The position numbers were made by a program, and so were the translations under genes. DNA of 64,000 nt from Escherichia phage momo, in sequence record MN850580.1; one strand, written 5' to 3'. Below the pieces are notes generated by a model. That model was given only the letters and a program-made list of their open reading frames with translations. It searched no databases and had not been told where the DNA came from. Shown piece after piece: positions 1 to 64,000 of this stretch. Within the stretch, counting starts at the first letter, position 1; each line of letters begins with the position of its first letter.

Positions 1-526
1 CCATAATTACACCAATAGAACCAACATCTGCATCTGGTGATGCAATAATTTCTTCAGCAGAAGATGCAAGAGCGTATGCAGCGGAACAAGCGAACTCATC
101 TACATAAGCAATAATTTTCTTTTGGCCTCTTGAAGCCATGATGTGACGTGCTAATTCAAAGCAACCTGAAGCTTCACCGCCACCAGAATCAATGTGCAGA
201 ACAATAGTCTTGATTGACTCATCTGCTAAAGCTTCGTCAAAGCCTCTACGCAAACCTTCATAAGAGCTTAATCCACCTGTACACATTGCATCAATGAATG
301 TCATACGATGGGTTAAACCGCCCATAATAGGGATAATAGCAATGTCATCTTTCACTTTTAAAAGACTTCTTGCTTCACCTTTGGGTTTATCAAAGTTTAC
401 TGCTGCTTGGACATCACCCAGCAATCTGTTATTCACATAAGTTGCTGCTGAGTGAGCTAATGATTCAGTGGCTAGTAAAGGTTGGTTGAATAATCTATCA
501 GCAAGTCTGAAGATATTCGAACTCAT
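1..526 (-). CDS. S49/ClpP-like prohead (head maturation) protease, partial; C-terminus lies beyond window start
   Basis: Minus-strand translation from ATG at 526 gives MSSNIFRLADRL...IVLHIDSGGGEASGCFELARHIMAS; DSGGG motif resembles SppA/ClpP serine proteases; sits downstream of terminase and portal. Confidence 0.45.
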   Translation of the reverse strand, partial: MSSNIFRLADRLFNQPLLATESLAHSAATYVNNRLLGDVQAAVNFDKPKGEARSLLKVKDDIAIIPIMGGLTHRMTFIDAMCTGGLSSYEGLRRGFDEALADESIKTIVLHIDSGGGEASGCFELARHIMASRGQKKIIAYVDEFACSAAYALASSAEEIIASPDADVGSIGVIM

Positions 527-537
527 TTTTACTCACC

Positions 538-870
538 CTATTTGTTTAAATCTACAGAGACTGAAGAGATAACATAGATACCTTCTTCAGCAAAGAATTG
601 AGGTTTGCTAAGAGCACCAGTTGCCACGCATTTATCGTTAGCATCCCACAAGCTATAGTGTGAGACCGTTGCAGAAGCTGGGACAGTAATGTTAACTGTG
701 TCTTCTGAGGCAATTAAGCCATTATCCGGTTCAGAAAAATAAATAGCCACTGGCTGAGTAACCTTATTTGCTGTAGGGTCTGCCGTTGGGTCTACATTGT
801 GTAAAATAATAGTCGTTGGGGTTAGCGTGGCGAGGATTTTATTCTTACCATCAATAGTTAATGTTCCCAT
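538..870 (-). CDS. hypothetical protein (head/assembly module)
   Basis: 110-aa ORF abutting neighbours with no gap; position in head module. Confidence 0.4.
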   Translation of the reverse strand: MGTLTIDGKNKILATLTPTTIILHNVDPTADPTANKVTQPVAIYFSEPDNGLIASEDTVNITVPASATVSHYSLWDANDKCVATGALSKPQFFAEEGIYVISSVSVDLNK

Positions 871-1370
871 TAATTAAACCTTACTTTTTGTTTAAGGGCT
901 GTTGAATGGTTACCAGATTCATCTACCACATTTACAATCATATCATATACTTTGCCTTTGACAAGTACTTTGTAATCATTTTGTGAAAAAATGTATTCAA
1001 GTCTGTTTGTTTCTTTATTAACTGTCATTGGAGATTGAAATGCAGTGTCGAGGGTAATGAAAGCGGCTTCAATGCTATTAACATTGATACGTTTATTCTC
1101 GCAGTTATATAACTTTACACCCAAAAGGCATGAACTGTCAAATGGAATTTTAACAATTTCACTACAATTTCCTGAAATAAACGGTTTTCCACTCATTGGT
1201 GCATCAAGTAACCTACAAATAGTGAAAACGTCAGAGGCTCCACCATCACTTACATAACCTGAAAGGCTAACCCTTGAGCCAGCCTCTACAGATAATTTGT
1301 CAGTGATAATAAGAACACCTCTATACGAATGCACTCGTGTAGCATTTGAAATAGAGATAACTTCAGCCAT
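870..1370 (-). CDS. hypothetical protein (head/assembly module)
   Basis: 166-aa ORF, start overlaps stop of upstream gene. Confidence 0.4.
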   Translation of the reverse strand: MAEVISISNATRVHSYRGVLIITDKLSVEAGSRVSLSGYVSDGGASDVFTICRLLDAPMSGKPFISGNCSEIVKIPFDSSCLLGVKLYNCENKRINVNSIEAAFITLDTAFQSPMTVNKETNRLEYIFSQNDYKVLVKGKVYDMIVNVVDESGNHSTALKQKVRFN

Positions 1371-2845
1371 TATTTATTTGCCTTATTTGCTGTGCTTGGG
1401 TCTTTCGCTGAAGGTGTCTTTGCAGTACCTTCTCCAGCAGTCTTATAACCATCTCCTGAACGGCTTTGGCTATTTGGAGAAAGCTTTTCAGATACTGGTT
1501 GAGACTCATCAGCAGGAGGAAGACCAATATGCTCTCTAAGCTTGTTAGATAGCTCTTTGTCAACTTCCAAAGCACCTACTGCAACAGTCTTCTGGATATA
1601 AGAACCAATTGCTTCAAGGTCTGGAGTTTCGATATCATCATATGTGATTTGTACATGTTCTTCATCGTCCCACATATTAAGAGCATAAGTCTGTGCAACT
1701 AAATCACGGTTAATTACGTTCTTAATTTGCTTCAGCAGAATATCTACTGACATTGCTAATAAGCTTGTCTTAGAATCTGCAAGAGAGAATGAACCATATT
1801 TTGACTGACCCATAGCAAGAACATCTGACATAAATGCCATCATAATCTGCTTGGAATATCTGTCAATAATAGAACCTGTGTCGTATGCTTTAGCACCCTG
1901 TCTAGAAACTAATGAGAACTCGAAAATATCCTCTTTAGTATCTGGGTCGATATATCTAGGCCAGATTAAACCTGCTCTGTCATTTGCAATCATATCATTA
2001 ACAACAGTTTTGCAGTATTGTACGAAAGCTTTCTTTTCAGGTTCTGCATTTTCATCCAGATAGTCCGGTGGTAAACCAATCTTTGGCATACCAACCAAGT
2101 CTCTTGAAACACCAACAGCTTCATACTCTTCAATCTGTACTTTATACTTCCACGGCACATAAGCATTAAGTAATGGTGAACGACCTTCTGGGTTTCCATA
2201 TTCATCGTCATACTTAAACAGCATGAATTTAGCTCGTGGAAGTTTTCTTGTCAGTGGTCTTTCTCCGAGATTAATTGCTCCAGCAATATGTGAAACATTT
2301 CTCAGATTCTGTCTAACACCAGTAACTTTTCTAAAGTCTTCGTCAAAGTACCACTTATCAAGCGTTGACTGGTTTCTGATTGGCAATTTAGCCCATCCGA
2401 TTAAACCATCATCGAATTTTGATTGGTACTTCCCTTTCTTACCCTGACGCTTCTTATAAACTTTTTCGTTAACACAGAATCCATAAGTGCAGAATGACAT
2501 TACAGAGTTAATAAAATCTGCCCAATCATGCTCCATGTCATCCATTAAAGAATTAAAGAAGTCTGCTCTTTCAAGCATTTTAGGGTCTTGCTCTTTTCCC
2601 TTTGGAGGTACGAATCTCCAGTTGACTTTTCTGACAAACATCTTAATAATATTTACAGATGCTGCTACAGCAGGGTCACGCATCATTAATTGGAAAGTTT
2701 TAATACTTTCAGGGAACCTTAGTGCCTGACGAGGTTCTTCATAGATTCTTCCATTCTTAACCTTCAGACCCAAAGAACCTACTTCACCCATTCTAAATGG
2801 TGGTAAGCTTTCTTGTGTTTCTGTAATATCTGCCATTCTTCTCAC
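1370..2845 (-). CDS. putative portal protein
   Basis: 491-aa ORF immediately downstream of large terminase; size and synteny only, no motif recognised. Confidence 0.45.
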   Translation of the reverse strand: MRRMADITETQESLPPFRMGEVGSLGLKVKNGRIYEEPRQALRFPESIKTFQLMMRDPAVAASVNIIKMFVRKVNWRFVPPKGKEQDPKMLERADFFNSLMDDMEHDWADFINSVMSFCTYGFCVNEKVYKKRQGKKGKYQSKFDDGLIGWAKLPIRNQSTLDKWYFDEDFRKVTGVRQNLRNVSHIAGAINLGERPLTRKLPRAKFMLFKYDDEYGNPEGRSPLLNAYVPWKYKVQIEEYEAVGVSRDLVGMPKIGLPPDYLDENAEPEKKAFVQYCKTVVNDMIANDRAGLIWPRYIDPDTKEDIFEFSLVSRQGAKAYDTGSIIDRYSKQIMMAFMSDVLAMGQSKYGSFSLADSKTSLLAMSVDILLKQIKNVINRDLVAQTYALNMWDDEEHVQITYDDIETPDLEAIGSYIQKTVAVGALEVDKELSNKLREHIGLPPADESQPVSEKLSPNSQSRSGDGYKTAGEGTAKTPSAKDPSTANKANK

Positions 2846-2852
2846 CTAGCTA

Positions 2853-4454
2853 TCAACGTCTAAGCCCCTCATATGGGTTTCCTCTCACTAAGTCTGTGTG
2901 AGCACCCATTGATGGTGGCTTGAATAATTTAACTTCGTTAAGACTGTTGAAAGCATCACTGGTAGCATCCACTTGGTCATCTTTAGTTTTGCCATCACCA
3001 CAAAAGCCTTCAAGCTCTTGGAAATAAGCTTCGTTCCAACTACCTCTCAAAACTTTTACAAGTCCAGCTTCAGAAGCAGCAGAAAACCCCGCAAAGCGGG
3101 TAACTTTATCTTTATTTGTTGGTTTGGCTCTTGCTCGATAACCTTTCTCGGCAAGTTTCCTGATGAGGGATGTTGCGTAGGATTTACCAGCAGCGCCTGG
3201 GTCTTGAGGGATAAAAATACCAGTTCGCTTACCGTCACTTTCAGCAGTCAAATTAATTTGTGTTTCGACTCCAGAGGGTCTATCTCTAAATCTTACTACA
3301 TCAATGATATAATAGCAACCGTCTTTTTTAGATTTACCCATCTTAACACCTGCTGTCCAGTCTGGATTAGGGTTAATTTCAGATGGTAAAGTTGCTGCTA
3401 AGTCCCATGCCCTAACATCAAATACATCCTCTGGGAGTGAATCAACAATTTCACACCATTGTCTTTGCCAATAGTTTGAACCTTCTGCACGAGCCTTCCA
3501 GTTACCGAAACGAAGTCTTGCAACGTTTACAGGGGTGTTGTTTTCCAACTTACCGCGATACTTTGGTTCTAAGAAGTCAAGAATTGGGTTATCATCAATC
3601 GTACCAGAGATGAAGGTGTATGTTTGAGGAATCTCAAGAGGGAACATTTCAAGAATCTTGTCTCTCTCCCAATCAGAAACCATCACACCATCATTCATTA
3701 CATACCAACGAATACGACCACACTTTTCAGGGTCTGGATAACCTTCTTCATCTAAGAATGGTTCTACCCAATCATAAATAAAGTGGTCTCTGTCTGGGTT
3801 CATGGAAATCTTCATGTATGAATCACCTTCAGCACCAGAACGTAGACGGGTTTGTAGGTATGAAATCTGTGAAGCAGAGAAGTGTGTACCTTCGTCAAAG
3901 TAAATAGCTGAGTATTCAATACCCTGATGACCTTCAGCGTGCTTTTCAAGTTCTAGGTAGGTAAACTTGATAGTCGCCCCAGAAGGGAATGTGATAGTCA
4001 TTTTCTGCTCGTGAGGAATCCCACCAAACTTACCAAATAGTTTCTTTGCAGCAGGCCATAAACCACCTTGTAACTGTGTTGTATTTCGACGGAAATATAC
4101 AGCATTATAGTTAGGGTCTTCAATAAATCTTAAAGAGTCCATTAACAATGCAGCAGTTTTACCAGCACCAGCAGCACCACCATAAAGAACCAAGTCAGCA
4201 TTAGTGTTTAAAAAGACCTCTTGAGAACCCGGTTGAGGGGCTACATAGTTCTTATCAGTCATCAATTTAAAGATAAGGCGAACTTGGTCTGGTGTGTATC
4301 TTAATAAAGTCAGAATTTGAGTTGGAAGGAATTTAGAGGGGTCTTTACCGAATGATTTGATAATTTCTTTTACTTCATCAGAAAGCCCCAACTCTCCAGC
4401 TAGGACTTTCCTAACATCTTCCACTCGCTTCTGCTTAACAGCATTTAAGTCCAT
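2853..4454 (-). CDS. terL: terminase large subunit
   Basis: Walker A LYGGAAGAGKTAAL near N-terminus, ~530 aa; start set at MDLNAVKQK preceded by GGAGGTG. Confidence 0.85.
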   Translation of the reverse strand: MDLNAVKQKRVEDVRKVLAGELGLSDEVKEIIKSFGKDPSKFLPTQILTLLRYTPDQVRLIFKLMTDKNYVAPQPGSQEVFLNTNADLVLYGGAAGAGKTAALLMDSLRFIEDPNYNAVYFRRNTTQLQGGLWPAAKKLFGKFGGIPHEQKMTITFPSGATIKFTYLELEKHAEGHQGIEYSAIYFDEGTHFSASQISYLQTRLRSGAEGDSYMKISMNPDRDHFIYDWVEPFLDEEGYPDPEKCGRIRWYVMNDGVMVSDWERDKILEMFPLEIPQTYTFISGTIDDNPILDFLEPKYRGKLENNTPVNVARLRFGNWKARAEGSNYWQRQWCEIVDSLPEDVFDVRAWDLAATLPSEINPNPDWTAGVKMGKSKKDGCYYIIDVVRFRDRPSGVETQINLTAESDGKRTGIFIPQDPGAAGKSYATSLIRKLAEKGYRARAKPTNKDKVTRFAGFSAASEAGLVKVLRGSWNEAYFQELEGFCGDGKTKDDQVDATSDAFNSLNEVKLFKPPSMGAHTDLVRGNPYEGLRR

Positions 4455-4475
4455 TAAGCACCTCCGCAAATAGAA

Positions 4476-4676
4476 TTATTCAGAGTCTGTAGCAGTCTCT
4501 TCTTTCTTAACTTCGAACTTTGCATCAACAGCATCAAGAAGTGCATCCATAGAGGCTTCTTTGATATCAATACCTGTTGCTACAGATAATCTATCTGCAA
4601 TTGCCATGATAGTGTTCTGCATAAATTCTAGCTTTTTGTTAGCTTCATAAAGTTCTTTATAAACGGTCTCACTCAT
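4476..4676 (-). CDS. hypothetical small acidic protein (upstream of terL)
   Basis: 66-aa ORF with GGAGA RBS. Confidence 0.35.
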   Translation of the reverse strand: MSETVYKELYEANKKLEFMQNTIMAIADRLSVATGIDIKEASMDALLDAVDAKFEVKKEETATDSE

Positions 4677-4712
4677 TATGTTTTCTCCAAATAATTAACC
4701 ATGTTTCTCCTT

Positions 4713-4736
4713 AAAAAAGACGGCACAGAGACCGTC
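4713..4736 (-). terminator. rho-independent terminator at distal end of tRNA array
   Basis: Minus strand GACGG-loop-CCGTC followed by TTTTTT. Confidence 0.5.
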
Positions 4737-4898
4737 AAGGAGAAACCACAATGTACGTCAGAGACATACTGTATAAGCCTTCTTATAAAGTATAACTCTG
4801 TAAAAAAGCCCTGTCTAAAAATACTCTTCGGTAGCGAAAGGAAGAATACTTATAGCAGGGCATTATTATTATTTTAATTGAGAGAGAGTAAAATAACT

Positions 4899-4974
4899 TG
4901 GAGAATCCGAAGGGACTCGAACCCTTATAAACCTGTTTTGCAGACAGGCACATATCCATTTCTGTCACGGATTC
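4899..4974 (-). tRNA. tRNA-Cys(GCA): tRNA-Cys (anticodon GCA), CCA encoded
   Basis: Manual cloverleaf: acceptor GAATCCG/CGGATTC, anticodon loop CUGCAAA, T-loop. Confidence 0.65.
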
Positions 4975-4978
4975 AAAT

Positions 4979-5071
4979 TGGAGGAAGATACCAGACTTGA
5001 ACTGGTACACCGATTTCTCAGCTACTGGCAGTTTAGCAAACTGCTCCCTTACCTTTTAGGGTTAATCTTCC
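4979..5071 (-). tRNA. tRNA-Ser(GCU): tRNA-Ser (anticodon GCU), long variable arm, CCA encoded
   Basis: 93 nt; acceptor GGAAGAT/ATCTTCC; anticodon loop UUGCUAA. Confidence 0.6.
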
Positions 5072-5072
5072 A

Positions 5073-5870
5073 TTATTTCTGTAATGCGCTCTTCATTTCT
5101 GGTGTTGCAATAGTGTCAATCACACCAGTTTTACAAGCATCGTCAAACCAGTCTGGTAAGATACCTGCTAAGAACCCATTGATATTCGTTTTAAGGTACT
5201 CTGCAATAAGGGCAGCTTCTTCTTCAATCATCTGCACAACTTCATCTGCATAAGCTGTAATCTTTGAAATACCTTCATTAATCTTACTGACAGCTTGGTT
5301 AGCTAAATCAGAAACAGTATCAAGACCCTTATCAATAGCATCTTGTAAGTCACTTAACACACCATTAACACTATCTAGTGTACTGTTCATCATGTCAATA
5401 GCTTTTTGACCATACTCTGTAGCAACACCCATGATACCACTGAATGGTGTACAACCAACTTGTTCTCCTGCTGCACCCATAACATTGGAATACCCCTTTG
5501 CTACCTGCATACGTGATGAAAACTCATCAATAGATTTTTGACCGTAGTCTGTCAGAGTTTTAGTAGTTGCTGTAGTGCTTGTAAGGCTTGTTGTAAAGCT
5601 GTTTAGAAGGACTGTTGTAAGTCCAGCAGCAACAAGTTTCTCCTTCATTGTAGGGTCTGTTACAGAACTAATAGAGCTTACAAGTGATGTAGAAGCAGCT
5701 ACGGTTCCACCGAGAACTGCTGCACCAGTAATAAGCGGGTTAGAGAACCCTTTACCAGTTTTTAAGAGATTAAAAATCTCCTTACCTTGTTCTGTCATCT
5801 CTTTCATTAAGCACCTTTGAAATTGGTAGTCCAGTGGGATTTGAACCCTCTTCTCATGTTTTTCAGACAC
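5073..5870 (-). CDS. hypothetical protein embedded in tRNA array
   Basis: 265-aa ORF between tRNA genes; Ser/Thr-rich middle region. Confidence 0.4.
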   Translation of the reverse strand: MSEKHEKRVQIPLDYQFQRCLMKEMTEQGKEIFNLLKTGKGFSNPLITGAAVLGGTVAASTSLVSSISSVTDPTMKEKLVAAGLTTVLLNSFTTSLTSTTATTKTLTDYGQKSIDEFSSRMQVAKGYSNVMGAAGEQVGCTPFSGIMGVATEYGQKAIDMMNSTLDSVNGVLSDLQDAIDKGLDTVSDLANQAVSKINEGISKITAYADEVVQMIEEEAALIAEYLKTNINGFLAGILPDWFDDACKTGVIDTIATPEMKSALQK

Positions 5871-5899
5871 GCGCTTTAACCATATAAGCTACTTGGACT
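5824..5899 (-). tRNA. tRNA-Phe(GAA): tRNA-Phe (anticodon GAA)
   Basis: Anticodon loop CUGAAAA, T-loop TTCAAAT, CCA encoded. Confidence 0.6.
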
Positions 5900-5905
5900 A
5901 TAAAT

Positions 5906-5981
5906 TGGGGTGACCTACGGGATTTGAACCCGTATAGACCATGTTCACAGCATGGGTCATTACCGTTTATGATAAGGCCAC
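5906..5981 (-). tRNA. tRNA-His(GUG): tRNA-His (anticodon GUG)
   Basis: Acceptor with one G-U pair; anticodon loop CUGUGAA; CCA encoded. Confidence 0.65.
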
Positions 5982-6012
5982 ATTTAAGGACTCTCGCAAG
6001 AATCCTTAGAAG

Positions 6013-6088
6013 TGGCAGCGGCATAAGGATTTGAACCTTAATAGGACAGCTTCAGAGGCTGCTGCATTGCCAGTTATGCTATACCGCT
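6013..6088 (-). tRNA. tRNA-Gln(CUG): tRNA-Gln (anticodon CUG)
   Basis: Anticodon stem GCAGC/GCUGU, loop CUCUGAA. Confidence 0.55.
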
Positions 6089-6093
6089 AAATT

Positions 6094-6172
6094 TGGTACT
6101 CCATATCGGATTCGAACCGATACATAACACAGATTTTAAGTCTGGCCTCTCTGCCAATTGGAGTAATGGAGC
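6094..6172 (-). tRNA. tRNA-Leu(UAA)?: tRNA with anticodon UAA (Leu by anticodon) but short variable loop
   Basis: Acceptor and T-arm clear; anticodon loop CUUAAAA; no long extra arm. Confidence 0.5.
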
Positions 6173-6174
6173 AT

Positions 6175-6250
6175 TGGCGGGGGATGTTGGAATTGAACCA
6201 ACTTCTTCGATTTCAAAGACCGAGGTTTTAACCTTGTAAACTAATCCCCT
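6175..6250 (-). tRNA. tRNA-Gln(UUG): tRNA-Gln (anticodon UUG)
   Basis: Anticodon stem UCGGU/AUCGA, loop CUUUGAA; possible 1-72 mismatch. Confidence 0.55.
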
Positions 6251-6258
6251 TTAAATCT

Positions 6259-6816
6259 TTACTTTCTCAGTGGATGAATAAAGAATGCCAACATAACTCT
6301 TTCCCTTGAGAATGCTCTTTCTTCTGGGACAACACTTTTTAGTTTCCATCCAACATAAATTCTCCAGTAAAACTGTTTACCAAAGATTTTAATTGACGGA
6401 ATAAAAGCGAATAATCCCCAAGCATTGTTGTTCCACATTAGGAGATAACCTGTCTGATTATCTTCAGGGTCAGAACTTACGTTGATATTACCTTTCCACT
6501 TAGTAACATCTTTTACATCTCTTCCTAATACATGGTAAGAGAAGTTATAAGCTTTGTTTCTCCAGAGCCATCCAACTCTCTGCATATAAACACCGAGCTT
6601 GCCAATCTTTCTAATCTTAGCCCATCTTTTAATGTGACCTTCATCACCATCAATAGGGTTGTCATATGTCTCCATCCATCTGAATCCAAAAGGTAGATGC
6701 CCTTTCTTCTCACTATAGAATGGAACTACAAAAGGTGCTAAGATAACTGCTAAGGTTGCTGCCAATGGGTCTAACAAAGCTAGGAAAATCCATGAAGCAT
6801 ACTTCAAATATCTCAT
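6259..6816 (-). CDS. hypothetical membrane protein embedded in tRNA array
   Basis: 185-aa ORF with hydrophobic N-terminal segment. Confidence 0.4.
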   Translation of the reverse strand: MRYLKYASWIFLALLDPLAATLAVILAPFVVPFYSEKKGHLPFGFRWMETYDNPIDGDEGHIKRWAKIRKIGKLGVYMQRVGWLWRNKAYNFSYHVLGRDVKDVTKWKGNINVSSDPEDNQTGYLLMWNNNAWGLFAFIPSIKIFGKQFYWRIYVGWKLKSVVPEERAFSRERVMLAFFIHPLRK

Positions 6817-6835
6817 TTAAATAGCCTCTTTAAAT

Positions 6836-6911
6836 TGGCGCAGGATAAGGGATTCGAACCCCTATTAACAGCTTCGTAGACTGCTGCTCTATCCATTTGA
6901 ACTAATCCTGC
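6836..6911 (-). tRNA. tRNA-Arg(ACG): tRNA-Arg (anticodon ACG)
   Basis: Perfect acceptor GCAGGAT/ATCCTGC; anticodon loop CUACGAA. Confidence 0.65.
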
Positions 6912-6916
6912 AAAAT

Positions 6917-6994
6917 TGGTGTTCCAAGACGGATTCGAACCGTCACTAGTACAAGGTTTGAGCTTGCATCCTCTGCCAATTGGGATATTGGAAC
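6917..6994 (-). tRNA. tRNA-Leu(CAA)?: tRNA with anticodon CAA (Leu by anticodon) but short variable loop
   Basis: Acceptor GUUCCAA/UUGGAAC; anticodon loop CUCAAAC. Confidence 0.5.
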
Positions 6995-6995
6995 A

Positions 6996-7070
6996 TGGTA
7001 CTCACTAAAGGACTTGAACCTTTTTCTTCATCTTGTAAGGGTGATGTTTTACCATATAAACTAAGCGAGT
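6996..7070 (-). tRNA. tRNA-Val(UAC): tRNA-Val (anticodon UAC)
   Basis: Anticodon loop CUUACAA; T-loop TTCAAGT. Confidence 0.55.
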
Positions 7071-7165
7071 ATGAAAGAGGTCTGAAGTTGTGCCGCTAAC
7101 TCAACTCCGTGGAATTTGTTACGGTCTTCAGTTGACACCAGCGGTCTTTCACTTGACCTCTGAAT

Positions 7166-7241
7166 TGGTGCTCCCACAAGGATTCGAACCCTGATAAGTT
7201 GCTTACAAGGCAACCGTAATAGCCAATTATACGATAGGAGC
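7166..7241 (-). tRNA. tRNA-Thr(UGU): tRNA-Thr (anticodon UGU)
   Basis: Anticodon stem GUUGC/GCAAC, loop CUUGUAA. Confidence 0.65.
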
Positions 7242-7248
7242 ATTAATT

Positions 7249-7323
7249 TGGAGCATCCAGAGGGAATCGAACCCTCAACCTCAGTTTGGAAGACTGTAAT
7301 TTTCCCGTTTAAACTATGGATGC
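7249..7323 (-). tRNA. tRNA-Gly(UCC): tRNA-Gly (anticodon UCC)
   Basis: Perfect acceptor GCAUCCA/UGGAUGC; anticodon loop CUUCCAA. Confidence 0.65.
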
Positions 7324-7329
7324 ACTAAT

Positions 7330-7403
7330 TGGTGGAGTCACTGAGAATTGAACTCAGTTCCCAAGTTTGCAAAACTCGAATTTTAACCATATAAACTATG
7401 ACC
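7330..7403 (-). tRNA. tRNA-Ala(UGC): tRNA-Ala (anticodon UGC)
   Basis: Acceptor GGGGUCA with G3-U70 pair (Ala identity element); anticodon loop UUUGCAA. Confidence 0.65.
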
Positions 7404-7410
7404 CCATTGT

Positions 7411-7486
7411 TTGGTACAGGTGGAGGGAATTGAACCCATCGTCTTACTGATTAAGAGTCAGCCGCATAACCATTTTGCTACACCTG
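7411..7486 (-). tRNA. tRNA-Lys(CUU): tRNA-Lys (anticodon CUU)
   Basis: Anticodon stem GCUGA/UCAGU, loop CUCUUAA; weak T-stem. Confidence 0.5.
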
Positions 7487-7493
7487 CATTAAT

Positions 7494-7571
7494 TTGGTAG
7501 GAGACAAGGGATTCGAACCCTCAAACATCTCGTTCTAAGCGAGATAGGTTTACCAATTACCGTCAATCTCC
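7494..7571 (-). tRNA. tRNA-Leu(UAG)?: tRNA with anticodon UAG (Leu by anticodon) but short variable loop
   Basis: Perfect anticodon stem UCUCG/CGAGA, loop CUUAGAA; 5-nt variable loop. Confidence 0.55.
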
Positions 7572-7830
7572 CATTAAATCTTTTTAGAGAACTTCTAAGA
7601 ACCTAAGCAACAAGGTTCCACAACAAGCTGTAATAACCTTAGAAGCCCTCTAAAAAGACCTAAAAAGGTCTTTGCATAGTCTTGTTTAATCCGGTGACTA
7701 GAACCTTTGGAGAGCTTGATATTATCTCTTCTCCGTGACACCTACTAGGTGCTTTACTGTGCGTGTACGACAATACACTAGGGATACCAAAGCAACATCC
7801 GAATGAAGCTTGGCTTTAAATCTTATTAGG

Positions 7831-7918
7831 CGGTAAGTAAAGGAGTCGAACCCTCACCGTATCTCTACAGTGGCAACTGTTTTCAAGACAGTTTGGCTAC
7901 CATTAGCCGCTACCTACC
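7831..7918 (-). tRNA. tRNA-Ser(UGA): tRNA-Ser (anticodon UGA), long variable arm, no encoded CCA
   Basis: Perfect anticodon stem ACUGU/ACAGU, loop CUUGAAA; discriminator G. Confidence 0.6.
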
Positions 7919-7931
7919 CCTAATAAGACTT

Positions 7932-8014
7932 TGGCATGGGACGGAGGAGTTGAACCACTTTGAAACGGTTTTGGAGGCCGTTGCTCATGCCTTAGAGTCT
8001 TAACATCGTCCCAC
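7932..8014 (-). tRNA. atypical tRNA-like gene (possible anticodon CCA, Trp) with extra nucleotides between acceptor and D region
   Basis: Clear acceptor GUGGGAC/GUCCCAU, T-arm and encoded CCA, but D-region does not fold canonically in manual fold. Confidence 0.4.
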
Positions 8015-8157
8015 ACTATAATTCGAAGCTTACCGTATTTTCACAACACTGTAAAGCCCCTTCTCAGATTATTTACATGTTCTGGAAAACATGAGATACA
8101 GACCACCTCCTTACACGGAGACCCGATAAGGTCGTCTAAGTAATCTGCTAACTAAAT

Positions 8158-8239
8158 TGGTCGAGGCGGCAGGACTCGAACCCGCATACTCCACTTACTC
8201 GGTTAACGGCGGTTTAGAAGACCGCTGAGATACGCCCCG
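8158..8239 (-). tRNA. atypical tRNA-like gene; one perfect 5-bp stem with loop CUUCUAA (UCU), no canonical D-arm
   Basis: Acceptor CGGGGCG/CGCCUCG, T-arm and CCA present; body folds ambiguously. Confidence 0.35.
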
Positions 8240-8487
8240 TAATTATCTTTAAAGACTCTCTTAGAAAGCCCTTAAAGATGCCCACCTTATTAATCATACC
8301 GTGGGCTAGTACGCCAAATTCTTTGATGAGGGATTGGAAGACCTCACTGGTGTTTAGCCTATCAAGCTACTGCCAGAAAAACATTGTCGTTTGCATTTAT
8401 TTTAAATTTGCAAAATAGACGCTACGCAACGAAAACTAAGGTTACTATAAAGTAGTCGCATCTCAATGTCAACAACTTTATTGAAAT

Positions 8488-8563
8488 TGGTACTGGTAGG
8501 TGGAATCGAACCACCGATGTTCCCTTATCAGGGGAGTGTTATAACCTTCTTAACTATACCAGC
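8488..8563 (-). tRNA. tRNA-Ile(GAU): tRNA-Ile (anticodon GAU)
   Basis: Anticodon loop CUGAUAA; T-arm GGUGG/CCACC. Confidence 0.6.
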
Positions 8564-8564
8564 T

Positions 8565-8641
8565 TGGAGGTTCAGATGGGAATCGAACCCACATTCATAG
8601 GGCTTATGAGACCCTTGCATTACCTTATCTGCGACTGAACC
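8565..8641 (-). tRNA. tRNA-Met(CAU): tRNA-Met (anticodon CAU)
   Basis: Perfect acceptor GGUUCAG/CUGAACC; anticodon loop CUCAUAA. Confidence 0.6.
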
Positions 8642-8645
8642 ATAT

Positions 8646-8720
8646 TGGTAGAAGTGGAGGGATTCGAACCCATCGCCTGTCAGATTAAAAGTCTGCCGCA
8701 TCACCATTCTGCTACACTTC
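8646..8720 (-). tRNA. tRNA-Lys(UUU): tRNA-Lys (anticodon UUU)
   Basis: Anticodon stem GCAGA/UCUGA (one G-U), loop CUUUUAA. Confidence 0.6.
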
Positions 8721-8872
8721 CATTAAATTATCTTTGTAGATAAGCTACCCAGACTTGCTTAAGGTCTGTAGCGATGTGACTTTTTGGGTTTAAATCTAGA
8801 ATTTACCCTTTCACCCTTTGTGGTCGCATACTCACAGGTAAGCTTAATAACTTATCTACAAAGATAATTACC

Positions 8873-9003
8873 AGACCGTTGTTTATCATCTTAAGTGCTA
8901 CCATTACACCAACTCGACCTCTGCCGAGTGAAGGAATCGAACCTTCGCCTTTTCTTTACCGAGAAATAGATTGTTTAAGTTTTGCTGTAAACGGTCTTCT
9001 GTA
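8873..9003 (-). repeat. tRNA-spacer hairpin repeat (CCAGACC...GGTCTTCTG) enclosing a T-arm-like hairpin
   Basis: Inverted termini CCAGACCGTT / AACGGTCTTCTG; internal GAAGG-AATCGAA-CCTTC with no matching acceptor stem. Confidence 0.4.
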
Positions 9004-9013
9004 AATTTGTTGA

Positions 9014-9113
9014 GCCAGACCAAGTTTTAAATTTTTTCAAAATTGAATTGGCTTGAAAATATCATACATTCTTGCTGTATTTGGTCTTCTACTCCTTTAA
9101 AGAATACTCGTAA
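9014..9113 (-). repeat. tRNA-spacer hairpin repeat (CCAGACC...GGTCTTCT)
   Basis: Same terminal inverted repeat as 8873-9003. Confidence 0.4.
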
Positions 9114-9152
9114 GAACTCTTTAAGGGAGGGGCTAAATAGCCCTCTCAAAAT

Positions 9153-9230
9153 TGGCGGTTACGAAGGGATTTGAACCCTCATCATCTCCCGTGACAGGGG
9201 AGTATTTTAACCAAATTAAACTACATAACC
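9153..9230 (-). tRNA. tRNA-Asp(GUC): tRNA-Asp (anticodon GUC)
   Basis: Perfect anticodon stem CUCCC/GGGAG, loop CUGUCAC. Confidence 0.65.
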
Positions 9231-9235
9231 TTTAT

Positions 9236-9323
9236 TGGTGTGCCGTGTAGGAGTCGAACCTACCGAGTCTCAATGACAAGGGATTTACAGTCCCCACCGC
9301 TACCATCTACGGGATAACGACAC
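9236..9323 (-). tRNA. tRNA-Tyr(GUA): tRNA-Tyr (anticodon GUA), long variable arm
   Basis: 85-nt body; anticodon loop CUGUAAA. Confidence 0.6.
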
Positions 9324-9331
9324 ATTTAATT

Positions 9332-9408
9332 TGGCGGTTAGTCAGGGATTCGAACCCTGTGCCATTCGCTTAACAGGCGACCGCACATACCTTATGTGCT
9401 TCCTAACC
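9332..9408 (-). tRNA. tRNA-Asn(GUU): tRNA-Asn (anticodon GUU)
   Basis: Anticodon loop CUGUUAA; T-arm CAGGG/CCCUG. Confidence 0.55.
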
Positions 9409-9418
9409 TTAATACATT

Positions 9419-9481
9419 GCCAGACCGTGTTTTTTCTTTTATCCGCAAAAAAGTATTTTGTTGCTGAATACGGTCTTCTGC
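9419..9481 (-). repeat. tRNA-spacer hairpin repeat (CAGACCGT...ACGGTCTTCTG)
   Basis: Terminal inverted repeat, immediately 3' of tRNA in transcript orientation. Confidence 0.4.
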
Positions 9482-9486
9482 AAAAT

Positions 9487-9563
9487 TGGAGGCGGGTGCA
9501 GGAGTCGAACCTGCCGATACCATGCTAATGAGACATGTGAGACGCCCTTTCTCTATACCCGCA
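9487..9563 (-). tRNA. tRNA-Met/Ile2(CAU): tRNA with anticodon CAU (initiator Met, elongator Met or lysidine Ile2)
   Basis: Anticodon stem CAUGU/GCAUG, loop CUCAUUA; possible 1-72 mismatch. Confidence 0.5.
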
Positions 9564-9574
9564 ATTCTTAATGA

Positions 9575-9648
9575 CCAGACCAAATCTCTTCTTTGTCCGA
9601 TTTACCTTCAGATGAATAAGATTAAGTTTGCTGTAATTGGTCTTCTGT
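9575..9648 (-). repeat. tRNA-spacer hairpin repeat (CCAGACCAA...TTGGTCTTCTG)
   Basis: Terminal inverted repeat as in the other spacers. Confidence 0.4.
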
Positions 9649-9654
9649 CAAAAC

Positions 9655-9732
9655 TGGCGTTCCAGAAGGGATTTGAACCCTCAGATATCCACTTTGAAAG
9701 AGTGGTGACTATACCATTTTGTCTACTGGAAC
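9655..9732 (-). tRNA. tRNA-Glu(UUC): tRNA-Glu (anticodon UUC)
   Basis: Perfect acceptor GUUCCAG/CUGGAAC; anticodon loop CUUUCAA. Confidence 0.65.
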
Positions 9733-9739
9733 ATTAATT

Positions 9740-9816
9740 TGGTCTCTGTTGGAGGACTTGAACCTCCGGCCTTACCGCCCCAAACGGAACGCTCTACCAA
9801 TCTGAGCTAAACAGAG
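9740..9816 (-). tRNA. tRNA-Pro(UGG): tRNA-Pro (anticodon UGG)
   Basis: Perfect acceptor CUCUGUU/AACAGAG; D-arm GCUC/GAGC; anticodon loop UUUGGGG. Confidence 0.65.
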
Positions 9817-9934
9817 ATAAACTTTTCAAACTCTATGTAACCACTTTAACATTATTTTTTAGTGGTTGTCAAGAACTTTTTTAAAATATTTTTCAGTATC
9901 TTAGAAAAGCTCTCATTTCGTTTCTATGTAGAAC

Positions 9935-9963
9935 ATATTAAAGGGTATCAAACACATTGTCAA
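9935..9963 (-). promoter_or_regulatory. sigma70-like promoter for the tRNA array
   Basis: Minus strand TTGACA, 17-nt spacer, TAATAT, about 120 nt upstream of first tRNA. Confidence 0.5.
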
Positions 9964-9981
9964 TACCCTTTTTAAAACTTT

Positions 9982-11397
9982 TTACCAGATATAACGGTCA
10001 ATCATTACTGCTTTGAGCATTACACTGATTGGGTCAAACTTCTCACCACCAAGCAGAGCTTTTAAAGTGGCTGGAGAGAACCCTGATACCATTGCTACAC
10101 CGTTATCCTTAACAGATACTTCGCAAGTACCATTACGGTTTGCTAAGTACCAGAATACCAGTTGTGGCATCTCATATCCAGCTTTTTTGTACTTACTCTG
10201 AATTGCTTCAAAGTTTGTACGACCGTTAGCTCCATCAACCTGATTGAACTCCATATCGGAGAAGATGATAAGCTTACTTGGCATATCTTTCTGAGTCAAG
10301 TTGTTTCTTTTACCTGTTTCAAGAATGCGGTCAAAAGCTGCTTGTAAGTTAGTTGAGCCATATTCAACGTGTCGCATCACCTGACGATGACGGTTTCGTA
10401 AATCACCACTCAGTTCGATGAAGTGAGGGTTTGTTGAATAAACCATTAACTCATTCTTAAAGCAACCTGTATTGCGTTCTGCTACATACAAGGCAAGTGA
10501 TACACCAATATCCAGAGCAGTAATGGAGCCAAAATTCACCCAAGACATTGAACTTGATACATCAGACATACACAAGATGTTTTCACCTTCTGCCATCCAG
10601 TTTGGTAGTGCTTTCCACTGCTCATTAGCAACATCTGCATTACCATACTTGACAGATTTAATCACATCGTATGGGTAAACAGCACCAGCGTTAATCTTAG
10701 TCTCACCTTTTGATAAGGACTCGATGTAAGATTTGTAACGCTCTCCATCTTTACGGTTAAACAGTTTTTGGTAACGTGCAGCAGCAAGTGAAGGAATCTT
10801 ACTGTAGTCAATCTTACCAAACTCGTTAGCAGAGATTTTTTGCTCAACTGTATCAGATAGTGCAGACAACAGTGTGCGGTACTCTTTCTCACTCAAGTTG
10901 GCAAACTTGCAGAAACGTTTTACAAACTGCTTATGACGTGGTTTGACTCGTGGTAACCACTTAGCTGCCAAACCTGCTGTTGCAGGGTCTAGTAATGCTG
11001 CTTCTAAATGCTTGAAGGCATCTGTCTCGAAACGAGTACCCACGAAGATTTTGAAATCATCAAAGCGACCAAGCTCTGCAATCTTATCCATAATGCGAAG
11101 AACCTGTGTAGACTCTAGAACTTTATCTTCAATCGCTTGAAGTAAAACAGTTCGGAAAGCTTTACGCTCACCCATACCTTCTCGTACATCTCGCATATGC
11201 AGTAAAATACGAACTGCAACATCAACATCCTCATGCAAAGCTTTGTAGAACAAGTCTGGTAAGATTTCTACATTGCTACGGCTAGAACCAGCAGCTTTGT
11301 AAAAGTCCACAAGAGCAGACATTGATGAAGTATGGTTTACAGCACCATTTTCAGTTCGACCTGCATGAAGGTGCACATGTTTAAATAATTCGCTCAT
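9982..11397 (-). CDS. vWA-domain protein with helical N-terminal region (possibly Ro60/TROVE-like or DUF2828-like)
   Basis: 471 aa; C-terminal MIDAS-like motif SDVSSSM followed by GSTN and FSDME; alpha-helical N-terminal ~270 aa. Confidence 0.5.
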   Translation of the reverse strand: MSELFKHVHLHAGRTENGAVNHTSSMSALVDFYKAAGSSRSNVEILPDLFYKALHEDVDVAVRILLHMRDVREGMGERKAFRTVLLQAIEDKVLESTQVLRIMDKIAELGRFDDFKIFVGTRFETDAFKHLEAALLDPATAGLAAKWLPRVKPRHKQFVKRFCKFANLSEKEYRTLLSALSDTVEQKISANEFGKIDYSKIPSLAAARYQKLFNRKDGERYKSYIESLSKGETKINAGAVYPYDVIKSVKYGNADVANEQWKALPNWMAEGENILCMSDVSSSMSWVNFGSITALDIGVSLALYVAERNTGCFKNELMVYSTNPHFIELSGDLRNRHRQVMRHVEYGSTNLQAAFDRILETGKRNNLTQKDMPSKLIIFSDMEFNQVDGANGRTNFEAIQSKYKKAGYEMPQLVFWYLANRNGTCEVSVKDNGVAMVSGFSPATLKALLGGEKFDPISVMLKAVMIDRYIW

Positions 11398-11478
11398 ATT
11401 TTACTCTCTTCTCTCATTTGTTGTTTGATGTGACAGACTTTAGAGCAACTTTGTAGAGTCTGTCAACACCTTTTAAAA

Positions 11479-11850
11479 TTATTTTTTGAGAGTCGCTACA
11501 GCAGAGAACGTTGGTTTGTTATCTGTCTGTTGTTGACCACCACTATCAGGAGTCTTCTTAGTGTCTGCTGCAAGTGCTTTCATCTCACCTGCTGAGTGAG
11601 TAAAGATAGTTTTACCGACCTCAATCATACTCTTGATGGTTACGTCATCTGTGTTTAACCCGAACTCTGCAAGCTTAGCAGCATCCCTTGTAACAATCGC
11701 TTCAAATAACTTTGCAGCAAACTCAGCAGAATTGTCAATGGTCAGTTGAGCTTTTACAAGTGAGCTTTTGTTGCGAGAGCCTTTTGGTCTTCCAGATGGG
11801 TTTCCAGATTGGCCTTTTTTAAACTGGCCTTTGTTTGTTCTGTTTTTCAT
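11479..11850 (-). CDS. hypothetical protein with basic N-terminal motif
   Basis: 123 aa beginning MKNRTNKGQFKKGQSGNPSGRPKGSRNK. Confidence 0.45.
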   Translation of the reverse strand: MKNRTNKGQFKKGQSGNPSGRPKGSRNKSSLVKAQLTIDNSAEFAAKLFEAIVTRDAAKLAEFGLNTDDVTIKSMIEVGKTIFTHSAGEMKALAADTKKTPDSGGQQQTDNKPTFSAVATLKK

Positions 11851-12099
11851 TGGTATGCCTCTTATAAGACCTCTTAAAAGGCTTTTAAGATAAAAGATAG
11901 ATATCCAGAAAGATATCTGTTTAAATAGCCTTTTTAGAGGAACCTTTTAAGTTATCTTCTAAGTATTTATAAGCCTACACCTTGTCAAGTACTTTGTCAA
12001 CAACTTTTTTAACTTGCAATAGTTCTTGACTTGTTGTATGGATTACTGTACCATCTTACTTAAAGCTGTAGGTCTGCCTTGTTCTACAAAGGAGACTTA

Positions 12100-12261
12100 A
12101 TGAGAAAATCAAATAAACCGAAGAAAGGTAAGAATACCAATCACTGTAAGGAATCAAAAAGGGTAGAGTTAATCTACTATTCATCCTCTGAAATTGGTCT
12201 GTACCTGTTCTTTCAAAATTACAGAAGACAAGAGGATTATCTATGTGTAGTTCCCAATTAG
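12100..12261 (+). CDS. hypothetical small basic protein
   Basis: ATG at 12100 preceded by AAGGAGA; ORF track start is an upstream alternative. Confidence 0.3.
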   Translation: MRKSNKPKKGKNTNHCKESKRVELIYYSSSEIGLYLFFQNYRRQEDYLCVVPN

Positions 12262-12476
12262 AAATCGCAGATATTATAGATTTATATCAAACTGCAAAGA
12301 GTCATGGCTATATAACCTCAATTGGAAAGAATAGTCACTATGATGCTTTGACTGGAATGTATTTCAGGGCAATGGCTCAATCTAGTGAACAACACTTAAT
12401 GGTTTCTTCCAGTGAGTTTACTTCGTTTCTCTATTGCAGCAAAATTATAAATCGCAGGAGAACTGAAAAATGTTAA
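12243..12476 (+). CDS. hypothetical protein
   Basis: 77-aa ORF in plus-strand cluster. Confidence 0.3.
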   Translation: MCSSQLEIADIIDLYQTAKSHGYITSIGKNSHYDALTGMYFRAMAQSSEQHLMVSSSEFTSFLYCSKIINRRRTEKC

Positions 12477-13060
12477 CAGTAAGTTTTAATTACAATAGTG
12501 ATGGCTCTGTATCAATTAATTCACCATATGCAAATGACCTACTTAAAGAGCTAGTCAATCAGTGTGATAGAGGTCTTCACTATGTTCAAAATTCTTTTAA
12601 ACAGAAGACTATTGCTAATAACTTGATGCGTGTAACAGTGACGGCATCGAATCCAAATTATGACTTTGATAGTGAAAGTCCGTACTCATTAGTTGCGCTT
12701 GGAGAGAGCAGCCAATTCAAACTTGTTTGCCACGACTCAGAAACATTTCTTAAGGTATTTTCCAACCTTATCCATAATAATAAGTACAGCTACGTTGATA
12801 GTAGTGTAAACTTCTATCCAGCAAACTATACATGTTTGTTGGTTGATAATATGAGAAAAAGTAAGCAAGAGCCTACAGAAATTTCATTTGATGTGAACTC
12901 TAGTCCAGACGCAGAAACAAGTAAGAACTTTGATATGAGTTACGCATTGTCACTTAGTAAGAAATCCGAGTTCATTGATTATGTCAATGGATTTGGTTTT
13001 AAGTTTGATGAGAGTATGAATCTTAAAAAACTTAAGAACCTACTTAAGACCAAAGCTTAA
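12470..13060 (+). CDS. hypothetical protein
   Basis: 196-aa ORF followed by hairpin. Confidence 0.45.
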   Translation: MLTVSFNYNSDGSVSINSPYANDLLKELVNQCDRGLHYVQNSFKQKTIANNLMRVTVTASNPNYDFDSESPYSLVALGESSQFKLVCHDSETFLKVFSNLIHNNKYSYVDSSVNFYPANYTCLLVDNMRKSKQEPTEISFDVNSSPDAETSKNFDMSYALSLSKKSEFIDYVNGFGFKFDESMNLKKLKNLLKTKA

Positions 13061-13069
13061 GTGTGAATA

Positions 13070-13093
13070 GGGGCTGATGCCCCTTTAACTATT
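13070..13093 (+). terminator. putative terminator hairpin
   Basis: GGGGC-TGAT-GCCCC followed by TTTAACTATTT. Confidence 0.35.
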
Positions 13094-13107
13094 TATAAGG
13101 ATATTTA

Positions 13108-13479
13108 ATGAAAGCTAAGAGTGCAAAAGACTTTTATTGCTTCCTACAATCCTATATCAATTCCGTGCAAAATGGTGAAAGGTACAACCTTAATGATGTT
13201 ATCCCAACACCTTTGACATGGAGACTCAGTAAGTGGCCTGAAGAAGATATTACACCAACAAGCGAACAGCGTACCTACAAACCTGAAATCAATATTCCAG
13301 ATTCTGAGAATCTATTATATCCAATGTTCCATATTGTTGGTCTTGGAAGATTCCTTATGGATATCCAGTATGTAATTGGTAAAGGTTATAAGGTTAAAGG
13401 TATTGTTGTTGGTGATGTATCTCCGCATCACAAAGGTTATTTTAGACTAAACGCACATTTAGAGGCTAAAAAGAAATGA
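13108..13479 (+). CDS. hypothetical protein, paralog of N-terminal domain of next gene
   Basis: 123 aa; shared motifs with 13476-14360 (K..DF..F....I..V..G.RY, FMD(I/L)QYxI). Confidence 0.5.
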   Translation: MKAKSAKDFYCFLQSYINSVQNGERYNLNDVIPTPLTWRLSKWPEEDITPTSEQRTYKPEINIPDSENLLYPMFHIVGLGRFLMDIQYVIGKGYKVKGIVVGDVSPHHKGYFRLNAHLEAKKK

Positions 13480-14360
13480 TTAAAGCAAAGACTTACCCAG
13501 ACTTCAAAGAGTTTGTGAAGGGTTTCATTGCAAATGTAAAGGCTGGTAAGAGATATGATTTTAGAACATATCAAGAGGCTATTTTACCACTTACCTATAG
13601 TTCATATTGGCCTGAAGCTGATATTGCAGAAGTTGAGAAGTTTGACTACAAACCAGACTACAAAGTTCCATTTAGTGACGAATTGCTTTACAGTGTTGGT
13701 GCACAGATGAGAACTGCTGATTTCTTCATGGATTTGCAGTATGCAATCATCAATGGTAAAGATGTTGACACAATTTACTGTGAATGGTTGGCAAGAGTTA
13801 AGCCGTTCTCAATGTTGAATGCTAAGTTGAAGGATGCTATTAAGCCACCAGCAATTACTCAGCAACCGACAGGTCAAACAGTCAATGAGGGTGGCACACT
13901 TACTCTAAGCATTCTAGCAACTAACGCCACTGGATATCAGTGGAAGAAGGATGGTGAGGACATCCCTAGTGCCAATTCTGCAACTTACACAAAACAGTCA
14001 GTAGCACCTTCTGACGCTGGTTCATACACTTGTGTTGTATCTGGAGAGGGTGGAACAAGTGTTACTTCAGATGCAGCAACAGTTACTGTGAATGCACTTC
14101 CAGTAATCACTCAACAGCCAGCAAATCAAGAAATCACTGAAGGTGAGACCTTAACGCTGAATGTTGTGGCTACTGGTGCAACAAGTTACCAGTGGAAGAA
14201 AGGTGAGGAAGACATCCTCGATGCAACTACTGCAACTTACACCAAAGAAGGTGCAACCACCGCTGATGCAGGAAGCTACACTTGTGTAGTGACTGGCGCA
14301 GGTGGCTCTGTAACATCTAACGCAGCAACAGTTACAGTTAATCCAGCAGGGGAGGCATAA
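13476..14360 (+). CDS. paralogous N-domain fused to two tandem Ig-like (I-set type) domains
   Basis: Two repeats TLTL...ATGYQWKKDGEDI...ATYTK...DAGSYTCVV.G.GG..TS.AATVTVN. Confidence 0.6.
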   Translation: MIKAKTYPDFKEFVKGFIANVKAGKRYDFRTYQEAILPLTYSSYWPEADIAEVEKFDYKPDYKVPFSDELLYSVGAQMRTADFFMDLQYAIINGKDVDTIYCEWLARVKPFSMLNAKLKDAIKPPAITQQPTGQTVNEGGTLTLSILATNATGYQWKKDGEDIPSANSATYTKQSVAPSDAGSYTCVVSGEGGTSVTSDAATVTVNALPVITQQPANQEITEGETLTLNVVATGATSYQWKKGEEDILDATTATYTKEGATTADAGSYTCVVTGAGGSVTSNAATVTVNPAGEA

Positions 14361-14824
14361 TGCAACTCTCAAGAAAAGGTTTAGAGGCTATTAAGTTCTT
14401 TGAAGGTCTGAAGTTAGAGGCTTACGAAGACTCTGCCGGAATCCCAACAATCGGTTATGGAACAATCCGTATTGACGGAAAACCTGTTAAGATGGGTATG
14501 AAAATTACTGCTGAACAAGCTGAACAGTATCTTCTTGCAGATGTTGAAAAATTCGTTGCAGCAGTGAATAAAGCCATCAAGGTTCCAACTTCTCAGAACG
14601 AGTTTGATGCACTTGTAAGTGAAACATACAACATCGGTATCACAGCTATGCAGGATTCCACATTTATCAAGCGCCACAATGCTGGTAATAAGGTCGGTTG
14701 TGCAGAAGCTATGCAGTGGTGGAACAAGGTTACAGTCAAAGGTAAGAAGGTCACTTCAAACGGCCTGAAAAACAGACGTAGAATGGAAGCTGACATTTAT
14801 CTTGACAGTGTATACCCAAAGTAA
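14360..14824 (+). CDS. lysozyme / endolysin (GH24 muramidase family)
   Basis: N-terminal FEGLKLEAYEDSAGIPTIGYGT matches phage lysozyme catalytic region; 154 aa. Confidence 0.7.
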   Translation: MQLSRKGLEAIKFFEGLKLEAYEDSAGIPTIGYGTIRIDGKPVKMGMKITAEQAEQYLLADVEKFVAAVNKAIKVPTSQNEFDALVSETYNIGITAMQDSTFIKRHNAGNKVGCAEAMQWWNKVTVKGKKVTSNGLKNRRRMEADIYLDSVYPK

Positions 14825-14834
14825 TATCTTCATA

Positions 14835-14860
14835 GGCTCCTTCGGGAGCCTTTTTTATTT
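14835..14860 (+). terminator. rho-independent terminator after lysozyme
   Basis: GGCTCC-TTCG-GGAGCC followed by TTTTTTATTTT. Confidence 0.65.
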
Positions 14861-14875
14861 TCTAAGGAGAAAACT

Positions 14876-15274
14876 ATGAAGCTTTGGGCTAGTGACTTTG
14901 GAACTTTTAAGTACACTCGTAACGGCTCGCTTGTACGTATCATTGGAAGTAACGTTGTTACAGTTGGAGATAAGGTACATACAAGGTTTACTGTTGAGTT
15001 GGTTGAACTATCGCCTATTGAGTCTGCTAATAATGGTTTATTCAAGTTTGAAACTTACCATGTAAATGAGCATGGACAGTTTAATACTCTAGGTGAAAGT
15101 GGTCTCGATATTATTTCAGAGAACCCATTGACAAGAGAGCAACTTGCAGGTTACTATAAAACCATTCTTGAAAGAACTTTGGCGACACATGAGCATGAAG
15201 CCAGATATCACATTGAACGGTGTGAAGTTCTAAAAGCAAAAATCGAACAAGCAGAGAGAGGTTTTTATGAATAA
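14876..15274 (+). CDS. hypothetical protein
   Basis: 132-aa ORF preceded by AAGGAGA. Confidence 0.45.
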   Translation: MKLWASDFGTFKYTRNGSLVRIIGSNVVTVGDKVHTRFTVELVELSPIESANNGLFKFETYHVNEHGQFNTLGESGLDIISENPLTREQLAGYYKTILERTLATHEHEARYHIERCEVLKAKIEQAERGFYE

Positions 15275-15665
15275 AGATGTTAGAGATATCCAAGTAAAAG
15301 TTGACACGTTTGGCCATGATGGTCGAGAAGATATAGGTTTTGCCGATGCAGTAATATACAAGTGCAACGGAGATTTATTCCTTCAGTTTACAGGGTCTGG
15401 AAGCACACTTCATCGAGTACGAGATGATGAAGATGGTTGTCCTGTATTTGGTTGGTTTGACAGGGAGTTCCCTCTTTACGCAATCCACTACCCAGATGGT
15501 GGTGAAGATTGGACAACCCAATCAATCTTTGATGAGCTTAATGGTGTTCCAGTTGAGCAAGAAGAGCGAGAGCCTGTTGAACTTACCTTCACCTTTATCA
15601 AAGAAGAGAAAGTAGGTGACTTGTCAGTAACTGAAGCAATTCAAGTCTCACAGGTGATTCGTTAA
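15267..15665 (+). CDS. hypothetical protein
   Basis: 132-aa ORF overlapping upstream stop. Confidence 0.45.
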   Translation: MNKDVRDIQVKVDTFGHDGREDIGFADAVIYKCNGDLFLQFTGSGSTLHRVRDDEDGCPVFGWFDREFPLYAIHYPDGGEDWTTQSIFDELNGVPVEQEEREPVELTFTFIKEEKVGDLSVTEAIQVSQVIR

Positions 15666-15958
15666 TGAGTAAAGTACAGGTTATTTTCCCTATTTGTGAC
15701 TTCTCACTAGAGCGTGAACTTGACCTGTACGAAGAAATTACTGACGAAATTATCTGGTCTGTTGTAGAAGAGGCTATCAAGAAACTGTATGGTGGCCTCT
15801 TAAATCCATCAAGTAAAAAGCTCACTACTAAGCAAGTAGCTGATACGTACACTTCATATGATGCCTACAACAAGCCTTTTGAGAACACCTGCTTTGACCT
15901 TATGGTAGGTAATAATAAAGTCAACTATTTCTTCGTCAGAGAGTTTAACGATGAGTAA
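15665..15958 (+). CDS. hypothetical protein
   Basis: 97-aa ORF, tightly packed. Confidence 0.4.
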   Translation: MSKVQVIFPICDFSLERELDLYEEITDEIIWSVVEEAIKKLYGGLLNPSSKKLTTKQVADTYTSYDAYNKPFENTCFDLMVGNNKVNYFFVREFNDE

Positions 15959-16295
15959 GCTCCATGTCACAGTTTACAAAAACTTCTCAGATATTAAAGA
16001 GTCTTTAACAAATAAGCTTGACTTACAACGTAAAAGACTCTTCTTAATGTACGATATAGACAACTACAACCATCCTAAAGAGTTTAACTACAAAGATGGT
16101 ACAAAGGTTGTTGAGTTTGAAGATTCTGTAACGGTGTATGTCAAGTATGACTTGCCAGCAAAGTACATAGGGATGCTAGAGTACTACATATTCAAACATA
16201 CTGGTATGCGTGGTGAATCTGTCAAGATATCTTCTATAGAAGTTTTTGAGAAACCTAACACACAACTTAAAAAGTATTTAATGAGGAAACTGTAA
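15951..16295 (+). CDS. hypothetical protein
   Basis: 114-aa ORF. Confidence 0.4.
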   Translation: MSKLHVTVYKNFSDIKESLTNKLDLQRKRLFLMYDIDNYNHPKEFNYKDGTKVVEFEDSVTVYVKYDLPAKYIGMLEYYIFKHTGMRGESVKISSIEVFEKPNTQLKKYLMRKL

Positions 16296-16876
16296 TGTCC
16301 GAAGAGCAACAGAATATTACTCCACAAGTAACACTAGTCCAACATTTTGGAAACATTGAAGGGTGTGTTGCACTTTTTCAACCAAGCATCAACTCTCCTG
16401 CAAAAGTTTGTAAGTTGACTATGAATGTGAACAATATCAGTGTTTGCCTTGTTGATGAAGTTCAATATTTCAAGTTTAATGACAGAGAGGTTGATGCTGC
16501 ACTATTGAAGTACCGAGCAAGCCTCGAAAAAGACATCGACCACAAAGAACTTGTAACACTGTTTGGTGACCTTCACAAGCTTCTTGAAAAGGTTATGAAG
16601 CGCACATACTACATGAACAATGGTTCAATCATCACCACTTTGATTTCACCATGTATATCAGAGCCAATTTTAACTGATGACGGTGGATACTACGTGGTAG
16701 CATCAGCAGACTCTGATTGGTGGATGAAGAACACAGCACTTAAAACAGTGATTGAGGCTATCCGCGAACATATCCCTTCATTCAGCCCGTGGAAAGGTAA
16801 AAGTGATGATTTCATTGCACTATTGAGTGAAGAGAGTAACAAGCGCAGTGCATTGCTGCCTAAAAAATACTCTTGA
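16295..16876 (+). CDS. hypothetical protein
   Basis: 193-aa ORF. Confidence 0.45.
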   Translation: MSEEQQNITPQVTLVQHFGNIEGCVALFQPSINSPAKVCKLTMNVNNISVCLVDEVQYFKFNDREVDAALLKYRASLEKDIDHKELVTLFGDLHKLLEKVMKRTYYMNNGSIITTLISPCISEPILTDDGGYYVVASADSDWWMKNTALKTVIEAIREHIPSFSPWKGKSDDFIALLSEESNKRSALLPKKYS

Positions 16877-16959
16877 CCGAGTATACAATATTGACTATGA
16901 TGGGAGCTATCGAGAGGTAGTTCCCTTTTTAGTTTCTAGATAAGAGACATGGTAAAAGA

Positions 16960-17178
16960 ATGAAAAAGTTAACTACAGTTGAAGATTACTACAAACTTTC
17001 CCTGTTAGAACAGTATCGTAGAAGCCAGAATATCAGAAAATGCTACGGTAAACACGCTGAAGGTGACTTTTACCGTTGCTATGATGCAGATTTAAAAGGC
17101 GTAACACCTAGAGGGAAAGTCCTGCAAAGACTTGTTGACCTTGAGTGGAACAAACGATTGAGAGGGGTTGGAAAATGA
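16960..17178 (+). CDS. hypothetical protein
   Basis: 72-aa ORF. Confidence 0.35.
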   Translation: MKKLTTVEDYYKLSLLEQYRRSQNIRKCYGKHAEGDFYRCYDADLKGVTPRGKVLQRLVDLEWNKRLRGVGK

Positions 17179-17678
17179 TTTACGAAGAAAGATACAAGAT
17201 AGATTTTCAGGATACTTGCCATCATACTTCTTTAAGAGTGACGAAACCAAATGGAGAGGTTGGTATCATAGCACATTTTGGTGGTGATTATTGGTATGGT
17301 ACAGGTTGCTTTGAAGGCTACACTCAAGAATACCTGAAAGCTTTCTACAGAGACTTTGCAAATGACTACAACAGAGTTGTTGACGAAAAGAATAAGTGTA
17401 TTAAGCATGAACACCATGCCAGAGGTTGCCTAAGTATTGTTATGGTACTGGCGTTCTTCTTAGCAATGCTACTGGCAGTATCAGCAATTAGCTGCATAGC
17501 TCAAGATTTGACCATTACACAGATTACTACAAAGATACATGATATCTGGTACTTGTATGCTGTTCCTTTAGCTGGTATTATCATCTCACTAATAAGGTTC
17601 AGAGTTCATAAGAAACGACTTAAGGACTCAGAGATTAAACTTGAAGAGGTAAGTAAAGAATGCAACCTACAATTATAG
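17175..17678 (+). CDS. hypothetical membrane protein
   Basis: Start at MIYEERYK after GAGGGG; two hydrophobic segments in C-terminal half. Confidence 0.4.
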   Translation: MIYEERYKIDFQDTCHHTSLRVTKPNGEVGIIAHFGGDYWYGTGCFEGYTQEYLKAFYRDFANDYNRVVDEKNKCIKHEHHARGCLSIVMVLAFFLAMLLAVSAISCIAQDLTITQITTKIHDIWYLYAVPLAGIIISLIRFRVHKKRLKDSEIKLEEVSKECNLQL

Positions 17679-17754
17679 CTGTATGTGTTCGTTTTGCAAT
17701 CGCTGAAATGATTAACAAGGCAATCTTAAAAGATGCCTATGGAGAGACTAAGCA

Positions 17755-17979
17755 ATGATTAAGACACCTGTACCAATTTTTGGATTTCCTTCTATAGAAG
17801 AGTTCAAAGTTTATCTTGACAAAAACTTCTACAACGAGCAGCCTGTTACTTTGCTGAAGAGTGACTTATCAGAGCTTCTTGATATGGTTATTAAGGCAAC
17901 TTCTGAGAAGGAGCCTGAACAGAAAGCTGAGAAGAAGACTAGTAAGAAATCCGATAAGAAGACTGAAAAGTCTGAGTAA
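17755..17979 (+). CDS. hypothetical protein
   Basis: 74 aa with lysine-rich C-terminus. Confidence 0.4.
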   Translation: MIKTPVPIFGFPSIEEFKVYLDKNFYNEQPVTLLKSDLSELLDMVIKATSEKEPEQKAEKKTSKKSDKKTEKSE

Positions 17980-18031
17980 TAACTTAGGGGTTACTTGATA
18001 GCCCCTTTGTAGAAGCTTAGAAGGTAGCGAA

Positions 18032-18496
18032 ATGAAAATTAAAGAAGTCGTTCAAAAAGCAATGCTTGACAACTCAACTAAAGATGAAATGTACAAAGAG
18101 ATTTGTGATAAGTTGAATTGTTCAAGACATGCTGCTAAGGCTCTTGTACATTGTTTTATCTGGGAATGCTCAGAGGCTTATATGCAATATGTAGCTTTTG
18201 AAAGTTCTCACTTGCTAGGTGATGTAGAAGCTGGTGATAAGCTAAAAGAGCCTGAGATGAAAACAGTCCCTAGAGTCGGTAATACATACCCTCTTAAAGA
18301 TTTCAAGACTGGAAAGATTGTTGCAAAAGGTGTAGTAGAATCTGTCTATCATGATGGTAAATACTTACTTAAAATATTTGAGTATGACAGCCACTATACG
18401 CACTTATGTGGGATTACATTCTTAGTAACAGAAGAAGACCTTATTAAGCACAACAGCAACAAGTTTGCAGTACCAGCCTACCAAGTTTTACGATAA
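18032..18496 (+). CDS. hypothetical protein
   Basis: 154-aa ORF. Confidence 0.4.
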   Translation: MKIKEVVQKAMLDNSTKDEMYKEICDKLNCSRHAAKALVHCFIWECSEAYMQYVAFESSHLLGDVEAGDKLKEPEMKTVPRVGNTYPLKDFKTGKIVAKGVVESVYHDGKYLLKIFEYDSHYTHLCGITFLVTEEDLIKHNSNKFAVPAYQVLR

Positions 18497-19058
18497 TGTT
18501 GTGATAGCTATGGAAAAAGATAACTTAAAAGAAGTTGAAGGTAACTACCTAGTCCTTGACTGGAGTGATGTTCGTGAAGCACTCTCCGAAGAAAATCTTG
18601 ACTGGTTCCAACAAATTATCTTTGCAGTACGACATACCAGAGAAGTTGAAAATGGTAAAGAGCCACTTGAAGGAATCTTTGTAGAGAAGTCTTATCCGTT
18701 CTATGAAGACACTTTACAGAAAGTTAAAATGTACTTTAAACAGAAGAACCGTAAAGTGGTCACTATGGTATCTCTTGGTGGACAGAGTATGTCTGTGATG
18801 GAAGATATCAACCCTAAGAGACCGAGCAAAGGTGTCTGTATAAAAATCACAGGGCATGAAGAGTATATCTCAGTGGACGATTTTAGTGTGTTCTGTAATG
18901 GTTCTGCTGTCTTTAATGGGTTTCACTATGATATCCGAGTGTACCCAATCAAGGGAGATGATATCATGATGCAGATATTCGATAACAACAATGGATTTAC
19001 TCATTTTTATCAGACAACCAAGTCATCATTAAAAACAGTTCTGGAAACACTGATTTAA
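18465..19058 (+). CDS. hypothetical protein
   Basis: 197-aa ORF; true start may be internal MEKDNLKEV. Confidence 0.4.
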   Translation: MQYQPTKFYDNVVIAMEKDNLKEVEGNYLVLDWSDVREALSEENLDWFQQIIFAVRHTREVENGKEPLEGIFVEKSYPFYEDTLQKVKMYFKQKNRKVVTMVSLGGQSMSVMEDINPKRPSKGVCIKITGHEEYISVDDFSVFCNGSAVFNGFHYDIRVYPIKGDDIMMQIFDNNNGFTHFYQTTKSSLKTVLETLI

Positions 19059-19068
19059 AATATCTTAA

Positions 19069-19100
19069 GAGCCTCCTTAATTGGGGGCTTTTTAATTTTT
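19069..19100 (+). terminator. rho-independent terminator closing plus-strand cluster
   Basis: AGCCTCC-loop-GGGGGCT followed by TTTTTAATTTTT. Confidence 0.5.
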
Positions 19101-19105
19101 ATAAA

Positions 19106-20700
19106 ATTTTATCGGTTGTCCCAACCTCTGGGTCACCATCATATGTGAATAAAATATCTACCCTTCTTAACAACCTTCTTAAGCTTACTCTCTATATATA
19201 GTTATATAGTACTATATAGTATCTTAGTATCTATCTAGTGGTCTTAATAGCCCCTCTGTATAGCCCTTCTAAATAGCCTTCTAAACACTCTTCTAACAAG
19301 CCTTCTTAATAACCTATACAATCACCTTAACCATTCCTCTACACACTCTTAGAAGCTCCTATACACCTCTTAATCTCTATGTCAGCTATGATACCCTCTA
19401 TAGGTGTTCACTAGGTACTACTAAGCCTCTATATAGACTGTTTTAACAAACTTAACAGGAATATCTTCACAGACTTTATCTCACAAGGTCTAACACGGCA
19501 CTAACAAGGTATCTTATAAGCCTGTTTCTACCTGTATTTTTAAAAGACTGTATAGGTAATTATTCAGAATCTTAAAATTTTTATAAAATAGAGCTATCAA
19601 GTCATTTTTTAGGGTCTTTGAAGGAACTGAAAAATATCTGTAGAAGATGTATATCTGCTTGGTAGCCCTTAACAGCCCCCTTACAAGTACTTTGCAAAAT
19701 TTTAAAATATCCTTAACAATCTCTTAACAGTTCTCACACCTTCTTAACAACTCTTCAAAGGTCTTAACAGATTCTTAACAGAACTAACAAGGATGTAACA
19801 GTTTTCTAACAAGTGCTGAATAGGCTTTACAGAATCTTAACAGATGACTAACAAGAGCTAAGTAGTTAAATGTTAAGAGTTATTTTGTTAAGATAATTAA
19901 CAAGTTTCTAACAAGTGTTTAATCTTTTTAACAAGCTATTAACATGGTCACTACTCTTTTCTTATCGTTCCCTTTGCTTCTTAGTGATTCTTTAAACATA
20001 CCTCTTAAAAGCCCTCTATAGCTCCTTGTAAGCTCTTTTAAGTCTCTTCCTAGTATTTACCCCCAACTATACAGACACCTCTTTATAAGGCTTTACAGAA
20101 GCTTTAAAGGCTATGTCAAAGGCTCTTACAAGGCTTTTACATGGTCTTAACAGAGATTTAACAAGGGGCTAACAAGTTGCTAACAAGTGCCTTAAAAGCA
20201 TAACTATGTAGGGTTTGTTAAGAAATTGTTAAGAAAATGTTAAGGGGGCTAGCATTTACGTAACTTTTAAGCTACTTCAAAATAACTTTTAAACTACTTC
20301 AAAATAACTTTATAGCCCCCTTCTTAGATATTCACAAGATAGCTAACGAGATAATAAAGCTTACACCCTTATAAGATTCTTTTAAGTCTCTGGGAAGCTT
20401 TATAAAGGGCTTTTTAGGGTGAGTTAATGCAATCCCTTAAGTTAGGTTGATAAGGCTGTTATAGAGCTTTATAGAGCGTTTAAACGGTTGCCCTTCCCTT
20501 TCGGGTTATGGGCTTATATTTAAGTTGATTTGATAAAAGGCTATAGAGTAGACTATAGAGTTATTGCTTTTTAAGGTCTGATAAGATTCTGGAAAGGAAA
20601 GGGAAAGGGCTGTATAAGGGATTTGATAAGACGTAAAAAAGCCCCTATGAGATAGACTCTATCGAATCTATATGGGAAAGGGGCTGTAAAGGTATCTGGG
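19106..20700. promoter_or_regulatory. 1.6-kb non-coding region dense in short direct repeats; candidate origin / regulatory hub
   Basis: No ORF over 60 aa; more than 20 copies of (T/C)TAACA(G/A)G, TATATAGT repeats at 19195-19245, 21-nt tandem duplication at 20281-20322. Confidence 0.5.
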
Positions 20701-20723
20701 GCTATTTAGCCCCGTTGCGGCGT

Positions 20724-20972
20724 TTAGTTAGTGCCTTTTTTGTCGTAGTACAGGGAGACAATTTTTTCACCCCAGTAGTGGTATGTATAACCCTCTTTGA
20801 GAACTTCCTGTTTTGTTTCTTTCCAGAATTCATCAGAGGGGTTGTAGTCACTGATGGTCTGGCTGATGAGGCCTTTCACCATTTCAAAGGTGTTATCAGT
20901 ACCTACAAGGTCAAATTTAACGTCCAGAGAGTAGAAGCCGAATTCGTTAACAGTTGCGCGGATAGTAGCCAT
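20724..20972 (-). CDS. hypothetical small protein (cassette array)
   Basis: 82-aa ORF directly preceded by conserved leader ending AAACTGGAGATTCTAAAATG. Confidence 0.5.
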   Translation of the reverse strand: MATIRATVNEFGFYSLDVKFDLVGTDNTFEMVKGLISQTISDYNPSDEFWKETKQEVLKEGYTYHYWGEKIVSLYYDKKGTN

Positions 20973-21051
20973 TTTAGAATCTCCAGTTTAGGAAGTTGAT
21001 TAAGGGTTTTATTTAGTGGGGAAGGTCATTCCCTCCCCGTTGATTGACAAT
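20973..21051 (-). repeat. conserved stem-loop plus leader cassette, variant A
   Basis: GGGGAGGGAATGACCTTCCCC hairpin then CTAAACTGGAGATTCTAAA leader. Confidence 0.6.
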
Positions 21052-21582
21052 TTACAGACTTTTGATTGTCTCGTCAATATCTTTTTCAATATCTTTTAAA
21101 GTTTTTTCTAAGTTCTTGATATTGAAAGATAAGCCCTCTCCTAGTGTCTTAGAGTAACCGCTAGGACGTGAGTTATATAGTTCGATTTCTTCCACTTCGA
21201 AGAGACTAACCAACTCACCGCTTACACTGTAAGCCATTGAAACAGTATTTACAGGGGCTTTATAAAACTTGTTTAAGGACTTGATAGAACGTTCATAAGC
21301 CATTTTATAACCGTTTAAAAGGTTTTTAACGTGGTTACGAACGTTTTTGCACTCATCTAAGTAAATCTCTAAGAATAACGGTAATAATTCCGCTACAGCT
21401 TGCATAAAGTGAGAGACTACAACAGTAGAAACATTACGGCGATGAATGTAATAAGCCCCGTTTTCTGACTTAGTGATGGTTGCAAAGTGTACCCCATTGC
21501 AGCGAAATTCGTATGTGTCTTTTACAGGTTTTGACATTACAGCATTTGAACGAATGAAGTTGATAGCTTTAAACTTGTTCAT
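21052..21582 (-). CDS. hypothetical protein (cassette array)
   Basis: 176-aa ORF preceded by cassette. Confidence 0.5.
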   Translation of the reverse strand: MNKFKAINFIRSNAVMSKPVKDTYEFRCNGVHFATITKSENGAYYIHRRNVSTVVVSHFMQAVAELLPLFLEIYLDECKNVRNHVKNLLNGYKMAYERSIKSLNKFYKAPVNTVSMAYSVSGELVSLFEVEEIELYNSRPSGYSKTLGEGLSFNIKNLEKTLKDIEKDIDETIKSL

Positions 21583-21665
21583 TTTGACTCTCCTAGTTTA
21601 AGGATTTTATTTAGTGAGGAAGGTCATCCCTCCCGTTGATTAGTAATTTACTTGTTTTGATAGCT
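21583..21665 (-). repeat. conserved stem-loop plus leader cassette, variant A, degenerate
   Basis: Hairpin and leader with SD GGAG. Confidence 0.5.
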
Positions 21666-21801
21666 GATTGCAAGCAATTTTTTAAGCTTATCTATAAAGA
21701 ATCTTTTAAGTGAATCCCTTTTAGATAAACCCCCTCGAACAAAGTTACCAATGTCAAGGGGTATTGTCAACACTTTTTAAAAGTTTTTTGTAAGTTATTG
21801 A

Positions 21802-22143
21802 TTAACTGATGAATATTTTTTCAGGCTTTACATAGCTGATACGTTGACTTTTTAGAAGGTCATCCCAGATTATCGCGGCAATGTGACCATATCCGGCCTC
21901 ACGTAAGAGCTTCATTGCTTTACTTCTCGTTTCAAAACGGCTTGCGTAGTACTCACTATTCAGAGTTGTTTTCTTCCCTTCATTGTCTACATGAATAATC
22001 TGCATTACGTGAAAGGGGCTTGTGTCCTCGCCTTTGTTCCACTGTTCAAAGTATTTTAGGCACTGCATAGGCGACATCTTATCACTAACCTGAGTTGACC
22101 AAGATGCGCCAGCTTTATCGGTAATTACGGTTACATAAGCCAT
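21802..22143 (-). CDS. hypothetical protein (cassette array)
   Basis: 113-aa ORF preceded by cassette. Confidence 0.5.
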   Translation of the reverse strand: MAYVTVITDKAGASWSTQVSDKMSPMQCLKYFEQWNKGEDTSPFHVMQIIHVDNEGKKTTLNSEYYASRFETRSKAMKLLREAGYGHIAAIIWDDLLKSQRISYVKPEKIFIS

Positions 22144-22233
22144 TTTTAGAATCTCCAGTTTAGGACTTTACTTAGTGGGGAAGGTCATTCCCTCCCCGTT
22201 GATTGACAATTTACAGACTTTTATCAGGCTTGT
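22144..22233 (-). repeat. conserved stem-loop plus leader cassette, variant A
   Basis: Near-identical to 20973-21051. Confidence 0.6.
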
Positions 22234-22467
22234 CTAGTCTTTTTCAATGATAATTTCATATTGACCGTCAACGCTGTCAAAATAGATGCCGTCTTTATCT
22301 TCTGTCTTAAAGTAGCATTGTATATCATCACTTGCGGGATAGTCTTGCCGTGCTATCTGGCAAACTTGAATAGCATTTTCTTTACTTCCTGTAAACTCTT
22401 CAAGCCCTTTAAAATCGCATGAATGACCATTACAGATGGAAAGGATGAGGTAAACGGTTGTAAGCAT
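22234..22467 (-). CDS. hypothetical small protein
   Basis: 77-aa ORF; upstream hairpin AGCCCCT-ACAA-GGGGCT instead of the standard cassette. Confidence 0.45.
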   Translation of the reverse strand: MLTTVYLILSICNGHSCDFKGLEEFTGSKENAIQVCQIARQDYPASDDIQCYFKTEDKDGIYFDSVDGQYEIIIEKD

Positions 22468-22510
22468 GATTTAAGCCCCCTAAAAGCCCCTACAAGGGGC
22501 TGATTAGTGT

Positions 22511-23077
22511 TTATAAGGTGATTGCATAGGTTTTTAAAAAAAAGCTCTTTAAATCCTCTTCTGCGATGTTTCCTGCCAGTGTATCCATGATGTCACAAAA
22601 AACCTGAATGCTGTCCGACTGTTGAACGCTTTTAGCAAGAAGCTCCAGAGACTCATCAAGATAGTTTAAATTTGGGTTATCCAATGAAGGAAGACAAAAA
22701 GGCGAAAACATCGCATTAAACTCGGTTACGTAAACCTTTTTAATCCAATTTAAATCGAAGTATTCTGTAAAACTTGCTACGCCAGACATATTATCACAAG
22801 AATAATCATCATTTAATTCGTCCTCTGGAATATCAAGTTCCAAGATAACAATGTTTTGGGTTTTCATCTGGAAAGCTGCCGTGATAGTGGCATTTCCTAA
22901 CGCCTGTTGAATACCTTCGGATACTATCTCTTCCTCATCGTCACCATAGATTTTATTTTCTGGGTATACGTAAAAATTGCCATCCATATCCGAACAATTC
23001 CATGCACCTGATGGCTTATCACCATTATTAATCAGGTTGATAAAGTTTTCTTGAGTAGTACCGTGAAAGCATTTCAT
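22511..23077 (-). CDS. hypothetical protein (cassette array)
   Basis: 188-aa ORF preceded by variant B cassette. Confidence 0.5.
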   Translation of the reverse strand: MKCFHGTTQENFINLINNGDKPSGAWNCSDMDGNFYVYPENKIYGDDEEEIVSEGIQQALGNATITAAFQMKTQNIVILELDIPEDELNDDYSCDNMSGVASFTEYFDLNWIKKVYVTEFNAMFSPFCLPSLDNPNLNYLDESLELLAKSVQQSDSIQVFCDIMDTLAGNIAEEDLKSFFLKTYAITL

Positions 23078-23163
23078 TTTTTGAATCTCCAGTTTAGGAT
23101 TTAGTGGTAAAGCTCTTTATCTGGGGCTTACTTTATCGAACTATAAGCCCCTTGTAAAGTACT
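23078..23163 (-). repeat. conserved stem-loop plus leader cassette, variant B
   Basis: GGGGCTTA-13 nt-TAAGCCCC hairpin; minus strand TTTACA-17 nt-TAAAGT promoter-like; leader with SD GGAG. Confidence 0.6.
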
Positions 23164-23367
23164 TTATTTGTTATTTTTGACAACTTTTAAGACTGCAAGA
23201 TACCCTAAGCAATAAGAATCACCGAAGAGAGTCCTACCCATGAAAGAATCCTCTTTGATATCCTTTGTAGTGACAGTTTTTTCTACGCCGTGGGAAAGGA
23301 CTATATCGCCAACTTTGATATCTTTGATGTGTGTAGTTTCAATGTTTAAGCCGTTAATAATAGCCAT
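23164..23367 (-). CDS. hypothetical small protein (cassette array)
   Basis: 67-aa ORF preceded by variant A cassette. Confidence 0.5.
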   Translation of the reverse strand: MAIINGLNIETTHIKDIKVGDIVLSHGVEKTVTTKDIKEDSFMGRTLFGDSYCLGYLAVLKVVKNNK

Positions 23368-23467
23368 TTTAGAATCTCCAGTTTAGGACTTTACTTAGTG
23401 GGGAAGGTCATTCCCTCCCCGTTGATGTGTAATTTAATCTATCTAAAAACCGGTGTCAACAAAATTT
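23368..23467 (-). repeat. conserved stem-loop plus leader cassette, variant A
   Basis: Same hairpin and leader. Confidence 0.6.
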
Positions 23468-23872
23468 TTAGAGTTCTGCATAAATTGCATCACAGACATC
23501 ACGAAAATCGTGATTTGTCAAATTACGTTGTAACCAAGTGGCAAAGAAATCAGCGATTGCAAAATTAGCGTCATACTCGACGGATAGCCATACTTTAACA
23601 GCAAATCGAAACATTTTTAAATCAAGCTCTTTATTCATTATCTTTGATTTGCCTAACATGTCAGCCATTTCATATTGTGCGCCGTCTAGCGTGATACCTG
23701 ATGCAACGTCAGCCAATGATTTTTTTACGTTTTCAACGTCTAAGATAACGCTTTGAATCTTCCCGATAATGTTGTGCAATGTCTCATCAGGCGCTGATGA
23801 CGTGATAACATTAATCCGGTTAACGGTCAAACGTGCTTTTAAGATTGATAATTCACGGTTATTAATAGCCAT
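23468..23872 (-). CDS. hypothetical protein (cassette array)
   Basis: 134-aa ORF preceded by variant B cassette. Confidence 0.5.
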   Translation of the reverse strand: MAINNRELSILKARLTVNRINVITSSAPDETLHNIIGKIQSVILDVENVKKSLADVASGITLDGAQYEMADMLGKSKIMNKELDLKMFRFAVKVWLSVEYDANFAIADFFATWLQRNLTNHDFRDVCDAIYAEL

Positions 23873-23958
23873 TTTTAAGTTCTCCAGTTTAGGATTTAGT
23901 GGTAAAGCTCTTTATCTGGGGCTTACTTTATCGAACTATAAGCCCCCTGTAAAGTACT
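23873..23958 (-). repeat. conserved stem-loop plus leader cassette, variant B
   Basis: Near-identical to 23078-23163. Confidence 0.6.
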
Positions 23959-24231
23959 TTACACTAAATGCAGCTTTTTACCTTTTACTATGATGTAACT
24001 CGATGCGCTATTGCTTTGCACATCCTGATAAATTCTGCGCAAACGGCCTTCGTAGTATACTTTCCAACTGGTTGGAATCTTTTTCCCGTATCCTGTAGCA
24101 GTTTTTTGTAGTCCTGCAAGTTGCCAATCTAAGATATGTTGTTCGGCTTGTAAATCTTCGAAGTGCATTACACCGTTCACATAGTGACGAATGGTTACGT
24201 TTAAGGTGCGACCGTTGTTAGTAGTGTACAT
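23959..24231 (-). CDS. hypothetical protein (cassette array)
   Basis: 90-aa ORF preceded by cassette. Confidence 0.5.
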   Translation of the reverse strand: MYTTNNGRTLNVTIRHYVNGVMHFEDLQAEQHILDWQLAGLQKTATGYGKKIPTSWKVYYEGRLRRIYQDVQSNSASSYIIVKGKKLHLV

Positions 24232-24318
24232 TTTGAATCTCCTAGTTTAAGGACTTTACTTAGTGGGGAGGTTATTACCTCCCGTTGATTAGTAATTTAC
24301 TTGTTTTAAAAACCAAAA
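24232..24318 (-). repeat. conserved stem-loop plus leader cassette, variant A, diverged
   Basis: GGGGAGGTTATTACCTCCC hairpin and leader. Confidence 0.55.
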
Positions 24319-24651
24319 TCAAGAGGAATTTTTTCGTTTGCTCAATTCTTGAACAATTACAGCGTAGTAGTCTTTTAAGTCACTGACATTTAAAGCATTT
24401 ATCAGAGAATTATAATCATCGACTAACTGAAAATCATCTTTGAAAATGTCGCTGATTTGATAAGTTTTTGATTGAAATCTGAAGCTCATTTCTAACCGTT
24501 TTATTTGTTCATCACTTAAACGCTCCAGAAAGCTCATTACAAGGCTATTATTGACCTGTTGCGTGATTGCCTTATTTGCTAGATTATAGGCTTTATATGC
24601 CTTATATAGCGCGAAAATGGCAAGGATTGCGGTGATGCCAGTCATTAACAT
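24319..24651 (-). CDS. hypothetical membrane protein
   Basis: 110 aa with N-terminal hydrophobic segment; overlaps upstream gene by 7 nt. Confidence 0.45.
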   Translation of the reverse strand: MLMTGITAILAIFALYKAYKAYNLANKAITQQVNNSLVMSFLERLSDEQIKRLEMSFRFQSKTYQISDIFKDDFQLVDDYNSLINALNVSDLKDYYAVIVQELSKRKNSS

Positions 24652-24941
24652 GGTGTTTCCTCTTTACGTGATACTTTGCCATTTACAGTTATCTCATAGG
24701 ATTCTAATAAGTCACTTTTAGACTTTACTGGACTTTTAAAAGTATCATCATAAATATTTACTTGCAATACAGGTTTTTTATACTCCCTGCAACTATTCCA
24801 TAAGCAAATCACTACGCGACGGCCTTTTATTTTGCCGTGCAACCATTCCATAACATCATGATTATTTCTTGATGTCTCGATAAAATCAATTTTGTTGAGT
24901 AATTTGCTCAGATTTTCACGCACTTGATTTGATAATTTCAT
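24645..24941 (-). CDS. hypothetical protein (cassette array)
   Basis: 98-aa ORF preceded by cassette. Confidence 0.5.
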   Translation of the reverse strand: MKLSNQVRENLSKLLNKIDFIETSRNNHDVMEWLHGKIKGRRVVICLWNSCREYKKPVLQVNIYDDTFKSPVKSKSDLLESYEITVNGKVSRKEETPC

Positions 24942-25033
24942 TTTAGAATCTCCTAGTTTAAGGGCTTTATTTGATAAATCTCTTTATCTGGGGCTATCTT
25001 ACCAGCTTGATAACCCCGTGTAAAGAAATCTAT
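24942..25033 (-). repeat. conserved stem-loop plus leader cassette, variant B, diverged
   Basis: GGGGCTATCTTACCAGCTTGATAACCCC hairpin and leader. Confidence 0.55.
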
Positions 25034-25546
25034 TTAGTTCTTAAAGATATTCATCACTGAGTCTTTCAACGATTCCAAACGTTCTAATACTTCAGTTTCT
25101 GCGTCTGAATTGTTCACCTCTTCTTTTAGTCTATCTTCTAAATCCTCACCGTCACTATAGCACCAATCGAAAGCGTAACCAATATAAAAGCTGTCTAAAA
25201 CCGTTTTACCGTTTGCATCTACAACTTTCGCGGCAATGTTATACTCTGAAGCTTCTAAATCTCTTTCTAGTTCTTTTTGTAAGCTGATGTAAGCCTCTTT
25301 TGATGGATTTTCCCGGCCTTGTTTTGCATAGTCACTTGAAAGCTGTTTAAGGCTGTAATGCAAAGGGATTGCATATTTAAATGCATTATGCTGATAGTTA
25401 GGATTTTTAACAGTCACGCCGCCTTGATGGTCATCTGTAAACTTCCAATTATCAAGGTTATGGCTTGCTTCGTAGCAATTTACCGCTTCATAGATAATGG
25501 TGAATTTTTCTTTTACAACTTCAAAAGTAGCGTCTACAGTTTTCAT
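25034..25546 (-). CDS. hypothetical acidic protein (cassette array)
   Basis: 170-aa ORF preceded by cassette. Confidence 0.5.
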   Translation of the reverse strand: MKTVDATFEVVKEKFTIIYEAVNCYEASHNLDNWKFTDDHQGGVTVKNPNYQHNAFKYAIPLHYSLKQLSSDYAKQGRENPSKEAYISLQKELERDLEASEYNIAAKVVDANGKTVLDSFYIGYAFDWCYSDGEDLEDRLKEEVNNSDAETEVLERLESLKDSVMNIFKN

Positions 25547-25634
25547 TTTTGAATCTCCAGTTTAGGATTTAGTGGTAAAGCTCTTTATCTGGGGCTTAAG
25601 ATATCAACTTTTAAGCCCCTTGTAAAGTACTTTA
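25547..25634 (-). repeat. conserved stem-loop plus leader cassette, variant B
   Basis: GGGGCTTAAGATATCAACTTTTAAGCCCC hairpin and leader. Confidence 0.6.
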
Positions 25635-25892
25635 TCAGATTAAATTGCCAGTTAATGATAAGTGCATTTTATAGCCTTTTTTGGTAAAGACGTTCACTTT
25701 ACCGAGTGATTTTACACCTTTAAAAAGGTTGTTTGAACTGCGTTTTAAGGTTAGTTGTTTATCAGCCTTTACTCCCCATCTTACAGCGGATTGTTTTCCG
25801 TTGTCAACCACTTTCCCGCATAACTTTTTAGCCATAACGCGAGCGTCATCACGAGTTTTTGCAGCAATTACAACGTTTTTGATAATAGCCAT
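25635..25892 (-). CDS. hypothetical basic protein (cassette array)
   Basis: Start placed at MAIIKNVV directly after cassette; ORF track start is an upstream alternative. Confidence 0.45.
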   Translation of the reverse strand: MAIIKNVVIAAKTRDDARVMAKKLCGKVVDNGKQSAVRWGVKADKQLTLKRSSNNLFKGVKSLGKVNVFTKKGYKMHLSLTGNLI

Positions 25893-25981
25893 TTTTAAGT
25901 TCTCCAATTTAGGATTTAGTGGTAAAGCTCTTTATCTGGGGCTTACTTTATCGAACTATAAGCCCCTTGTAAAGTACTTTA
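25893..25981 (-). repeat. conserved stem-loop plus leader cassette, variant B
   Basis: Near-identical to 23078-23163. Confidence 0.6.
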
Positions 25982-26362
25982 TCAGTTAATTTTGAAAATT
26001 GTCACATAGCCGTCACTGCCGATTATTTGAGACACTCCAGCTTTTTCCACTGAATAGTCCATATTTTCAAGATGATAAACAGCATCATCATAACCATATG
26101 CGCCACCCTGATAACGTCTCTTATCGCATCTTATCAGGTTTTTACCACGTCCTGCAAGTGCATTCAGTACAGCTTTTTCACTTGATAGCGTACCATCTAA
26201 CATGGTTGCCGTGTAATGGTTGATTTTATTCCCGTTAATATCATACTTAAAATTGAATGCGTGAATAACAATCAATTTGCCGTTAAATTTTTCATCAAGT
26301 GACTTCTCCAGTGCGTTGCGGAAGTTGTCTTTGTTGATGAATTTCGGTGCACGATAAGCCAT
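25982..26362 (-). CDS. hypothetical protein (cassette array)
   Basis: 126-aa ORF preceded by cassette. Confidence 0.5.
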   Translation of the reverse strand: MAYRAPKFINKDNFRNALEKSLDEKFNGKLIVIHAFNFKYDINGNKINHYTATMLDGTLSSEKAVLNALAGRGKNLIRCDKRRYQGGAYGYDDAVYHLENMDYSVEKAGVSQIIGSDGYVTIFKIN

Positions 26363-26450
26363 TTTTGAATCTCCTAGTTTAAGGTTAATGTAGTAAAGCT
26401 CTTTATCTGGGGCTTACTTTATCGAACTATAAGCCCCTTGTAAAGTACTT
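26363..26450 (-). repeat. conserved stem-loop plus leader cassette, variant B
   Basis: Near-identical hairpin and leader. Confidence 0.6.
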
Positions 26451-26672
26451 TTATCTATCGTAATAGTAAACCGCTGTCTGTTTTATATGTCGCTTTGTAT
26501 TCTTCGTAAGGTAGCAATTAGAGTTGATTGCCGTTTCTACATAGTTGCAATAATCAGCTTCTGATATTCTACGCCATGCGCCGCACACTTGCATGTAAAA
26601 ACGTTTTACCTTTGTATTAACGTTGGTTGTAACCATCAATTCACGGCTGTAAATCATTATTTCGCGCTCCAT
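26451..26672 (-). CDS. hypothetical small protein
   Basis: 73-aa ORF overlapping upstream gene by 16 nt. Confidence 0.4.
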   Translation of the reverse strand: MEREIMIYSRELMVTTNVNTKVKRFYMQVCGAWRRISEADYCNYVETAINSNCYLTKNTKRHIKQTAVYYYDR

Positions 26673-26845
26673 TTCTCAAAGAGTTCAGCAGGGAAACGTT
26701 CGCTATAACCTTTTAAGGAAAAAGTGTTATCTTTGTGGATAGCTTCCACCTGATAAACCTTATAAGAACGTATAGTTAGCATTTTGTAAGAGTATTCGTG
26801 CTTAATGTTAACCTCATCGCCAACTTTAATTTTTCTTGATGCCAT
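26657..26845 (-). CDS. hypothetical small protein (first gene of cassette array)
   Basis: 62-aa ORF preceded by leader CTAAACTGGAGAATCTAAGAAATG. Confidence 0.45.
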   Translation of the reverse strand: MASRKIKVGDEVNIKHEYSYKMLTIRSYKVYQVEAIHKDNTFSLKGYSERFPAELFEKWSAK

Positions 26846-26890
26846 TTCTTAGATTCTCCAGTTTAGGAAGTGGGCTTGATTGCCCGTCTG
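26846..26890 (-). repeat. leader half of cassette, no hairpin
   Basis: Leader motif with SD GGAG only. Confidence 0.45.
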
Positions 26891-27096
26891 ATGCAGATAT
26901 TAGATAACCATACTCAAAGAGTCAATAGGAATTTTAAAAATATTTTTTTTTTTTTTGCAAAGATTGTAATGAAACGGGTGCGCGCGACTACCATAAAACA
27001 GAACTACAATCAAGAATTATTTTTCAATCCGCTACAAATTTTTCTGTTGACTTTTATTTCCAGATGTGGTAGCCTTGTGAGAAATGGCGACATCCC

Positions 27097-27295
27097 CACC
27101 TGCACCCACCTACCTGCACAATTCTAAAATGATTTTTCTTGCCCGACCTGATTTTTCTCTGCACGTTTTGAAAATGAAAAAGCTCTTTGGAGATTACCTG
27201 CACAGTTTGAAAATGAATTTTCCCTTTGGAGTTCAAAATTTTCTCTACAGATTTCTCTACAGAACTCTACCTGCACAATCCTGAAATGAAAAAGC
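27097..27295. repeat. direct repeats (A/T)CCTGCACA...GAAAATGA, 5-6 copies
   Basis: Copies at about 27098, 27114, 27168, 27196, 27269; adjacent poly-T run at 26944-26958. Confidence 0.5.
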
Positions 27296-27362
27296 CCCCC
27301 TTACCTGAAAAATTTACCAGATAAGAAAGGCTTAGTCTATTGTGAATACTATACAGAATTTC

Positions 27363-28148
27363 TTAGTTCTTTGCGTCTAAGAAGGTTACTTCCGGTGAAG
27401 AGAAAACCGTCTCGATATCCTCATCATTTCTTGCATAGATGTAAGCATCTGCATCACTGCCAAATGTTACTGCAATTCTGTGATTGCTCTTCGACAGGTG
27501 GGTAACTAGAGCGTTACTTAGAGACATCTTCTCAACCGGAGGGTTACTTTGATGTATCTTACCTTTTCTTCGTCTGAAGAGGGTAACTGTATCATCTGTG
27601 AACATTACTACACCTGCAAAGTATTCTGGTTCACAGTAGTTATTCCAACCTGAGCGTAACTTGTGGTACATCTCTCCTTCGTAGACATACAGATAAACAT
27701 CTACACTCTTCATCACCTGATTAATGATAACTGTGACGGCTTGAGGGTCTAGCCCACCGATACCTGCACCAATCATAGGTAGACCAACTTTCTTCAACTG
27801 ATTGACTTCACAGTATCTGTTAAGCTGTTTCAAAGATGATTCTAAAGCACTGTATCGGGCATCTTTACCAGTCTTAAGCTGAGTGTAAAGGTTAGCTATT
27901 CGACCTTGTTTTAAACGTGCTACAGAGAAATTACCCAGTAAATTTTCACAGGGTTTGTGTCCTATACCACCTGCATATAGATAAACTTCTGTATCGGTCT
28001 CATATGCTTTTGGGTAAAGTTTAGAAATCTTGTCAGCGATACCTGCACCCATTAAATTCATACAGTTGCAACCGTGACCGATGATGTCAAACTTACCTTT
28101 ATCAAATGCGGCAAAGATATCACCATTGATTATTTTTACAATACCCAT
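27363..28148 (-). CDS. putative macro-domain-like protein (ADP-ribose binding/processing) with C-terminal extension
   Basis: N-terminal INGDIF...DIIGHGCNCMNLMGAGIA resembles the macro-domain N(A)AN and GGGV(A) motifs; assignment tentative. Confidence 0.35.
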   Translation of the reverse strand: MGIVKIINGDIFAAFDKGKFDIIGHGCNCMNLMGAGIADKISKLYPKAYETDTEVYLYAGGIGHKPCENLLGNFSVARLKQGRIANLYTQLKTGKDARYSALESSLKQLNRYCEVNQLKKVGLPMIGAGIGGLDPQAVTVIINQVMKSVDVYLYVYEGEMYHKLRSGWNNYCEPEYFAGVVMFTDDTVTLFRRRKGKIHQSNPPVEKMSLSNALVTHLSKSNHRIAVTFGSDADAYIYARNDEDIETVFSSPEVTFLDAKN

Positions 28149-28349
28149 TTAACATCTCTCCCAAGATTCTTTATCTTCTGAAGGTTTTACACGTTGTCCT
28201 TCGTGGTCTACCCAGATACATCCACAACCTTCACAGATTACTGGCATTGCATAGCCAGCTTTAAAGTCATCTTCAGTGATAAGACCTTTTAAGTCACCTG
28301 TATCACGTCCGAACATTTCGATAGAACAGTCTTTGCAGAAGTCAGCCAT
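28149..28349 (-). CDS. hypothetical Cys-rich small protein
   Basis: Start set at MADFCKDCSIEMF; C-terminal CEGCGC cluster. Confidence 0.35.
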   Translation of the reverse strand: MADFCKDCSIEMFGRDTGDLKGLITEDDFKAGYAMPVICEGCGCIWVDHEGQRVKPSEDKESWERC

Positions 28350-28569
28350 GAATAATTGCCTCTTGAATGATGATGCCTTTACCACAACGACTTTTAAAGT
28401 CTTCCAACGGTTGGGAGATGAAGCCGCGCAAGCAATCACTAAATACTAAGTTTTTCCTGTAAGCTATCACAAAGTTTGTTGTAAACGGGATGACTTCATT
28501 TCTTCCAATGAATACTGCTGACCGGATGAGTTTCCGTGTCTTTTTATCTCTGGCTAGAATTACTCTCAT
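28342..28569 (-). CDS. hypothetical protein
   Basis: 75-aa ORF filling gap, overlaps both neighbours. Confidence 0.25.
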   Translation of the reverse strand: MRVILARDKKTRKLIRSAVFIGRNEVIPFTTNFVIAYRKNLVFSDCLRGFISQPLEDFKSRCGKGIIIQEAIIHG

Positions 28570-28909
28570 AATTTACCTTCTCAGTTAGCTCATATAAATC
28601 AACATGCTCAATACTATCAATGTTGATATCAATCTTTTTGAAACGTTCCATCACTTCATTGTCAGTCATCCATATCAGACACCAATGATTGTGGATGGAT
28701 TCTTCAAGAAGGTCAACACAATCTTTAAAAGTTTTTGTATCACTTCTTGTTCCTACTACTGCGATTGTTCCATATAGCCACTTACCATTGCCATAGGTTA
28801 CCTGTGCTACACCAACTTCTTTATCGTTCTCGTAGTAAACGGCTACAAAGTCTCTTCCATTAATCTGCATTTGTAAGTTCCTCTGTTGGTAATTCACCAT
28901 TTTCAGCAA
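28544..28909 (-). CDS. hypothetical protein
   Basis: 121-aa ORF. Confidence 0.4.
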   Translation of the reverse strand: MLKMVNYQQRNLQMQINGRDFVAVYYENDKEVGVAQVTYGNGKWLYGTIAVVGTRSDTKTFKDCVDLLEESIHNHWCLIWMTDNEVMERFKKIDINIDSIEHVDLYELTEKVNYESNSSQR

Positions 28910-29174
28910 AGTATTGAAGGTACGGCAACAGTTCTTTTACCTGTTCTTGATTGAGTTTCATTCTTTGGTTACCTACAAAATCTTTGCCTACTAATGCTGG
29001 GATATCAAGTGTTTTCCAGCCACCATCTAGGTACTGAACAGAGACCTCTTTAGCACCTAACCAGATACATGGTTCATATGATGAACTCTCTTGTAAAGTA
29101 CAAATTTCCCCTTTAGCATCTTTAAATTCTGCATAAGAAAATCCACGATTTGTTGGCTGGAATTGCATAATCAT
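28860..29174 (-). CDS. hypothetical protein
   Basis: 104-aa ORF. Confidence 0.4.
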   Translation of the reverse strand: MIMQFQPTNRGFSYAEFKDAKGEICTLQESSSYEPCIWLGAKEVSVQYLDGGWKTLDIPALVGKDFVGNQRMKLNQEQVKELLPYLQYFAENGELPTEELTNAD

Positions 29175-29440
29175 TTCCTCGTTTTAAGAACTGCTAAGAT
29201 TTCTTTAGAGTCTGGTAAGAACCATGTGTAGTGATTCTCTTTGATTTCTGGATGAGTGTCAACCTTTATTTTGCACTCTTTACCAACATGCTTAAGCTGT
29301 GCTGTGACACCTTGCATAAAGATATGACACATCACGTTGTCCATAATGGTTGGTGAGAAATCAACACGCATATAAGTTTCTTTTGGTCGTGGTAGTAGTA
29401 AGTACCCTTCTACATAGAAAGTGTCTTCATTCTCTGTCAT
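29171..29440 (-). CDS. hypothetical protein
   Basis: 89-aa ORF with 4-nt start/stop overlap. Confidence 0.4.
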   Translation of the reverse strand: MTENEDTFYVEGYLLLPRPKETYMRVDFSPTIMDNVMCHIFMQGVTAQLKHVGKECKIKVDTHPEIKENHYTWFLPDSKEILAVLKTRK

Positions 29441-29706
29441 TGCTGTTTGTTTCCTAATAAAATCATATCAATAAGGTTATTAGCTTTGATTGTGCACTGG
29501 TAAAAACCATCACGATAAAACTCAAGGGCTGCTGCCACATTACTACCAGTATTACCTTTGACAGTGAATCTTGACTCTTCTTGAGTGTACTTGTCACTCT
29601 CACTTACTTGGGAGTTTTTGAATGTACTGTTCACTTTGTTCGTTGAACACCCTGACATAATTATCAGTAACACAAACATTATAAAACTCTGGCTTAGTCT
29701 TTTCAT
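29437..29706 (-). CDS. putative o-spanin (outer-membrane lipoprotein, Rz1-like)
   Basis: Signal peptide with lipobox LIIMSGC; starts inside 3' end of preceding gene in another frame. Confidence 0.5.
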   Translation of the reverse strand: MKRLSQSFIMFVLLIIMSGCSTNKVNSTFKNSQVSESDKYTQEESRFTVKGNTGSNVAAALEFYRDGFYQCTIKANNLIDMILLGNKQQ

Positions 29707-29947
29707 ATGTTAGTACCTCTTTTGTGTGCTTATTCTTAGCAAGCACGTCTTTCAAATCATTTTTGTAATTGGTGCTGAGTGTGGCTAAACCTTCCTGATA
29801 AGCATCTTTAGCAACACTTATTAGTTTCTCATTATTTAGCTCAGCTTCAGCAACTTGGTAGTCTCTGTAAGAGTATCCTCCCCAGACACCTGCCCCAACT
29901 AAGAAAACAATTATGAAAGTAGCTTGACAGAACTCTTTAAATGTCAT
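29600..29947 (-). CDS. putative i-spanin (Rz-like)
   Basis: N-terminal transmembrane helix then charged periplasmic domain; 3' end overlaps the lipoprotein gene. Confidence 0.5.
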   Translation of the reverse strand: MTFKEFCQATFIIVFLVGAGVWGGYSYRDYQVAEAELNNEKLISVAKDAYQEGLATLSTNYKNDLKDVLAKNKHTKEVLTYEKTKPEFYNVCVTDNYVRVFNEQSEQYIQKLPSK

Positions 29948-29963
29948 TTAACAATCTCCTGAA

Positions 29964-29987
29964 ATGAAAAAGGCTCCAGAAGGAGCC
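29964..29987 (-). terminator. rho-independent terminator / attenuator
   Basis: Minus strand GGCTCC-TTCT-GGAGCC followed by TTTTTC. Confidence 0.5.
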
Positions 29988-29999
29988 TGTATCTTAACC

Positions 30000-30464
30000 T
30001 TAACCGAGGACTTTAGCAAGGACATTTGCAGCCATCGAAGAAGCTTTTGCAGCAGCAGCTACCCCAGCTTTGACAGTGCTATCCTTGATAGCAGATACCG
30101 TTGCAGCATCAGTAAAGAGATAAGTAGTTGTTTTAGAACCACTTGTAAAGGAAAGCATGAGAGCAGTTTCCAGATTGAAAGAGCGATACGGAGCACCTTC
30201 TTTAACGATACCTTCAGCACCTAATTCTGAAGCCATCCCCATATCATAGATAGTCATCAGGTTTTCTTTGTGTGCAGTCGTTGAACCAGCACCTTTGACG
30301 TGTTTCTTAACATTTAAAAGAGCACGATACTCCCGAATGTTACCGTCTGCTTTTACATTGACAGCACGGAAGATTTTACCCTCAAAGTTGCTCTTGATAA
30401 TGTTACGAACTACTTCAGATTTGTTTGCTGTAACGTCCAGTGCTACCGTGATAATGTTGTTCAT
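30000..30464 (-). CDS. hypothetical protein
   Basis: 154-aa ORF, Ala-rich C-terminus. Confidence 0.4.
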   Translation of the reverse strand: MNNIITVALDVTANKSEVVRNIIKSNFEGKIFRAVNVKADGNIREYRALLNVKKHVKGAGSTTAHKENLMTIYDMGMASELGAEGIVKEGAPYRSFNLETALMLSFTSGSKTTTYLFTDAATVSAIKDSTVKAGVAAAAKASSMAANVLAKVLG

Positions 30465-30474
30465 AAGTTTTCTC

Positions 30475-31170
30475 TCAATGTTTAACTAACATGGTTTTGA
30501 TGTGTGGAAGGATTCTGTTCACCTTCTGCACATTCTTCTCTGTATCTTCTATAAAACATACTATATTAAAGTAAGGTAGAATGCAAGACTGAATCATCCT
30601 CACTTTCAAACTTTCTGCACTTATAGAGTTAGTCCCAAAACCACGCATAAAAAGCATGTAGTCATGCTCTGTGTTATGCCTTAAAAACATCTCAGTAGGT
30701 ATTCTCTGAGATTCGCCTCTCGCTGTCAAGAGTCCAACGGCAGCATGATTAGCAATTGCATCAATGATATTGAAAACATACGTTGGTTTTGCTCTTACAG
30801 AGTCAAGAAGATTAGTGTACTGTGAAAATGAACCATCAGTCAGTTCCGTTGAACAATCTTCGTGATTAAAATTTGTAAGAACACCATCAATATCTGCTAA
30901 GATGAGATTCCCTTTTTCTATAAGGTCTTTATTGACTATGACTAAACTATCACGTTTTACACCTATGGATTGTCCAGTCTTTTTGTCCACAACGTTCACA
31001 ATTGGTTCTGATGTGTGGAACTCTTCAAGTGAACATACAACTTCTCTTGCGGTGTCTTCAAAATCCCTGCACTGTTCTGGAGTCCATACACAGGAGTCAA
31101 GACCTAACTCATGAGGATGTAAGTCATAAGCGTGGCACAATACTTCATCAGACTTTCTTAATTTTTTCAT
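30475..31170 (-). CDS. putative HAD-superfamily phosphatase (nucleotidase-like)
   Basis: Motif I-like LILADIDGVLT, LLTARGES, FIEDTEKN; N-terminal extension unusual. Confidence 0.35.
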   Translation of the reverse strand: MKKLRKSDEVLCHAYDLHPHELGLDSCVWTPEQCRDFEDTAREVVCSLEEFHTSEPIVNVVDKKTGQSIGVKRDSLVIVNKDLIEKGNLILADIDGVLTNFNHEDCSTELTDGSFSQYTNLLDSVRAKPTYVFNIIDAIANHAAVGLLTARGESQRIPTEMFLRHNTEHDYMLFMRGFGTNSISAESLKVRMIQSCILPYFNIVCFIEDTEKNVQKVNRILPHIKTMLVKH

Positions 31171-31696
31171 GGTTTACCTTAGAAATGTTTGTTGCAAATT
31201 CACATTGAGCAATTACTTTCATGTTGTTATAGACATCTTGAGAATACTTCTTAGCTTTAGGGATTCTGTACGAATACCCAGCATTATATGATGCTAAGAC
31301 TTTTTGTAAAGTCTTCTTTGACTTTGGCTGACCATGTACCTTTGTCCAAAACTCAAGTTCTTTGTGCGTTTCCTTCGCAGCATAATCAAAGTCTTTTAAG
31401 AGTTTCTTTTTAGCCACATTAGGACTAATTTTGTTACGCTTTACAACAGTCTTCAAGTGATTCTGGAAGATACCATAATCATGTGTCTTTTTATTCTCTA
31501 CCTTCAGACCTAACTCTGACTCTTGTAAGGCTATAGCAGCTAGAGTGATACCCCAACCTTTACCCATGTTATTCTCACCATACTGGTAAGCTTTTAACAT
31601 GTTTACTTTTTGGCTAATTGATAGCTCTGGGCAGTCAACTGCATAAGATAAGTGTGCTGTAAACATTAAGCACAAACCTAGAATCAATTTCTTCAT
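31148..31696 (-). CDS. putative secreted lytic transglycosylase (SLT/lysozyme-like fold)
   Basis: Signal peptide MKKLILGLCLMFTAHLSYA; LQESELG and DYGIFQNH resemble SLT catalytic motifs. Confidence 0.45.
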   Translation of the reverse strand: MKKLILGLCLMFTAHLSYAVDCPELSISQKVNMLKAYQYGENNMGKGWGITLAAIALQESELGLKVENKKTHDYGIFQNHLKTVVKRNKISPNVAKKKLLKDFDYAAKETHKELEFWTKVHGQPKSKKTLQKVLASYNAGYSYRIPKAKKYSQDVYNNMKVIAQCEFATNISKVNHEKIKKV

Positions 31697-31754
31697 TGGT
31701 TCTCCTGTTTAGTTTATCGTGACAACAATTATACAGCACTCTGCACAAAATACA

Positions 31755-31779
31755 AATAAAAAAGGCTGCCGAAGCAGCC
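31755..31779 (-). terminator. rho-independent terminator after rIIB
   Basis: GGCTGC-CGAA-GCAGCC flanked by A-run and T-run. Confidence 0.6.
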
Positions 31780-31796
31780 TTTTAAGAAATTACTTA

Positions 31797-32906
31797 TTAG
31801 ATTTCACGTTTACGTTGGGAGATTAGTTCACCAGCAGTGCCAACGATGACATGCAAAGCTTCAGTCTTGCCATCCCATTCTTTCAGCACTTTACGTTGAT
31901 TATCAACGATTGCTGCAACTTCATAACGAGACGAACGCATCTTCATATCGTTGTAATCAGTTGGAACAGATACAACATCTCGTGGATGGACACGAACCTT
32001 CAGGATTGTATCACCTGAGAAGCAACGAACATAATCCCAAGCACCAACGTGAAGACCCTGAGAGCAAGTCACGTTACGGTTATTATCAACCATCCAACGT
32101 GGCATTTCTACAATGTTACCCAAATCATTAGGTACTCTGTAGGTGTGGGAGTCAACCAGCTTGCCTTCATGAGTAGAGACTTTCTTCCAACCAATGATGT
32201 AGCCTTCTTCATCAATTTCAACATCAAGGTGAGATACGAATCCCCAAAGTTGTTCTACAGAGTCTTTAGATGGGTTTTCCATCAGTTTTTCGAAGAACAT
32301 CACAAGGCGTTCAAAACCCTTATCGCCAGTTTTCATCATGTGAAGAATACGGTCAACCAGAGTAGAACGCATCTCAACAGCACCGTAGAATAGCTTGTCT
32401 CCTTTGATTGTGATAGCACCCTGAGTGAAGTTTTCGATAGACTTACGAATGTTCATCAGTTCAAATGCTTTCTTGAACTCACCTTTCACAACATGAACTA
32501 CAATCTCTTGATAGTTCGGATGGGTAGACTCAACAATTTCAGATTCTGAACCATAAGTCATGATTACAGAATCACCAGTAATCATGTACTCAATCTTGTC
32601 ATCTTTCTGCATAGCTTCATGCAGTTTATTTACTGGAGCTTTCTGTACAGCATCTTTAACGGCCTTTTCAACTTGTTTGCCAGATTTCTTTTTAACTGAT
32701 TTAGCAACTTGCTTCAAAGTCTTCGTAGCTGGTTTAGAAGCTACCTTTTTCTTACCTTTTAAGGTTGCTTCATGACGCTCTACAGCACGACCAACTGAAC
32801 GGGTTGAAGTATTGAACTTCTGTGCAATAGCTGTTTTAGTCAGCTTACCTTCTTTAACCAGTTCGTAAATTTCTGCGTCAATCTGTGCTTTAGTTTTAGT
32901 AGTCAT
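31797..32906 (-). CDS. rIIB: rIIB-like protein
   Basis: N-terminal HTH-like region; ITGDSV...THPNYQEI resembles T4 rIIB as recalled; immediately downstream of rIIA-like gene. Confidence 0.6.
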   Translation of the reverse strand: MTTKTKAQIDAEIYELVKEGKLTKTAIAQKFNTSTRSVGRAVERHEATLKGKKKVASKPATKTLKQVAKSVKKKSGKQVEKAVKDAVQKAPVNKLHEAMQKDDKIEYMITGDSVIMTYGSESEIVESTHPNYQEIVVHVVKGEFKKAFELMNIRKSIENFTQGAITIKGDKLFYGAVEMRSTLVDRILHMMKTGDKGFERLVMFFEKLMENPSKDSVEQLWGFVSHLDVEIDEEGYIIGWKKVSTHEGKLVDSHTYRVPNDLGNIVEMPRWMVDNNRNVTCSQGLHVGAWDYVRCFSGDTILKVRVHPRDVVSVPTDYNDMKMRSSRYEVAAIVDNQRKVLKEWDGKTEALHVIVGTAGELISQRKREI

Positions 32907-32985
32907 CTTATTACTCTCTCTTGTTAGTTAATAAATCATTTTGTAAGGCTATTCTAAGGGGCTTCGAAGCCCCTTGTCAAACACT

Positions 32986-35352
32986 TTAATCGTAAATTGT
33001 AGTTCCTTCTGGAACACACTTCACATCAAAGCCTAAGAACTTACTTACTTCGACGGGTGACACTTTATTCCAATCTAGATGAGAAAGCAAGAAGTTTTCT
33101 TGTTTTCTTTTTGAGAAGTAGTTTGTTACCTTAATAAACATACGGTCACCAGCTTTCTTAATTTTCTTGTAAAGTTTTGTATCATTATCAAGACACCTTT
33201 TCAAATCTTGCAACACACTAATAGTGTAAGTGTATGCAAATTGTGCAGCAATGTATTGGATTTTACCGAACATTGCCTCAACAGCATCTTCATTACCTTC
33301 TAGGAAGATAGTTTTGTTTGTATCCCGTGAATAGCAATAACCATCAGAAATCTTCCTGTTATTGAACGTAAAGTTTCTGGTAATAATCCAACAGCTTGTA
33401 AGGTCTAGGACACCACGCATACAGACGCGTGTCATATACCTGTTATGATTAATCCAATGAACATCAGTTAAGCTGTCGTTCAAGAGCTTCTCATCTACTT
33501 CAATCCAGTCTTCTGGTATCTTTTTCCAATTTGCTTTTCGGAAAACATAGACTGTCTTTCCAATGACATTGGCAACTGACTTAGCTACATCATCTGGAGA
33601 TGAGCAAAAACATTCGCCATCAACTGTGTCACCTACTGCCTTAATATAAAGCTGAGGCTCTTCAATCGTGTCTAAGTCTTCTGACACCTCTGTGTATGAG
33701 GCTACACCTTCTGCTGGAACAGCTTTCCAGAGTTTTACAACACCTCTCACAGCTTCTTTACGCTGATAATGGTGTTCCTTATCAGACATCTTCACAATCT
33801 TTAACAAGCTCTTATCAAGTTTGTGCAGATTGATTAAGTCATCTAACTCTTTCTCTGTAGAGAATACAAAGACAATACCGTTGTATCTGTGAAACAGACT
33901 TGACTCACTGGCATAGTCTCGACATGCACCACGCAAGATTTGATTGCGTCCTACAGTCTTCTCAGTACCATTTTTATTGCGACGGTCATTGATAACAAAC
34001 AAAAACTGTTCAATTTGGCTTTTACGCATTGCGCCAAAAATATTGAACATACTTGCCTCTTGAGTGTAGGAAAGTGATGTCGCACGAATCTTACTCTCTA
34101 AAGAGTTGAACTTAACATAAGCAACTGGGTCATAAAGATAATCTACTTTAGGGATGTTGTTTCCGTTTCTATCAACCTTAATATTACCTTTACCGTCACG
34201 TTCATAGATGACTGACCCGTCTTCTGCATAGATAATTCCACGACGAATATTTAGTAATTCTTCTTCCAGAGAATCAAGCTTAACACCTCCCCACTCTAGC
34301 TTTGGACACACAGCATTAAACATCTCTCGTGAGTTCAAACGTAACTCAGCATAAGCCTGTGCAGCATCCATGAGTGTAGGTTGGCTGTTAACTTTCTTGA
34401 TAACATCCTTTGTAATTGCTTCAGTTATCTTTTTAGTAGCCTCAATGATAACATTTTTTGTCGTGTCATTCATCTGCAATGCTTCACGAGAAGCTGCAAT
34501 AGCAACTGAACCAATAGGCATGTAGATGTTTACAAGGTCTACACTCCTACGGAAAAATTCTGGCAAGATTTTGAAGAAATCATCACCAAGTAATGCTTCC
34601 ATGTTAACAGGGTAGGCAATGTTACCCATCACCACATTAAACTCTGTCCTGTTACCACTAGAACGCCAGCTTTGCTTATGAATCATGGCATCATAAACAC
34701 CCTCTTCACGGGCAATGACGTTCATATCTGCTAACACGTCATCATATACAATATTACTTTCTGGTTTCACAGCAAAGTATGAGTATACGTGACCAGCCTC
34801 TTCAAAGAACTTTGAAATACGATGGTCAGCAACTGCTACACGTACAGCTAAACCATTAGGTTCTTTTGTTGGGTTAGTGGTTAGCTTAGTCACTTGAGGA
34901 ATACCATTCTCAAGATAAACAGAGTATTTATTAACAACACCATCAACGTAGCTCGATACTGTGAATGACTGAGCAATTGCAAACGGTGACTTTGAGCCGA
35001 TACCCATTGCACCAATGTAGTCATTAGAGTCATTCTTTGTAGAAGCCCCGTAGTTCAGATACAGACTCATAACTTTGTCATGAGTTAATCCAGTTCCAAA
35101 ATCACGAACTTCAAAGTAAGGCTCAAAACGAGTAGGTAAATGCACATGGAACGGGATGTTCTCTTTTCCAGCTTCTTTCTGAGCATCTACTGCGTTACAT
35201 GACAGTTCACGAATAACTGCCCTTTCTTTAAAGGTATATACACCAGAACTCAAAAGACTGAACATTTCAGGTGTCATTGTAATCTGTGCTTGAGATGTCT
35301 CCAAAGAAGTTGAACTCTTAATCACTTCTGCGTGGTCGTTTACCATGCGCAT
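32986..35352 (-). CDS. rIIA: rIIA-like protein with N-terminal GHKL ATPase fold
   Basis: Bergerat motifs ELSCNAVDA, DFGTG, GAMGIGSKS; 788 aa; followed by rIIB-like gene. Confidence 0.6.
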   Translation of the reverse strand: MRMVNDHAEVIKSSTSLETSQAQITMTPEMFSLLSSGVYTFKERAVIRELSCNAVDAQKEAGKENIPFHVHLPTRFEPYFEVRDFGTGLTHDKVMSLYLNYGASTKNDSNDYIGAMGIGSKSPFAIAQSFTVSSYVDGVVNKYSVYLENGIPQVTKLTTNPTKEPNGLAVRVAVADHRISKFFEEAGHVYSYFAVKPESNIVYDDVLADMNVIAREEGVYDAMIHKQSWRSSGNRTEFNVVMGNIAYPVNMEALLGDDFFKILPEFFRRSVDLVNIYMPIGSVAIAASREALQMNDTTKNVIIEATKKITEAITKDVIKKVNSQPTLMDAAQAYAELRLNSREMFNAVCPKLEWGGVKLDSLEEELLNIRRGIIYAEDGSVIYERDGKGNIKVDRNGNNIPKVDYLYDPVAYVKFNSLESKIRATSLSYTQEASMFNIFGAMRKSQIEQFLFVINDRRNKNGTEKTVGRNQILRGACRDYASESSLFHRYNGIVFVFSTEKELDDLINLHKLDKSLLKIVKMSDKEHHYQRKEAVRGVVKLWKAVPAEGVASYTEVSEDLDTIEEPQLYIKAVGDTVDGECFCSSPDDVAKSVANVIGKTVYVFRKANWKKIPEDWIEVDEKLLNDSLTDVHWINHNRYMTRVCMRGVLDLTSCWIITRNFTFNNRKISDGYCYSRDTNKTIFLEGNEDAVEAMFGKIQYIAAQFAYTYTISVLQDLKRCLDNDTKLYKKIKKAGDRMFIKVTNYFSKRKQENFLLSHLDWNKVSPVEVSKFLGFDVKCVPEGTTIYD

Positions 35353-35538
35353 AATACTTTCCTCTTAGTTTACTGTTAAATTACTTATTAAACATTTTAC
35401 CAGAACCACCACAAATAGGGCAACAACCTGCTCTTGTGTACCCTTCCCCGTTGCAGTAATCACACTTCTTGTGCTCTGCATAGTACTTGCAAAGAAGGTA
35501 AACAAATACTGCTACACTACCAAGTGACAGTAAAATTT

Positions 35539-35874
35539 CTATCCAATATGCTTGCATGACTCACCTCTCATATTCTTGTAAAGGATAAAGCTTCTGTCAT
35601 GGACGATACTTGTAGACACTGCAAAGTTACTTTCAAGCATCTGTTTGTTTGGATTGTAGAAGCTTTCTTTAAACTCGTCAAGTGCAAATTGGTGATGTTG
35701 TGGAAGACCTTTTACACAGATTTTTATTGTGATTGCTGCTGCAATCTTGCCAGTCAGTTCTTCTTTAGCTGCTACTAAAATTTTGTTAAGGAACTTTTTA
35801 CCATCTTCAGGTTGCTTAATGTTCTCCCAACGTTCTTCTAGGACAACGTTAATGTTCATTTCTTTGATTTTCAT
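35539..35874 (-). CDS. hypothetical protein
   Basis: 111-aa ORF. Confidence 0.4.
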   Translation of the reverse strand: MKIKEMNINVVLEERWENIKQPEDGKKFLNKILVAAKEELTGKIAAAITIKICVKGLPQHHQFALDEFKESFYNPNKQMLESNFAVSTSIVHDRSFILYKNMRGESCKHIG

Positions 35875-35889
35875 AATCTTCTCCAGAAA

Positions 35890-35912
35890 TTAAAAAGGCT
35901 CCCGTAGGAGCC
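35890..35912 (-). terminator. rho-independent terminator after NAMPT-like gene
   Basis: GGCTCC-TACG-GGAGCC followed by TTTTTAATTT. Confidence 0.55.
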
Positions 35913-35927
35913 TCTTATCATATACTT

Positions 35928-37709
35928 TTAAAGCTGCTTGTCAATATTATTTCGAATATCTCCAAGAGTTGTATAACCGAACTGCTCAGAGTCGCTAAAG
36001 ACTAAACGTAAAGCACAAGCTTGGTGGTCAAGTACATCTGCAAAACTCTGGAATCCATAGCCATCTACAGCTTTCAGCTTATCACCATCCCACATAGGTG
36101 CTACACCACCAAAGGCAGATTTCTTAACACCACTATCTGTTTTAGGGTCTTTTGCAAGCATAATCTCTTTACCACCAATGCTTGCAAGAGTTGCTTTGAC
36201 AGCAAATGCGAAGGTGTCACGAGTCATGTACTGGTAAGTGTAAGAGCCTACACCAAACACTACGTTAGAGCTTGCAAAACCCATTTCATACAGACGCTTC
36301 AGGATTTCGTTTGCACGTTCCAGCGTGATAGAGTCACCATAGATAAGGCCGATGTGCTCATCCAGTACCTTAAACCCTTTAGAGTTAATAGTCCCTCCGA
36401 AGATGTTGTACAGGGTCTTAATAGCTCCATCAATCTCAGCTACAGGACGTGTTACAACGTTTGCAGAACCAACCATATAAGCGTTTTTCAACAGCACTGT
36501 ATCAGCAACTTCAAAGTCTTCTCTGTCAACAACCATTTCGTAGCCTTCTGACAGTAGCCATCCAGCAATACCATAATTGATGTTTTCAAGCTTCATGTTC
36601 AGAACAGCATTCAACATTGTGTCGCTGGCTTCAAGCTTGCTTAAGTGTTTGTAATAAGCCTTTTTAGCACATTCTAAGTGGATTGCTTTATAACCTGTGA
36701 CAATATGTACAGGGTCTCCAGAGTCAGGACGAATTACCAGTTTGCCATCACGTTCCATAATTTCTTTACGAAGTGCTGGTAAAATTTCTGACACAGTTCT
36801 CCAGAAGTTATAAGTGTCTGAAACAACACTTGCAATACCAGTTGGGTAAGTTTCTGTTAAGAAACGACGGAAGGTTTGTAACTCACCTTTAAAGCGTCTT
36901 TCTTCTTCAATCAACTCATTACCACCTTCCCAAGCAATGTTTGCACACATTACAGAGTGCTCAGTGGCTGGTACAGAGCTACCAATATCAGAGATTGGGT
37001 AGGACTGTCCATAGATTCGTTTAGCCGTATACACAGCAGGGAAGCTATCAGTTCCTTTAAAGCTGGTTAAGTGGCCTACAGCGTTAAATGCGTCATCAGT
37101 AAAGCCGGACATACCACGCATAGCAAAGTCATGGCACTGATAAGGCAAATGCAAGTCGTTGTCACAAGTAAGGTCAGCCCACTTCTTACAGATACGTTTG
37201 TAGTGCAATGCAATAGTTGCAATGGTACAAGCCTTCCAAATCTCAGCAGAGAAAGCATCTTCCAGATACCCCGCTACCCAATGGAAGCCTGAAACAGTGT
37301 TCTGGAAGACAATCATTGGGACGCGCATAGGGACAACTGTACCTTCTTCTACAGCGTATACTTCAACTGGTAGATAACCTAAGTCGTGAAGTGCTTCCCA
37401 GTGCTCTCGACCGATAGCATCTTTACCCAGAACACCATTCATGACTTCTAAGATTTCATCAATGGCTTCTTTTTTATCACGTTCAAAGAAAGTGGCGTTC
37501 CAGTGGTCTATCAAGTAATCTTTAACGAAACGTTGAATACCAAAAGCCACTACACCGTCAATTGCCAAAGGGCTGTTAAACCATTTATCACTACGTGGTG
37601 TCAGGTTCAACATAAGATATTGCGTAGCATCTGGATACTGATATATATGTGATGCCTTGTAAGCATCTGCATTAAGACCTGCTGGTACTGCGTAAAGTGA
37701 TTTAGTCAT
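35928..37709 (-). CDS. nicotinamide phosphoribosyltransferase (NAMPT/NadV) family protein; candidate Namat-like enzyme
   Basis: AYKASHIYQYP, HDFAMRG, LTSFKGTD, PATEHS, RPDSGDP match NAMPT motifs as recalled; 593 aa. Confidence 0.75.
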   Translation of the reverse strand: MTKSLYAVPAGLNADAYKASHIYQYPDATQYLMLNLTPRSDKWFNSPLAIDGVVAFGIQRFVKDYLIDHWNATFFERDKKEAIDEILEVMNGVLGKDAIGREHWEALHDLGYLPVEVYAVEEGTVVPMRVPMIVFQNTVSGFHWVAGYLEDAFSAEIWKACTIATIALHYKRICKKWADLTCDNDLHLPYQCHDFAMRGMSGFTDDAFNAVGHLTSFKGTDSFPAVYTAKRIYGQSYPISDIGSSVPATEHSVMCANIAWEGGNELIEEERRFKGELQTFRRFLTETYPTGIASVVSDTYNFWRTVSEILPALRKEIMERDGKLVIRPDSGDPVHIVTGYKAIHLECAKKAYYKHLSKLEASDTMLNAVLNMKLENINYGIAGWLLSEGYEMVVDREDFEVADTVLLKNAYMVGSANVVTRPVAEIDGAIKTLYNIFGGTINSKGFKVLDEHIGLIYGDSITLERANEILKRLYEMGFASSNVVFGVGSYTYQYMTRDTFAFAVKATLASIGGKEIMLAKDPKTDSGVKKSAFGGVAPMWDGDKLKAVDGYGFQSFADVLDHQACALRLVFSDSEQFGYTTLGDIRNNIDKQL

Positions 37710-37754
37710 CTTTTAATCTCTCTCAAAGTGGGGCTTTCAAGCCCCTATAAAGTT

Positions 37755-38651
37755 TCAATCAATGGTTGCTACAGTAACTTGGGCGTAATGTGTTAAGCCA
37801 CGGTCTTTAGCTTCACCTAAAGTGTTTGTAGTGTAGATATGGTCAATACCGTTGTCAAGTAAGTTTTCAACACCTTTAGAGAAAATACCATGAGTTACAT
37901 AGAGTTCCACACGTTTTGCACCTGCTTCACGTAGGTGTTTAGCTGCCTCTACGAAGGTTCGACCACCATCACAGATATCATCAAGAATCATGACAGTTTT
38001 ATCGGTCAAATCAACATCGTCAAGGATTCGCATACCAGTGATTTCTCCAGTCTTAAGATTGCGCACCTTAGACATTGTGATATACGGTTTATCCACCTCT
38101 TTAGCGGTATCTTCAGTCTTCTTAGCTGCACCTGCATCTGGGGCTACCAAGAAATCAATGCGTGGGTCACTTGCAAAGTGTACTGCCACATCTTTTTGCT
38201 TCATGCTTTGAAAGCACTTAAATAAGTTTTCTGCAACATTACTGTGAGGGTCAAGAGCACATACTGCATCAAAACCCATTGCATTAACTAGGTTGGCAAA
38301 GACTTTCAGTGCTGCTGCATCACCTTTGAACATGTGGCGGTCATATCGAGCATTTGGTAAGAACCCGAAAACAACGGTTTTCATCGCTGATTTCTGGGGA
38401 ACAAGACTGTCAACGGCATCCTTAGCCAAAGCTAATGCAAACAGTGTATCTTTGTCATATCCCTGTACAGTAATTATAACATTATCAATCTTACCAGCAT
38501 TACGCTCAGTAAACTTAACAAAATCTTCAGAGAAGTTTCCACCAATTTCTCCAGATGGGAATTGAATGATATTAAATTTTTCTGTGTGGAAGAATTTCTC
38601 TTGAGCGGTGACGACGGCTTCAATAACAGTTTTCATAGTTTTCTCTCTCAA
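37755..38651 (-). CDS. ribose-phosphate pyrophosphokinase (Prs) family protein; candidate Adps-like enzyme
   Basis: LDPHSNVAENLF, VAPDAGAAKK and ILDDICDGGRTFVEAAKHLREAGAKRVELYVTHGIFS match Prs PRPP-binding region. Confidence 0.75.
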   Translation of the reverse strand: MREKTMKTVIEAVVTAQEKFFHTEKFNIIQFPSGEIGGNFSEDFVKFTERNAGKIDNVIITVQGYDKDTLFALALAKDAVDSLVPQKSAMKTVVFGFLPNARYDRHMFKGDAAALKVFANLVNAMGFDAVCALDPHSNVAENLFKCFQSMKQKDVAVHFASDPRIDFLVAPDAGAAKKTEDTAKEVDKPYITMSKVRNLKTGEITGMRILDDVDLTDKTVMILDDICDGGRTFVEAAKHLREAGAKRVELYVTHGIFSKGVENLLDNGIDHIYTTNTLGEAKDRGLTHYAQVTVATID

Positions 38652-38926
38652 TCAAAAGTTACGTTTGTTACTGCCATTGCAGATTTGCATTTTGCAGGGT
38701 CTACAACGTGATAAAGTACACTACAGTTACCTGTGCTGTCTGGTACAGGCTTTACCCATTGCTGCTTTATATTTGGCTCCCCTAAGTCTTTGTAAGAGCC
38801 ATCTGTAAAGTTGTTTACCATCTCAAGTGCAATTGGTTCTGGAACATGCCCACGTATCATGTACATTTCACAACCATTACCGCCTTCACTGACTAATGGT
38901 AAAATCTCCCACTTCTCTTTAGCCAT
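38648..38926 (-). CDS. hypothetical protein
   Basis: 92-aa ORF. Confidence 0.4.
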   Translation of the reverse strand: MAKEKWEILPLVSEGGNGCEMYMIRGHVPEPIALEMVNNFTDGSYKDLGEPNIKQQWVKPVPDSTGNCSVLYHVVDPAKCKSAMAVTNVTFD

Positions 38927-39434
38927 TGTAAGTTGCCCTATAAACTGTCTCGAACTTCAACAGGAGAGATATTGCCAAATCTGTATAGTTGTTGTCAAGC
39001 ACATCTGGCATATTATTTTTGATATATTTCTCTTGCTCTTCATAGGTCATCTTAGGTGTGCTTAGAAGGTTATCTCCCTGCTTCTGGTTATCAAGTTTAG
39101 TCTGGATAAACCAGTTTGCACAGTGATGCTCACCACCCTTTGTAACAGGTTTGTGGTGGCCTAATGTGAAGGATTGACTACCTGTGTATCTACAAAGCTT
39201 ATTGAGCACTGCAATGGTGTTCTTCACAACAAAACATTCATACAGGTTATCTATAGTGTAGTGTGGGTAATAACGGAATAGTACTCTTTCACGAGTACTT
39301 TCACGATTCCAGAGAATCATGTGATTGGAGTTTGAGGGGTCGTATTGGTGGGAGTCAATGAACTCTTGACGTTCCTCAAAGCTAAGTCTTAACACTGACA
39401 TTGCAGCAGAACGTTTTAGGTTTGACAGATACAT
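38919..39434 (-). CDS. putative HNH endonuclease
   Basis: GHHKPVTKGGEHHCANW...N motif typical of HNH nucleases. Confidence 0.5.
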   Translation of the reverse strand: MYLSNLKRSAAMSVLRLSFEERQEFIDSHQYDPSNSNHMILWNRESTRERVLFRYYPHYTIDNLYECFVVKNTIAVLNKLCRYTGSQSFTLGHHKPVTKGGEHHCANWFIQTKLDNQKQGDNLLSTPKMTYEEQEKYIKNNMPDVLDNNYTDLAISLLLKFETVYRATYNG

Positions 39435-39485
39435 ATCATCTCCAAAATAAAAAGGGAACTGTAAAGGTTCCCTTATAGTATCTGT

Positions 39486-39806
39486 TTACTGAGCTACTTT
39501 CAAGATGCTTGTGAATGAAATCTCACTCTCATCCATAAACTCTTTTGCTTCTCCAGTAACTTTTACAAAGTTATCTAGGCAGATAATCTTCTTATCTTTC
39601 TTGCTATAGGTTAGCTTGACCTTTTCAATATCTTTCTTAGAGTTTTTCTCTTCATTAAAGAGCTTCACAGCTTCTTTAAATGGTAGGTATGAACCATCAT
39701 CATCGCTAATAAAACCTGTGCCGCAATAGTAGAAGTTATATTCTTTAGCCATAAACTGGCACAGTACGAAAATCTGTAATTTGCGAGTGTTATATACTTT
39801 GCTCAT
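39486..39806 (-). CDS. hypothetical protein
   Basis: 106-aa ORF. Confidence 0.4.
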   Translation of the reverse strand: MSKVYNTRKLQIFVLCQFMAKEYNFYYCGTGFISDDDGSYLPFKEAVKLFNEEKNSKKDIEKVKLTYSKKDKKIICLDNFVKVTGEAKEFMDESEISFTSILKVAQ

Positions 39807-39808
39807 GA

Positions 39809-40075
39809 TTATTTAACCTTCTTATTACGTTTACGGTTACGAGCTTTCTTAGCTGCTCGTTTAATAGCTGCTGCACCAGACTGGTGGTGAGCTTGTTTCT
39901 TACCACCTTTACCACGTCCTACGTAGATGTAAGGCTGCTGTTCAATTTGGCTTGTAAGAACCTGTGCAACCGCTGAAGCATCTACACCGACCTGCTTTCC
40001 AGTCATAGAAATGATTGCTGCTGCTTTTGCCAGTGCCTTCAAGAAGCCAGCCTTCATATTACCTAAAATTCCCAT
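39809..40075 (-). CDS. hypothetical small basic protein
   Basis: 88 aa, Lys/Arg-rich C-terminus. Confidence 0.4.
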   Translation of the reverse strand: MGILGNMKAGFLKALAKAAAIISMTGKQVGVDASAVAQVLTSQIEQQPYIYVGRGKGGKKQAHHQSGAAAIKRAAKKARNRKRNKKVK

Positions 40076-40090
40076 TTTTAGTCTCTCTCA

Positions 40091-40447
40091 TTAAAGTTTA
40101 ATACAGAACTTATGGAGTTCTTCTTCAGTGATACCGATTGAAGTTACACCTTCTCTGATGTTTTGAATCCTGTAGAAGTCTCCAAATTTATCTGACTCGT
40201 GTATGGCAAAGGTGACATTCTTTACAATCGTTGCAAGAGCACATAATGAATGTGCACCAAATTTTTCTCTTGTATAAATAATCCAGGCATCTAACTTGTT
40301 GATGTCATAAGTCCACTTGCCAGAATAATCATTCTGCTCGCCATTGACAATCGCCTTGCCATCCATACTCTTTTCTCCAGAGGTTTTGGTTATCAGAACC
40401 ACGATATGGTTTAACTGTTGGTTTAGACGAATCATACTTACCATCAA
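40091..40447 (-). CDS. hypothetical protein
   Basis: 118-aa ORF; 5' end overlaps nrdG, true start probably internal. Confidence 0.3.
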   Translation of the reverse strand: MMVSMIRLNQQLNHIVVLITKTSGEKSMDGKAIVNGEQNDYSGKWTYDINKLDAWIIYTREKFGAHSLCALATIVKNVTFAIHESDKFGDFYRIQNIREGVTSIGITEEELHKFCIKL

Positions 40448-40814
40448 TCACCACGTCAACATATTTCATCACATCTAAGTGGATTTTTTCGTGCAGTTGA
40501 AAACCTGTCCAGAGCCATATAGTCTTCTCTGGGTAAACAGTTTTAACACGTTTGCATATGTCGGTAACCTCTTGAATATTTCTATCATCCAGAGGTTCTC
40601 CACCAAGTATTGACAGCCCACTGACAGCATCGTCACCCATTAACTGGATGACTCCGTATAGGTTTGCATAAGTAAATACTTTACCAGCATTAAACTTCCA
40701 AGACTCCCTGTTAAAGCAGCCTTCACAGTGATGTTTACAGCCAGCTACGAAGAGGCTTACACGAACCCCTTCACCATTAGCTGTGTCAAATGGTCTAATC
40801 TCCATGTAATTCAT
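40329..40814 (-). CDS. nrdG: anaerobic ribonucleotide reductase activating protein (radical SAM)
   Basis: CKHHCEGC radical-SAM cysteine motif near N-terminus; 161 aa. Confidence 0.75.
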   Translation of the reverse strand: MNYMEIRPFDTANGEGVRVSLFVAGCKHHCEGCFNRESWKFNAGKVFTYANLYGVIQLMGDDAVSGLSILGGEPLDDRNIQEVTDICKRVKTVYPEKTIWLWTGFQLHEKIHLDVMKYVDVVIDGKYDSSKPTVKPYRGSDNQNLWRKEYGWQGDCQWRAE

Positions 40815-40823
40815 CTAGTTACC

Positions 40824-41123
40824 TCACCAATACATATAAGTGCTCTGAGCAGCTTTCTTTGGAGACTTGCTGTCAATGTCAAAGTATTCATCTAAGAAAG
40901 ATGTCTTAGAAAGCTGCCTTATTTGTGTTCTTGTAAGACGTTTAGTAGCCTTCTTAATCTCTCTACAAGGTTGGCTTGTAAAGTCATAAGAGCCACCTTT
41001 TCTGGACATCATATCAGAATGGAAGTAGACATCTGAAGCGTTTTCTCTGTTACGTACCTCATTTCTCCACTCATAAAGCCCATGAACGTTCTTTAAACCT
41101 TTTCTTCGAATTGTTTTACTCAT
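40824..41123 (-). CDS. hypothetical protein
   Basis: 99-aa ORF. Confidence 0.4.
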   Translation of the reverse strand: MSKTIRRKGLKNVHGLYEWRNEVRNRENASDVYFHSDMMSRKGGSYDFTSQPCREIKKATKRLTRTQIRQLSKTSFLDEYFDIDSKSPKKAAQSTYMYW

Positions 41124-41515
41124 TCAAACACCACCTGACAAGGAACCTGTTTAGTAATAAATTCTTCACAGTGCTCTTTAATGAAGTTTTGTAATGGTAC
41201 ACAATCTTGTGCGCAAGTCATTAGCATAATGTACTCTGGATTCATGATGTTTTCAAGGGTGTAGAAGATAACATCGTCAGATAGCTCATGACCATCCTCT
41301 TCAGACCAAGTTCCAGAGACTACAGCCAGTTTATCAAGTAATTCATTAGGTAATGCTACACCATCTTCTACAGAATCACTTAGAACGTTGTCGCTGATGT
41401 ACAATGTGAAGACCGTGTGGAATGTTGAGTATCTTACGTGATTCTTTTCGCAAGAGCCACACTCTGAGGCGTAATCTTTAATCCACTCTAACTGTTTTTG
41501 GTTTAACTTAATCAT
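41120..41515 (-). CDS. hypothetical protein
   Basis: 131-aa ORF. Confidence 0.4.
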   Translation of the reverse strand: MIKLNQKQLEWIKDYASECGSCEKNHVRYSTFHTVFTLYISDNVLSDSVEDGVALPNELLDKLAVVSGTWSEEDGHELSDDVIFYTLENIMNPEYIMLMTCAQDCVPLQNFIKEHCEEFITKQVPCQVVFE

Positions 41516-41727
41516 AATTTCACCTTAGTTGGTAATGCACTGAATGCTATAGCTAACCCTAAAAATGGTTTGAAGCATGACCATAAATCCATCTTACCAT
41601 GATATGAGAAATTCCATTGTGGGTCTGAAAAACCCCATACCATAACACTAACACCAAAGAAGAAGATTACTATGTGTAGTATGGGTGTCAATACCTTTAA
41701 GATTGTTGTCATTGTTAATTCCACCAT
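41512..41727 (-). CDS. hypothetical membrane protein
   Basis: 71 aa with two hydrophobic segments. Confidence 0.35.
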   Translation of the reverse strand: MVELTMTTILKVLTPILHIVIFFFGVSVMVWGFSDPQWNFSYHGKMDLWSCFKPFLGLAIAFSALPTKVKL

Positions 41728-42101
41728 ATAGTTTTACCATTATCACATGTGTAAAGATACTCTACAGAAGTTTGTGGGACAAGTATAGTGGTGCTACCAC
41801 TAAGTACACTCACAAAATGAGTAACCTCACGATGCTGATGAGTTTTTACACAATTGTTTGCCTCCATCCATATCACAGTTTTGTATGAATAGAACACTGC
41901 CAAGACACAAAGGGCAATAACCCCAACTATCATGGCAAACTCAGGCAAAAAATCTGACTGTATTATGTCTCTAAATCGCATTATTCCAAGAATAAATAAG
42001 ATTATCAGACATACAATCCCACAAGCTGCTACATAAAGCCACAAGTCCATAATGTAACTCCAAATAAAAAGGTGATGTAAGCCTATCAAGACCCACATCA
42101 C
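41715..42101 (-). CDS. hypothetical membrane protein
   Basis: 128 aa, several hydrophobic segments. Confidence 0.35.
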   Translation of the reverse strand: MMWVLIGLHHLFIWSYIMDLWLYVAACGIVCLIILFILGIMRFRDIIQSDFLPEFAMIVGVIALCVLAVFYSYKTVIWMEANNCVKTHQHREVTHFVSVLSGSTTILVPQTSVEYLYTCDNGKTIWWN

Positions 42102-42112
42102 CTTGTCAAGTT

Positions 42113-43060
42113 TTACATAGAAATTCTGTCACGAATCTCAGCGATTTTTGCATCATTCATTCGGGATTCACCTTTAATCTTAGTCCATCCCAAATATCCG
42201 CACACCCTGTTAATCACAGAGATATCGTGTGAATGACAAACCTCACATTCTTCAACATCAGCCTTTGGTCTGTTACCACAATGTTCACAGATTGCTAAGT
42301 CAAAGTTAAGTCCCTGATAGAAACCTTTCAACATCCCTCTTGTAATACAACTTTTAAGTGCTGTTAAGTTTTCTGGGTTAGCTACTCTTACATACTGGAT
42401 TCTACCACCTCTACAGATATGGAAGAATGGCTCTTCTAAGTCCTGCTTCTCAAATGGTGAGATGTCTGCTGCAACATTCATATGGAAACTGTTTGTAAAG
42501 TATTCCTTGTCAGAGACACCTTTAATAACGCCAAACATATCTCTGAACTGTTTTAACTGAGTTCCACAAAGTGATTCTGCTGGAGTGCCATATACCGCAT
42601 ACAAGAAGCCATCTTCGTTCTTAAACTCTTCAGTTTTCATGTTGATGTATGCCAGAACATCATATGCAAAACTATAGCTTCCAACTTCATGAAGTCGTTT
42701 ACCTTCAGCAAGAACAGATAGCTCATCAAGCGCAGTAACCCCAAAAGAAGCTGTGAAGGACTTCACAATATCCCAACCAACCCTGTCAGTAGGCTTCTTA
42801 GTTCCTTTGTACAGACCACCTTGCGTGAATGCAAGAGGGTTAGAACTTGCTGGCATATTAGCAATCATTTCGTAGCGTTTCTTGTGGAAGCTGCGAATCA
42901 TCTCTAGGTACTTATCAAGCTCTTTCCAGAAATCTAAACCATTCTCTTTAGAATACTGGTAAATCATTGGTAAGTTCAAAGATACAGCACCAATGTTAGC
43001 ACGACCTACATAAAACTCTTCACCATGTTCGTTATGGTATGGTGATAAAAATGCTCTACA
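42113..43060 (-). CDS. nrdD: anaerobic ribonucleoside-triphosphate reductase NrdD, exon 2 (C-terminal glycyl-radical domain)
   Basis: C-terminal zinc-ribbon CEHCG...CEVCHSHD and glycyl-radical RVCGYLG; reading frame is open upstream to 43081; proposed exon start at codon TGT gives junction SPMG|CRAFLSP. Confidence 0.6.
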   Translation of the reverse strand, partial: CRAFLSPYHNEHGEEFYVGRANIGAVSLNLPMIYQYSKENGLDFWKELDKYLEMIRSFHKKRYEMIANMPASSNPLAFTQGGLYKGTKKPTDRVGWDIVKSFTASFGVTALDELSVLAEGKRLHEVGSYSFAYDVLAYINMKTEEFKNEDGFLYAVYGTPAESLCGTQLKQFRDMFGVIKGVSDKEYFTNSFHMNVAADISPFEKQDLEEPFFHICRGGRIQYVRVANPENLTALKSCITRGMLKGFYQGLNFDLAICEHCGNRPKADVEECEVCHSHDISVINRVCGYLGWTKIKGESRMNDAKIAEIRDRISM

Positions 43061-43376
43061 CTTGTTGTTCAGGTAAGTTCGCTAAGCTTACCCCGCTTTA
43101 TTCAAGCTGCTTACTGTCGCCAGTAAGTCCAGACTATATCTTCTACTTATTTCTAAGTAGCGTACCATTTCGAGTCGCTTGACCCTACACCGCTACATTC
43201 ATCACGGTTAGTCGTTCGGCATTTAGATGTACTCAAACTCATATTCGAAGTTATTCGGTATGTAAGACTCCTATGTTGTATAGTTTCTTACATCGTACAT
43301 CATTTAGCACAGGATTGTCTACATCTGTAGAGTTTCCCTGTTTAGGCACGTTTTAGATGAGCTATAGAGCTTGTTA
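43061..43376 (-). other. putative self-splicing group I intron in nrdD (no ORF)
   Basis: Interrupts nrdD; starts with in-frame TAA after exon-terminal U; R-like GACTAA and S-like AGATATAGTC elements, GNRA-capped hairpin CTTACTG-GCGA-CAGTAAG, ends in G. Confidence 0.6.
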
Positions 43377-44573
43377 ACCCATCGGTGAAATTACCTTACC
43401 AGAACGCTCAAAAGCCTCTGCTACAGCACCATGTCCAGTTACACTTAAGAAATCTGGATACATCGCTTTAGAGCAACACTCAATAGCTTTTTCAAACAAC
43501 CTTGCTTGGCATACATCAAGCTTATGTCTCGTTTCTTCATAGATATACACAAGTTTAGGGAACACAACAGGTTTTTTGCTTTTTCCTTGCCCGTTCATCC
43601 TTACGTTAAGGATTGTATTGGCAATCATAAACTGAAGACGGTTATCTTCATTGTGCATATCTGGTTCCAACAGACCAAATGTCAGAGTAGTAAATGCAAA
43701 ATCACCGCGACTGCAAGGAACAGTGTTAAGTTTCATTTCAAGAGATTGGAAACCTTGTGTTAACTCATTCTGTAATTGCTCCATTACGTAATTATAGTGT
43801 TGCTCTTTAGGGATTCCGTACTCTTCAGCTTTCTCTGAGTGGTACACTAAAGACTTCTTAGCATACGGTACAAGTACCTTATCAATCTCTGCTAAAGTAA
43901 AGCCACCAAATTGCTGTGCAGTTGCTGAAAGAACTACATCACCAATAACCTGTAAGGCTGACAGCACAGACTTCGGTTCACAGTATTCAATGCCAGACAT
44001 TTCAAAGCCACCTTTCAGCACTTTACCAATGTCAAACAGGCAACAGTTGATACCACCAAAAATTAGGTCTCTTAAATCATGGATATAGATAAACCCTTTT
44101 TCAATGGCTTCAAGTTCCTCTGGTGTTAAATGGTACTGTTTAAAGATTTCTTTAGTCAGGTAACCACGGATAATTGAACCTTTCGTAGAAATTAAACTGC
44201 TGTCAAAGTTAGCATTTTCACGGTCACCTAAGAAGAGTGTATCTTTAGTCTTCTGGTAGAGTTCATCCCAATTTTGAGCAACCTCTTTACGGTAATTTCT
44301 GTATGTTGAGTAAGACTCATAAATCTCGTGATTAACTTCTGCCAAAGCACCTTCAACAATACTGTGAATATCATTTACCGAGATAAGCAAATTATTCTGC
44401 TTAGTGGACTTTACCAAAATCCTCATGAATGCTGACTCAAGAGCTTGGGTAACATCTGGTGGAAGTTCTTTATATCCAACCCTGTTAGCTGACTTAGCTA
44501 CTGCTGCTAAAACTTTTTTTATATCAGGTTCTTCAAGTGAGCCGTTCTTTTTAATAATCTGTACTTTGTTCAT
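43377..44573 (-). CDS. nrdD: anaerobic ribonucleoside-triphosphate reductase NrdD, exon 1 (N-terminal ATP-cone and core)
   Basis: ATP-cone-like N-terminus (IIKKNGSLEEPDIKKV); spliced product about 714 aa, matching class III RNR size. Confidence 0.65.
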
Positions 44574-44590
44574 TATTGCCCCTTTACATG

Positions 44591-44613
44591 CTAAAAAGGT
44601 CTCCGAAGAGACC
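44591..44613 (-). terminator. terminator / attenuator upstream of nrdD
   Basis: Minus strand GGTCTC-TTCG-GAGACC followed by TTTTT. Confidence 0.5.
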
Positions 44614-44621
44614 CTTTCATT

Positions 44622-44828
44622 TTAAATCTTTTTAGAAAACTTTGAAACGAGTTTTCTTAGTTTTTCAGTGATGCCTAGCTGTATCTCTAATATTTCAAAG
44701 ATAACCCATAGTAACATGGCTCCAAACAATGAACCTTGTTCAAAATCAGTAAATAGGTTAACGATAAGCATACCAATCACAATAGCTGGTGCATCAACAA
44801 CCAAACCTTCCCAAATGCGTTTAAGCAT
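44622..44828 (-). CDS. hypothetical small membrane protein
   Basis: 68 aa, hydrophobic. Confidence 0.35.
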   Translation of the reverse strand: MLKRIWEGLVVDAPAIVIGMLIVNLFTDFEQGSLFGAMLLWVIFEILEIQLGITEKLRKLVSKFSKKI

Positions 44829-45063
44829 TATTCACCTCTGCCATAAAATTCTGTAGCATACCAACAGGTTTTAGGTTTTGCCCATCAGTTTTCATGATGA
44901 ATGGCATCTGACGAACTGGCATCTGTGCAATAGCAATCAGGTCTGACAGTTCATAGTCCTGCCCTAACATTCTCACAACATGGTCAATACCACGAGCTTT
45001 TGCAAAATTCTTTGCAGTCTCGCACTGAGGGCATCCAGTTTTGGAGTAAATTACATAAGTCAT
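44821..45063 (-). CDS. glutaredoxin/thioredoxin-like protein
   Basis: CPQC redox motif near N-terminus; 80 aa; adjacent to nrdB. Confidence 0.6.
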   Translation of the reverse strand: MTYVIYSKTGCPQCETAKNFAKARGIDHVVRMLGQDYELSDLIAIAQMPVRQMPFIMKTDGQNLKPVGMLQNFMAEVNNA

Positions 45064-46136
45064 TAAGGAACCTCTAAAAATCCACTATTCAAATCATCTA
45101 CAACAGTATTCAATAGGTACGCACCGTTCTGTTGCTCCTGATTAGCATTCTGCTCTTTATCAATTTCCATCTTCTTAATCATGTACTTCAAAGGTGGTTC
45201 TTTAGGAGCTACAAAATCTCTGGGAATGCCAAACATATCATACAGTGGGGCAGCATTATAGTAAACCCACTCATGAAGAAGCTTTGTATTTAAGCCAACT
45301 ACAGCACGTCCTTCGGAGAAGATATAATACGACCATTTCTCTTCACTTTCAACTACTTCATCTAAGATTACTTTAATCTCTGGAAGAATTTGTTGAAAAG
45401 CTTTCTGCCACTCATCATCTCTTAAAGTTTCTTTTAAAACTTCAATATCAATTTTAGTGTGAAGGATTTCGTCAAGCATAATTTTCTGGACAGCTTGAGC
45501 AATACCTTGAAATTTATCTTGAGCATCAAGTGCAAAAGTACATGCAAAGGATGCCATAAAAGATATTCCTTCCAGTGCAGTCACTGCAAATAGACCTTTC
45601 AGAATCACTTTATGGAAGTGTAAAGGGTCTTTGTCCAGAAGTGAGTCACGCACATAACTCAGACGATAGTTTATACCTTCATCCAGTAATTCTTCAAGAA
45701 CACGATTCACAGTTTTTAATCGGTCTTGCACAGCAACATTCTGGTTAATCTCATCTAAGATTGTTTCAGGATTTTTAATACATTGCCTTACAATCTCTGA
45801 GTAAGTAAGAGCATGTAGGTTTTCAATCTCAGACTGCTTCATAATTGCAGTTGCATAAATGTCATCAGAGATGAATGGTGCAAAGGCAAACGCTAAACTC
45901 TTAGCAACTTGGGTATCTGCTTCCCACTGCCACTTAAGAATCTCAAGCATTACACCTGACATTGATGCTGGCACACTCTCAAAATCAAGACGTGATTGTT
46001 CAAAAGGGAACTCATCTTCTGACCAGTCTTGTGCTTTTTGTTGTTTATATAACTCAAAGATTTTTGGGTAGTGCTTGTTAAGTGAGTCAAATGTCTTTCT
46101 CTCACCACCTAAAAAGATTGGGTGTTGGTTAATCAT
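45063..46136 (-). CDS. nrdB: ribonucleotide reductase class I beta subunit
   Basis: EIENLHALTYSEIV and DEILHTKID resemble R2 di-iron ligand motifs; start set at MINQHPIF. Confidence 0.7.
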   Translation of the reverse strand: MINQHPIFLGGERKTFDSLNKHYPKIFELYKQQKAQDWSEDEFPFEQSRLDFESVPASMSGVMLEILKWQWEADTQVAKSLAFAFAPFISDDIYATAIMKQSEIENLHALTYSEIVRQCIKNPETILDEINQNVAVQDRLKTVNRVLEELLDEGINYRLSYVRDSLLDKDPLHFHKVILKGLFAVTALEGISFMASFACTFALDAQDKFQGIAQAVQKIMLDEILHTKIDIEVLKETLRDDEWQKAFQQILPEIKVILDEVVESEEKWSYYIFSEGRAVVGLNTKLLHEWVYYNAAPLYDMFGIPRDFVAPKEPPLKYMIKKMEIDKEQNANQEQQNGAYLLNTVVDDLNSGFLEVP

Positions 46137-46390
46137 AGTGTGATTTCTCCTTTCTTTATCATCTCTAAGGCTTGTTTTCTGTCTAAAACTTCCCAATTTT
46201 CTTTGTTAAACATGTCATAAGGTCTTGCATAGATTTTACCATCTGCTGTAGAGATGTAAGAGACACCATCGACCCATGAGTCATCATTTTGTTTTATCAT
46301 CATATCTGTGCTACTCACATAGTACAGCGTTTTCCGAGGTTTGTGGAGCAAGTATATGGGATGCTCGTGATTTGCTATTAAGTCTTTCAT
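46133..46390 (-). CDS. hypothetical protein between nrdA and nrdB
   Basis: Start set at internal MKDLIANHEHP to avoid overlap with nrdA. Confidence 0.35.
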   Translation of the reverse strand: MKDLIANHEHPIYLLHKPRKTLYYVSSTDMMIKQNDDSWVDGVSYISTADGKIYARPYDMFNKENWEVLDRKQALEMIKKGEITL

Positions 46391-46445
46391 AGTCTCTCCA
46401 AAGTTAATTTTAGAGGGTCTTTTACGACCCTCATAGTTATTAAAA

Positions 46446-48680
46446 CTAAACACCACAACCCTCGCAATAAGCATCTTGCAGTGCAGATTTACCTACACCA
46501 ATGCGGCTGTTAAGGTAGTACATGGTTTTCATACCTACCGAGTTGGCATAAATCATGTACTTCAGAGCTTGAGCCAATGATACCTTCTTAGACTTTGCAT
46601 AGTCAACATAGAAGTCTGAAGAGATAGCCTGACCAGTGAACTTTTGAACAATTGCATAACAATCAATCATATCAAAGGTGTCAATATCCCAAGCAATCTC
46701 ATAGACATACTTCAACTCTTCATAATCTGGAACAATAAACAGTACGTTACCAGTTGCAGACTTTTTAGTTAAAATAAAGTCACGAATTGGGTACAAGCCA
46801 TTTGTCGTATTAGTTGCCAGTGAAGAACTCTCATTAGGCATATAAGCCTCAAGTACAGAGTTTCGGATTCCACCATTTTCTTTGATACGTTGTGCTAAGT
46901 CGTCCCAATCATATCGTAGTTTTGCATCATGCTTTTCATCAATCTTCTTGTTAGCTGTCTTTGGAGGAACCCATCCTTCAGGATACTTAGTGAACTTCAT
47001 GTACTCTGGAACGCCACGCTCTTTAGCAAGTCTCAGAGAGGCTTCATGCAGATAGTAAGAGTGCATCTCTGCAAGTTCATGAAGCTTCGTCTTACCTGCT
47101 CGTGAAGAGTAGTTCACGTAGTTCTTCGCAAGGTAATGAGCCACATTTGTAAGGCCAATCCCAACAGAACGACGCTTCTGAACATGGTTACGCATCGACG
47201 GATACGGATAATCCATAAGGTCAATAACGGAGTCAACCATTGCAAGAGCATAATAAGCAACGTCAGCGTATTCATCTTCTGAAATTCTCCCTGCAACCAA
47301 ACTAGCTAGGAAGCAAAGAGCCACCTCACCATCCTCTTTCACAGCATCGTCTCTGTAAAGGTCTGTCTCTTTCTCAAAACCATACACTGGCAACACAATT
47401 TCCATACAAAGATTTGACATCTTCAAAGGCTCTTTAAATGGTGTATGTGTGTTCGCATTATTTGTGAAGAATGGATACACACGGCCTGTTGCGTAACGCT
47501 GCTGAATAAACAGTTTAGCAATTTCACGAGCCTTTACTCGTCTGTGCTTAACTCCTGAATGTACTGCGTGACCAACTGCCATAGCAAACTCATCAGCAGA
47601 TGCTGTGTAGAACATGTCATAGAGTTTTGGTGCATCTTTGTAAGAGAATAGCAACCAATCTGTATCATACTGGACACACTGCCAGAAATAATCGTTTGTG
47701 CCGAATGAGTAGTCCATCTCATTAATACGTTTAGAAGGAACCGTTGTAGGGTGCTTCAAACGCAGTAAATCTTCAATCTGCGGGTCTAGAGCAGTGTAAA
47801 AGTTATTAGCTGAACCACCACGGCTCTTCTGTTTGTTTGCCTCTACAGATGAACGTACAAGCTTGTAATAAGGTAGCTTACCCATGTGCTCAATAGTATT
47901 TTGACGGATACCATCACCAATAGTGCGAGTCTCCATCAGCATACCAATACCAGCTTGCTTTGTAGTCATATCATAAGCAACCTTTGCAGCAATACCAAGT
48001 GATTCAGCAGTATCATTTGCCTTAATCAAACAGCATGACGCATAGCCTGACTTGGTGGCTCTTAAACCGTTTAAATAAGGTGTAGGAGCATTAATCTTCA
48101 GGTCAGACAGGTAAGTGTACAGCTTGATAACATCTTGCAGTCTACGGTGCTTTGGTTGCTTCTCAAAGGCTTTCATAGCCATACCCATAAACATAAACTG
48201 TGGTGACTCAAAAAGTCTTCCAGTTTTAATATCACGGATACCGTACTTGTCTCTGAACTGTTTCAAGACTGCATAACCGTAAGAGATATCTTTTGAGTGT
48301 ACGATGTAACCTTGCAGGTATTCAAGCTCTTCCTGTGAATAGTCCATCTTCTCCCAAAGTCCTGCTCTCTCCATATTTTTAACGAAGGTAATCAGTGTAG
48401 GAACCTTAGTAAAGCCTCCAAAGGCTTCTTTGTAGATAATACCCAAAAGTAGCCGTCCAGCCATGTCTGAGTACTCTTGAGTTTGTTTATCAACACAAAC
48501 ATCAATCATGGCTTGGTGCATCTCTTTTGTAGTGCATCCTTCATAGACACGTTTCATGGCTTCCATAGTGACTTCTGACCAGATAATTCCACGCTTATCT
48601 GCCCATGATGCCCACTTGTTCAGTCTTTCTGGGTCAAAGCTTACTACTGTACCGTTTGATTTTTTAATTGTCTTAATCAT
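46446..48680 (-). CDS. nrdA: ribonucleotide reductase class I alpha subunit
   Basis: 744 aa; N-terminal ATP-cone (IKKSNGTVVSFDPERLNKW); adjacent nrdB. Confidence 0.8.
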   Translation of the reverse strand: MIKTIKKSNGTVVSFDPERLNKWASWADKRGIIWSEVTMEAMKRVYEGCTTKEMHQAMIDVCVDKQTQEYSDMAGRLLLGIIYKEAFGGFTKVPTLITFVKNMERAGLWEKMDYSQEELEYLQGYIVHSKDISYGYAVLKQFRDKYGIRDIKTGRLFESPQFMFMGMAMKAFEKQPKHRRLQDVIKLYTYLSDLKINAPTPYLNGLRATKSGYASCCLIKANDTAESLGIAAKVAYDMTTKQAGIGMLMETRTIGDGIRQNTIEHMGKLPYYKLVRSSVEANKQKSRGGSANNFYTALDPQIEDLLRLKHPTTVPSKRINEMDYSFGTNDYFWQCVQYDTDWLLFSYKDAPKLYDMFYTASADEFAMAVGHAVHSGVKHRRVKAREIAKLFIQQRYATGRVYPFFTNNANTHTPFKEPLKMSNLCMEIVLPVYGFEKETDLYRDDAVKEDGEVALCFLASLVAGRISEDEYADVAYYALAMVDSVIDLMDYPYPSMRNHVQKRRSVGIGLTNVAHYLAKNYVNYSSRAGKTKLHELAEMHSYYLHEASLRLAKERGVPEYMKFTKYPEGWVPPKTANKKIDEKHDAKLRYDWDDLAQRIKENGGIRNSVLEAYMPNESSSLATNTTNGLYPIRDFILTKKSATGNVLFIVPDYEELKYVYEIAWDIDTFDMIDCYAIVQKFTGQAISSDFYVDYAKSKKVSLAQALKYMIYANSVGMKTMYYLNSRIGVGKSALQDAYCEGCGV

Positions 48681-48696
48681 TTTTGAATCCTACAGA

Positions 48697-48720
48697 TGAA
48701 AAGAGCCTCCGAAGAGGCTC
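48697..48720 (-). terminator. terminator / attenuator upstream of nrdA
   Basis: GAGCCTC-CGAA-GAGGCTC; minus strand followed by TTTTCATC. Confidence 0.5.
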
Positions 48721-48726
48721 CATAGT

Positions 48727-49062
48727 TTAAATCTTGAAAATTTGCTCATTCTGCCACATATCGTAAAACTTATCACTTACTTTTGTGACTGAAGAAGTGT
48801 GCATACAATTTAGGAACCATGATGGTGCGCTAGCATCCATAATTGTTTCAAGTTTTTGTGTAACGTTCACATCCATGTCTGCAACAACGTAATTACCTCT
48901 CATCTTGCAAACAATTCTTCCAAACAAGATTGCACTTCTGCCTCTTCGGTCATCACAGTACATAACTGTGTCTCCGTGCTTGATATCTTGTCCGATACTG
49001 TCAACACCTAACTTAGCACCTGAGATGATGTCATCATAAGATAGCTTTTTTGCTTTAGACAC
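48727..49062 (-). CDS. hypothetical protein
   Basis: 111-aa ORF. Confidence 0.4.
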   Translation of the reverse strand: MSKAKKLSYDDIISGAKLGVDSIGQDIKHGDTVMYCDDRRGRSAILFGRIVCKMRGNYVVADMDVNVTQKLETIMDASAPSWFLNCMHTSSVTKVSDKFYDMWQNEQIFKI

Positions 49063-49387
49063 GGTATTTCTCCAAGTTTCTTTTTAGATACAACCAACCA
49101 TAGTCAGTCCTTTCTACACCCATAAAGAGTGGAGCCATCACAACTTTACCGAAAGTATTCCTGTGTTGGCAGATTTCAAAGGAATACTCTTTCTCAATAT
49201 CAATCCCGTATTTGTACAGGACTGCTTTTAAAACTTGTTCATTGTCCAGAAGTGTATCTGGAGTCTCACCATATTTTTCTAGTAACGGGTCATTCATAAA
49301 CACCGTCATAGAAATATTGTAGTTTGAGAAGTGGCTCTTCTGAGCCACACCCTCTTTATTAATGTTCTGTGAATCCATTATAACCAA
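49055..49387 (-). CDS. hypothetical protein
   Basis: 110-aa ORF. Confidence 0.4.
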   Translation of the reverse strand: MVIMDSQNINKEGVAQKSHFSNYNISMTVFMNDPLLEKYGETPDTLLDNEQVLKAVLYKYGIDIEKEYSFEICQHRNTFGKVVMAPLFMGVERTDYGWLYLKRNLEKYRV

Positions 49388-50114
49388 CCCCTTTTAACCA
49401 GCACTTCAGGTTATTAGCATCATAATTCAGTTTCGGGTATGAAGTTACATGGAACTGCTCACCATCATAGTAGACAATATCTGCAATCCATAGTCCGTTC
49501 TCTTTACAGAAGTCTTTATCTGCTTTAGAGGTAATTGGATTAACTTCTACAAAACCATCTACACCCAAATCCTTTAAGCTACCTACAATACCTTTGCAGA
49601 TAACGCATGTCTCAGATACTACCACAAAAAGTTCTTGGCTTTCAAGTTCTACAATGTATTCACCAAGCTGTACTTTAGGGAGATTTGATTGCTTCATAAT
49701 CTTCCCATCGGCTGCACGAACAATAGCATACCACTCTTTACCATCAACTACTGACATTCTGATAATACACTCTTGACCAGTACGCTTTTCAATGTCTGCA
49801 AGACGTTTTAAAGCTTCTTCATAGTCATCTGTGTACTTCAGGTCATTATTACGGCAAACAGCTTTCATAGCACCGTTATGGTCATGTTGTGACAGATAAA
49901 TCAAGCCGTCAAGAACATATTGCAAATCTGCCTGAGCATCCAGTGTCTCAATGGGGTCTTTCTCTTCAATTGCTTTTACAAGCTCTTTTGCTTCTTCAAG
50001 CATACACAGAGATTGAGATTTTAAAGATTCCCAATACTCATCACTGTAAGGTTGCTTTTGAGTGTTTCCACAACGAAGGTTCCAGTTTTTTACTGATTCT
50101 CTTGAGTTAAACAT
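49359..50114 (-). CDS. hypothetical protein, possible MazG-like NTP pyrophosphohydrolase N-domain
   Basis: EEAKELVKAIEEKDPIETLDAQAD resembles MazG EExxE...D pattern; weak. Confidence 0.3.
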   Translation of the reverse strand: MFNSRESVKNWNLRCGNTQKQPYSDEYWESLKSQSLCMLEEAKELVKAIEEKDPIETLDAQADLQYVLDGLIYLSQHDHNGAMKAVCRNNDLKYTDDYEEALKRLADIEKRTGQECIIRMSVVDGKEWYAIVRAADGKIMKQSNLPKVQLGEYIVELESQELFVVVSETCVICKGIVGSLKDLGVDGFVEVNPITSKADKDFCKENGLWIADIVYYDGEQFHVTSYPKLNYDANNLKCWLKGVGYNGFTEH

Positions 50115-50353
50115 TCGGACTCCTTAAAATATTTGTTAACCTTTAGCTCTCGTGTTTCAATATATTCTAGATGTTCACGTAGCTCTTGACGTTTAAGCAT
50201 TAGGTGCTGCATTTGAGACTCAACAGCTTCAACTTCTTTAATTATTGACTCTCTAGCATTTGCAAGGATGCGCTCAAGTTCTTCAATTTTGCTGTCAACT
50301 TTTGCTACATGACTCACAGCTTTACTTTTGTTAAACATTTTATTCTCTCTCAA
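50090..50353 (-). CDS. hypothetical coiled-coil protein
   Basis: 87-aa ORF. Confidence 0.35.
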   Translation of the reverse strand: MRENKMFNKSKAVSHVAKVDSKIEELERILANARESIIKEVEAVESQMQHLMLKRQELREHLEYIETRELKVNKYFKESECLTQENQ

Positions 50354-50359
50354 TAGTTA

Positions 50360-50857
50360 TCAAGCACAATTTGCTTTCATTACCTTATGGATTCTTTTTT
50401 CAGCATCTTCATAAGTTTCTTTAGTGATAAACTTAATTGCTGCAATATTGGCATTGTAGAAGAGTCTGAGCTTAGAGTCAATCCTTTTTGTCATTACATC
50501 GAATTTATGTTGAAGGTTTGCTTCACCATAGACTAGGCCACCTTTTGTGTAGTAGGTCTGAATAATGTAAAAGTCAAAAAATTCTTTTCCAAAACTCTCA
50601 ATATCTTTTTTAATATACTCAGAAGAAGTCTCATAAGTCATCCAATCACTTTCCTTAGTGACTATCTTCTTCCGAGTCTTCCCAGCAACTTTTCTTTTGG
50701 TCACACTGTTAAACTGTTTCTTTCCGATATAATACTGTCCAGTCTTCTTACAGTGTACTAAATAGACAAAGCCAAAATGTTTAGTGGGGTCAACTTCCCC
50801 ACATAAAGATACCCAATGACCATAGGTAGGGCAATTACCAAAACCTTTAATCTTCAT
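50360..50857 (-). CDS. putative GIY-YIG domain endonuclease
   Basis: GFVYLVHCKKTGQYYIGKK resembles GIY-(10 aa)-YIG motif. Confidence 0.4.
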   Translation of the reverse strand: MKIKGFGNCPTYGHWVSLCGEVDPTKHFGFVYLVHCKKTGQYYIGKKQFNSVTKRKVAGKTRKKIVTKESDWMTYETSSEYIKKDIESFGKEFFDFYIIQTYYTKGGLVYGEANLQHKFDVMTKRIDSKLRLFYNANIAAIKFITKETYEDAEKRIHKVMKANCA

Positions 50858-51887
50858 TCATACACGGCTCCCAATTATATTTCTTAAAAGAGAAATTATC
50901 TTTTGGATTTCTCTCTTGATATGCTATCCAGAAATGCTGTTCCATTAACTCTAACGGTGTCTTTGTAACAGTCTGTCCATCCCATGACACGTAGGTATAA
51001 GAGTCTTTTTTAGCATAGAGTTCATAGATAGCATCAAGACACTCTTTGTAAGTCTCTTTACCATCCAAAGCATTCATCACAGCCACTTTACCAGCACCTT
51101 TTAGGCCGAAGTAGTTGTCTGCATTATCTCCAGCAACAGCCTGATAACACAAGAATTTAAAACCTACACCAACTGTTTTTGCAGCTTTTGGTTTTGATTT
51201 GATAGGACAATCCCAGATATCACCAACATTATTGTCAGCAATAAAGATTAGTGGTGATTTTTCATAAGTCATATCAATACAATAAGTCCCTTCAGCTTGT
51301 CGAAGGTCTTTGTCAATACTCATAAGAGCAGCTTTCTTACCCATCTTTTCAGCTTTAGCAATTACGATTGAATCGGCTTCGAAGCCTCCCCTTAAGAGTT
51401 TGAACTCTGGTCTTGACAGAAGATATTCACGACAAGCAACTAAGTGTGTTGGTGTGACAGCATCTTTACGGTTACCTTGATATTGGTGCTCAAGACCTTT
51501 AATGTCTTTATGTTTATGCACACCTTTCTCTGTTAAGTAACCTACCCAAGTTCTCTCTTTACCAACAACCTTAAGCCATTCCTGAAGAACCTGTTGAGTA
51601 GCCATGATAGCTTCTTTTTCACTCTTAGCTTCTTTCCAAGTCTGTCTTTCCCATTCATCTTCATCAAATGCTAGGCCAAGTTCTTCCACAAGGATTCTCT
51701 GGTCTGCTAACCATCTTGCAGCATCTTTAGCATTATCAAATGGCTCAGATTCTTCTGCTGTGAGTTTATTGACATATTTATATTTTGCTTTCTCAACTAC
51801 ACAAGCACCTTTATAGGCAATACTATCAGAGTCAATAAAAACATGTGTAACTGAATCGGGAAGTTTTGTTAATGTGTACTTCTCCAT
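50847..51887 (-). CDS. 5'-3' exonuclease / flap endonuclease (T7 gp6-like)
   Basis: H3TH-like motif AGDNADNYFGLKGAGKVAV; N-terminal acidic VFIDSDSIAY. Confidence 0.65.
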   Translation of the reverse strand: MEKYTLTKLPDSVTHVFIDSDSIAYKGACVVEKAKYKYVNKLTAEESEPFDNAKDAARWLADQRILVEELGLAFDEDEWERQTWKEAKSEKEAIMATQQVLQEWLKVVGKERTWVGYLTEKGVHKHKDIKGLEHQYQGNRKDAVTPTHLVACREYLLSRPEFKLLRGGFEADSIVIAKAEKMGKKAALMSIDKDLRQAEGTYCIDMTYEKSPLIFIADNNVGDIWDCPIKSKPKAAKTVGVGFKFLCYQAVAGDNADNYFGLKGAGKVAVMNALDGKETYKECLDAIYELYAKKDSYTYVSWDGQTVTKTPLELMEQHFWIAYQERNPKDNFSFKKYNWEPCMNED

Positions 51888-51949
51888 TATGGCTCTCCAT
51901 ATGAAAAAGCCCCATACTAAGTACAGGGCTTTAAAGTAACTTTTAGAGA

Positions 51950-52807
51950 TTAGTCTTCTGTATCGAAGTCTTCATCTTCTTCGTCATCTGGGTCTGGCAA
52001 ATCTTCATCATCACCATCATCAGAAGCATTCGAAGGTTTATGGTCTGTTGCGTCTTCTTCAGTGATTTCACCGTTATCTTCAACACCATCAAGACCAAGC
52101 ATAGCCAGTTCATCTTCATCAAGTTCAGGTTCACCGTTAGCACCGTTACCACCAGTGTAAGGTACAAGAGTATCAATGATAAACTGTTCCTGAATAGGTT
52201 TTGTCAGAACATTGTTCTCAAAAGTGTAGAAGTGAGTAGAAAGAATCACACTACCAAAAGAACCGTTACCGACTGCAATATCTGGATGAATTACATCATA
52301 GTTCTTGTCATCTTCATGTTTATCAGATGCTTGAGCTTTGATTTTCTTCATCGGCTGTTTAACAGCTACACGCTTACCATTTACTTCTTCAATCAGCATC
52401 ACAGGGAATGACTGTTTAGCTGTCCATACAGCACCATCTTTATAAGCTGCTGCACGACTTACTTTCAAGATGTAGTAAGTGTCTGCTTCAAAAGGTGGTT
52501 TACAACCAAACTTCTCTTCGAAGTCATCTGCATCAACTGCTTCAGTAGTGACTTTATCCCAGCCTTCTGGATTTTTCTTAGACTTAGTAAACTCTTTAAA
52601 CAGTTTGTTACCGTCTTCTGCCAGAATTGATACGCTGTAGTTACAGTCTTTGCCTGGGAATTTCTTATCAATAGACTTACCTTTTCCCGGACGTGGTGAA
52701 GTGTTCAGGTAATAAAACCAGACATCTTTCAGCAGGTATCGCAGAGTTTGGCGTTCAGTACCATTGTATTTCTCTACCGGAGCTTTCATTTTAACAACTT
52801 TAGACAT
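51950..52807 (-). CDS. putative single-stranded DNA-binding protein (T7 gp2.5-like)
   Basis: 285 aa with strongly acidic C-terminal tail ending DEEDEDFDTED. Confidence 0.45.
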   Translation of the reverse strand: MSKVVKMKAPVEKYNGTERQTLRYLLKDVWFYYLNTSPRPGKGKSIDKKFPGKDCNYSVSILAEDGNKLFKEFTKSKKNPEGWDKVTTEAVDADDFEEKFGCKPPFEADTYYILKVSRAAAYKDGAVWTAKQSFPVMLIEEVNGKRVAVKQPMKKIKAQASDKHEDDKNYDVIHPDIAVGNGSFGSVILSTHFYTFENNVLTKPIQEQFIIDTLVPYTGGNGANGEPELDEDELAMLGLDGVEDNGEITEEDATDHKPSNASDDGDDEDLPDPDDEEDEDFDTED

Positions 52808-53025
52808 TATTTAAACCTCTATCTCAATTTATGAAGAGTACCAATTCTAGTTTGTTGATACTCTATTGTCAAATACTAATTACTGGAAGTTGTGCTTATC
52901 TTTAGAAGCTGCTTTACGTGCAGTTTTTCCAGTTCTTACACGTTTTTCTTCATAGTATTTTGCTGGTTTTCCAGCAGTGGCTTTTAAGGAATCCCCAAAA
53001 ACTTTTTCAAATGCTTTAGAGTGTT

Positions 53026-53319
53026 TCATGATATTCTCCGATATACTTGATATTCAAACACATTTTCTTTAATTATAAACAGCCAACTAATATTATGCTG
53101 AGGCAGCGCAATGATGACTGTAATCATGCTCTGGTGAAAATCTTCTTTTATCTCAACCTCTCCATCGCATTTCATGAGGAGCATTCTATAGAATCTATCA
53201 ATCTTTGTCAAACACTCTTCCTGAAATTTATTTAAACTTTTTTCTTCAAAGAAGGGTGTGAACCCCTCTCTTTTATAACTATCACTCAGTTTCGAATGGG
53301 CAGTCATCTGCATCCTCAC
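53026..53319 (-). CDS. hypothetical protein
   Basis: 97-aa ORF. Confidence 0.35.
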   Translation of the reverse strand: MRMQMTAHSKLSDSYKREGFTPFFEEKSLNKFQEECLTKIDRFYRMLLMKCDGEVEIKEDFHQSMITVIIALPQHNISWLFIIKENVFEYQVYRRIS

Positions 53320-55273
53320 TTAATACAGGTGGAATCGTTGAGCTTTGGCGCTGCTCTTCAGTATAGACTTCACCAGTCTCACGGTCAAACACTTCATCCT
53401 CATAATGTGGCAAAGAGTCATCGTAATGGTCTTCAGCTTCACCAATACCAAACTGTTGGCGAATATTTTCTGCTGCACCATCAATGTCAACTCCGCAACC
53501 AGATGCTTTGATGAGGCGTCCTGTATCTGGATTGTACCAAGTATGACCAGCAATACCCGTTGACTTACCGTGACGACGACATTTAGTTAGCTTGATTTTT
53601 GTCAAGTTTTTCTTAACAGGGTCTGGGTCAACCTTGTTACGCATTAACAGAATGTTGTTCATAGAAATCTGGAAATACGCACCAGAGCCTTTAATATCCT
53701 CTTCAGAGATATCCCCACCTTCAGAGTTAGCCTTCTGACCACCTGCACTCTTACGAACGTGACAGACGTTCACTTGTGCATACTGGTAGCGTTTGCAACG
53801 ACGCAATAGCTCAGACAAAACTTCCTCTTCATCCGTATCTGAACGTGACAGAGCCAACGTAATAGGGTCAAGAATAATAATCTTACAGTCTAAGCTATTA
53901 ACAAGATAGTCAACAAACTCCAGTAAGTTATCTTGGTCAATTGCCCCTTGATGGTCTACGATGTGGATACGACGACCTTTAGATAGTTCTGCGTGCGCTC
54001 CCTTCAATTCATCCCAATCACGTTCGTCATAAGGAATCTCAGAAATCTGCTTGCTCAGGTGGATTGCACAGAGCATCTCCATCAACTCTTCATAGGTATC
54101 TTCTACAGGAATTACACCAATATTGTAATCGGTTTCTTTCCAAGCTGTGTAAATCATTTCACGAGTGTATGCTGATTTACCCACTGAAGATGGTGCTGCC
54201 AGAGTTGTAATCTCACCTAGTCCATAACCACCATAAGTCAGTCTGTTCAAATCTCCGAATGATTCTGGGAAAGGAATCAATGGAATCTGACCACGATTCT
54301 TCATTGCCTCAAAACCATCTGCGAAGTTCTTGATACCAGCAGGACAGTAACGAGGTGCATTGTAGATACGCTGCTTAAATCCTTCCAGAACTGTATCTTT
54401 CTCTTTATAGAACTTTGTCCACCATTCGTTAAGGTCTTTTACACCTTCTGGATACTGGAATAAACGAACCTTCTCGATAGGGAGAATGCCAGCAGCCTCT
54501 TTGGTAGCTTTAGCACCTGCTTCATCGTTATCAAAGCACAAGTAAATCTCATCAAATGATGTGATGTACTGATAGTTGTCTTTGATAGACTTAATGTTTG
54601 CACCTGATGGGACAGATACGTGACAGTAATTCTTACGACGAGACTTATCTTTAATCGCCAAAGAGGTCATGTAGATTGCTGTCGCACATTCCATCTCACC
54701 TTCCCAGATGAATAGACGGTTACCACCTTCTGGAGCAATCCATGAACCAAACATTGCCAGTTCACCTTTAATGTCTCCAACACCACCAGAAAAGTCTTTT
54801 AGCTTACCACGTAGGTGCTCTTTTGGATGGTCTTCTGGGTAACGGTGACGAACACGGTAGCCAACATGTTCTAGCTTACCATCTTCATTACGTTTGTAAG
54901 TTGGGTAGAAATGTGCGTCAATTTCACCATCACTGTCAATGTCAACCTTAATACCCAAACGCTCAAGAACTTTTGCAGGAATCTTCCTGTCTTTCAAGTC
55001 CATTGCTTCTAGGTTTTCTTTTACATCGTCTAAATCCATTCCACGGAAAGTACGGTTTTTATTGTCTGAACCAGTAGAATAAGTGCTCACGATTTGTCCT
55101 TTATCAAAATCCCACTCTGGGAAACCTTTCTTACAACTAAAGCAAGTCATCGAATAAGAATCATCGTCATGATGATAGATTGAACCAGCATCTGATGAAC
55201 CACAACGTGGACATGCACAATGACCAACAAACTGACCAGCCTCTTTCAATTTACGACCTTTAGACATTAGCAC
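53282..55273 (-). CDS. bifunctional DNA primase-helicase (T7 gp4-like)
   Basis: N-terminal zinc finger CACPRCG...CFSCKKG, TOPRIM LCFDNDEAG, Walker A APSSVGKSAYT. Confidence 0.85.
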   Translation of the reverse strand: MLMSKGRKLKEAGQFVGHCACPRCGSSDAGSIYHHDDDSYSMTCFSCKKGFPEWDFDKGQIVSTYSTGSDNKNRTFRGMDLDDVKENLEAMDLKDRKIPAKVLERLGIKVDIDSDGEIDAHFYPTYKRNEDGKLEHVGYRVRHRYPEDHPKEHLRGKLKDFSGGVGDIKGELAMFGSWIAPEGGNRLFIWEGEMECATAIYMTSLAIKDKSRRKNYCHVSVPSGANIKSIKDNYQYITSFDEIYLCFDNDEAGAKATKEAAGILPIEKVRLFQYPEGVKDLNEWWTKFYKEKDTVLEGFKQRIYNAPRYCPAGIKNFADGFEAMKNRGQIPLIPFPESFGDLNRLTYGGYGLGEITTLAAPSSVGKSAYTREMIYTAWKETDYNIGVIPVEDTYEELMEMLCAIHLSKQISEIPYDERDWDELKGAHAELSKGRRIHIVDHQGAIDQDNLLEFVDYLVNSLDCKIIILDPITLALSRSDTDEEEVLSELLRRCKRYQYAQVNVCHVRKSAGGQKANSEGGDISEEDIKGSGAYFQISMNNILLMRNKVDPDPVKKNLTKIKLTKCRRHGKSTGIAGHTWYNPDTGRLIKASGCGVDIDGAAENIRQQFGIGEAEDHYDDSLPHYEDEVFDRETGEVYTEEQRQSSTIPPVLSEDADDCPFETE

Positions 55274-55460
55274 CTCTTCGTTGTAGTTCTGCCTTCAATC
55301 CATTTTCAATCTTGTCCAGTTCATGAATTTCATCTGCAATCTCTTTCCTTCGTGATTCAACTCTCTTAAGACGTTCAATCATTACCTCATTGGAAAGAGA
55401 TGAGAGTTCCACTAAACGGTGGTCAATAACTTTAAAATTGTCTTTTACTCTCATCTTCAT
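55260..55460 (-). CDS. hypothetical small protein
   Basis: 66-aa ORF. Confidence 0.35.
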   Translation of the reverse strand: MKMRVKDNFKVIDHRLVELSSLSNEVMIERLKRVESRRKEIADEIHELDKIENGLKAELQRRGANV

Positions 55461-55468
55461 TCTCTCTT

Positions 55469-56212
55469 TTAAACTTTAATGATGGCTCTTAGCTTGTTCT
55501 CAAGGTCTGCAAGAGTACCATTATTATGAATAATGTCACGCTCATATTTTGTAGAAATCCCATTTTCTGAAACATGTGATGAAACTTTGTCCACATTGTC
55601 TCTTTTTACTTCAATAGTTTGGTGTGCAAATCTACTCAGCCATTCAGCTTCAGAGTCAAATCTTAAATCACTGATTAATACAAAACCATATTGATTTCTA
55701 AGTGAGCACATTTCATGGAATCTAACCATTCTTTTTTCAAGGTCTTTAGACCAGAACTTGTCGCCCATTACTTTACGGACAACTTCAGTGCCCCAAACCT
55801 GTTGAATTTGTCTTGATGAGAATTTATACTTTTTGCTAAACCCCAGACGTGTCAATAGAGTCGGTTTAGCAACCTTCTTAAGCTCCATGATTAATCGTCC
55901 GGTTAACTCTGACATAAGCTTGAAGTCCATATGGTAACGTTCATCTCTGAAGGTGAACTCCATAGCTTCCGTAACTTTAAACATCAGTTCAGGATATGAT
56001 AAGTTAAATACCTGTGGAGTCTCTTTAGTTTCACCATACAGGTCATTCCAAGTCAGGTCAAATATCTTTGATGCAGACAGTTTAAGGTTGTCTGCAAAGG
56101 CCATTACAGCAACATTGTAGCCGTACTCATCCTCTAAGATGTTCTTCACAATAGAACATGAGGTGTCTTTTCCAGAACGTGCCTTTCCAGTAAATGCGAT
56201 AATATTACTCAT
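55469..56212 (-). CDS. deoxynucleoside monophosphate kinase (T4 gp1-like)
   Basis: P-loop FTGKARSGKDT at N-terminus; 247 aa. Confidence 0.65.
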   Translation of the reverse strand: MSNIIAFTGKARSGKDTSCSIVKNILEDEYGYNVAVMAFADNLKLSASKIFDLTWNDLYGETKETPQVFNLSYPELMFKVTEAMEFTFRDERYHMDFKLMSELTGRLIMELKKVAKPTLLTRLGFSKKYKFSSRQIQQVWGTEVVRKVMGDKFWSKDLEKRMVRFHEMCSLRNQYGFVLISDLRFDSEAEWLSRFAHQTIEVKRDNVDKVSSHVSENGISTKYERDIIHNNGTLADLENKLRAIIKV

Positions 56213-56273
56213 TTTATCTCCCTTAATTACTAAAAAGCCCCCAACTAAGGAGGCTTTTAAGATTTATAAAGAT

Positions 56274-57074
56274 TTAGTGCAGTTGCTCAGCAGACTCTTT
56301 TTCAGCCATAGCTGAGATTTGCTTCACAAAATCATCACCGAAGTTAATGCGTAGTTTTTCTTCAATGATTGAAGCGCCAATGTTCACCAAAACATCATTG
56401 ATTGCTTGCAGACTGACACCACCAGTCATCTCCTCAATGAACTCAATACTCATACCCATCATCTGTGAAAGTTGGATTAGTGCAACGATATTCATCATCG
56501 TAGAGATAGCTGGAATCATCAGTGCAACTTTCACCTGAAGTGGTTCTATATCAGCTACAGAGTCATTTTCAACAGCTTCTTCCAAAGACTCTTTAGTTTG
56601 CTGGATAATTTCTTGGATTCGTGGGTTTAGTTCTTCTACCCCCCAATCAAGTTTTTCATATCGTGACAGCTTCTCTTCCATTCGCTTCTCAAGAGCAGCC
56701 ATAACAGCACTTGTTGATGAAATTATCATGGAAATTAACTCATTATTACCTAATGACAGTAATAAGTCCTTTTCTTCAGAGTTAAGGGAGATATAGTCAT
56801 TTTTCTGCATCTCCTTAAAAATGAACTCTGCAAGAGCATCAACACCTACGACTATAGATGCTAAAGCAAGTGTAGTGTCTGTCAACATCATGTTAACCTG
56901 TTCTGCAAAAGCACCGTTATCAGACTTGTCTTCAGGCAAGTTATAGCTTGAAGGCATAAACTGTTCTGTGTAGTTGTTCCCACGAAGAATCATAGCCATG
57001 CTTTCTACGGCATTGATTAAAAATGCTTCGTCAATACCTTTTTCTTCAAGCATCTTTTCTACATCGATATTCAT
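56274..57074 (-). CDS. hypothetical protein
   Basis: 266-aa ORF. Confidence 0.4.
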   Translation of the reverse strand: MNIDVEKMLEEKGIDEAFLINAVESMAMILRGNNYTEQFMPSSYNLPEDKSDNGAFAEQVNMMLTDTTLALASIVVGVDALAEFIFKEMQKNDYISLNSEEKDLLLSLGNNELISMIISSTSAVMAALEKRMEEKLSRYEKLDWGVEELNPRIQEIIQQTKESLEEAVENDSVADIEPLQVKVALMIPAISTMMNIVALIQLSQMMGMSIEFIEEMTGGVSLQAINDVLVNIGASIIEEKLRINFGDDFVKQISAMAEKESAEQLH

Positions 57075-57075
57075 A

Positions 57076-57498
57076 TTATTTCTCTCTCAGTTGGTTAAGT
57101 TTCTTTCTAGAACATTTTAAGTTTTCGGATGAAGAAAAGTCAAGTGTCTTTTCAGAACGTGGATAATAGTGCCTATCCCAAGAAGTTTCAACATCGTTAA
57201 TCAGTGACGCTAGATTACACAGGTCTGTACCACTTTGCAACCTCTTTTTAAGAGAATCTAGTAAAGCAACTGTGTCTTTAGCTTTACGTCTCGCTGTAGC
57301 AACATCTTTCATATGCTCAAATACAGAGCATTTTAAGTCATCTTCATAGTTTTCAGATAACTCTATTTCATGTTGTATATCAACCATTCTCCTGTGATGG
57401 TGAGCATATTCCCGTTGAGCAGCAATGTCAAGTTCTTCCAACTTCTGCAAAGCTCTAACAAAGTCAGCTATGTCTGGGTGAACAAACATTTTCTGCAT
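57076..57498 (-). CDS. hypothetical protein
   Basis: 140-aa ORF, first gene of minus-strand replication block. Confidence 0.4.
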   Translation of the reverse strand: MQKMFVHPDIADFVRALQKLEELDIAAQREYAHHHRRMVDIQHEIELSENYEDDLKCSVFEHMKDVATARRKAKDTVALLDSLKKRLQSGTDLCNLASLINDVETSWDRHYYPRSEKTLDFSSSENLKCSRKKLNQLREK

Positions 57499-57755
57499 GT
57501 AAGCCTCTTTTAAGTAACTATTAAGTTTTAATCTTTTATCTTAACGTATTCTATACGTTATACTTTAAAGCTTTTTAAAAGCTATTAAATAATCTTTTAA
57601 GAGTTTTAAAGTATCTGTATAGTTAAACTGTTAAGTAACCTTTTAAGTAAAAACCCACTTCGCAAAGATTAACACCTTGTCAAGTACATTGTCAACTTGC
57701 TTTTTATAATTTTTTGCAGTAATGTATGAGGTTAATGATTTTAGAGGGAGTAAAA

Positions 57756-60455
57756 ATGGAAAACGTAGATTTTAAAAACTTACATTTGGTTGGTGATACA
57801 GAAACTGATGGTTTACTCCTTGAGTTCACTAAAGTTCACGTAATGGCCTTTGCAGACTATAAATCTGACGATGAAGAGCCACCTGTATGGGTCTTTACAG
57901 ATGAGCCTATCCTCGGTCACAAGTACACTAAGTACATCAAAGGTGGTTTACGTGAAGGTGTTGAATTTGCGTTAAAGGCAAAACGTCTTTGCATCCATAA
58001 CGGTCTCGGTTATGACTGGTGGGTTTTTAATCACATTGCACCTGATTTATGGAACTTTGATAATCCAAAGTGTAAACCGTGGAGTAATTTCTTTCAGGAT
58101 TCTCTTATCCAGTCCCGTGTTCAGTGGATGGATAGACCAACTCCAAAGGGCTATAAAGGTGCTCATGGTTTGGCTGCATGGGGTGCTCGTGTTGGTGTCC
58201 GTAAACCAGAGATTGAACATTGGGGTGTGTGGAATGCAGAAATCTTCACTCGTGTTGTAGAAGATATCCGTATTAATGCCAAAACTAAACGGGCACTTGA
58301 TAACGAGTATCTCAAGCTTAAGAAGTGTGGTATAGACACTTATGAAACTTACATGCGAGCTAAAGAAACATCTTTCTGGATGAGTCAACAAGCTATCAAT
58401 GGTTGGAAAGCTGATAAAGAGCTTATGGAGTTCCATGTAAAGGAGCTTGACAAGTTGACTAATGAGCTTGCTTCAGAGGTTGAACCACATCTACCTCCAA
58501 CTATTAAGACCAAAGGTAAAGTCACTGGAGAAGAGTTTGCAAAAGCTTGGAATGAGTATGTTGAAACATTTGGTCATGCAGATGGACTGAAAAGAATTAC
58601 CAAGTACCCTAAGACAAAGTATCGTCAGCAGGTGCGTAACGGTGAGATGCAAACATATGAAATCAAACCATTTGGTAAGCCAACTACAAAGATTTTTAAC
58701 ATTGAAAAGAGAAATTGCTATACACCAACCAACTCTGTAACTGGTGAAGAGTACAAAGAGGGTTTTGTAGCGATGAAGGATGCTCGTGCAATCTGCAACG
58801 AGTTGAATGCAAAGATTGGCAAAAAATGCAAAGACTGGAAACCAGTAAAAACAGTCAAGACTGTGAAGTACTATAACAGTCACGTTGTCAATCACTTTGA
58901 ACTTGAGTCAAGTCGCTACACAGGTTTGATTGATGCACCATATACACCAATTGAGTTTGAAGTTTCTCGTATGACTCAGGTAGCAGTTGTTAAAGACTAC
59001 TTGAAATCAGTTGGTTGGATTCCAGATGACTGGAATTACAAGAAAGACTCAGATGGTCGCCCTATCAAAGTTTGTCGTTTCAAAGACAATAAAAAGATGA
59101 TTACAAAGCATCCTAAGTGGCAGGAAATGGTTGAGCGGTGTGGTTTGAGTTATGTTGAACATGAAGGTGTACAGTACATTGAGCATAACTGGTCTGTGAA
59201 GAAATACACAGATTTGCTTGAACCTTGCTTAATCCGTACTTCACCAAAACTTACTGAATCATCTTATGATACGATTGAAGGTGAGCTTGGACAGAAGATT
59301 GCTAAGTACTATACTTTGATGCACCGACGCAGAACTATTGAGAACTCAAAGGATGATGAAAAAGGTTGGTTGAACCAGATTCGTCCTGATGGTCGCCTTA
59401 GTGCTGGCGCAATGGTGTTTGGTACTTCAACTGGACGTATGACACAATATGGTATTGTAAACGTACCGTCTGGTGCTGCTGTCTATGGAGCACCTATGAG
59501 GGAAGTTTGGACTTGTGAAGATGGTACAGATATCATCTCCGTAGACCAAAACTCAGCCCAGCTAGTTCTTCTTTGTAACTTTATGGGTGATGAAGACTTC
59601 ACTAAAGCGGTAACTGAGGGTAAAGAGTCAGTAGAGTTCACTAAGCAAGATGATGGTAGGTACTACTGTAAGCATCTTGACAAGTATCTTAACCCAGAAA
59701 CTGACAAGTATCTGCGTTATGATGCTGAAAATGACCTCTATGAAGTCTACACAGGGACTGATGCGCATACACTGAACAGTATTTACTTTGGTCTGAACAA
59801 GGAAGAAGATATTGTTCGTTGTAGGGAGACACAGGATGAGGAACTTCTTCACGAGATTACAAAAGGTCGTAAGAAGAGCAAAAATGGCATCTACGCCCTG
59901 TTATTTGGAGCCGGAGACGAGAAGTTTGCAAAAACTATCAAGGCATCATCTACGGAAGAAGGTGCATTGACTAAACAAACTTACTTTGTTCGTCTACCTA
60001 AGATTAAAAAGCTGCTTGATAGACTAGAGGAAGACTTCAAAGCAACTAAGAAAGCACTTGAAGAGGTTTTTGGAAAAACTTCTGCAATTGCCAAAGGTGG
60101 TTATATCAAAGTTGCTGGAGCGTGGTTATGGTGTAAATCTCCACATAAGCTATTGAATTACACACTTATGGGCAGTGAGGCGCAGGTGCAGAATGAGGGT
60201 ATTAACTTGGCAAACAGGGAACTCACAGAGCGCAAGCTTACAGTTCTAAATGGTAGGAAGCCCGCTATTGGTGCTAGGTGGGTCTGTAGTTACCACGATG
60301 AGGTCTCTTTAGAGGTTCCAACCAAAGATGTACCTGATGTTAAGGAGATTATTGATAGAATGTATGGCCAAGCATCAAAAAATCTTGGATTAAAGAGTAA
60401 GACGCTTGTTACAGGCACTGGTAAGGTAGGTAAGACATGGTACGCCGTACACTAA
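57756..60455 (+). CDS. DNA polymerase, family A, with 3'-5' exonuclease domain
   Basis: Exo I GDTETDG; motif B RKKSKNGIYALLFGAG; motif C YHDE; C-terminus KTWYAVH; start at MENVDF after GAGGGAG. Confidence 0.85.
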   Translation: MENVDFKNLHLVGDTETDGLLLEFTKVHVMAFADYKSDDEEPPVWVFTDEPILGHKYTKYIKGGLREGVEFALKAKRLCIHNGLGYDWWVFNHIAPDLWNFDNPKCKPWSNFFQDSLIQSRVQWMDRPTPKGYKGAHGLAAWGARVGVRKPEIEHWGVWNAEIFTRVVEDIRINAKTKRALDNEYLKLKKCGIDTYETYMRAKETSFWMSQQAINGWKADKELMEFHVKELDKLTNELASEVEPHLPPTIKTKGKVTGEEFAKAWNEYVETFGHADGLKRITKYPKTKYRQQVRNGEMQTYEIKPFGKPTTKIFNIEKRNCYTPTNSVTGEEYKEGFVAMKDARAICNELNAKIGKKCKDWKPVKTVKTVKYYNSHVVNHFELESSRYTGLIDAPYTPIEFEVSRMTQVAVVKDYLKSVGWIPDDWNYKKDSDGRPIKVCRFKDNKKMITKHPKWQEMVERCGLSYVEHEGVQYIEHNWSVKKYTDLLEPCLIRTSPKLTESSYDTIEGELGQKIAKYYTLMHRRRTIENSKDDEKGWLNQIRPDGRLSAGAMVFGTSTGRMTQYGIVNVPSGAAVYGAPMREVWTCEDGTDIISVDQNSAQLVLLCNFMGDEDFTKAVTEGKESVEFTKQDDGRYYCKHLDKYLNPETDKYLRYDAENDLYEVYTGTDAHTLNSIYFGLNKEEDIVRCRETQDEELLHEITKGRKKSKNGIYALLFGAGDEKFAKTIKASSTEEGALTKQTYFVRLPKIKKLLDRLEEDFKATKKALEEVFGKTSAIAKGGYIKVAGAWLWCKSPHKLLNYTLMGSEAQVQNEGINLANRELTERKLTVLNGRKPAIGARWVCSYHDEVSLEVPTKDVPDVKEIIDRMYGQASKNLGLKSKTLVTGTGKVGKTWYAVH

Positions 60456-60940
60456 CACTTCAAGACTACAAGGATAATTTTATTTACGACCCCGACAAAG
60501 GGGTCTTCTACAACAAGTATGACAGGAATAGACAAGCTAAAGCTGGGCAGATTGCAGGAGGTGCTGATGCTTACGGTTACAAAGTACTTAAATTCAAAGA
60601 TGTCGTAATAAAAATTCATCACCTCGTTTGGTGGTTCGAACATGGTTACAAACCCACTAAGATGATAGACCACATTGATGGTAACAGAAGTAATAATCAC
60701 ATTTCTAATCTTAGGGAGACTGATAAATACGGAAATGCTCAAAATAGAGTAAAGCAGACGACTAACAAATCAGGTTACAAGGGTGTGTATTACTTTAAAG
60801 ACTGCAATAAGTGGAGGGCAGCTATAACATGTAGAGGTAAAAGGACATCACTTGGTTTATTTGACACACCTGAAGAAGCCCATAAAGCTTACTGTGAAGC
60901 TGCTATTAAACTTCACGGAGAGTTTGCAAAACTAAGTTGA
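60437..60940 (+). CDS. HNH endonuclease with AP2 DNA-binding domain (putative homing endonuclease)
   Basis: HNH motif IDHIDGNRSNNHISNLR; AP2-like SGYKGVYYFKDCNKWRAAI...LGLFDTPEEAHKAY; start overlaps polymerase stop. Confidence 0.7.
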   Translation: MVRRTLTLQDYKDNFIYDPDKGVFYNKYDRNRQAKAGQIAGGADAYGYKVLKFKDVVIKIHHLVWWFEHGYKPTKMIDHIDGNRSNNHISNLRETDKYGNAQNRVKQTTNKSGYKGVYYFKDCNKWRAAITCRGKRTSLGLFDTPEEAHKAYCEAAIKLHGEFAKLS

Positions 60941-60991
60941 CAAGGTGCTCATGGAAGAGTACCTTATACTATATCTTGTATAGGAGGACTT

Positions 60992-61201
60992 ATGAGTCAC
61001 CGTGGAAGAACCCATGCAGCAATGATGAAAGGTGCTTCAAAGGAGACTATCAAAAATCGTAAGCAGAAGCTGTTTGAGAGAATGAACAGGTTAATTGACA
61101 ATTCATCTCTTTCATGTTCTGAGAAGGTTTTCTTGAAAGGTAATCTGAAAAGCATTGCACAAGAACTTATTGACATTGAGTATTGGAGACATCAAAAATG
61201 A
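60992..61201 (+). CDS. hypothetical protein
   Basis: 69-aa ORF. Confidence 0.4.
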   Translation: MSHRGRTHAAMMKGASKETIKNRKQKLFERMNRLIDNSSLSCSEKVFLKGNLKSIAQELIDIEYWRHQK

Positions 61202-61410
61202 CACTTGCAGACGTTATTCAGCAACTTCACAACAATTGCTATACTCCAGAGTTGATTCAGGAGATGTCCATTGTAGTGATGCCTAGTAAGTTCGTAAAAG
61301 CTTTTAATGGTGACTCTTTAAGGGCTGCACATATCCTTATTGTTGACGGTAAGATTGCAAGAGACCGTACAGGAGTCCTTAAGGGTGAGCGTATTAATAT
61401 TGACATCTGA
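61183..61410 (+). CDS. hypothetical protein
   Basis: 75-aa ORF. Confidence 0.4.
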   Translation: METSKMTLADVIQQLHNNCYTPELIQEMSIVVMPSKFVKAFNGDSLRAAHILIVDGKIARDRTGVLKGERINIDI

Positions 61411-61427
61411 GTATTGGAGATACCAAA

Positions 61428-61583
61428 ATGAAACGCAAAGTAAAATTATTTAATTTATATGGAAGAGTTGCTAAAGGTTTTGACTGGCAACTGTTACGTT
61501 CAAATGTTAAAAGCAATGAATTAGCACCTCTTATCATAAACTACCGACGCACATACAGAGAAGTAGAACATCGTGAACAGTAA
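61428..61583 (+). CDS. hypothetical small protein (not in ORF track)
   Basis: ATG at 61428 after GGAGATACC; 51 codons read by eye. Confidence 0.3.
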   Translation: MKRKVKLFNLYGRVAKGFDWQLLRSNVKSNELAPLIINYRRTYREVEHREQ

Positions 61584-61833
61584 TAGGATGAGTATTATGT
61601 GGAAAGCAGTAATTGCACTTGGTGTTATTTTTCTATCTGGCTGCAACCCTTCTTATGAAGATAAAAATGCTTCTTACAGTCTCCCACCAGAGATGCAAGA
61701 TTGCAGAGTATACAAGTTACATGGTGATGCTATAAGTAGGGATATTGTTGTTGTCAGATGTCCAAACTCTCAAACAACAACATCTTATAGCTACGGAAAA
61801 AATGGTCAATCACATACTACGGTTATTGAGTGA
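61573..61833 (+). CDS. putative lipoprotein
   Basis: Signal peptide with lipobox FLSGC. Confidence 0.4.
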   Translation: MNSNRMSIMWKAVIALGVIFLSGCNPSYEDKNASYSLPPEMQDCRVYKLHGDAISRDIVVVRCPNSQTTTSYSYGKNGQSHTTVIE

Positions 61834-61843
61834 GGTTTTCACG

Positions 61844-62050
61844 ATGGAAGTCCTAGTAAACTATGTCTATCGTTATGACGTTGTTCACTCCACTACAACC
61901 GTAGCTCAACGTAATCCAATCGTCCCACGAGAAGGTGAGTTGGTTCGCATTGAGGGTTGGACTTACACTGTGGAAAGCATCATTCATAAGTTTGATGTTG
62001 CTGGCGATGTTCAAGTTATCGACGTAGAGATTGGTGGTAAAAGAAAATGA
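61844..62050 (+). CDS. hypothetical protein
   Basis: Start set at MEVLVNYVYRYD after GAGTGAGG. Confidence 0.35.
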   Translation: MEVLVNYVYRYDVVHSTTTVAQRNPIVPREGELVRIEGWTYTVESIIHKFDVAGDVQVIDVEIGGKRK

Positions 62051-62265
62051 CTGTAGAAGATAAATTTAAGAACGCAGTTCTTACAGAAGATGGTGAGCTT
62101 GAAACATTCATTCTTCGTGTTGATGGTAAGTTATTCCGGTGTCGTTGTGGGTCAAACTGTTTCCATAAACCAGATAAAAATGACTTAGAGCTTTACGCAT
62201 GTAATGCTTGCAATACTTGGTATCACTCAGAGGTTAAAAATGACAATTCTGTACAAACAAAATAA
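62047..62265 (+). CDS. hypothetical zinc-finger-like protein
   Basis: CRCGSNCFHK...CNACNTWYH. Confidence 0.4.
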   Translation: MTVEDKFKNAVLTEDGELETFILRVDGKLFRCRCGSNCFHKPDKNDLELYACNACNTWYHSEVKNDNSVQTK

Positions 62266-63343
62266 AGACGGTTCCTTCAACGTCTGGTCATGCGTTGCTG
62301 TAGGTGACAAAGTTATCACAACCTATGGTAAAGAAAATGGCAAGATGATGTTTGAAGAGTATACAGCAGAACCTAAAAACATCGGTAAAAAGAATGAGCG
62401 TAACGCTGAACAGCAAGCTCTCTTTGAAGTTGCTGCTAAGTATAAAAAGCAAGTTGACCGTAAAGGCTACGCTTACACAAAAGAGTCTGCAAAGAATACT
62501 GAGAAAGTAGGTGTACAGCTTGCTCATGATGCTGCAAAGGTTAGTCATGCAAAGTATCTGAAGTTCCCTGCTGATGCTCAACCAAAACTTGATGGTGTAC
62601 GTTGTAGAATTTCAAGACACTTAAGTATTGGCAGTGTATTTACAGCATATTCTCGTGAGAATACTGTTTACAAAATCCCTACTGAACTAATACCTGACAT
62701 TATGGCAATGTTAAGGCTCCACAAAGATGTTGATGAATTTGATGGAGAGATTTATGCTCATGGGTGGGACTTAGAAGATATTGTCTCCATGATTAAAAAT
62801 GAAGACAATCCTGACAGACACTTACTTAAGTTCTACTGGTATGATATCTGTGACAGTACTAAAACGTGGCCTGAGCGTAGAGATATTATTGAGACTTCAC
62901 CATTGAATGACTTTAGAGACGGCTGTAAAGTTGTCCCTGTTAAATCTCGTCGTGTAAATTCTTGGGAAGAGTTTGATGAAGCTCATGATAAGTGGGTTGA
63001 AGCTAAGTTTGAAGGTGCAATGTACCGTTCAATCTCTGAAGACTCCTTCTATGAGTGTTGTCACCGTTCATACTTCTTGATTAAGCACAAGAAGATGCAC
63101 ACTGAAGAGTTTAAAGTGACTGGTGTCAAGACCGATAAACGTGGTCACGGTAAGTTCGTTGTAGAGACTCTTCCTAACGTCTTTGTAGATGTCTCATGGA
63201 AGACTACTCATGAGAAGAAACAGTATCTTGCTGAGCATCCTGAAGAGTTTATCGGGAAACCTTTAACGGTTCAGTTCCAGAAGATGACTCGTAAGGGTTC
63301 TTTACAGTTTCCTGTTGGGCTAGTTATTAGGGATTATGAGTAA
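62240..63343 (+). CDS. ATP-dependent DNA ligase
   Basis: Adenylation motif I PKLDGVRCR; start set at MTILYKQNKDG. Confidence 0.8.
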   Translation: MTILYKQNKDGSFNVWSCVAVGDKVITTYGKENGKMMFEEYTAEPKNIGKKNERNAEQQALFEVAAKYKKQVDRKGYAYTKESAKNTEKVGVQLAHDAAKVSHAKYLKFPADAQPKLDGVRCRISRHLSIGSVFTAYSRENTVYKIPTELIPDIMAMLRLHKDVDEFDGEIYAHGWDLEDIVSMIKNEDNPDRHLLKFYWYDICDSTKTWPERRDIIETSPLNDFRDGCKVVPVKSRRVNSWEEFDEAHDKWVEAKFEGAMYRSISEDSFYECCHRSYFLIKHKKMHTEEFKVTGVKTDKRGHGKFVVETLPNVFVDVSWKTTHEKKQYLAEHPEEFIGKPLTVQFQKMTRKGSLQFPVGLVIRDYE

Positions 63344-63346
63344 ACT

Positions 63347-63493
63347 ATGTTCAGTACAGTCATTATGTTTATACTGGTTGTCTTTGTATTGTCATATGTT
63401 GCAAGTAAGCTTTTGGACACATCTTTTGCAATGGGTGTCTTGTTTACAATCTTTTGTTTCGTGACGCATATAGCTATCAGAACTTTTTTATAA
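63347..63493 (+). CDS. hypothetical small membrane protein (not in ORF track)
   Basis: 48-codon ORF MFSTVIMFILVVFVLSYVASK... read by eye. Confidence 0.25.
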   Translation: MFSTVIMFILVVFVLSYVASKLLDTSFAMGVLFTIFCFVTHIAIRTFL

Positions 63494-63499
63494 AAGTTG

Positions 63500-63527
63500 T
63501 TGACATAGAAAATTTGGTGAGTATACT
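63500..63527 (+). promoter_or_regulatory. sigma70-like promoter
   Basis: TTGACA-16 nt-TATACT. Confidence 0.5.
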
Positions 63528-63880
63528 GAGCAGCATAAACCAACGGGTACTCACCAGCATCACTTAAGAGTCTTCTAAAAAGGGTTTTTAAGTGATGTAA
63601 TGCGTGGCTCGGTGCAGTGAAGTATGGTGGGGTAGGGTATAATATGGTGCGGTAATGTATGGGTAGTTAGTCTCAGCTACATTAAAATGAGACTTACCTT
63701 TTTAAAAGGTCTTTAAAGAGGGTCTTTTAATAAGGTCTGGTGTAGTAGGGTTGGGCATGGTACTGTCCGGTGTGGTGTGGCACGGTATGGGTGGATGGTA
63801 GTATCCACGTTAAAAATCTACCAAGTTTCTAAAGAGTCTTCTGTTGAGGGTTCTTTACAAACAACTTAACAATCAACTAA

Positions 63881-64000
<120 letters not shown>

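What the first reader, a model, noticed from the sequence alone, without database searches (positions are those of the whole stretch)
60437..60940. HNH-AP2 endonuclease gene overlapping the 3' end of the DNA polymerase gene; further nuclease candidates elsewhere
A free-standing HNH endonuclease with an AP2 DNA-binding domain starts 19 nt before the polymerase stop codon, a typical homing-endonuclease position. A second HNH candidate (38919-39434) and a GIY-YIG candidate (50360-50857) lie within the nucleotide-metabolism block. Together with the nrdD intron this suggests several selfish-element insertions.
Basis: partly seen in the sequence, partly recalled or inferred. Interest (0 to 1): 0.35.

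Follow-up and report, generated by a model that had tools for sequence, protein, structure and literature searches.

The report
Homing endonuclease gene behind phage polymerase
The ORF is a real, intact HNH-AP2 homing-endonuclease gene sitting directly behind the DNA polymerase gene of a Felix O1-like phage; the same gene is already annotated in phage Felix O1, so it is an ordinary, known kind of selfish element, though its locus varies a lot between related phages.

Summary
The window is a Felixounavirus genome segment, about 94-97% identical to tootiki, pinkbiff and Felix O1. ORF 60437-60940 (+, 167 aa) is real and overlaps the family-A DNA polymerase gene by 19 nt. It has an HNH_3 nuclease domain and an AP2 DNA-binding domain, and it is under strong purifying selection (dN/dS 0.03-0.16). 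It is 98.8% identical to Felix O1 ORF95, already annotated as "HNH endonuclease".

The site is polymorphic. Of 39 sequenced loci, 15 are empty and 24 carry one of four HNH-AP2 alleles that are only 38-48% identical. The window's allele A is found full-length in only 17 public phage records. It is always linked to a very divergent last ~450 nt of the polymerase gene (about 70% nt identity, against 90-99% for the rest of the gene). This is the mosaic pattern expected from homing with co-conversion.

The two other nuclease candidates are conserved core genes, not insertions. The nrdD group I intron is real and polymorphic.

The cleavage site is not known.

The parts
60437..60940 (+). HNH-AP2 endonuclease gene, allele A, 167 aa. 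It is 98.8% identical in protein to Felix O1 ORF95 (NP_944955.1).
   Evidence: dN/dS is 0.03-0.16 among seven allele-A genes.
60614..60730 (+). HNH_3 (beta-beta-alpha-metal) nuclease core, residues 60-98. It contains the motif D78-H79...N87...N91...N103.
   Evidence: Pfam. phmmer matches I-HmuI (1u3e) at E 3.4e-4, aligning 'IDHIDGNRSNNHISNLR' to 'VDHKDGNKDNNLSTNLR'. H79 is invariant, and D78, N87, N91, R93 and N103 are at least 90% conserved in 42 homologues.
60770..60919 (+). AP2 DNA-binding domain, residues 112-161
   Evidence: Pfam AP2. Foldseek matches TEM1, WRI1, ERF1 and ERF96 AP2 domains with probability 1.00 and rmsd 1.1-2.0 A.
57726..60455 (+). Family-A DNA polymerase gene. It lies upstream and overlaps the HNH gene, probably supplies its transcription, and is probably the gene the endonuclease targets in rival genomes.
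   Evidence: No promoter or terminator signal above chance lies between the two genes.
59986..60436 (+). Polymerase 3' block of haplotype A, which always travels with HNH allele A. It is about 70% nt and 76% aa identical to every other haplotype.
59892..59918 (+). Unoccupied insertion site of the polymerase group I intron. The site lies after 59898, inside the motif coding for KNGIYA/LLFGAG. Here it is in a sequence variant that differs at 9 silent positions in 27 nt from the commoner intron-less variant.
60488..60505 (+). Hairpin GACCCC-N6-GGGGTC inside the HNH ORF. The stem is invariant in all four alleles and the loop varies.
60868..60940 (+). Last ~70 nt of the HNH gene, nearly identical in all four alleles. 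This is the right-hand edge of the exchangeable cassette.
60941..60991 (+). Intergenic region before the next gene (60992-61201, phrog_5180). It is the same in occupied and empty sites. The HNH stop codon TGA lies inside a TTGACA box.
42980..43373 (-). Group I intron without an ORF, splitting nrdD. The Rfam hit spans 43110-43437.
50360..50857 (-). Single-domain SegE-like GIY-YIG protein. It is a conserved core gene, not an insertion.
38919..39434 (-). Conserved 171-aa protein (phrog_3500) with a possible cysteine-less H-N-N motif (H93, N107, N116). It is a core gene, not an insertion.

Best explanation
The ORF is a functional free-standing homing endonuclease gene. It is one allele ('A') of a polymorphic HNH-AP2 locus that sits between the polymerase stop codon and the next gene in Felixounavirus phages.

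**Shown.**
- The protein has an intact I-HmuI-type HNH catalytic core and an AP2 DNA-binding domain.
- The gene is under purifying selection.
- The site is empty in many relatives and holds other alleles in others.
- Allele A is strictly linked to a deeply divergent last ~450 nt of the polymerase gene.

**Inferred.**
1. The gene has no promoter of its own. It is read from the polymerase transcript, using the GGTAGGT Shine-Dalgarno-like sequence 5 nt before its ATG, which lies inside the polymerase coding sequence.
2. In a cell co-infected with a relative that lacks allele A, the enzyme nicks or cuts that relative's DNA in or near the 3' part of the polymerase gene. I-HmuI and T4 MobE, the nearest characterised enzymes, are nickases.
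3. Recombinational repair then copies the endonuclease gene together with the neighbouring polymerase 3' segment from the allele-A genome. This produces the ~900-nt cassette seen here (59986-60867).
4. The phage's own polymerase 3' sequence differs from the target and so is not cut.
For: - **Domains and catalytic residues:**
- **Same gene already annotated as HNH endonuclease in Felix O1:**. Felix O1 is reported to have six HNH homing endonuclease genes (PMC3185647).
- **Precise empty sites.** In 15 of 39 loci the sequence reads ...CACTAA|TTAGTATTGACAAGG..., against the occupied ...AAACTAAGTTGA|CAAGG....
- **Four alleles.** They are 38-48% identical and all carry HNH_3 plus AP2.
- **Rarity of allele A.** It is full-length in 17 of the 155 records that carry any allele's 3' end.
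- **Linked polymerase block.** The polymerase 3' 555 nt is 94-99% identical among allele-A phages and 66-72% identical to all others, while the upstream polymerase sequence is 90-99% identical. The breakpoint against otherwise near-identical phages falls at about 59986.
- **Selection.** dN/dS is 0.03-0.16.
- **Context of distant homologues.** They are free-standing genes between unrelated phage genes.
- **Functional precedent.** T4 MobE is a promoterless free-standing HNH gene that nicks the neighbouring gene and moves flanking DNA (PMC2790892). Nuclease genes are reported at recombination boundaries in phages (PMC10448857).
Against: - No cleavage site is known, and none can be derived from sequence.
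- Allele A and its polymerase block show dS of 0.05-0.47 among carriers. The association is therefore old and stable rather than a recent invasion. Long persistence under purifying selection also fits a useful, domesticated function.
- No donor lineage for the divergent polymerase block was found in 50,697 phage records.
- The breakpoints differ between comparisons and do not mark one sharp cleavage point.
- The loci are phylogenetically related, so the counts are not independent.
Confidence: 0.7

Rival explanations
1. Collaborative homing with the polymerase intron. The free-standing HNH-AP2 enzyme cuts intron-less polymerase genes at or near the group I intron insertion site, ~540 nt upstream of its own gene. 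Genomes that carry the enzyme are protected either by the intron or, as in this window, by a silent-site variant of the target. The ORF-less intron is carried along in trans. This is a more specific version of the best explanation.
For: - Relatives carry a 268-nt group I intron without an ORF at this site (Rfam 61 bits).
- All 3 ORF-less-intron loci in hand carry an HNH allele. So do 20 further records that appear both and.
- Loci whose intron carries its own Endonuclease_7 ORF are mostly empty downstream: 5 of 6, against 10 of 33 for the rest (Fisher p=0.024; Pfam).
- Every allele-A or allele-D locus has either the intron or the variant TACGCCCTGTTATTTGGAGCCGGAGAC. This variant differs at 9 silent positions from the variant in empty, B and C loci.
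- Precedents exist: F-CphI with the psbA intron, and MobE with I-TevIII (PMC6083498, PMC2790892).
Against: - The silent-site variant follows the Felix O1-like clade of the upstream polymerase sequence, so shared ancestry explains it equally well.
- Allele-C and most allele-B phages have the same intron-site sequence as empty-site phages. Those alleles therefore cannot target it without cutting themselves.
- The breakpoint to D-type phages lies ~90 nt downstream of the intron site, not at it.
- The counts are not phylogenetically independent.
Confidence: 0.2
2. Domesticated nuclease. The protein no longer behaves as a mobile element. It serves the phage instead, for example by degrading or excluding DNA of competing phages or the host, or by helping replication or recombination next to the polymerase.
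For: Purifying selection is strong and the association with the polymerase block is long-lived. The gene is tightly coupled to an essential gene.
Against: Presence/absence and allele replacement at one exact site is the signature of a mobile gene, not of a fixed accessory function. Fifteen of 39 related loci do without any gene here. The gene is not next to the terminase, where helper HNH proteins are known to act (own knowledge).
Confidence: 0.12
3. Inactive remnant or pure DNA-binding regulator. The AP2 domain binds DNA as a transcription factor and the nuclease is dead.
For: AP2 domains act as transcription factors in plants and apicomplexans (structures matched).
Against: The catalytic D-H...N...N positions are all present and conserved. 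dN/dS is low over the whole ORF. The HNH domain scores well above the Pfam cut-off.
Confidence: 0.03

Closest known systems
Felix O1 ORF95 / Felix01p176 (NP_944955.1), 'HNH endonuclease'
   Same: It is the same gene at the same position, with the same 19-nt overlap with the polymerase. It is 98.6% identical in nt and 98.8% in aa. It is one of the six HNH homing endonuclease genes reported for Felix O1 (PMC3185647).
   Different: Only a handful of substitutions. The window's phage differs from Felix O1 elsewhere. It lacks two other Felix O1 HNH-AP2 genes (ORF106, ORF128), and it has an nrdD intron that Felix O1 lacks.
[quoted passage not shown] 2004, as cited in PMC5029118)
   Same: The two-domain architecture is the same: an HNH nuclease followed by one AP2 domain.
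   Different: None in architecture. I could not read the 2004 paper itself. My recollection that it names Felix O1 proteins is from memory only.
I-HmuI (PDB 1u3e), intron-encoded HNH nickase in the DNA polymerase gene of Bacillus phage SPO1
   Same: The HNH_3-type catalytic core aligns at E 3.4e-4. Both are associated with a family-A polymerase gene of a phage.
   Different: I-HmuI is encoded inside the intron and, from my own knowledge, uses different DNA-binding modules rather than AP2. Foldseek did not list 1u3e among the top 50 matches to the whole model.
T4 MobE (free-standing HNH homing endonuclease between nrdA and nrdB)
   Same: Both are free-standing HNH genes placed directly behind an essential nucleotide or DNA-metabolism gene. 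MobE is promoterless and depends on upstream transcription, has an internal hairpin, nicks the neighbouring gene, and co-converts flanking DNA including a neighbouring intron (PMC2790892).
   Different: The HNH subfamily and the DNA-binding domain differ. Activity is demonstrated for MobE and only inferred here.
F-CphI and the psbA intron of cyanophage S-PM2 (collaborative homing)
   Same: Both pair a free-standing endonuclease gene next to a gene that, in some genomes, carries an ORF-less group I intron (PMC6083498).
   Different: F-CphI uses an Endo VII-type motif. Here the Endo VII-type ORF is the one found inside the intron of some relatives, and the free-standing gene is HNH-AP2. The target site is unknown here.

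Membership tests
HNH endonuclease, HNH_3 / I-HmuI type (PF13392) | Profile match above the curated threshold | tested here: met
   44.8 bits against a cut-off of 24.8, E 9.9e-12. phrog_99 matches at 3e-63.
HNH endonuclease, HNH_3 / I-HmuI type (PF13392) | Catalytic Asp-His pair followed by conserved Asn residues (an H-N-N arrangement) on a beta-beta-alpha fold | tested here: met
   D78-H79, N87, N91 and N103 are present. H79 is invariant and the others are at least 90% conserved in 42 homologues. The region aligns to the I-HmuI catalytic region. The model has strands 76-79 and 92-95 followed by helix 97-102.
HNH endonuclease, HNH_3 / I-HmuI type (PF13392) | Metal-dependent DNA nicking or cleavage | not testable with these tools
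   Needs purified protein.
AP2 DNA-binding domain (PF00847) | Profile match above threshold, and a three-stranded sheet packed on a helix | tested here: met
   44.0 bits against a cut-off of 33.3. The model has strands 117-120, 125-132 and 135-142 and helix 145-163. Foldseek probability is 1.00 and rmsd 1.1-1.5 A to 7et5, 7wq5 and 1gcc.
Free-standing homing endonuclease gene (mobile element) | Presence/absence polymorphism at a precise site between conserved flanks | tested here: met
   Empty sites occur in 15 of 39 loci, with identical flanks.
Free-standing homing endonuclease gene (mobile element) | Flanking-marker co-conversion, seen as a mosaic block linked to the gene | tested here: met
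   A polymerase 3' haplotype is strictly linked to allele A. Boundaries lie at about 59986 and about 60868.
Free-standing homing endonuclease gene (mobile element) | Site-specific cleavage of genomes lacking the gene, and super-Mendelian inheritance in crosses | not testable with these tools
   Needs cleavage mapping and mixed infections.
Collaborative homing (free-standing endonuclease plus ORF-less intron) | The endonuclease target coincides with the intron insertion site, and the intron protects against cutting | tested here: inconclusive
   The intron is absent from the window. The association of ORF-less introns with HNH alleles, and the silent-site variant at the insertion site, are suggestive but confounded by phylogeny.
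GIY-YIG homing endonuclease (for ORF 50360-50857) | GIY-YIG nuclease domain | tested here: met
   SegE_GIY-YIG at 3.7e-28.
GIY-YIG homing endonuclease (for ORF 50360-50857) | An added DNA-binding domain, and sporadic distribution among relatives | tested here: not met
   The domain spans residues 21-138 of 165, and no second domain was found. The ORF is present at the same place in 257 of 299 matching records. Protein homologues occur in 773 records, including cyanophages.
HNH endonuclease (for ORF 38919-39434) | Profile match or fold match to HNH nucleases | tested here: inconclusive
   No Pfam HNH hit. phrog_2214 matches at only 2.7e-4. H93, N107 and N116 are invariant on a beta-beta-alpha element in a medium-quality model (pLDDT 70). 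The top Foldseek matches are HNH domains but weak (E at least 0.2, probability at most 0.41).
HNH endonuclease (for ORF 38919-39434) | Sporadic distribution, as expected for a homing element | tested here: not met
   Conserved in 399 of 428 matching phage records across several phage groups.

The most novel reading that the evidence does not exclude
The 3' end of the Felixounavirus polymerase gene is a contested site for three kinds of selfish element:
- an ORF-less group I intron;
- the same intron carrying an Endo VII-type endonuclease;
- four allelic lineages of free-standing HNH-AP2 endonucleases.

In this reading the free-standing enzymes of alleles A and D target the intron insertion site in polymerase motif B. 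The ORF-less intron survives only as a protected passenger (collaborative homing). Intron-less carriers such as this window are immunised by nine silent substitutions at the target.
Probability: 0.2. Interest if true: 0.45.

Novelty: already known. Interest (0 to 1): 0.15.

Why it matters
On its own it matters little, because the gene is already annotated in the type phage of the genus and its architecture has been described.

It does have practical value. Felix O1-like phages are used for Salmonella and E. coli diagnostics and biocontrol. The polymerase gene is often used as a phylogenetic marker, but its last ~450 nt is a recombination cassette that travels with the endonuclease allele and should be left out of trees.

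The locus would also be a convenient natural system for studying competition between free-standing and intron-borne endonucleases. It offers several alleles, empty sites and two intron forms, all in easily grown coliphages.

Tried and rejected
- **Fold search for I-HmuI.** Foldseek of the full model against the PDB returned only the AP2 half with confidence. I-HmuI was not in the top 50, so the link to I-HmuI rests on sequence.
- **NCBIfam.** It gave no hit for any of the three proteins.
- **Promoters and terminators.** The scan over 57400-61400 found no more sites than shuffled sequence (7 against 9.0 expected). Co-transcription with the polymerase is therefore inferred, not shown.
- **RNA folding.** The 121 nt around the start codon folds no better than chance (z = 0.10). 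Only the short GACCCC/GGGGTC hairpin stands out.
- **Breakpoint at the intron site.** I expected the recombination breakpoint to sit exactly at the intron insertion site. It lies ~90 nt downstream in the closest comparisons and elsewhere in others.
- **Donor of the divergent polymerase block.** I found none. The next-best proteins are at most 79% identical in the records listed, with two unlisted records in the 80-90% band, and Erwinia phages are at 68-70%.
- **Paralogues in the window.** There are none.
- **Hairpin in distant homologues.** One of the two fetched lacks the conserved stem. In the other the motif reads YNP, so the script did not print its DNA.
- **Magnani et al. 2004.** The paper could not be read.
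Full report
**What the window is.** A 5.7-kb stretch around the finding matches 262 phage records. Almost all are Felixounavirus (Felix O1-like myophages of Escherichia, Salmonella and Shigella). The best matches are 94-97% identical: tootiki, pinkbiff, skuden and Felix O1.

**Checking the observation.** ORF 60437-60940 (+, ATG start, 167 aa) is present. The 909-aa ORF 57726-60455 ends with TAA at 60453-60455, so the two genes share 19 nt.
- The upstream ORF is a family-A DNA polymerase.
- The 167-aa protein matches Pfam HNH_3 at residues 60-98 (E 9.9e-12) and AP2 at residues 112-161 (E 2.8e-11). Both scores are well above the curated cut-offs. It also matches PHROGs phrog_99 'HNH endonuclease' at 3e-63.
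- Against solved structures, the HNH part aligns with the SPO1 homing nickase I-HmuI (1u3e, E 3.4e-4; 'IDHIDGNRSNNHISNLR' against 'VDHKDGNKDNNLSTNLR'). The C-terminal part aligns with plant AP2 factors.
- In an alignment of 42 homologues, H79 is invariant. D78, N87, N91, R93 and N103 are at least 90% conserved.
- An AlphaFold model built on that alignment is confident (pLDDT 95.8). Its AP2 domain superposes on TEM1, WRI1 and ERF1 at 1.1-1.5 A with Foldseek probability 1.00.

**It is a known gene.** The Felix O1 reference genome annotates the same ORF, with the same overlap, as Felix01p176/ORF95 'HNH endonuclease'. It is 98.6% identical in nt and 98.8% in aa. The Felix O1 genome paper reports six HNH homing endonuclease genes (PMC3185647). 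HNH-AP2 proteins as a class of predicted homing endonucleases are cited from Magnani et al. 2004 (PMC5029118).

**The locus is polymorphic.** I joined the two flanks of the ORF into one query and searched the phage records.
- Some relatives (finno, H12, E9, NBEco005, KhF2) match as one uninterrupted piece. They have an empty site.
- I then collected 39 Felixounavirus-type loci from GenBank and IMG/VR and located the genes in each.
- Fifteen loci are empty. After the polymerase stop the sequence reads TTAGTATTGACAAGGTGCTCA... and the next gene starts 62 nt on.
- Twenty-four loci carry an HNH-AP2 gene, in four allelic forms:
  - A: 167 aa, 19-nt overlap with the polymerase. This is the form in the window, Felix O1 and tootiki.
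  - B: 170 aa, with a TGATG stop/start overlap.
  - C: 170-175 aa, starting 10-11 nt after the stop.
  - D: 177 aa, starting 4 nt after the stop.
- Alleles B-D are only 38-48% identical to A. All have HNH_3 plus AP2.
- All alleles share a nearly identical last ~70 nt. In every case the stop codon lies in ...AAGTTGACAAGG, so the downstream intergenic region is untouched.
- In the public phage collection, 155 records carry that shared 3' end. Only 17 carry allele A over its full length.

**A linked block in the polymerase gene.** Sliding-window identity shows that phages otherwise 95-100% identical to the window across the polymerase gene drop to 50-85% from about 59986 to the end of the gene. 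They stay at 35-60% through the HNH gene and return to about 95% at about 60868.
- A pairwise matrix of the last 555 nt of the polymerase gene separates the loci into deep haplotypes that follow the mobile-element state. Allele-A phages are 94-99% identical to each other and 66-72% identical to all others.
- At the protein level the A block is about 74-79% identical to other Felixounavirus sequences. That is hardly closer than to Erwinia phages (68-70%). No closer donor exists among 50,697 phage records.
- The differences cluster around the catalytic YHDE motif: 'ARWVCSYHDEVSLEVPT' in A against 'ARLLLAYHDENSWECPE' in the others.
- Among allele-A phages the HNH gene has dN/dS of 0.03-0.16, with dS up to 0.47. 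The linked polymerase block has dN/dS of about 0.01.

So the gene is functional, and the pairing of gene and block is old.

**Mechanism.** These features are what is expected of a free-standing homing endonuclease: a precise insertion between conserved flanks, several alleles replacing each other, and a co-inherited divergent stretch of the neighbouring essential gene. The endonuclease would cut rival genomes near its own site and be copied into them together with flanking DNA, while its own flank stays resistant. The nearest characterised analogue is T4 MobE. MobE is a promoterless free-standing HNH gene behind nrdA that nicks nrdB of rival phages and drags neighbouring DNA along (PMC2790892). 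Nuclease genes at recombination boundaries are described for other phages too (PMC10448857).

Here, transcription from the polymerase message and translation from the GGTAGGT sequence 5 nt before the ATG are inferred from the sequence and from the absence of promoter or terminator signals above chance. The target site is not known.

**A more specific possibility.** Many relatives have a group I intron in the polymerase gene, inserted after the base corresponding to 59898, in the codons for KNGIYA/LLFGAG.
- In some it is 268 nt without an ORF (Rfam RF00028, 61 bits, in tootiki and pSJ21).
- In others it is about 800 nt with an Endonuclease_7-family ORF (Sl26, VpaE1, JH2, Si3).
- The window has no intron there.
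- All 3 ORF-less-intron loci in hand carry a downstream HNH allele. So do 20 further records that can be read from the tables.
- Five of 6 loci whose intron has its own endonuclease are empty downstream (p = 0.024, not corrected for relatedness).
- Every allele-A or allele-D locus has either the intron or a variant of the insertion site that differs at 9 silent positions in 27 nt from the variant in empty, B and C loci.

This would fit 'collaborative homing'. However, the variant also follows the Felix O1-like clade of the upstream polymerase sequence, and allele-C phages share the insertion-site sequence of empty-site phages. I rate this reading at about 0.2.

**The other items in the finding.**
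- *ORF 38919-39434* is on the minus strand.
  - It has no Pfam HNH match.
  - It belongs to phrog_3500, of unknown function.
  - It shows an invariant cysteine-less 'GH..P...GG.HH..NW.IQ...DNQ' motif on a beta-beta-alpha element in a medium-quality model. That model's best but weak Foldseek matches are HNH domains.
  - It is present at the same place in nearly all relatives, and also in Erwinia phages and ~150-kb E. coli phages (399 of 428 records with at least 80% coverage).
  - It may be an HNH-like protein, but it is a conserved core gene and not an insertion.
- *ORF 50360-50857* (minus strand) has a SegE-type GIY-YIG domain (3.7e-28) but no second domain. It is conserved in all relatives and in hundreds of cyanophages, usually under the label 'NAD synthetase'. 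It is again not a polymorphic insertion.
- *The nrdD intron* is real. nrdD is split into 43374-44573 and 42113-42979, with a group I intron between them (Rfam 54.4 bits). Relatives show three states: no intron (wV8, heid), an ORF-less intron as here (REP7, EC6), and an intron with an HNH ORF (Alf5, VSe11). Felix O1 itself has an uninterrupted nrdD, in agreement with its genome paper.

**Verdict.** The gene is already known. The added value here is a description of the locus as an exchangeable cassette of about 900 nt (polymerase 3' end plus endonuclease) with empty and alternative states. Interest is low.

Noticed in passing
window 59892-59918; L004 and L005 2637-2920; L008 2039-2801: Relatives carry a group I intron in the polymerase gene at the codons for KNGIYA/LLFGAG. 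It occurs as a 268-nt ORF-less form and as an ~800-nt form with an Endonuclease_7-family ORF. Many GenBank records simply annotate two 'DNA polymerase' CDSs. The window has no intron here, but it has a variant of the insertion site with 9 silent changes in 27 nt.
   Followed up: partly
window 60488-60505: The hairpin GACCCC-N6-GGGGTC lies inside the HNH ORF. Its stem codons are identical in all 23 other HNH-positive loci scanned and in the window, across four alleles only 38-48% identical, while the loop varies. It occurs once in the window, against 0.01 expected. One of two distant homologues checked lacks it; the other was not read at the DNA level. It may be an internal attenuator like the one in T4 mobE, or a gene-conversion island.
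   Followed up: partly
window 42980-43373 (-): The nrdD group I intron occurs in three states among relatives: absent, ORF-less as here, or carrying an HNH ORF. Part of it is ~71% identical to the T4 td intron region. Felix O1 lacks it.
   Followed up: partly
window about 50850 and 37710-37754; L044 4341-4865 and 17215-17706: Felix O1 has two further HNH-AP2 genes: ORF106, between the exonuclease and the GIY-YIG gene, and ORF128, between prs and nadV. They are 38% and 34% identical to the polymerase-adjacent one. Both sites are empty in the window, so closely related phages differ in endonuclease content at several loci.
   Followed up: partly
window 50360-50857 (-): Homologues of this SegE-like GIY-YIG protein are labelled 'NAD synthetase' in many phage records, including cyanophages (PHROGs phrog_447 carries the same label). 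Pfam sees only a GIY-YIG nuclease domain. This looks like a propagated misannotation.
   Followed up: no
window 4902-9816 (-): Rfam finds a cluster of 24 tRNA genes on the minus strand.
   Followed up: no
GU169904.1 92634-98493; MG065668.1; MG065664.1: Records named Staphylococcus phage SA1 and Campylobacter phages A126 and A132 contain Felixounavirus sequence ~95% identical to the window, including this polymerase-HNH region. They are probably mixed or contaminated assemblies.
   Followed up: no
window 60992-61750: The small genes after the HNH gene are themselves a patchwork. The 69-aa gene (60992-61201) is missing in several relatives, and other small ORFs are swapped in or out between the polymerase and ligase genes.
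   Followed up: no
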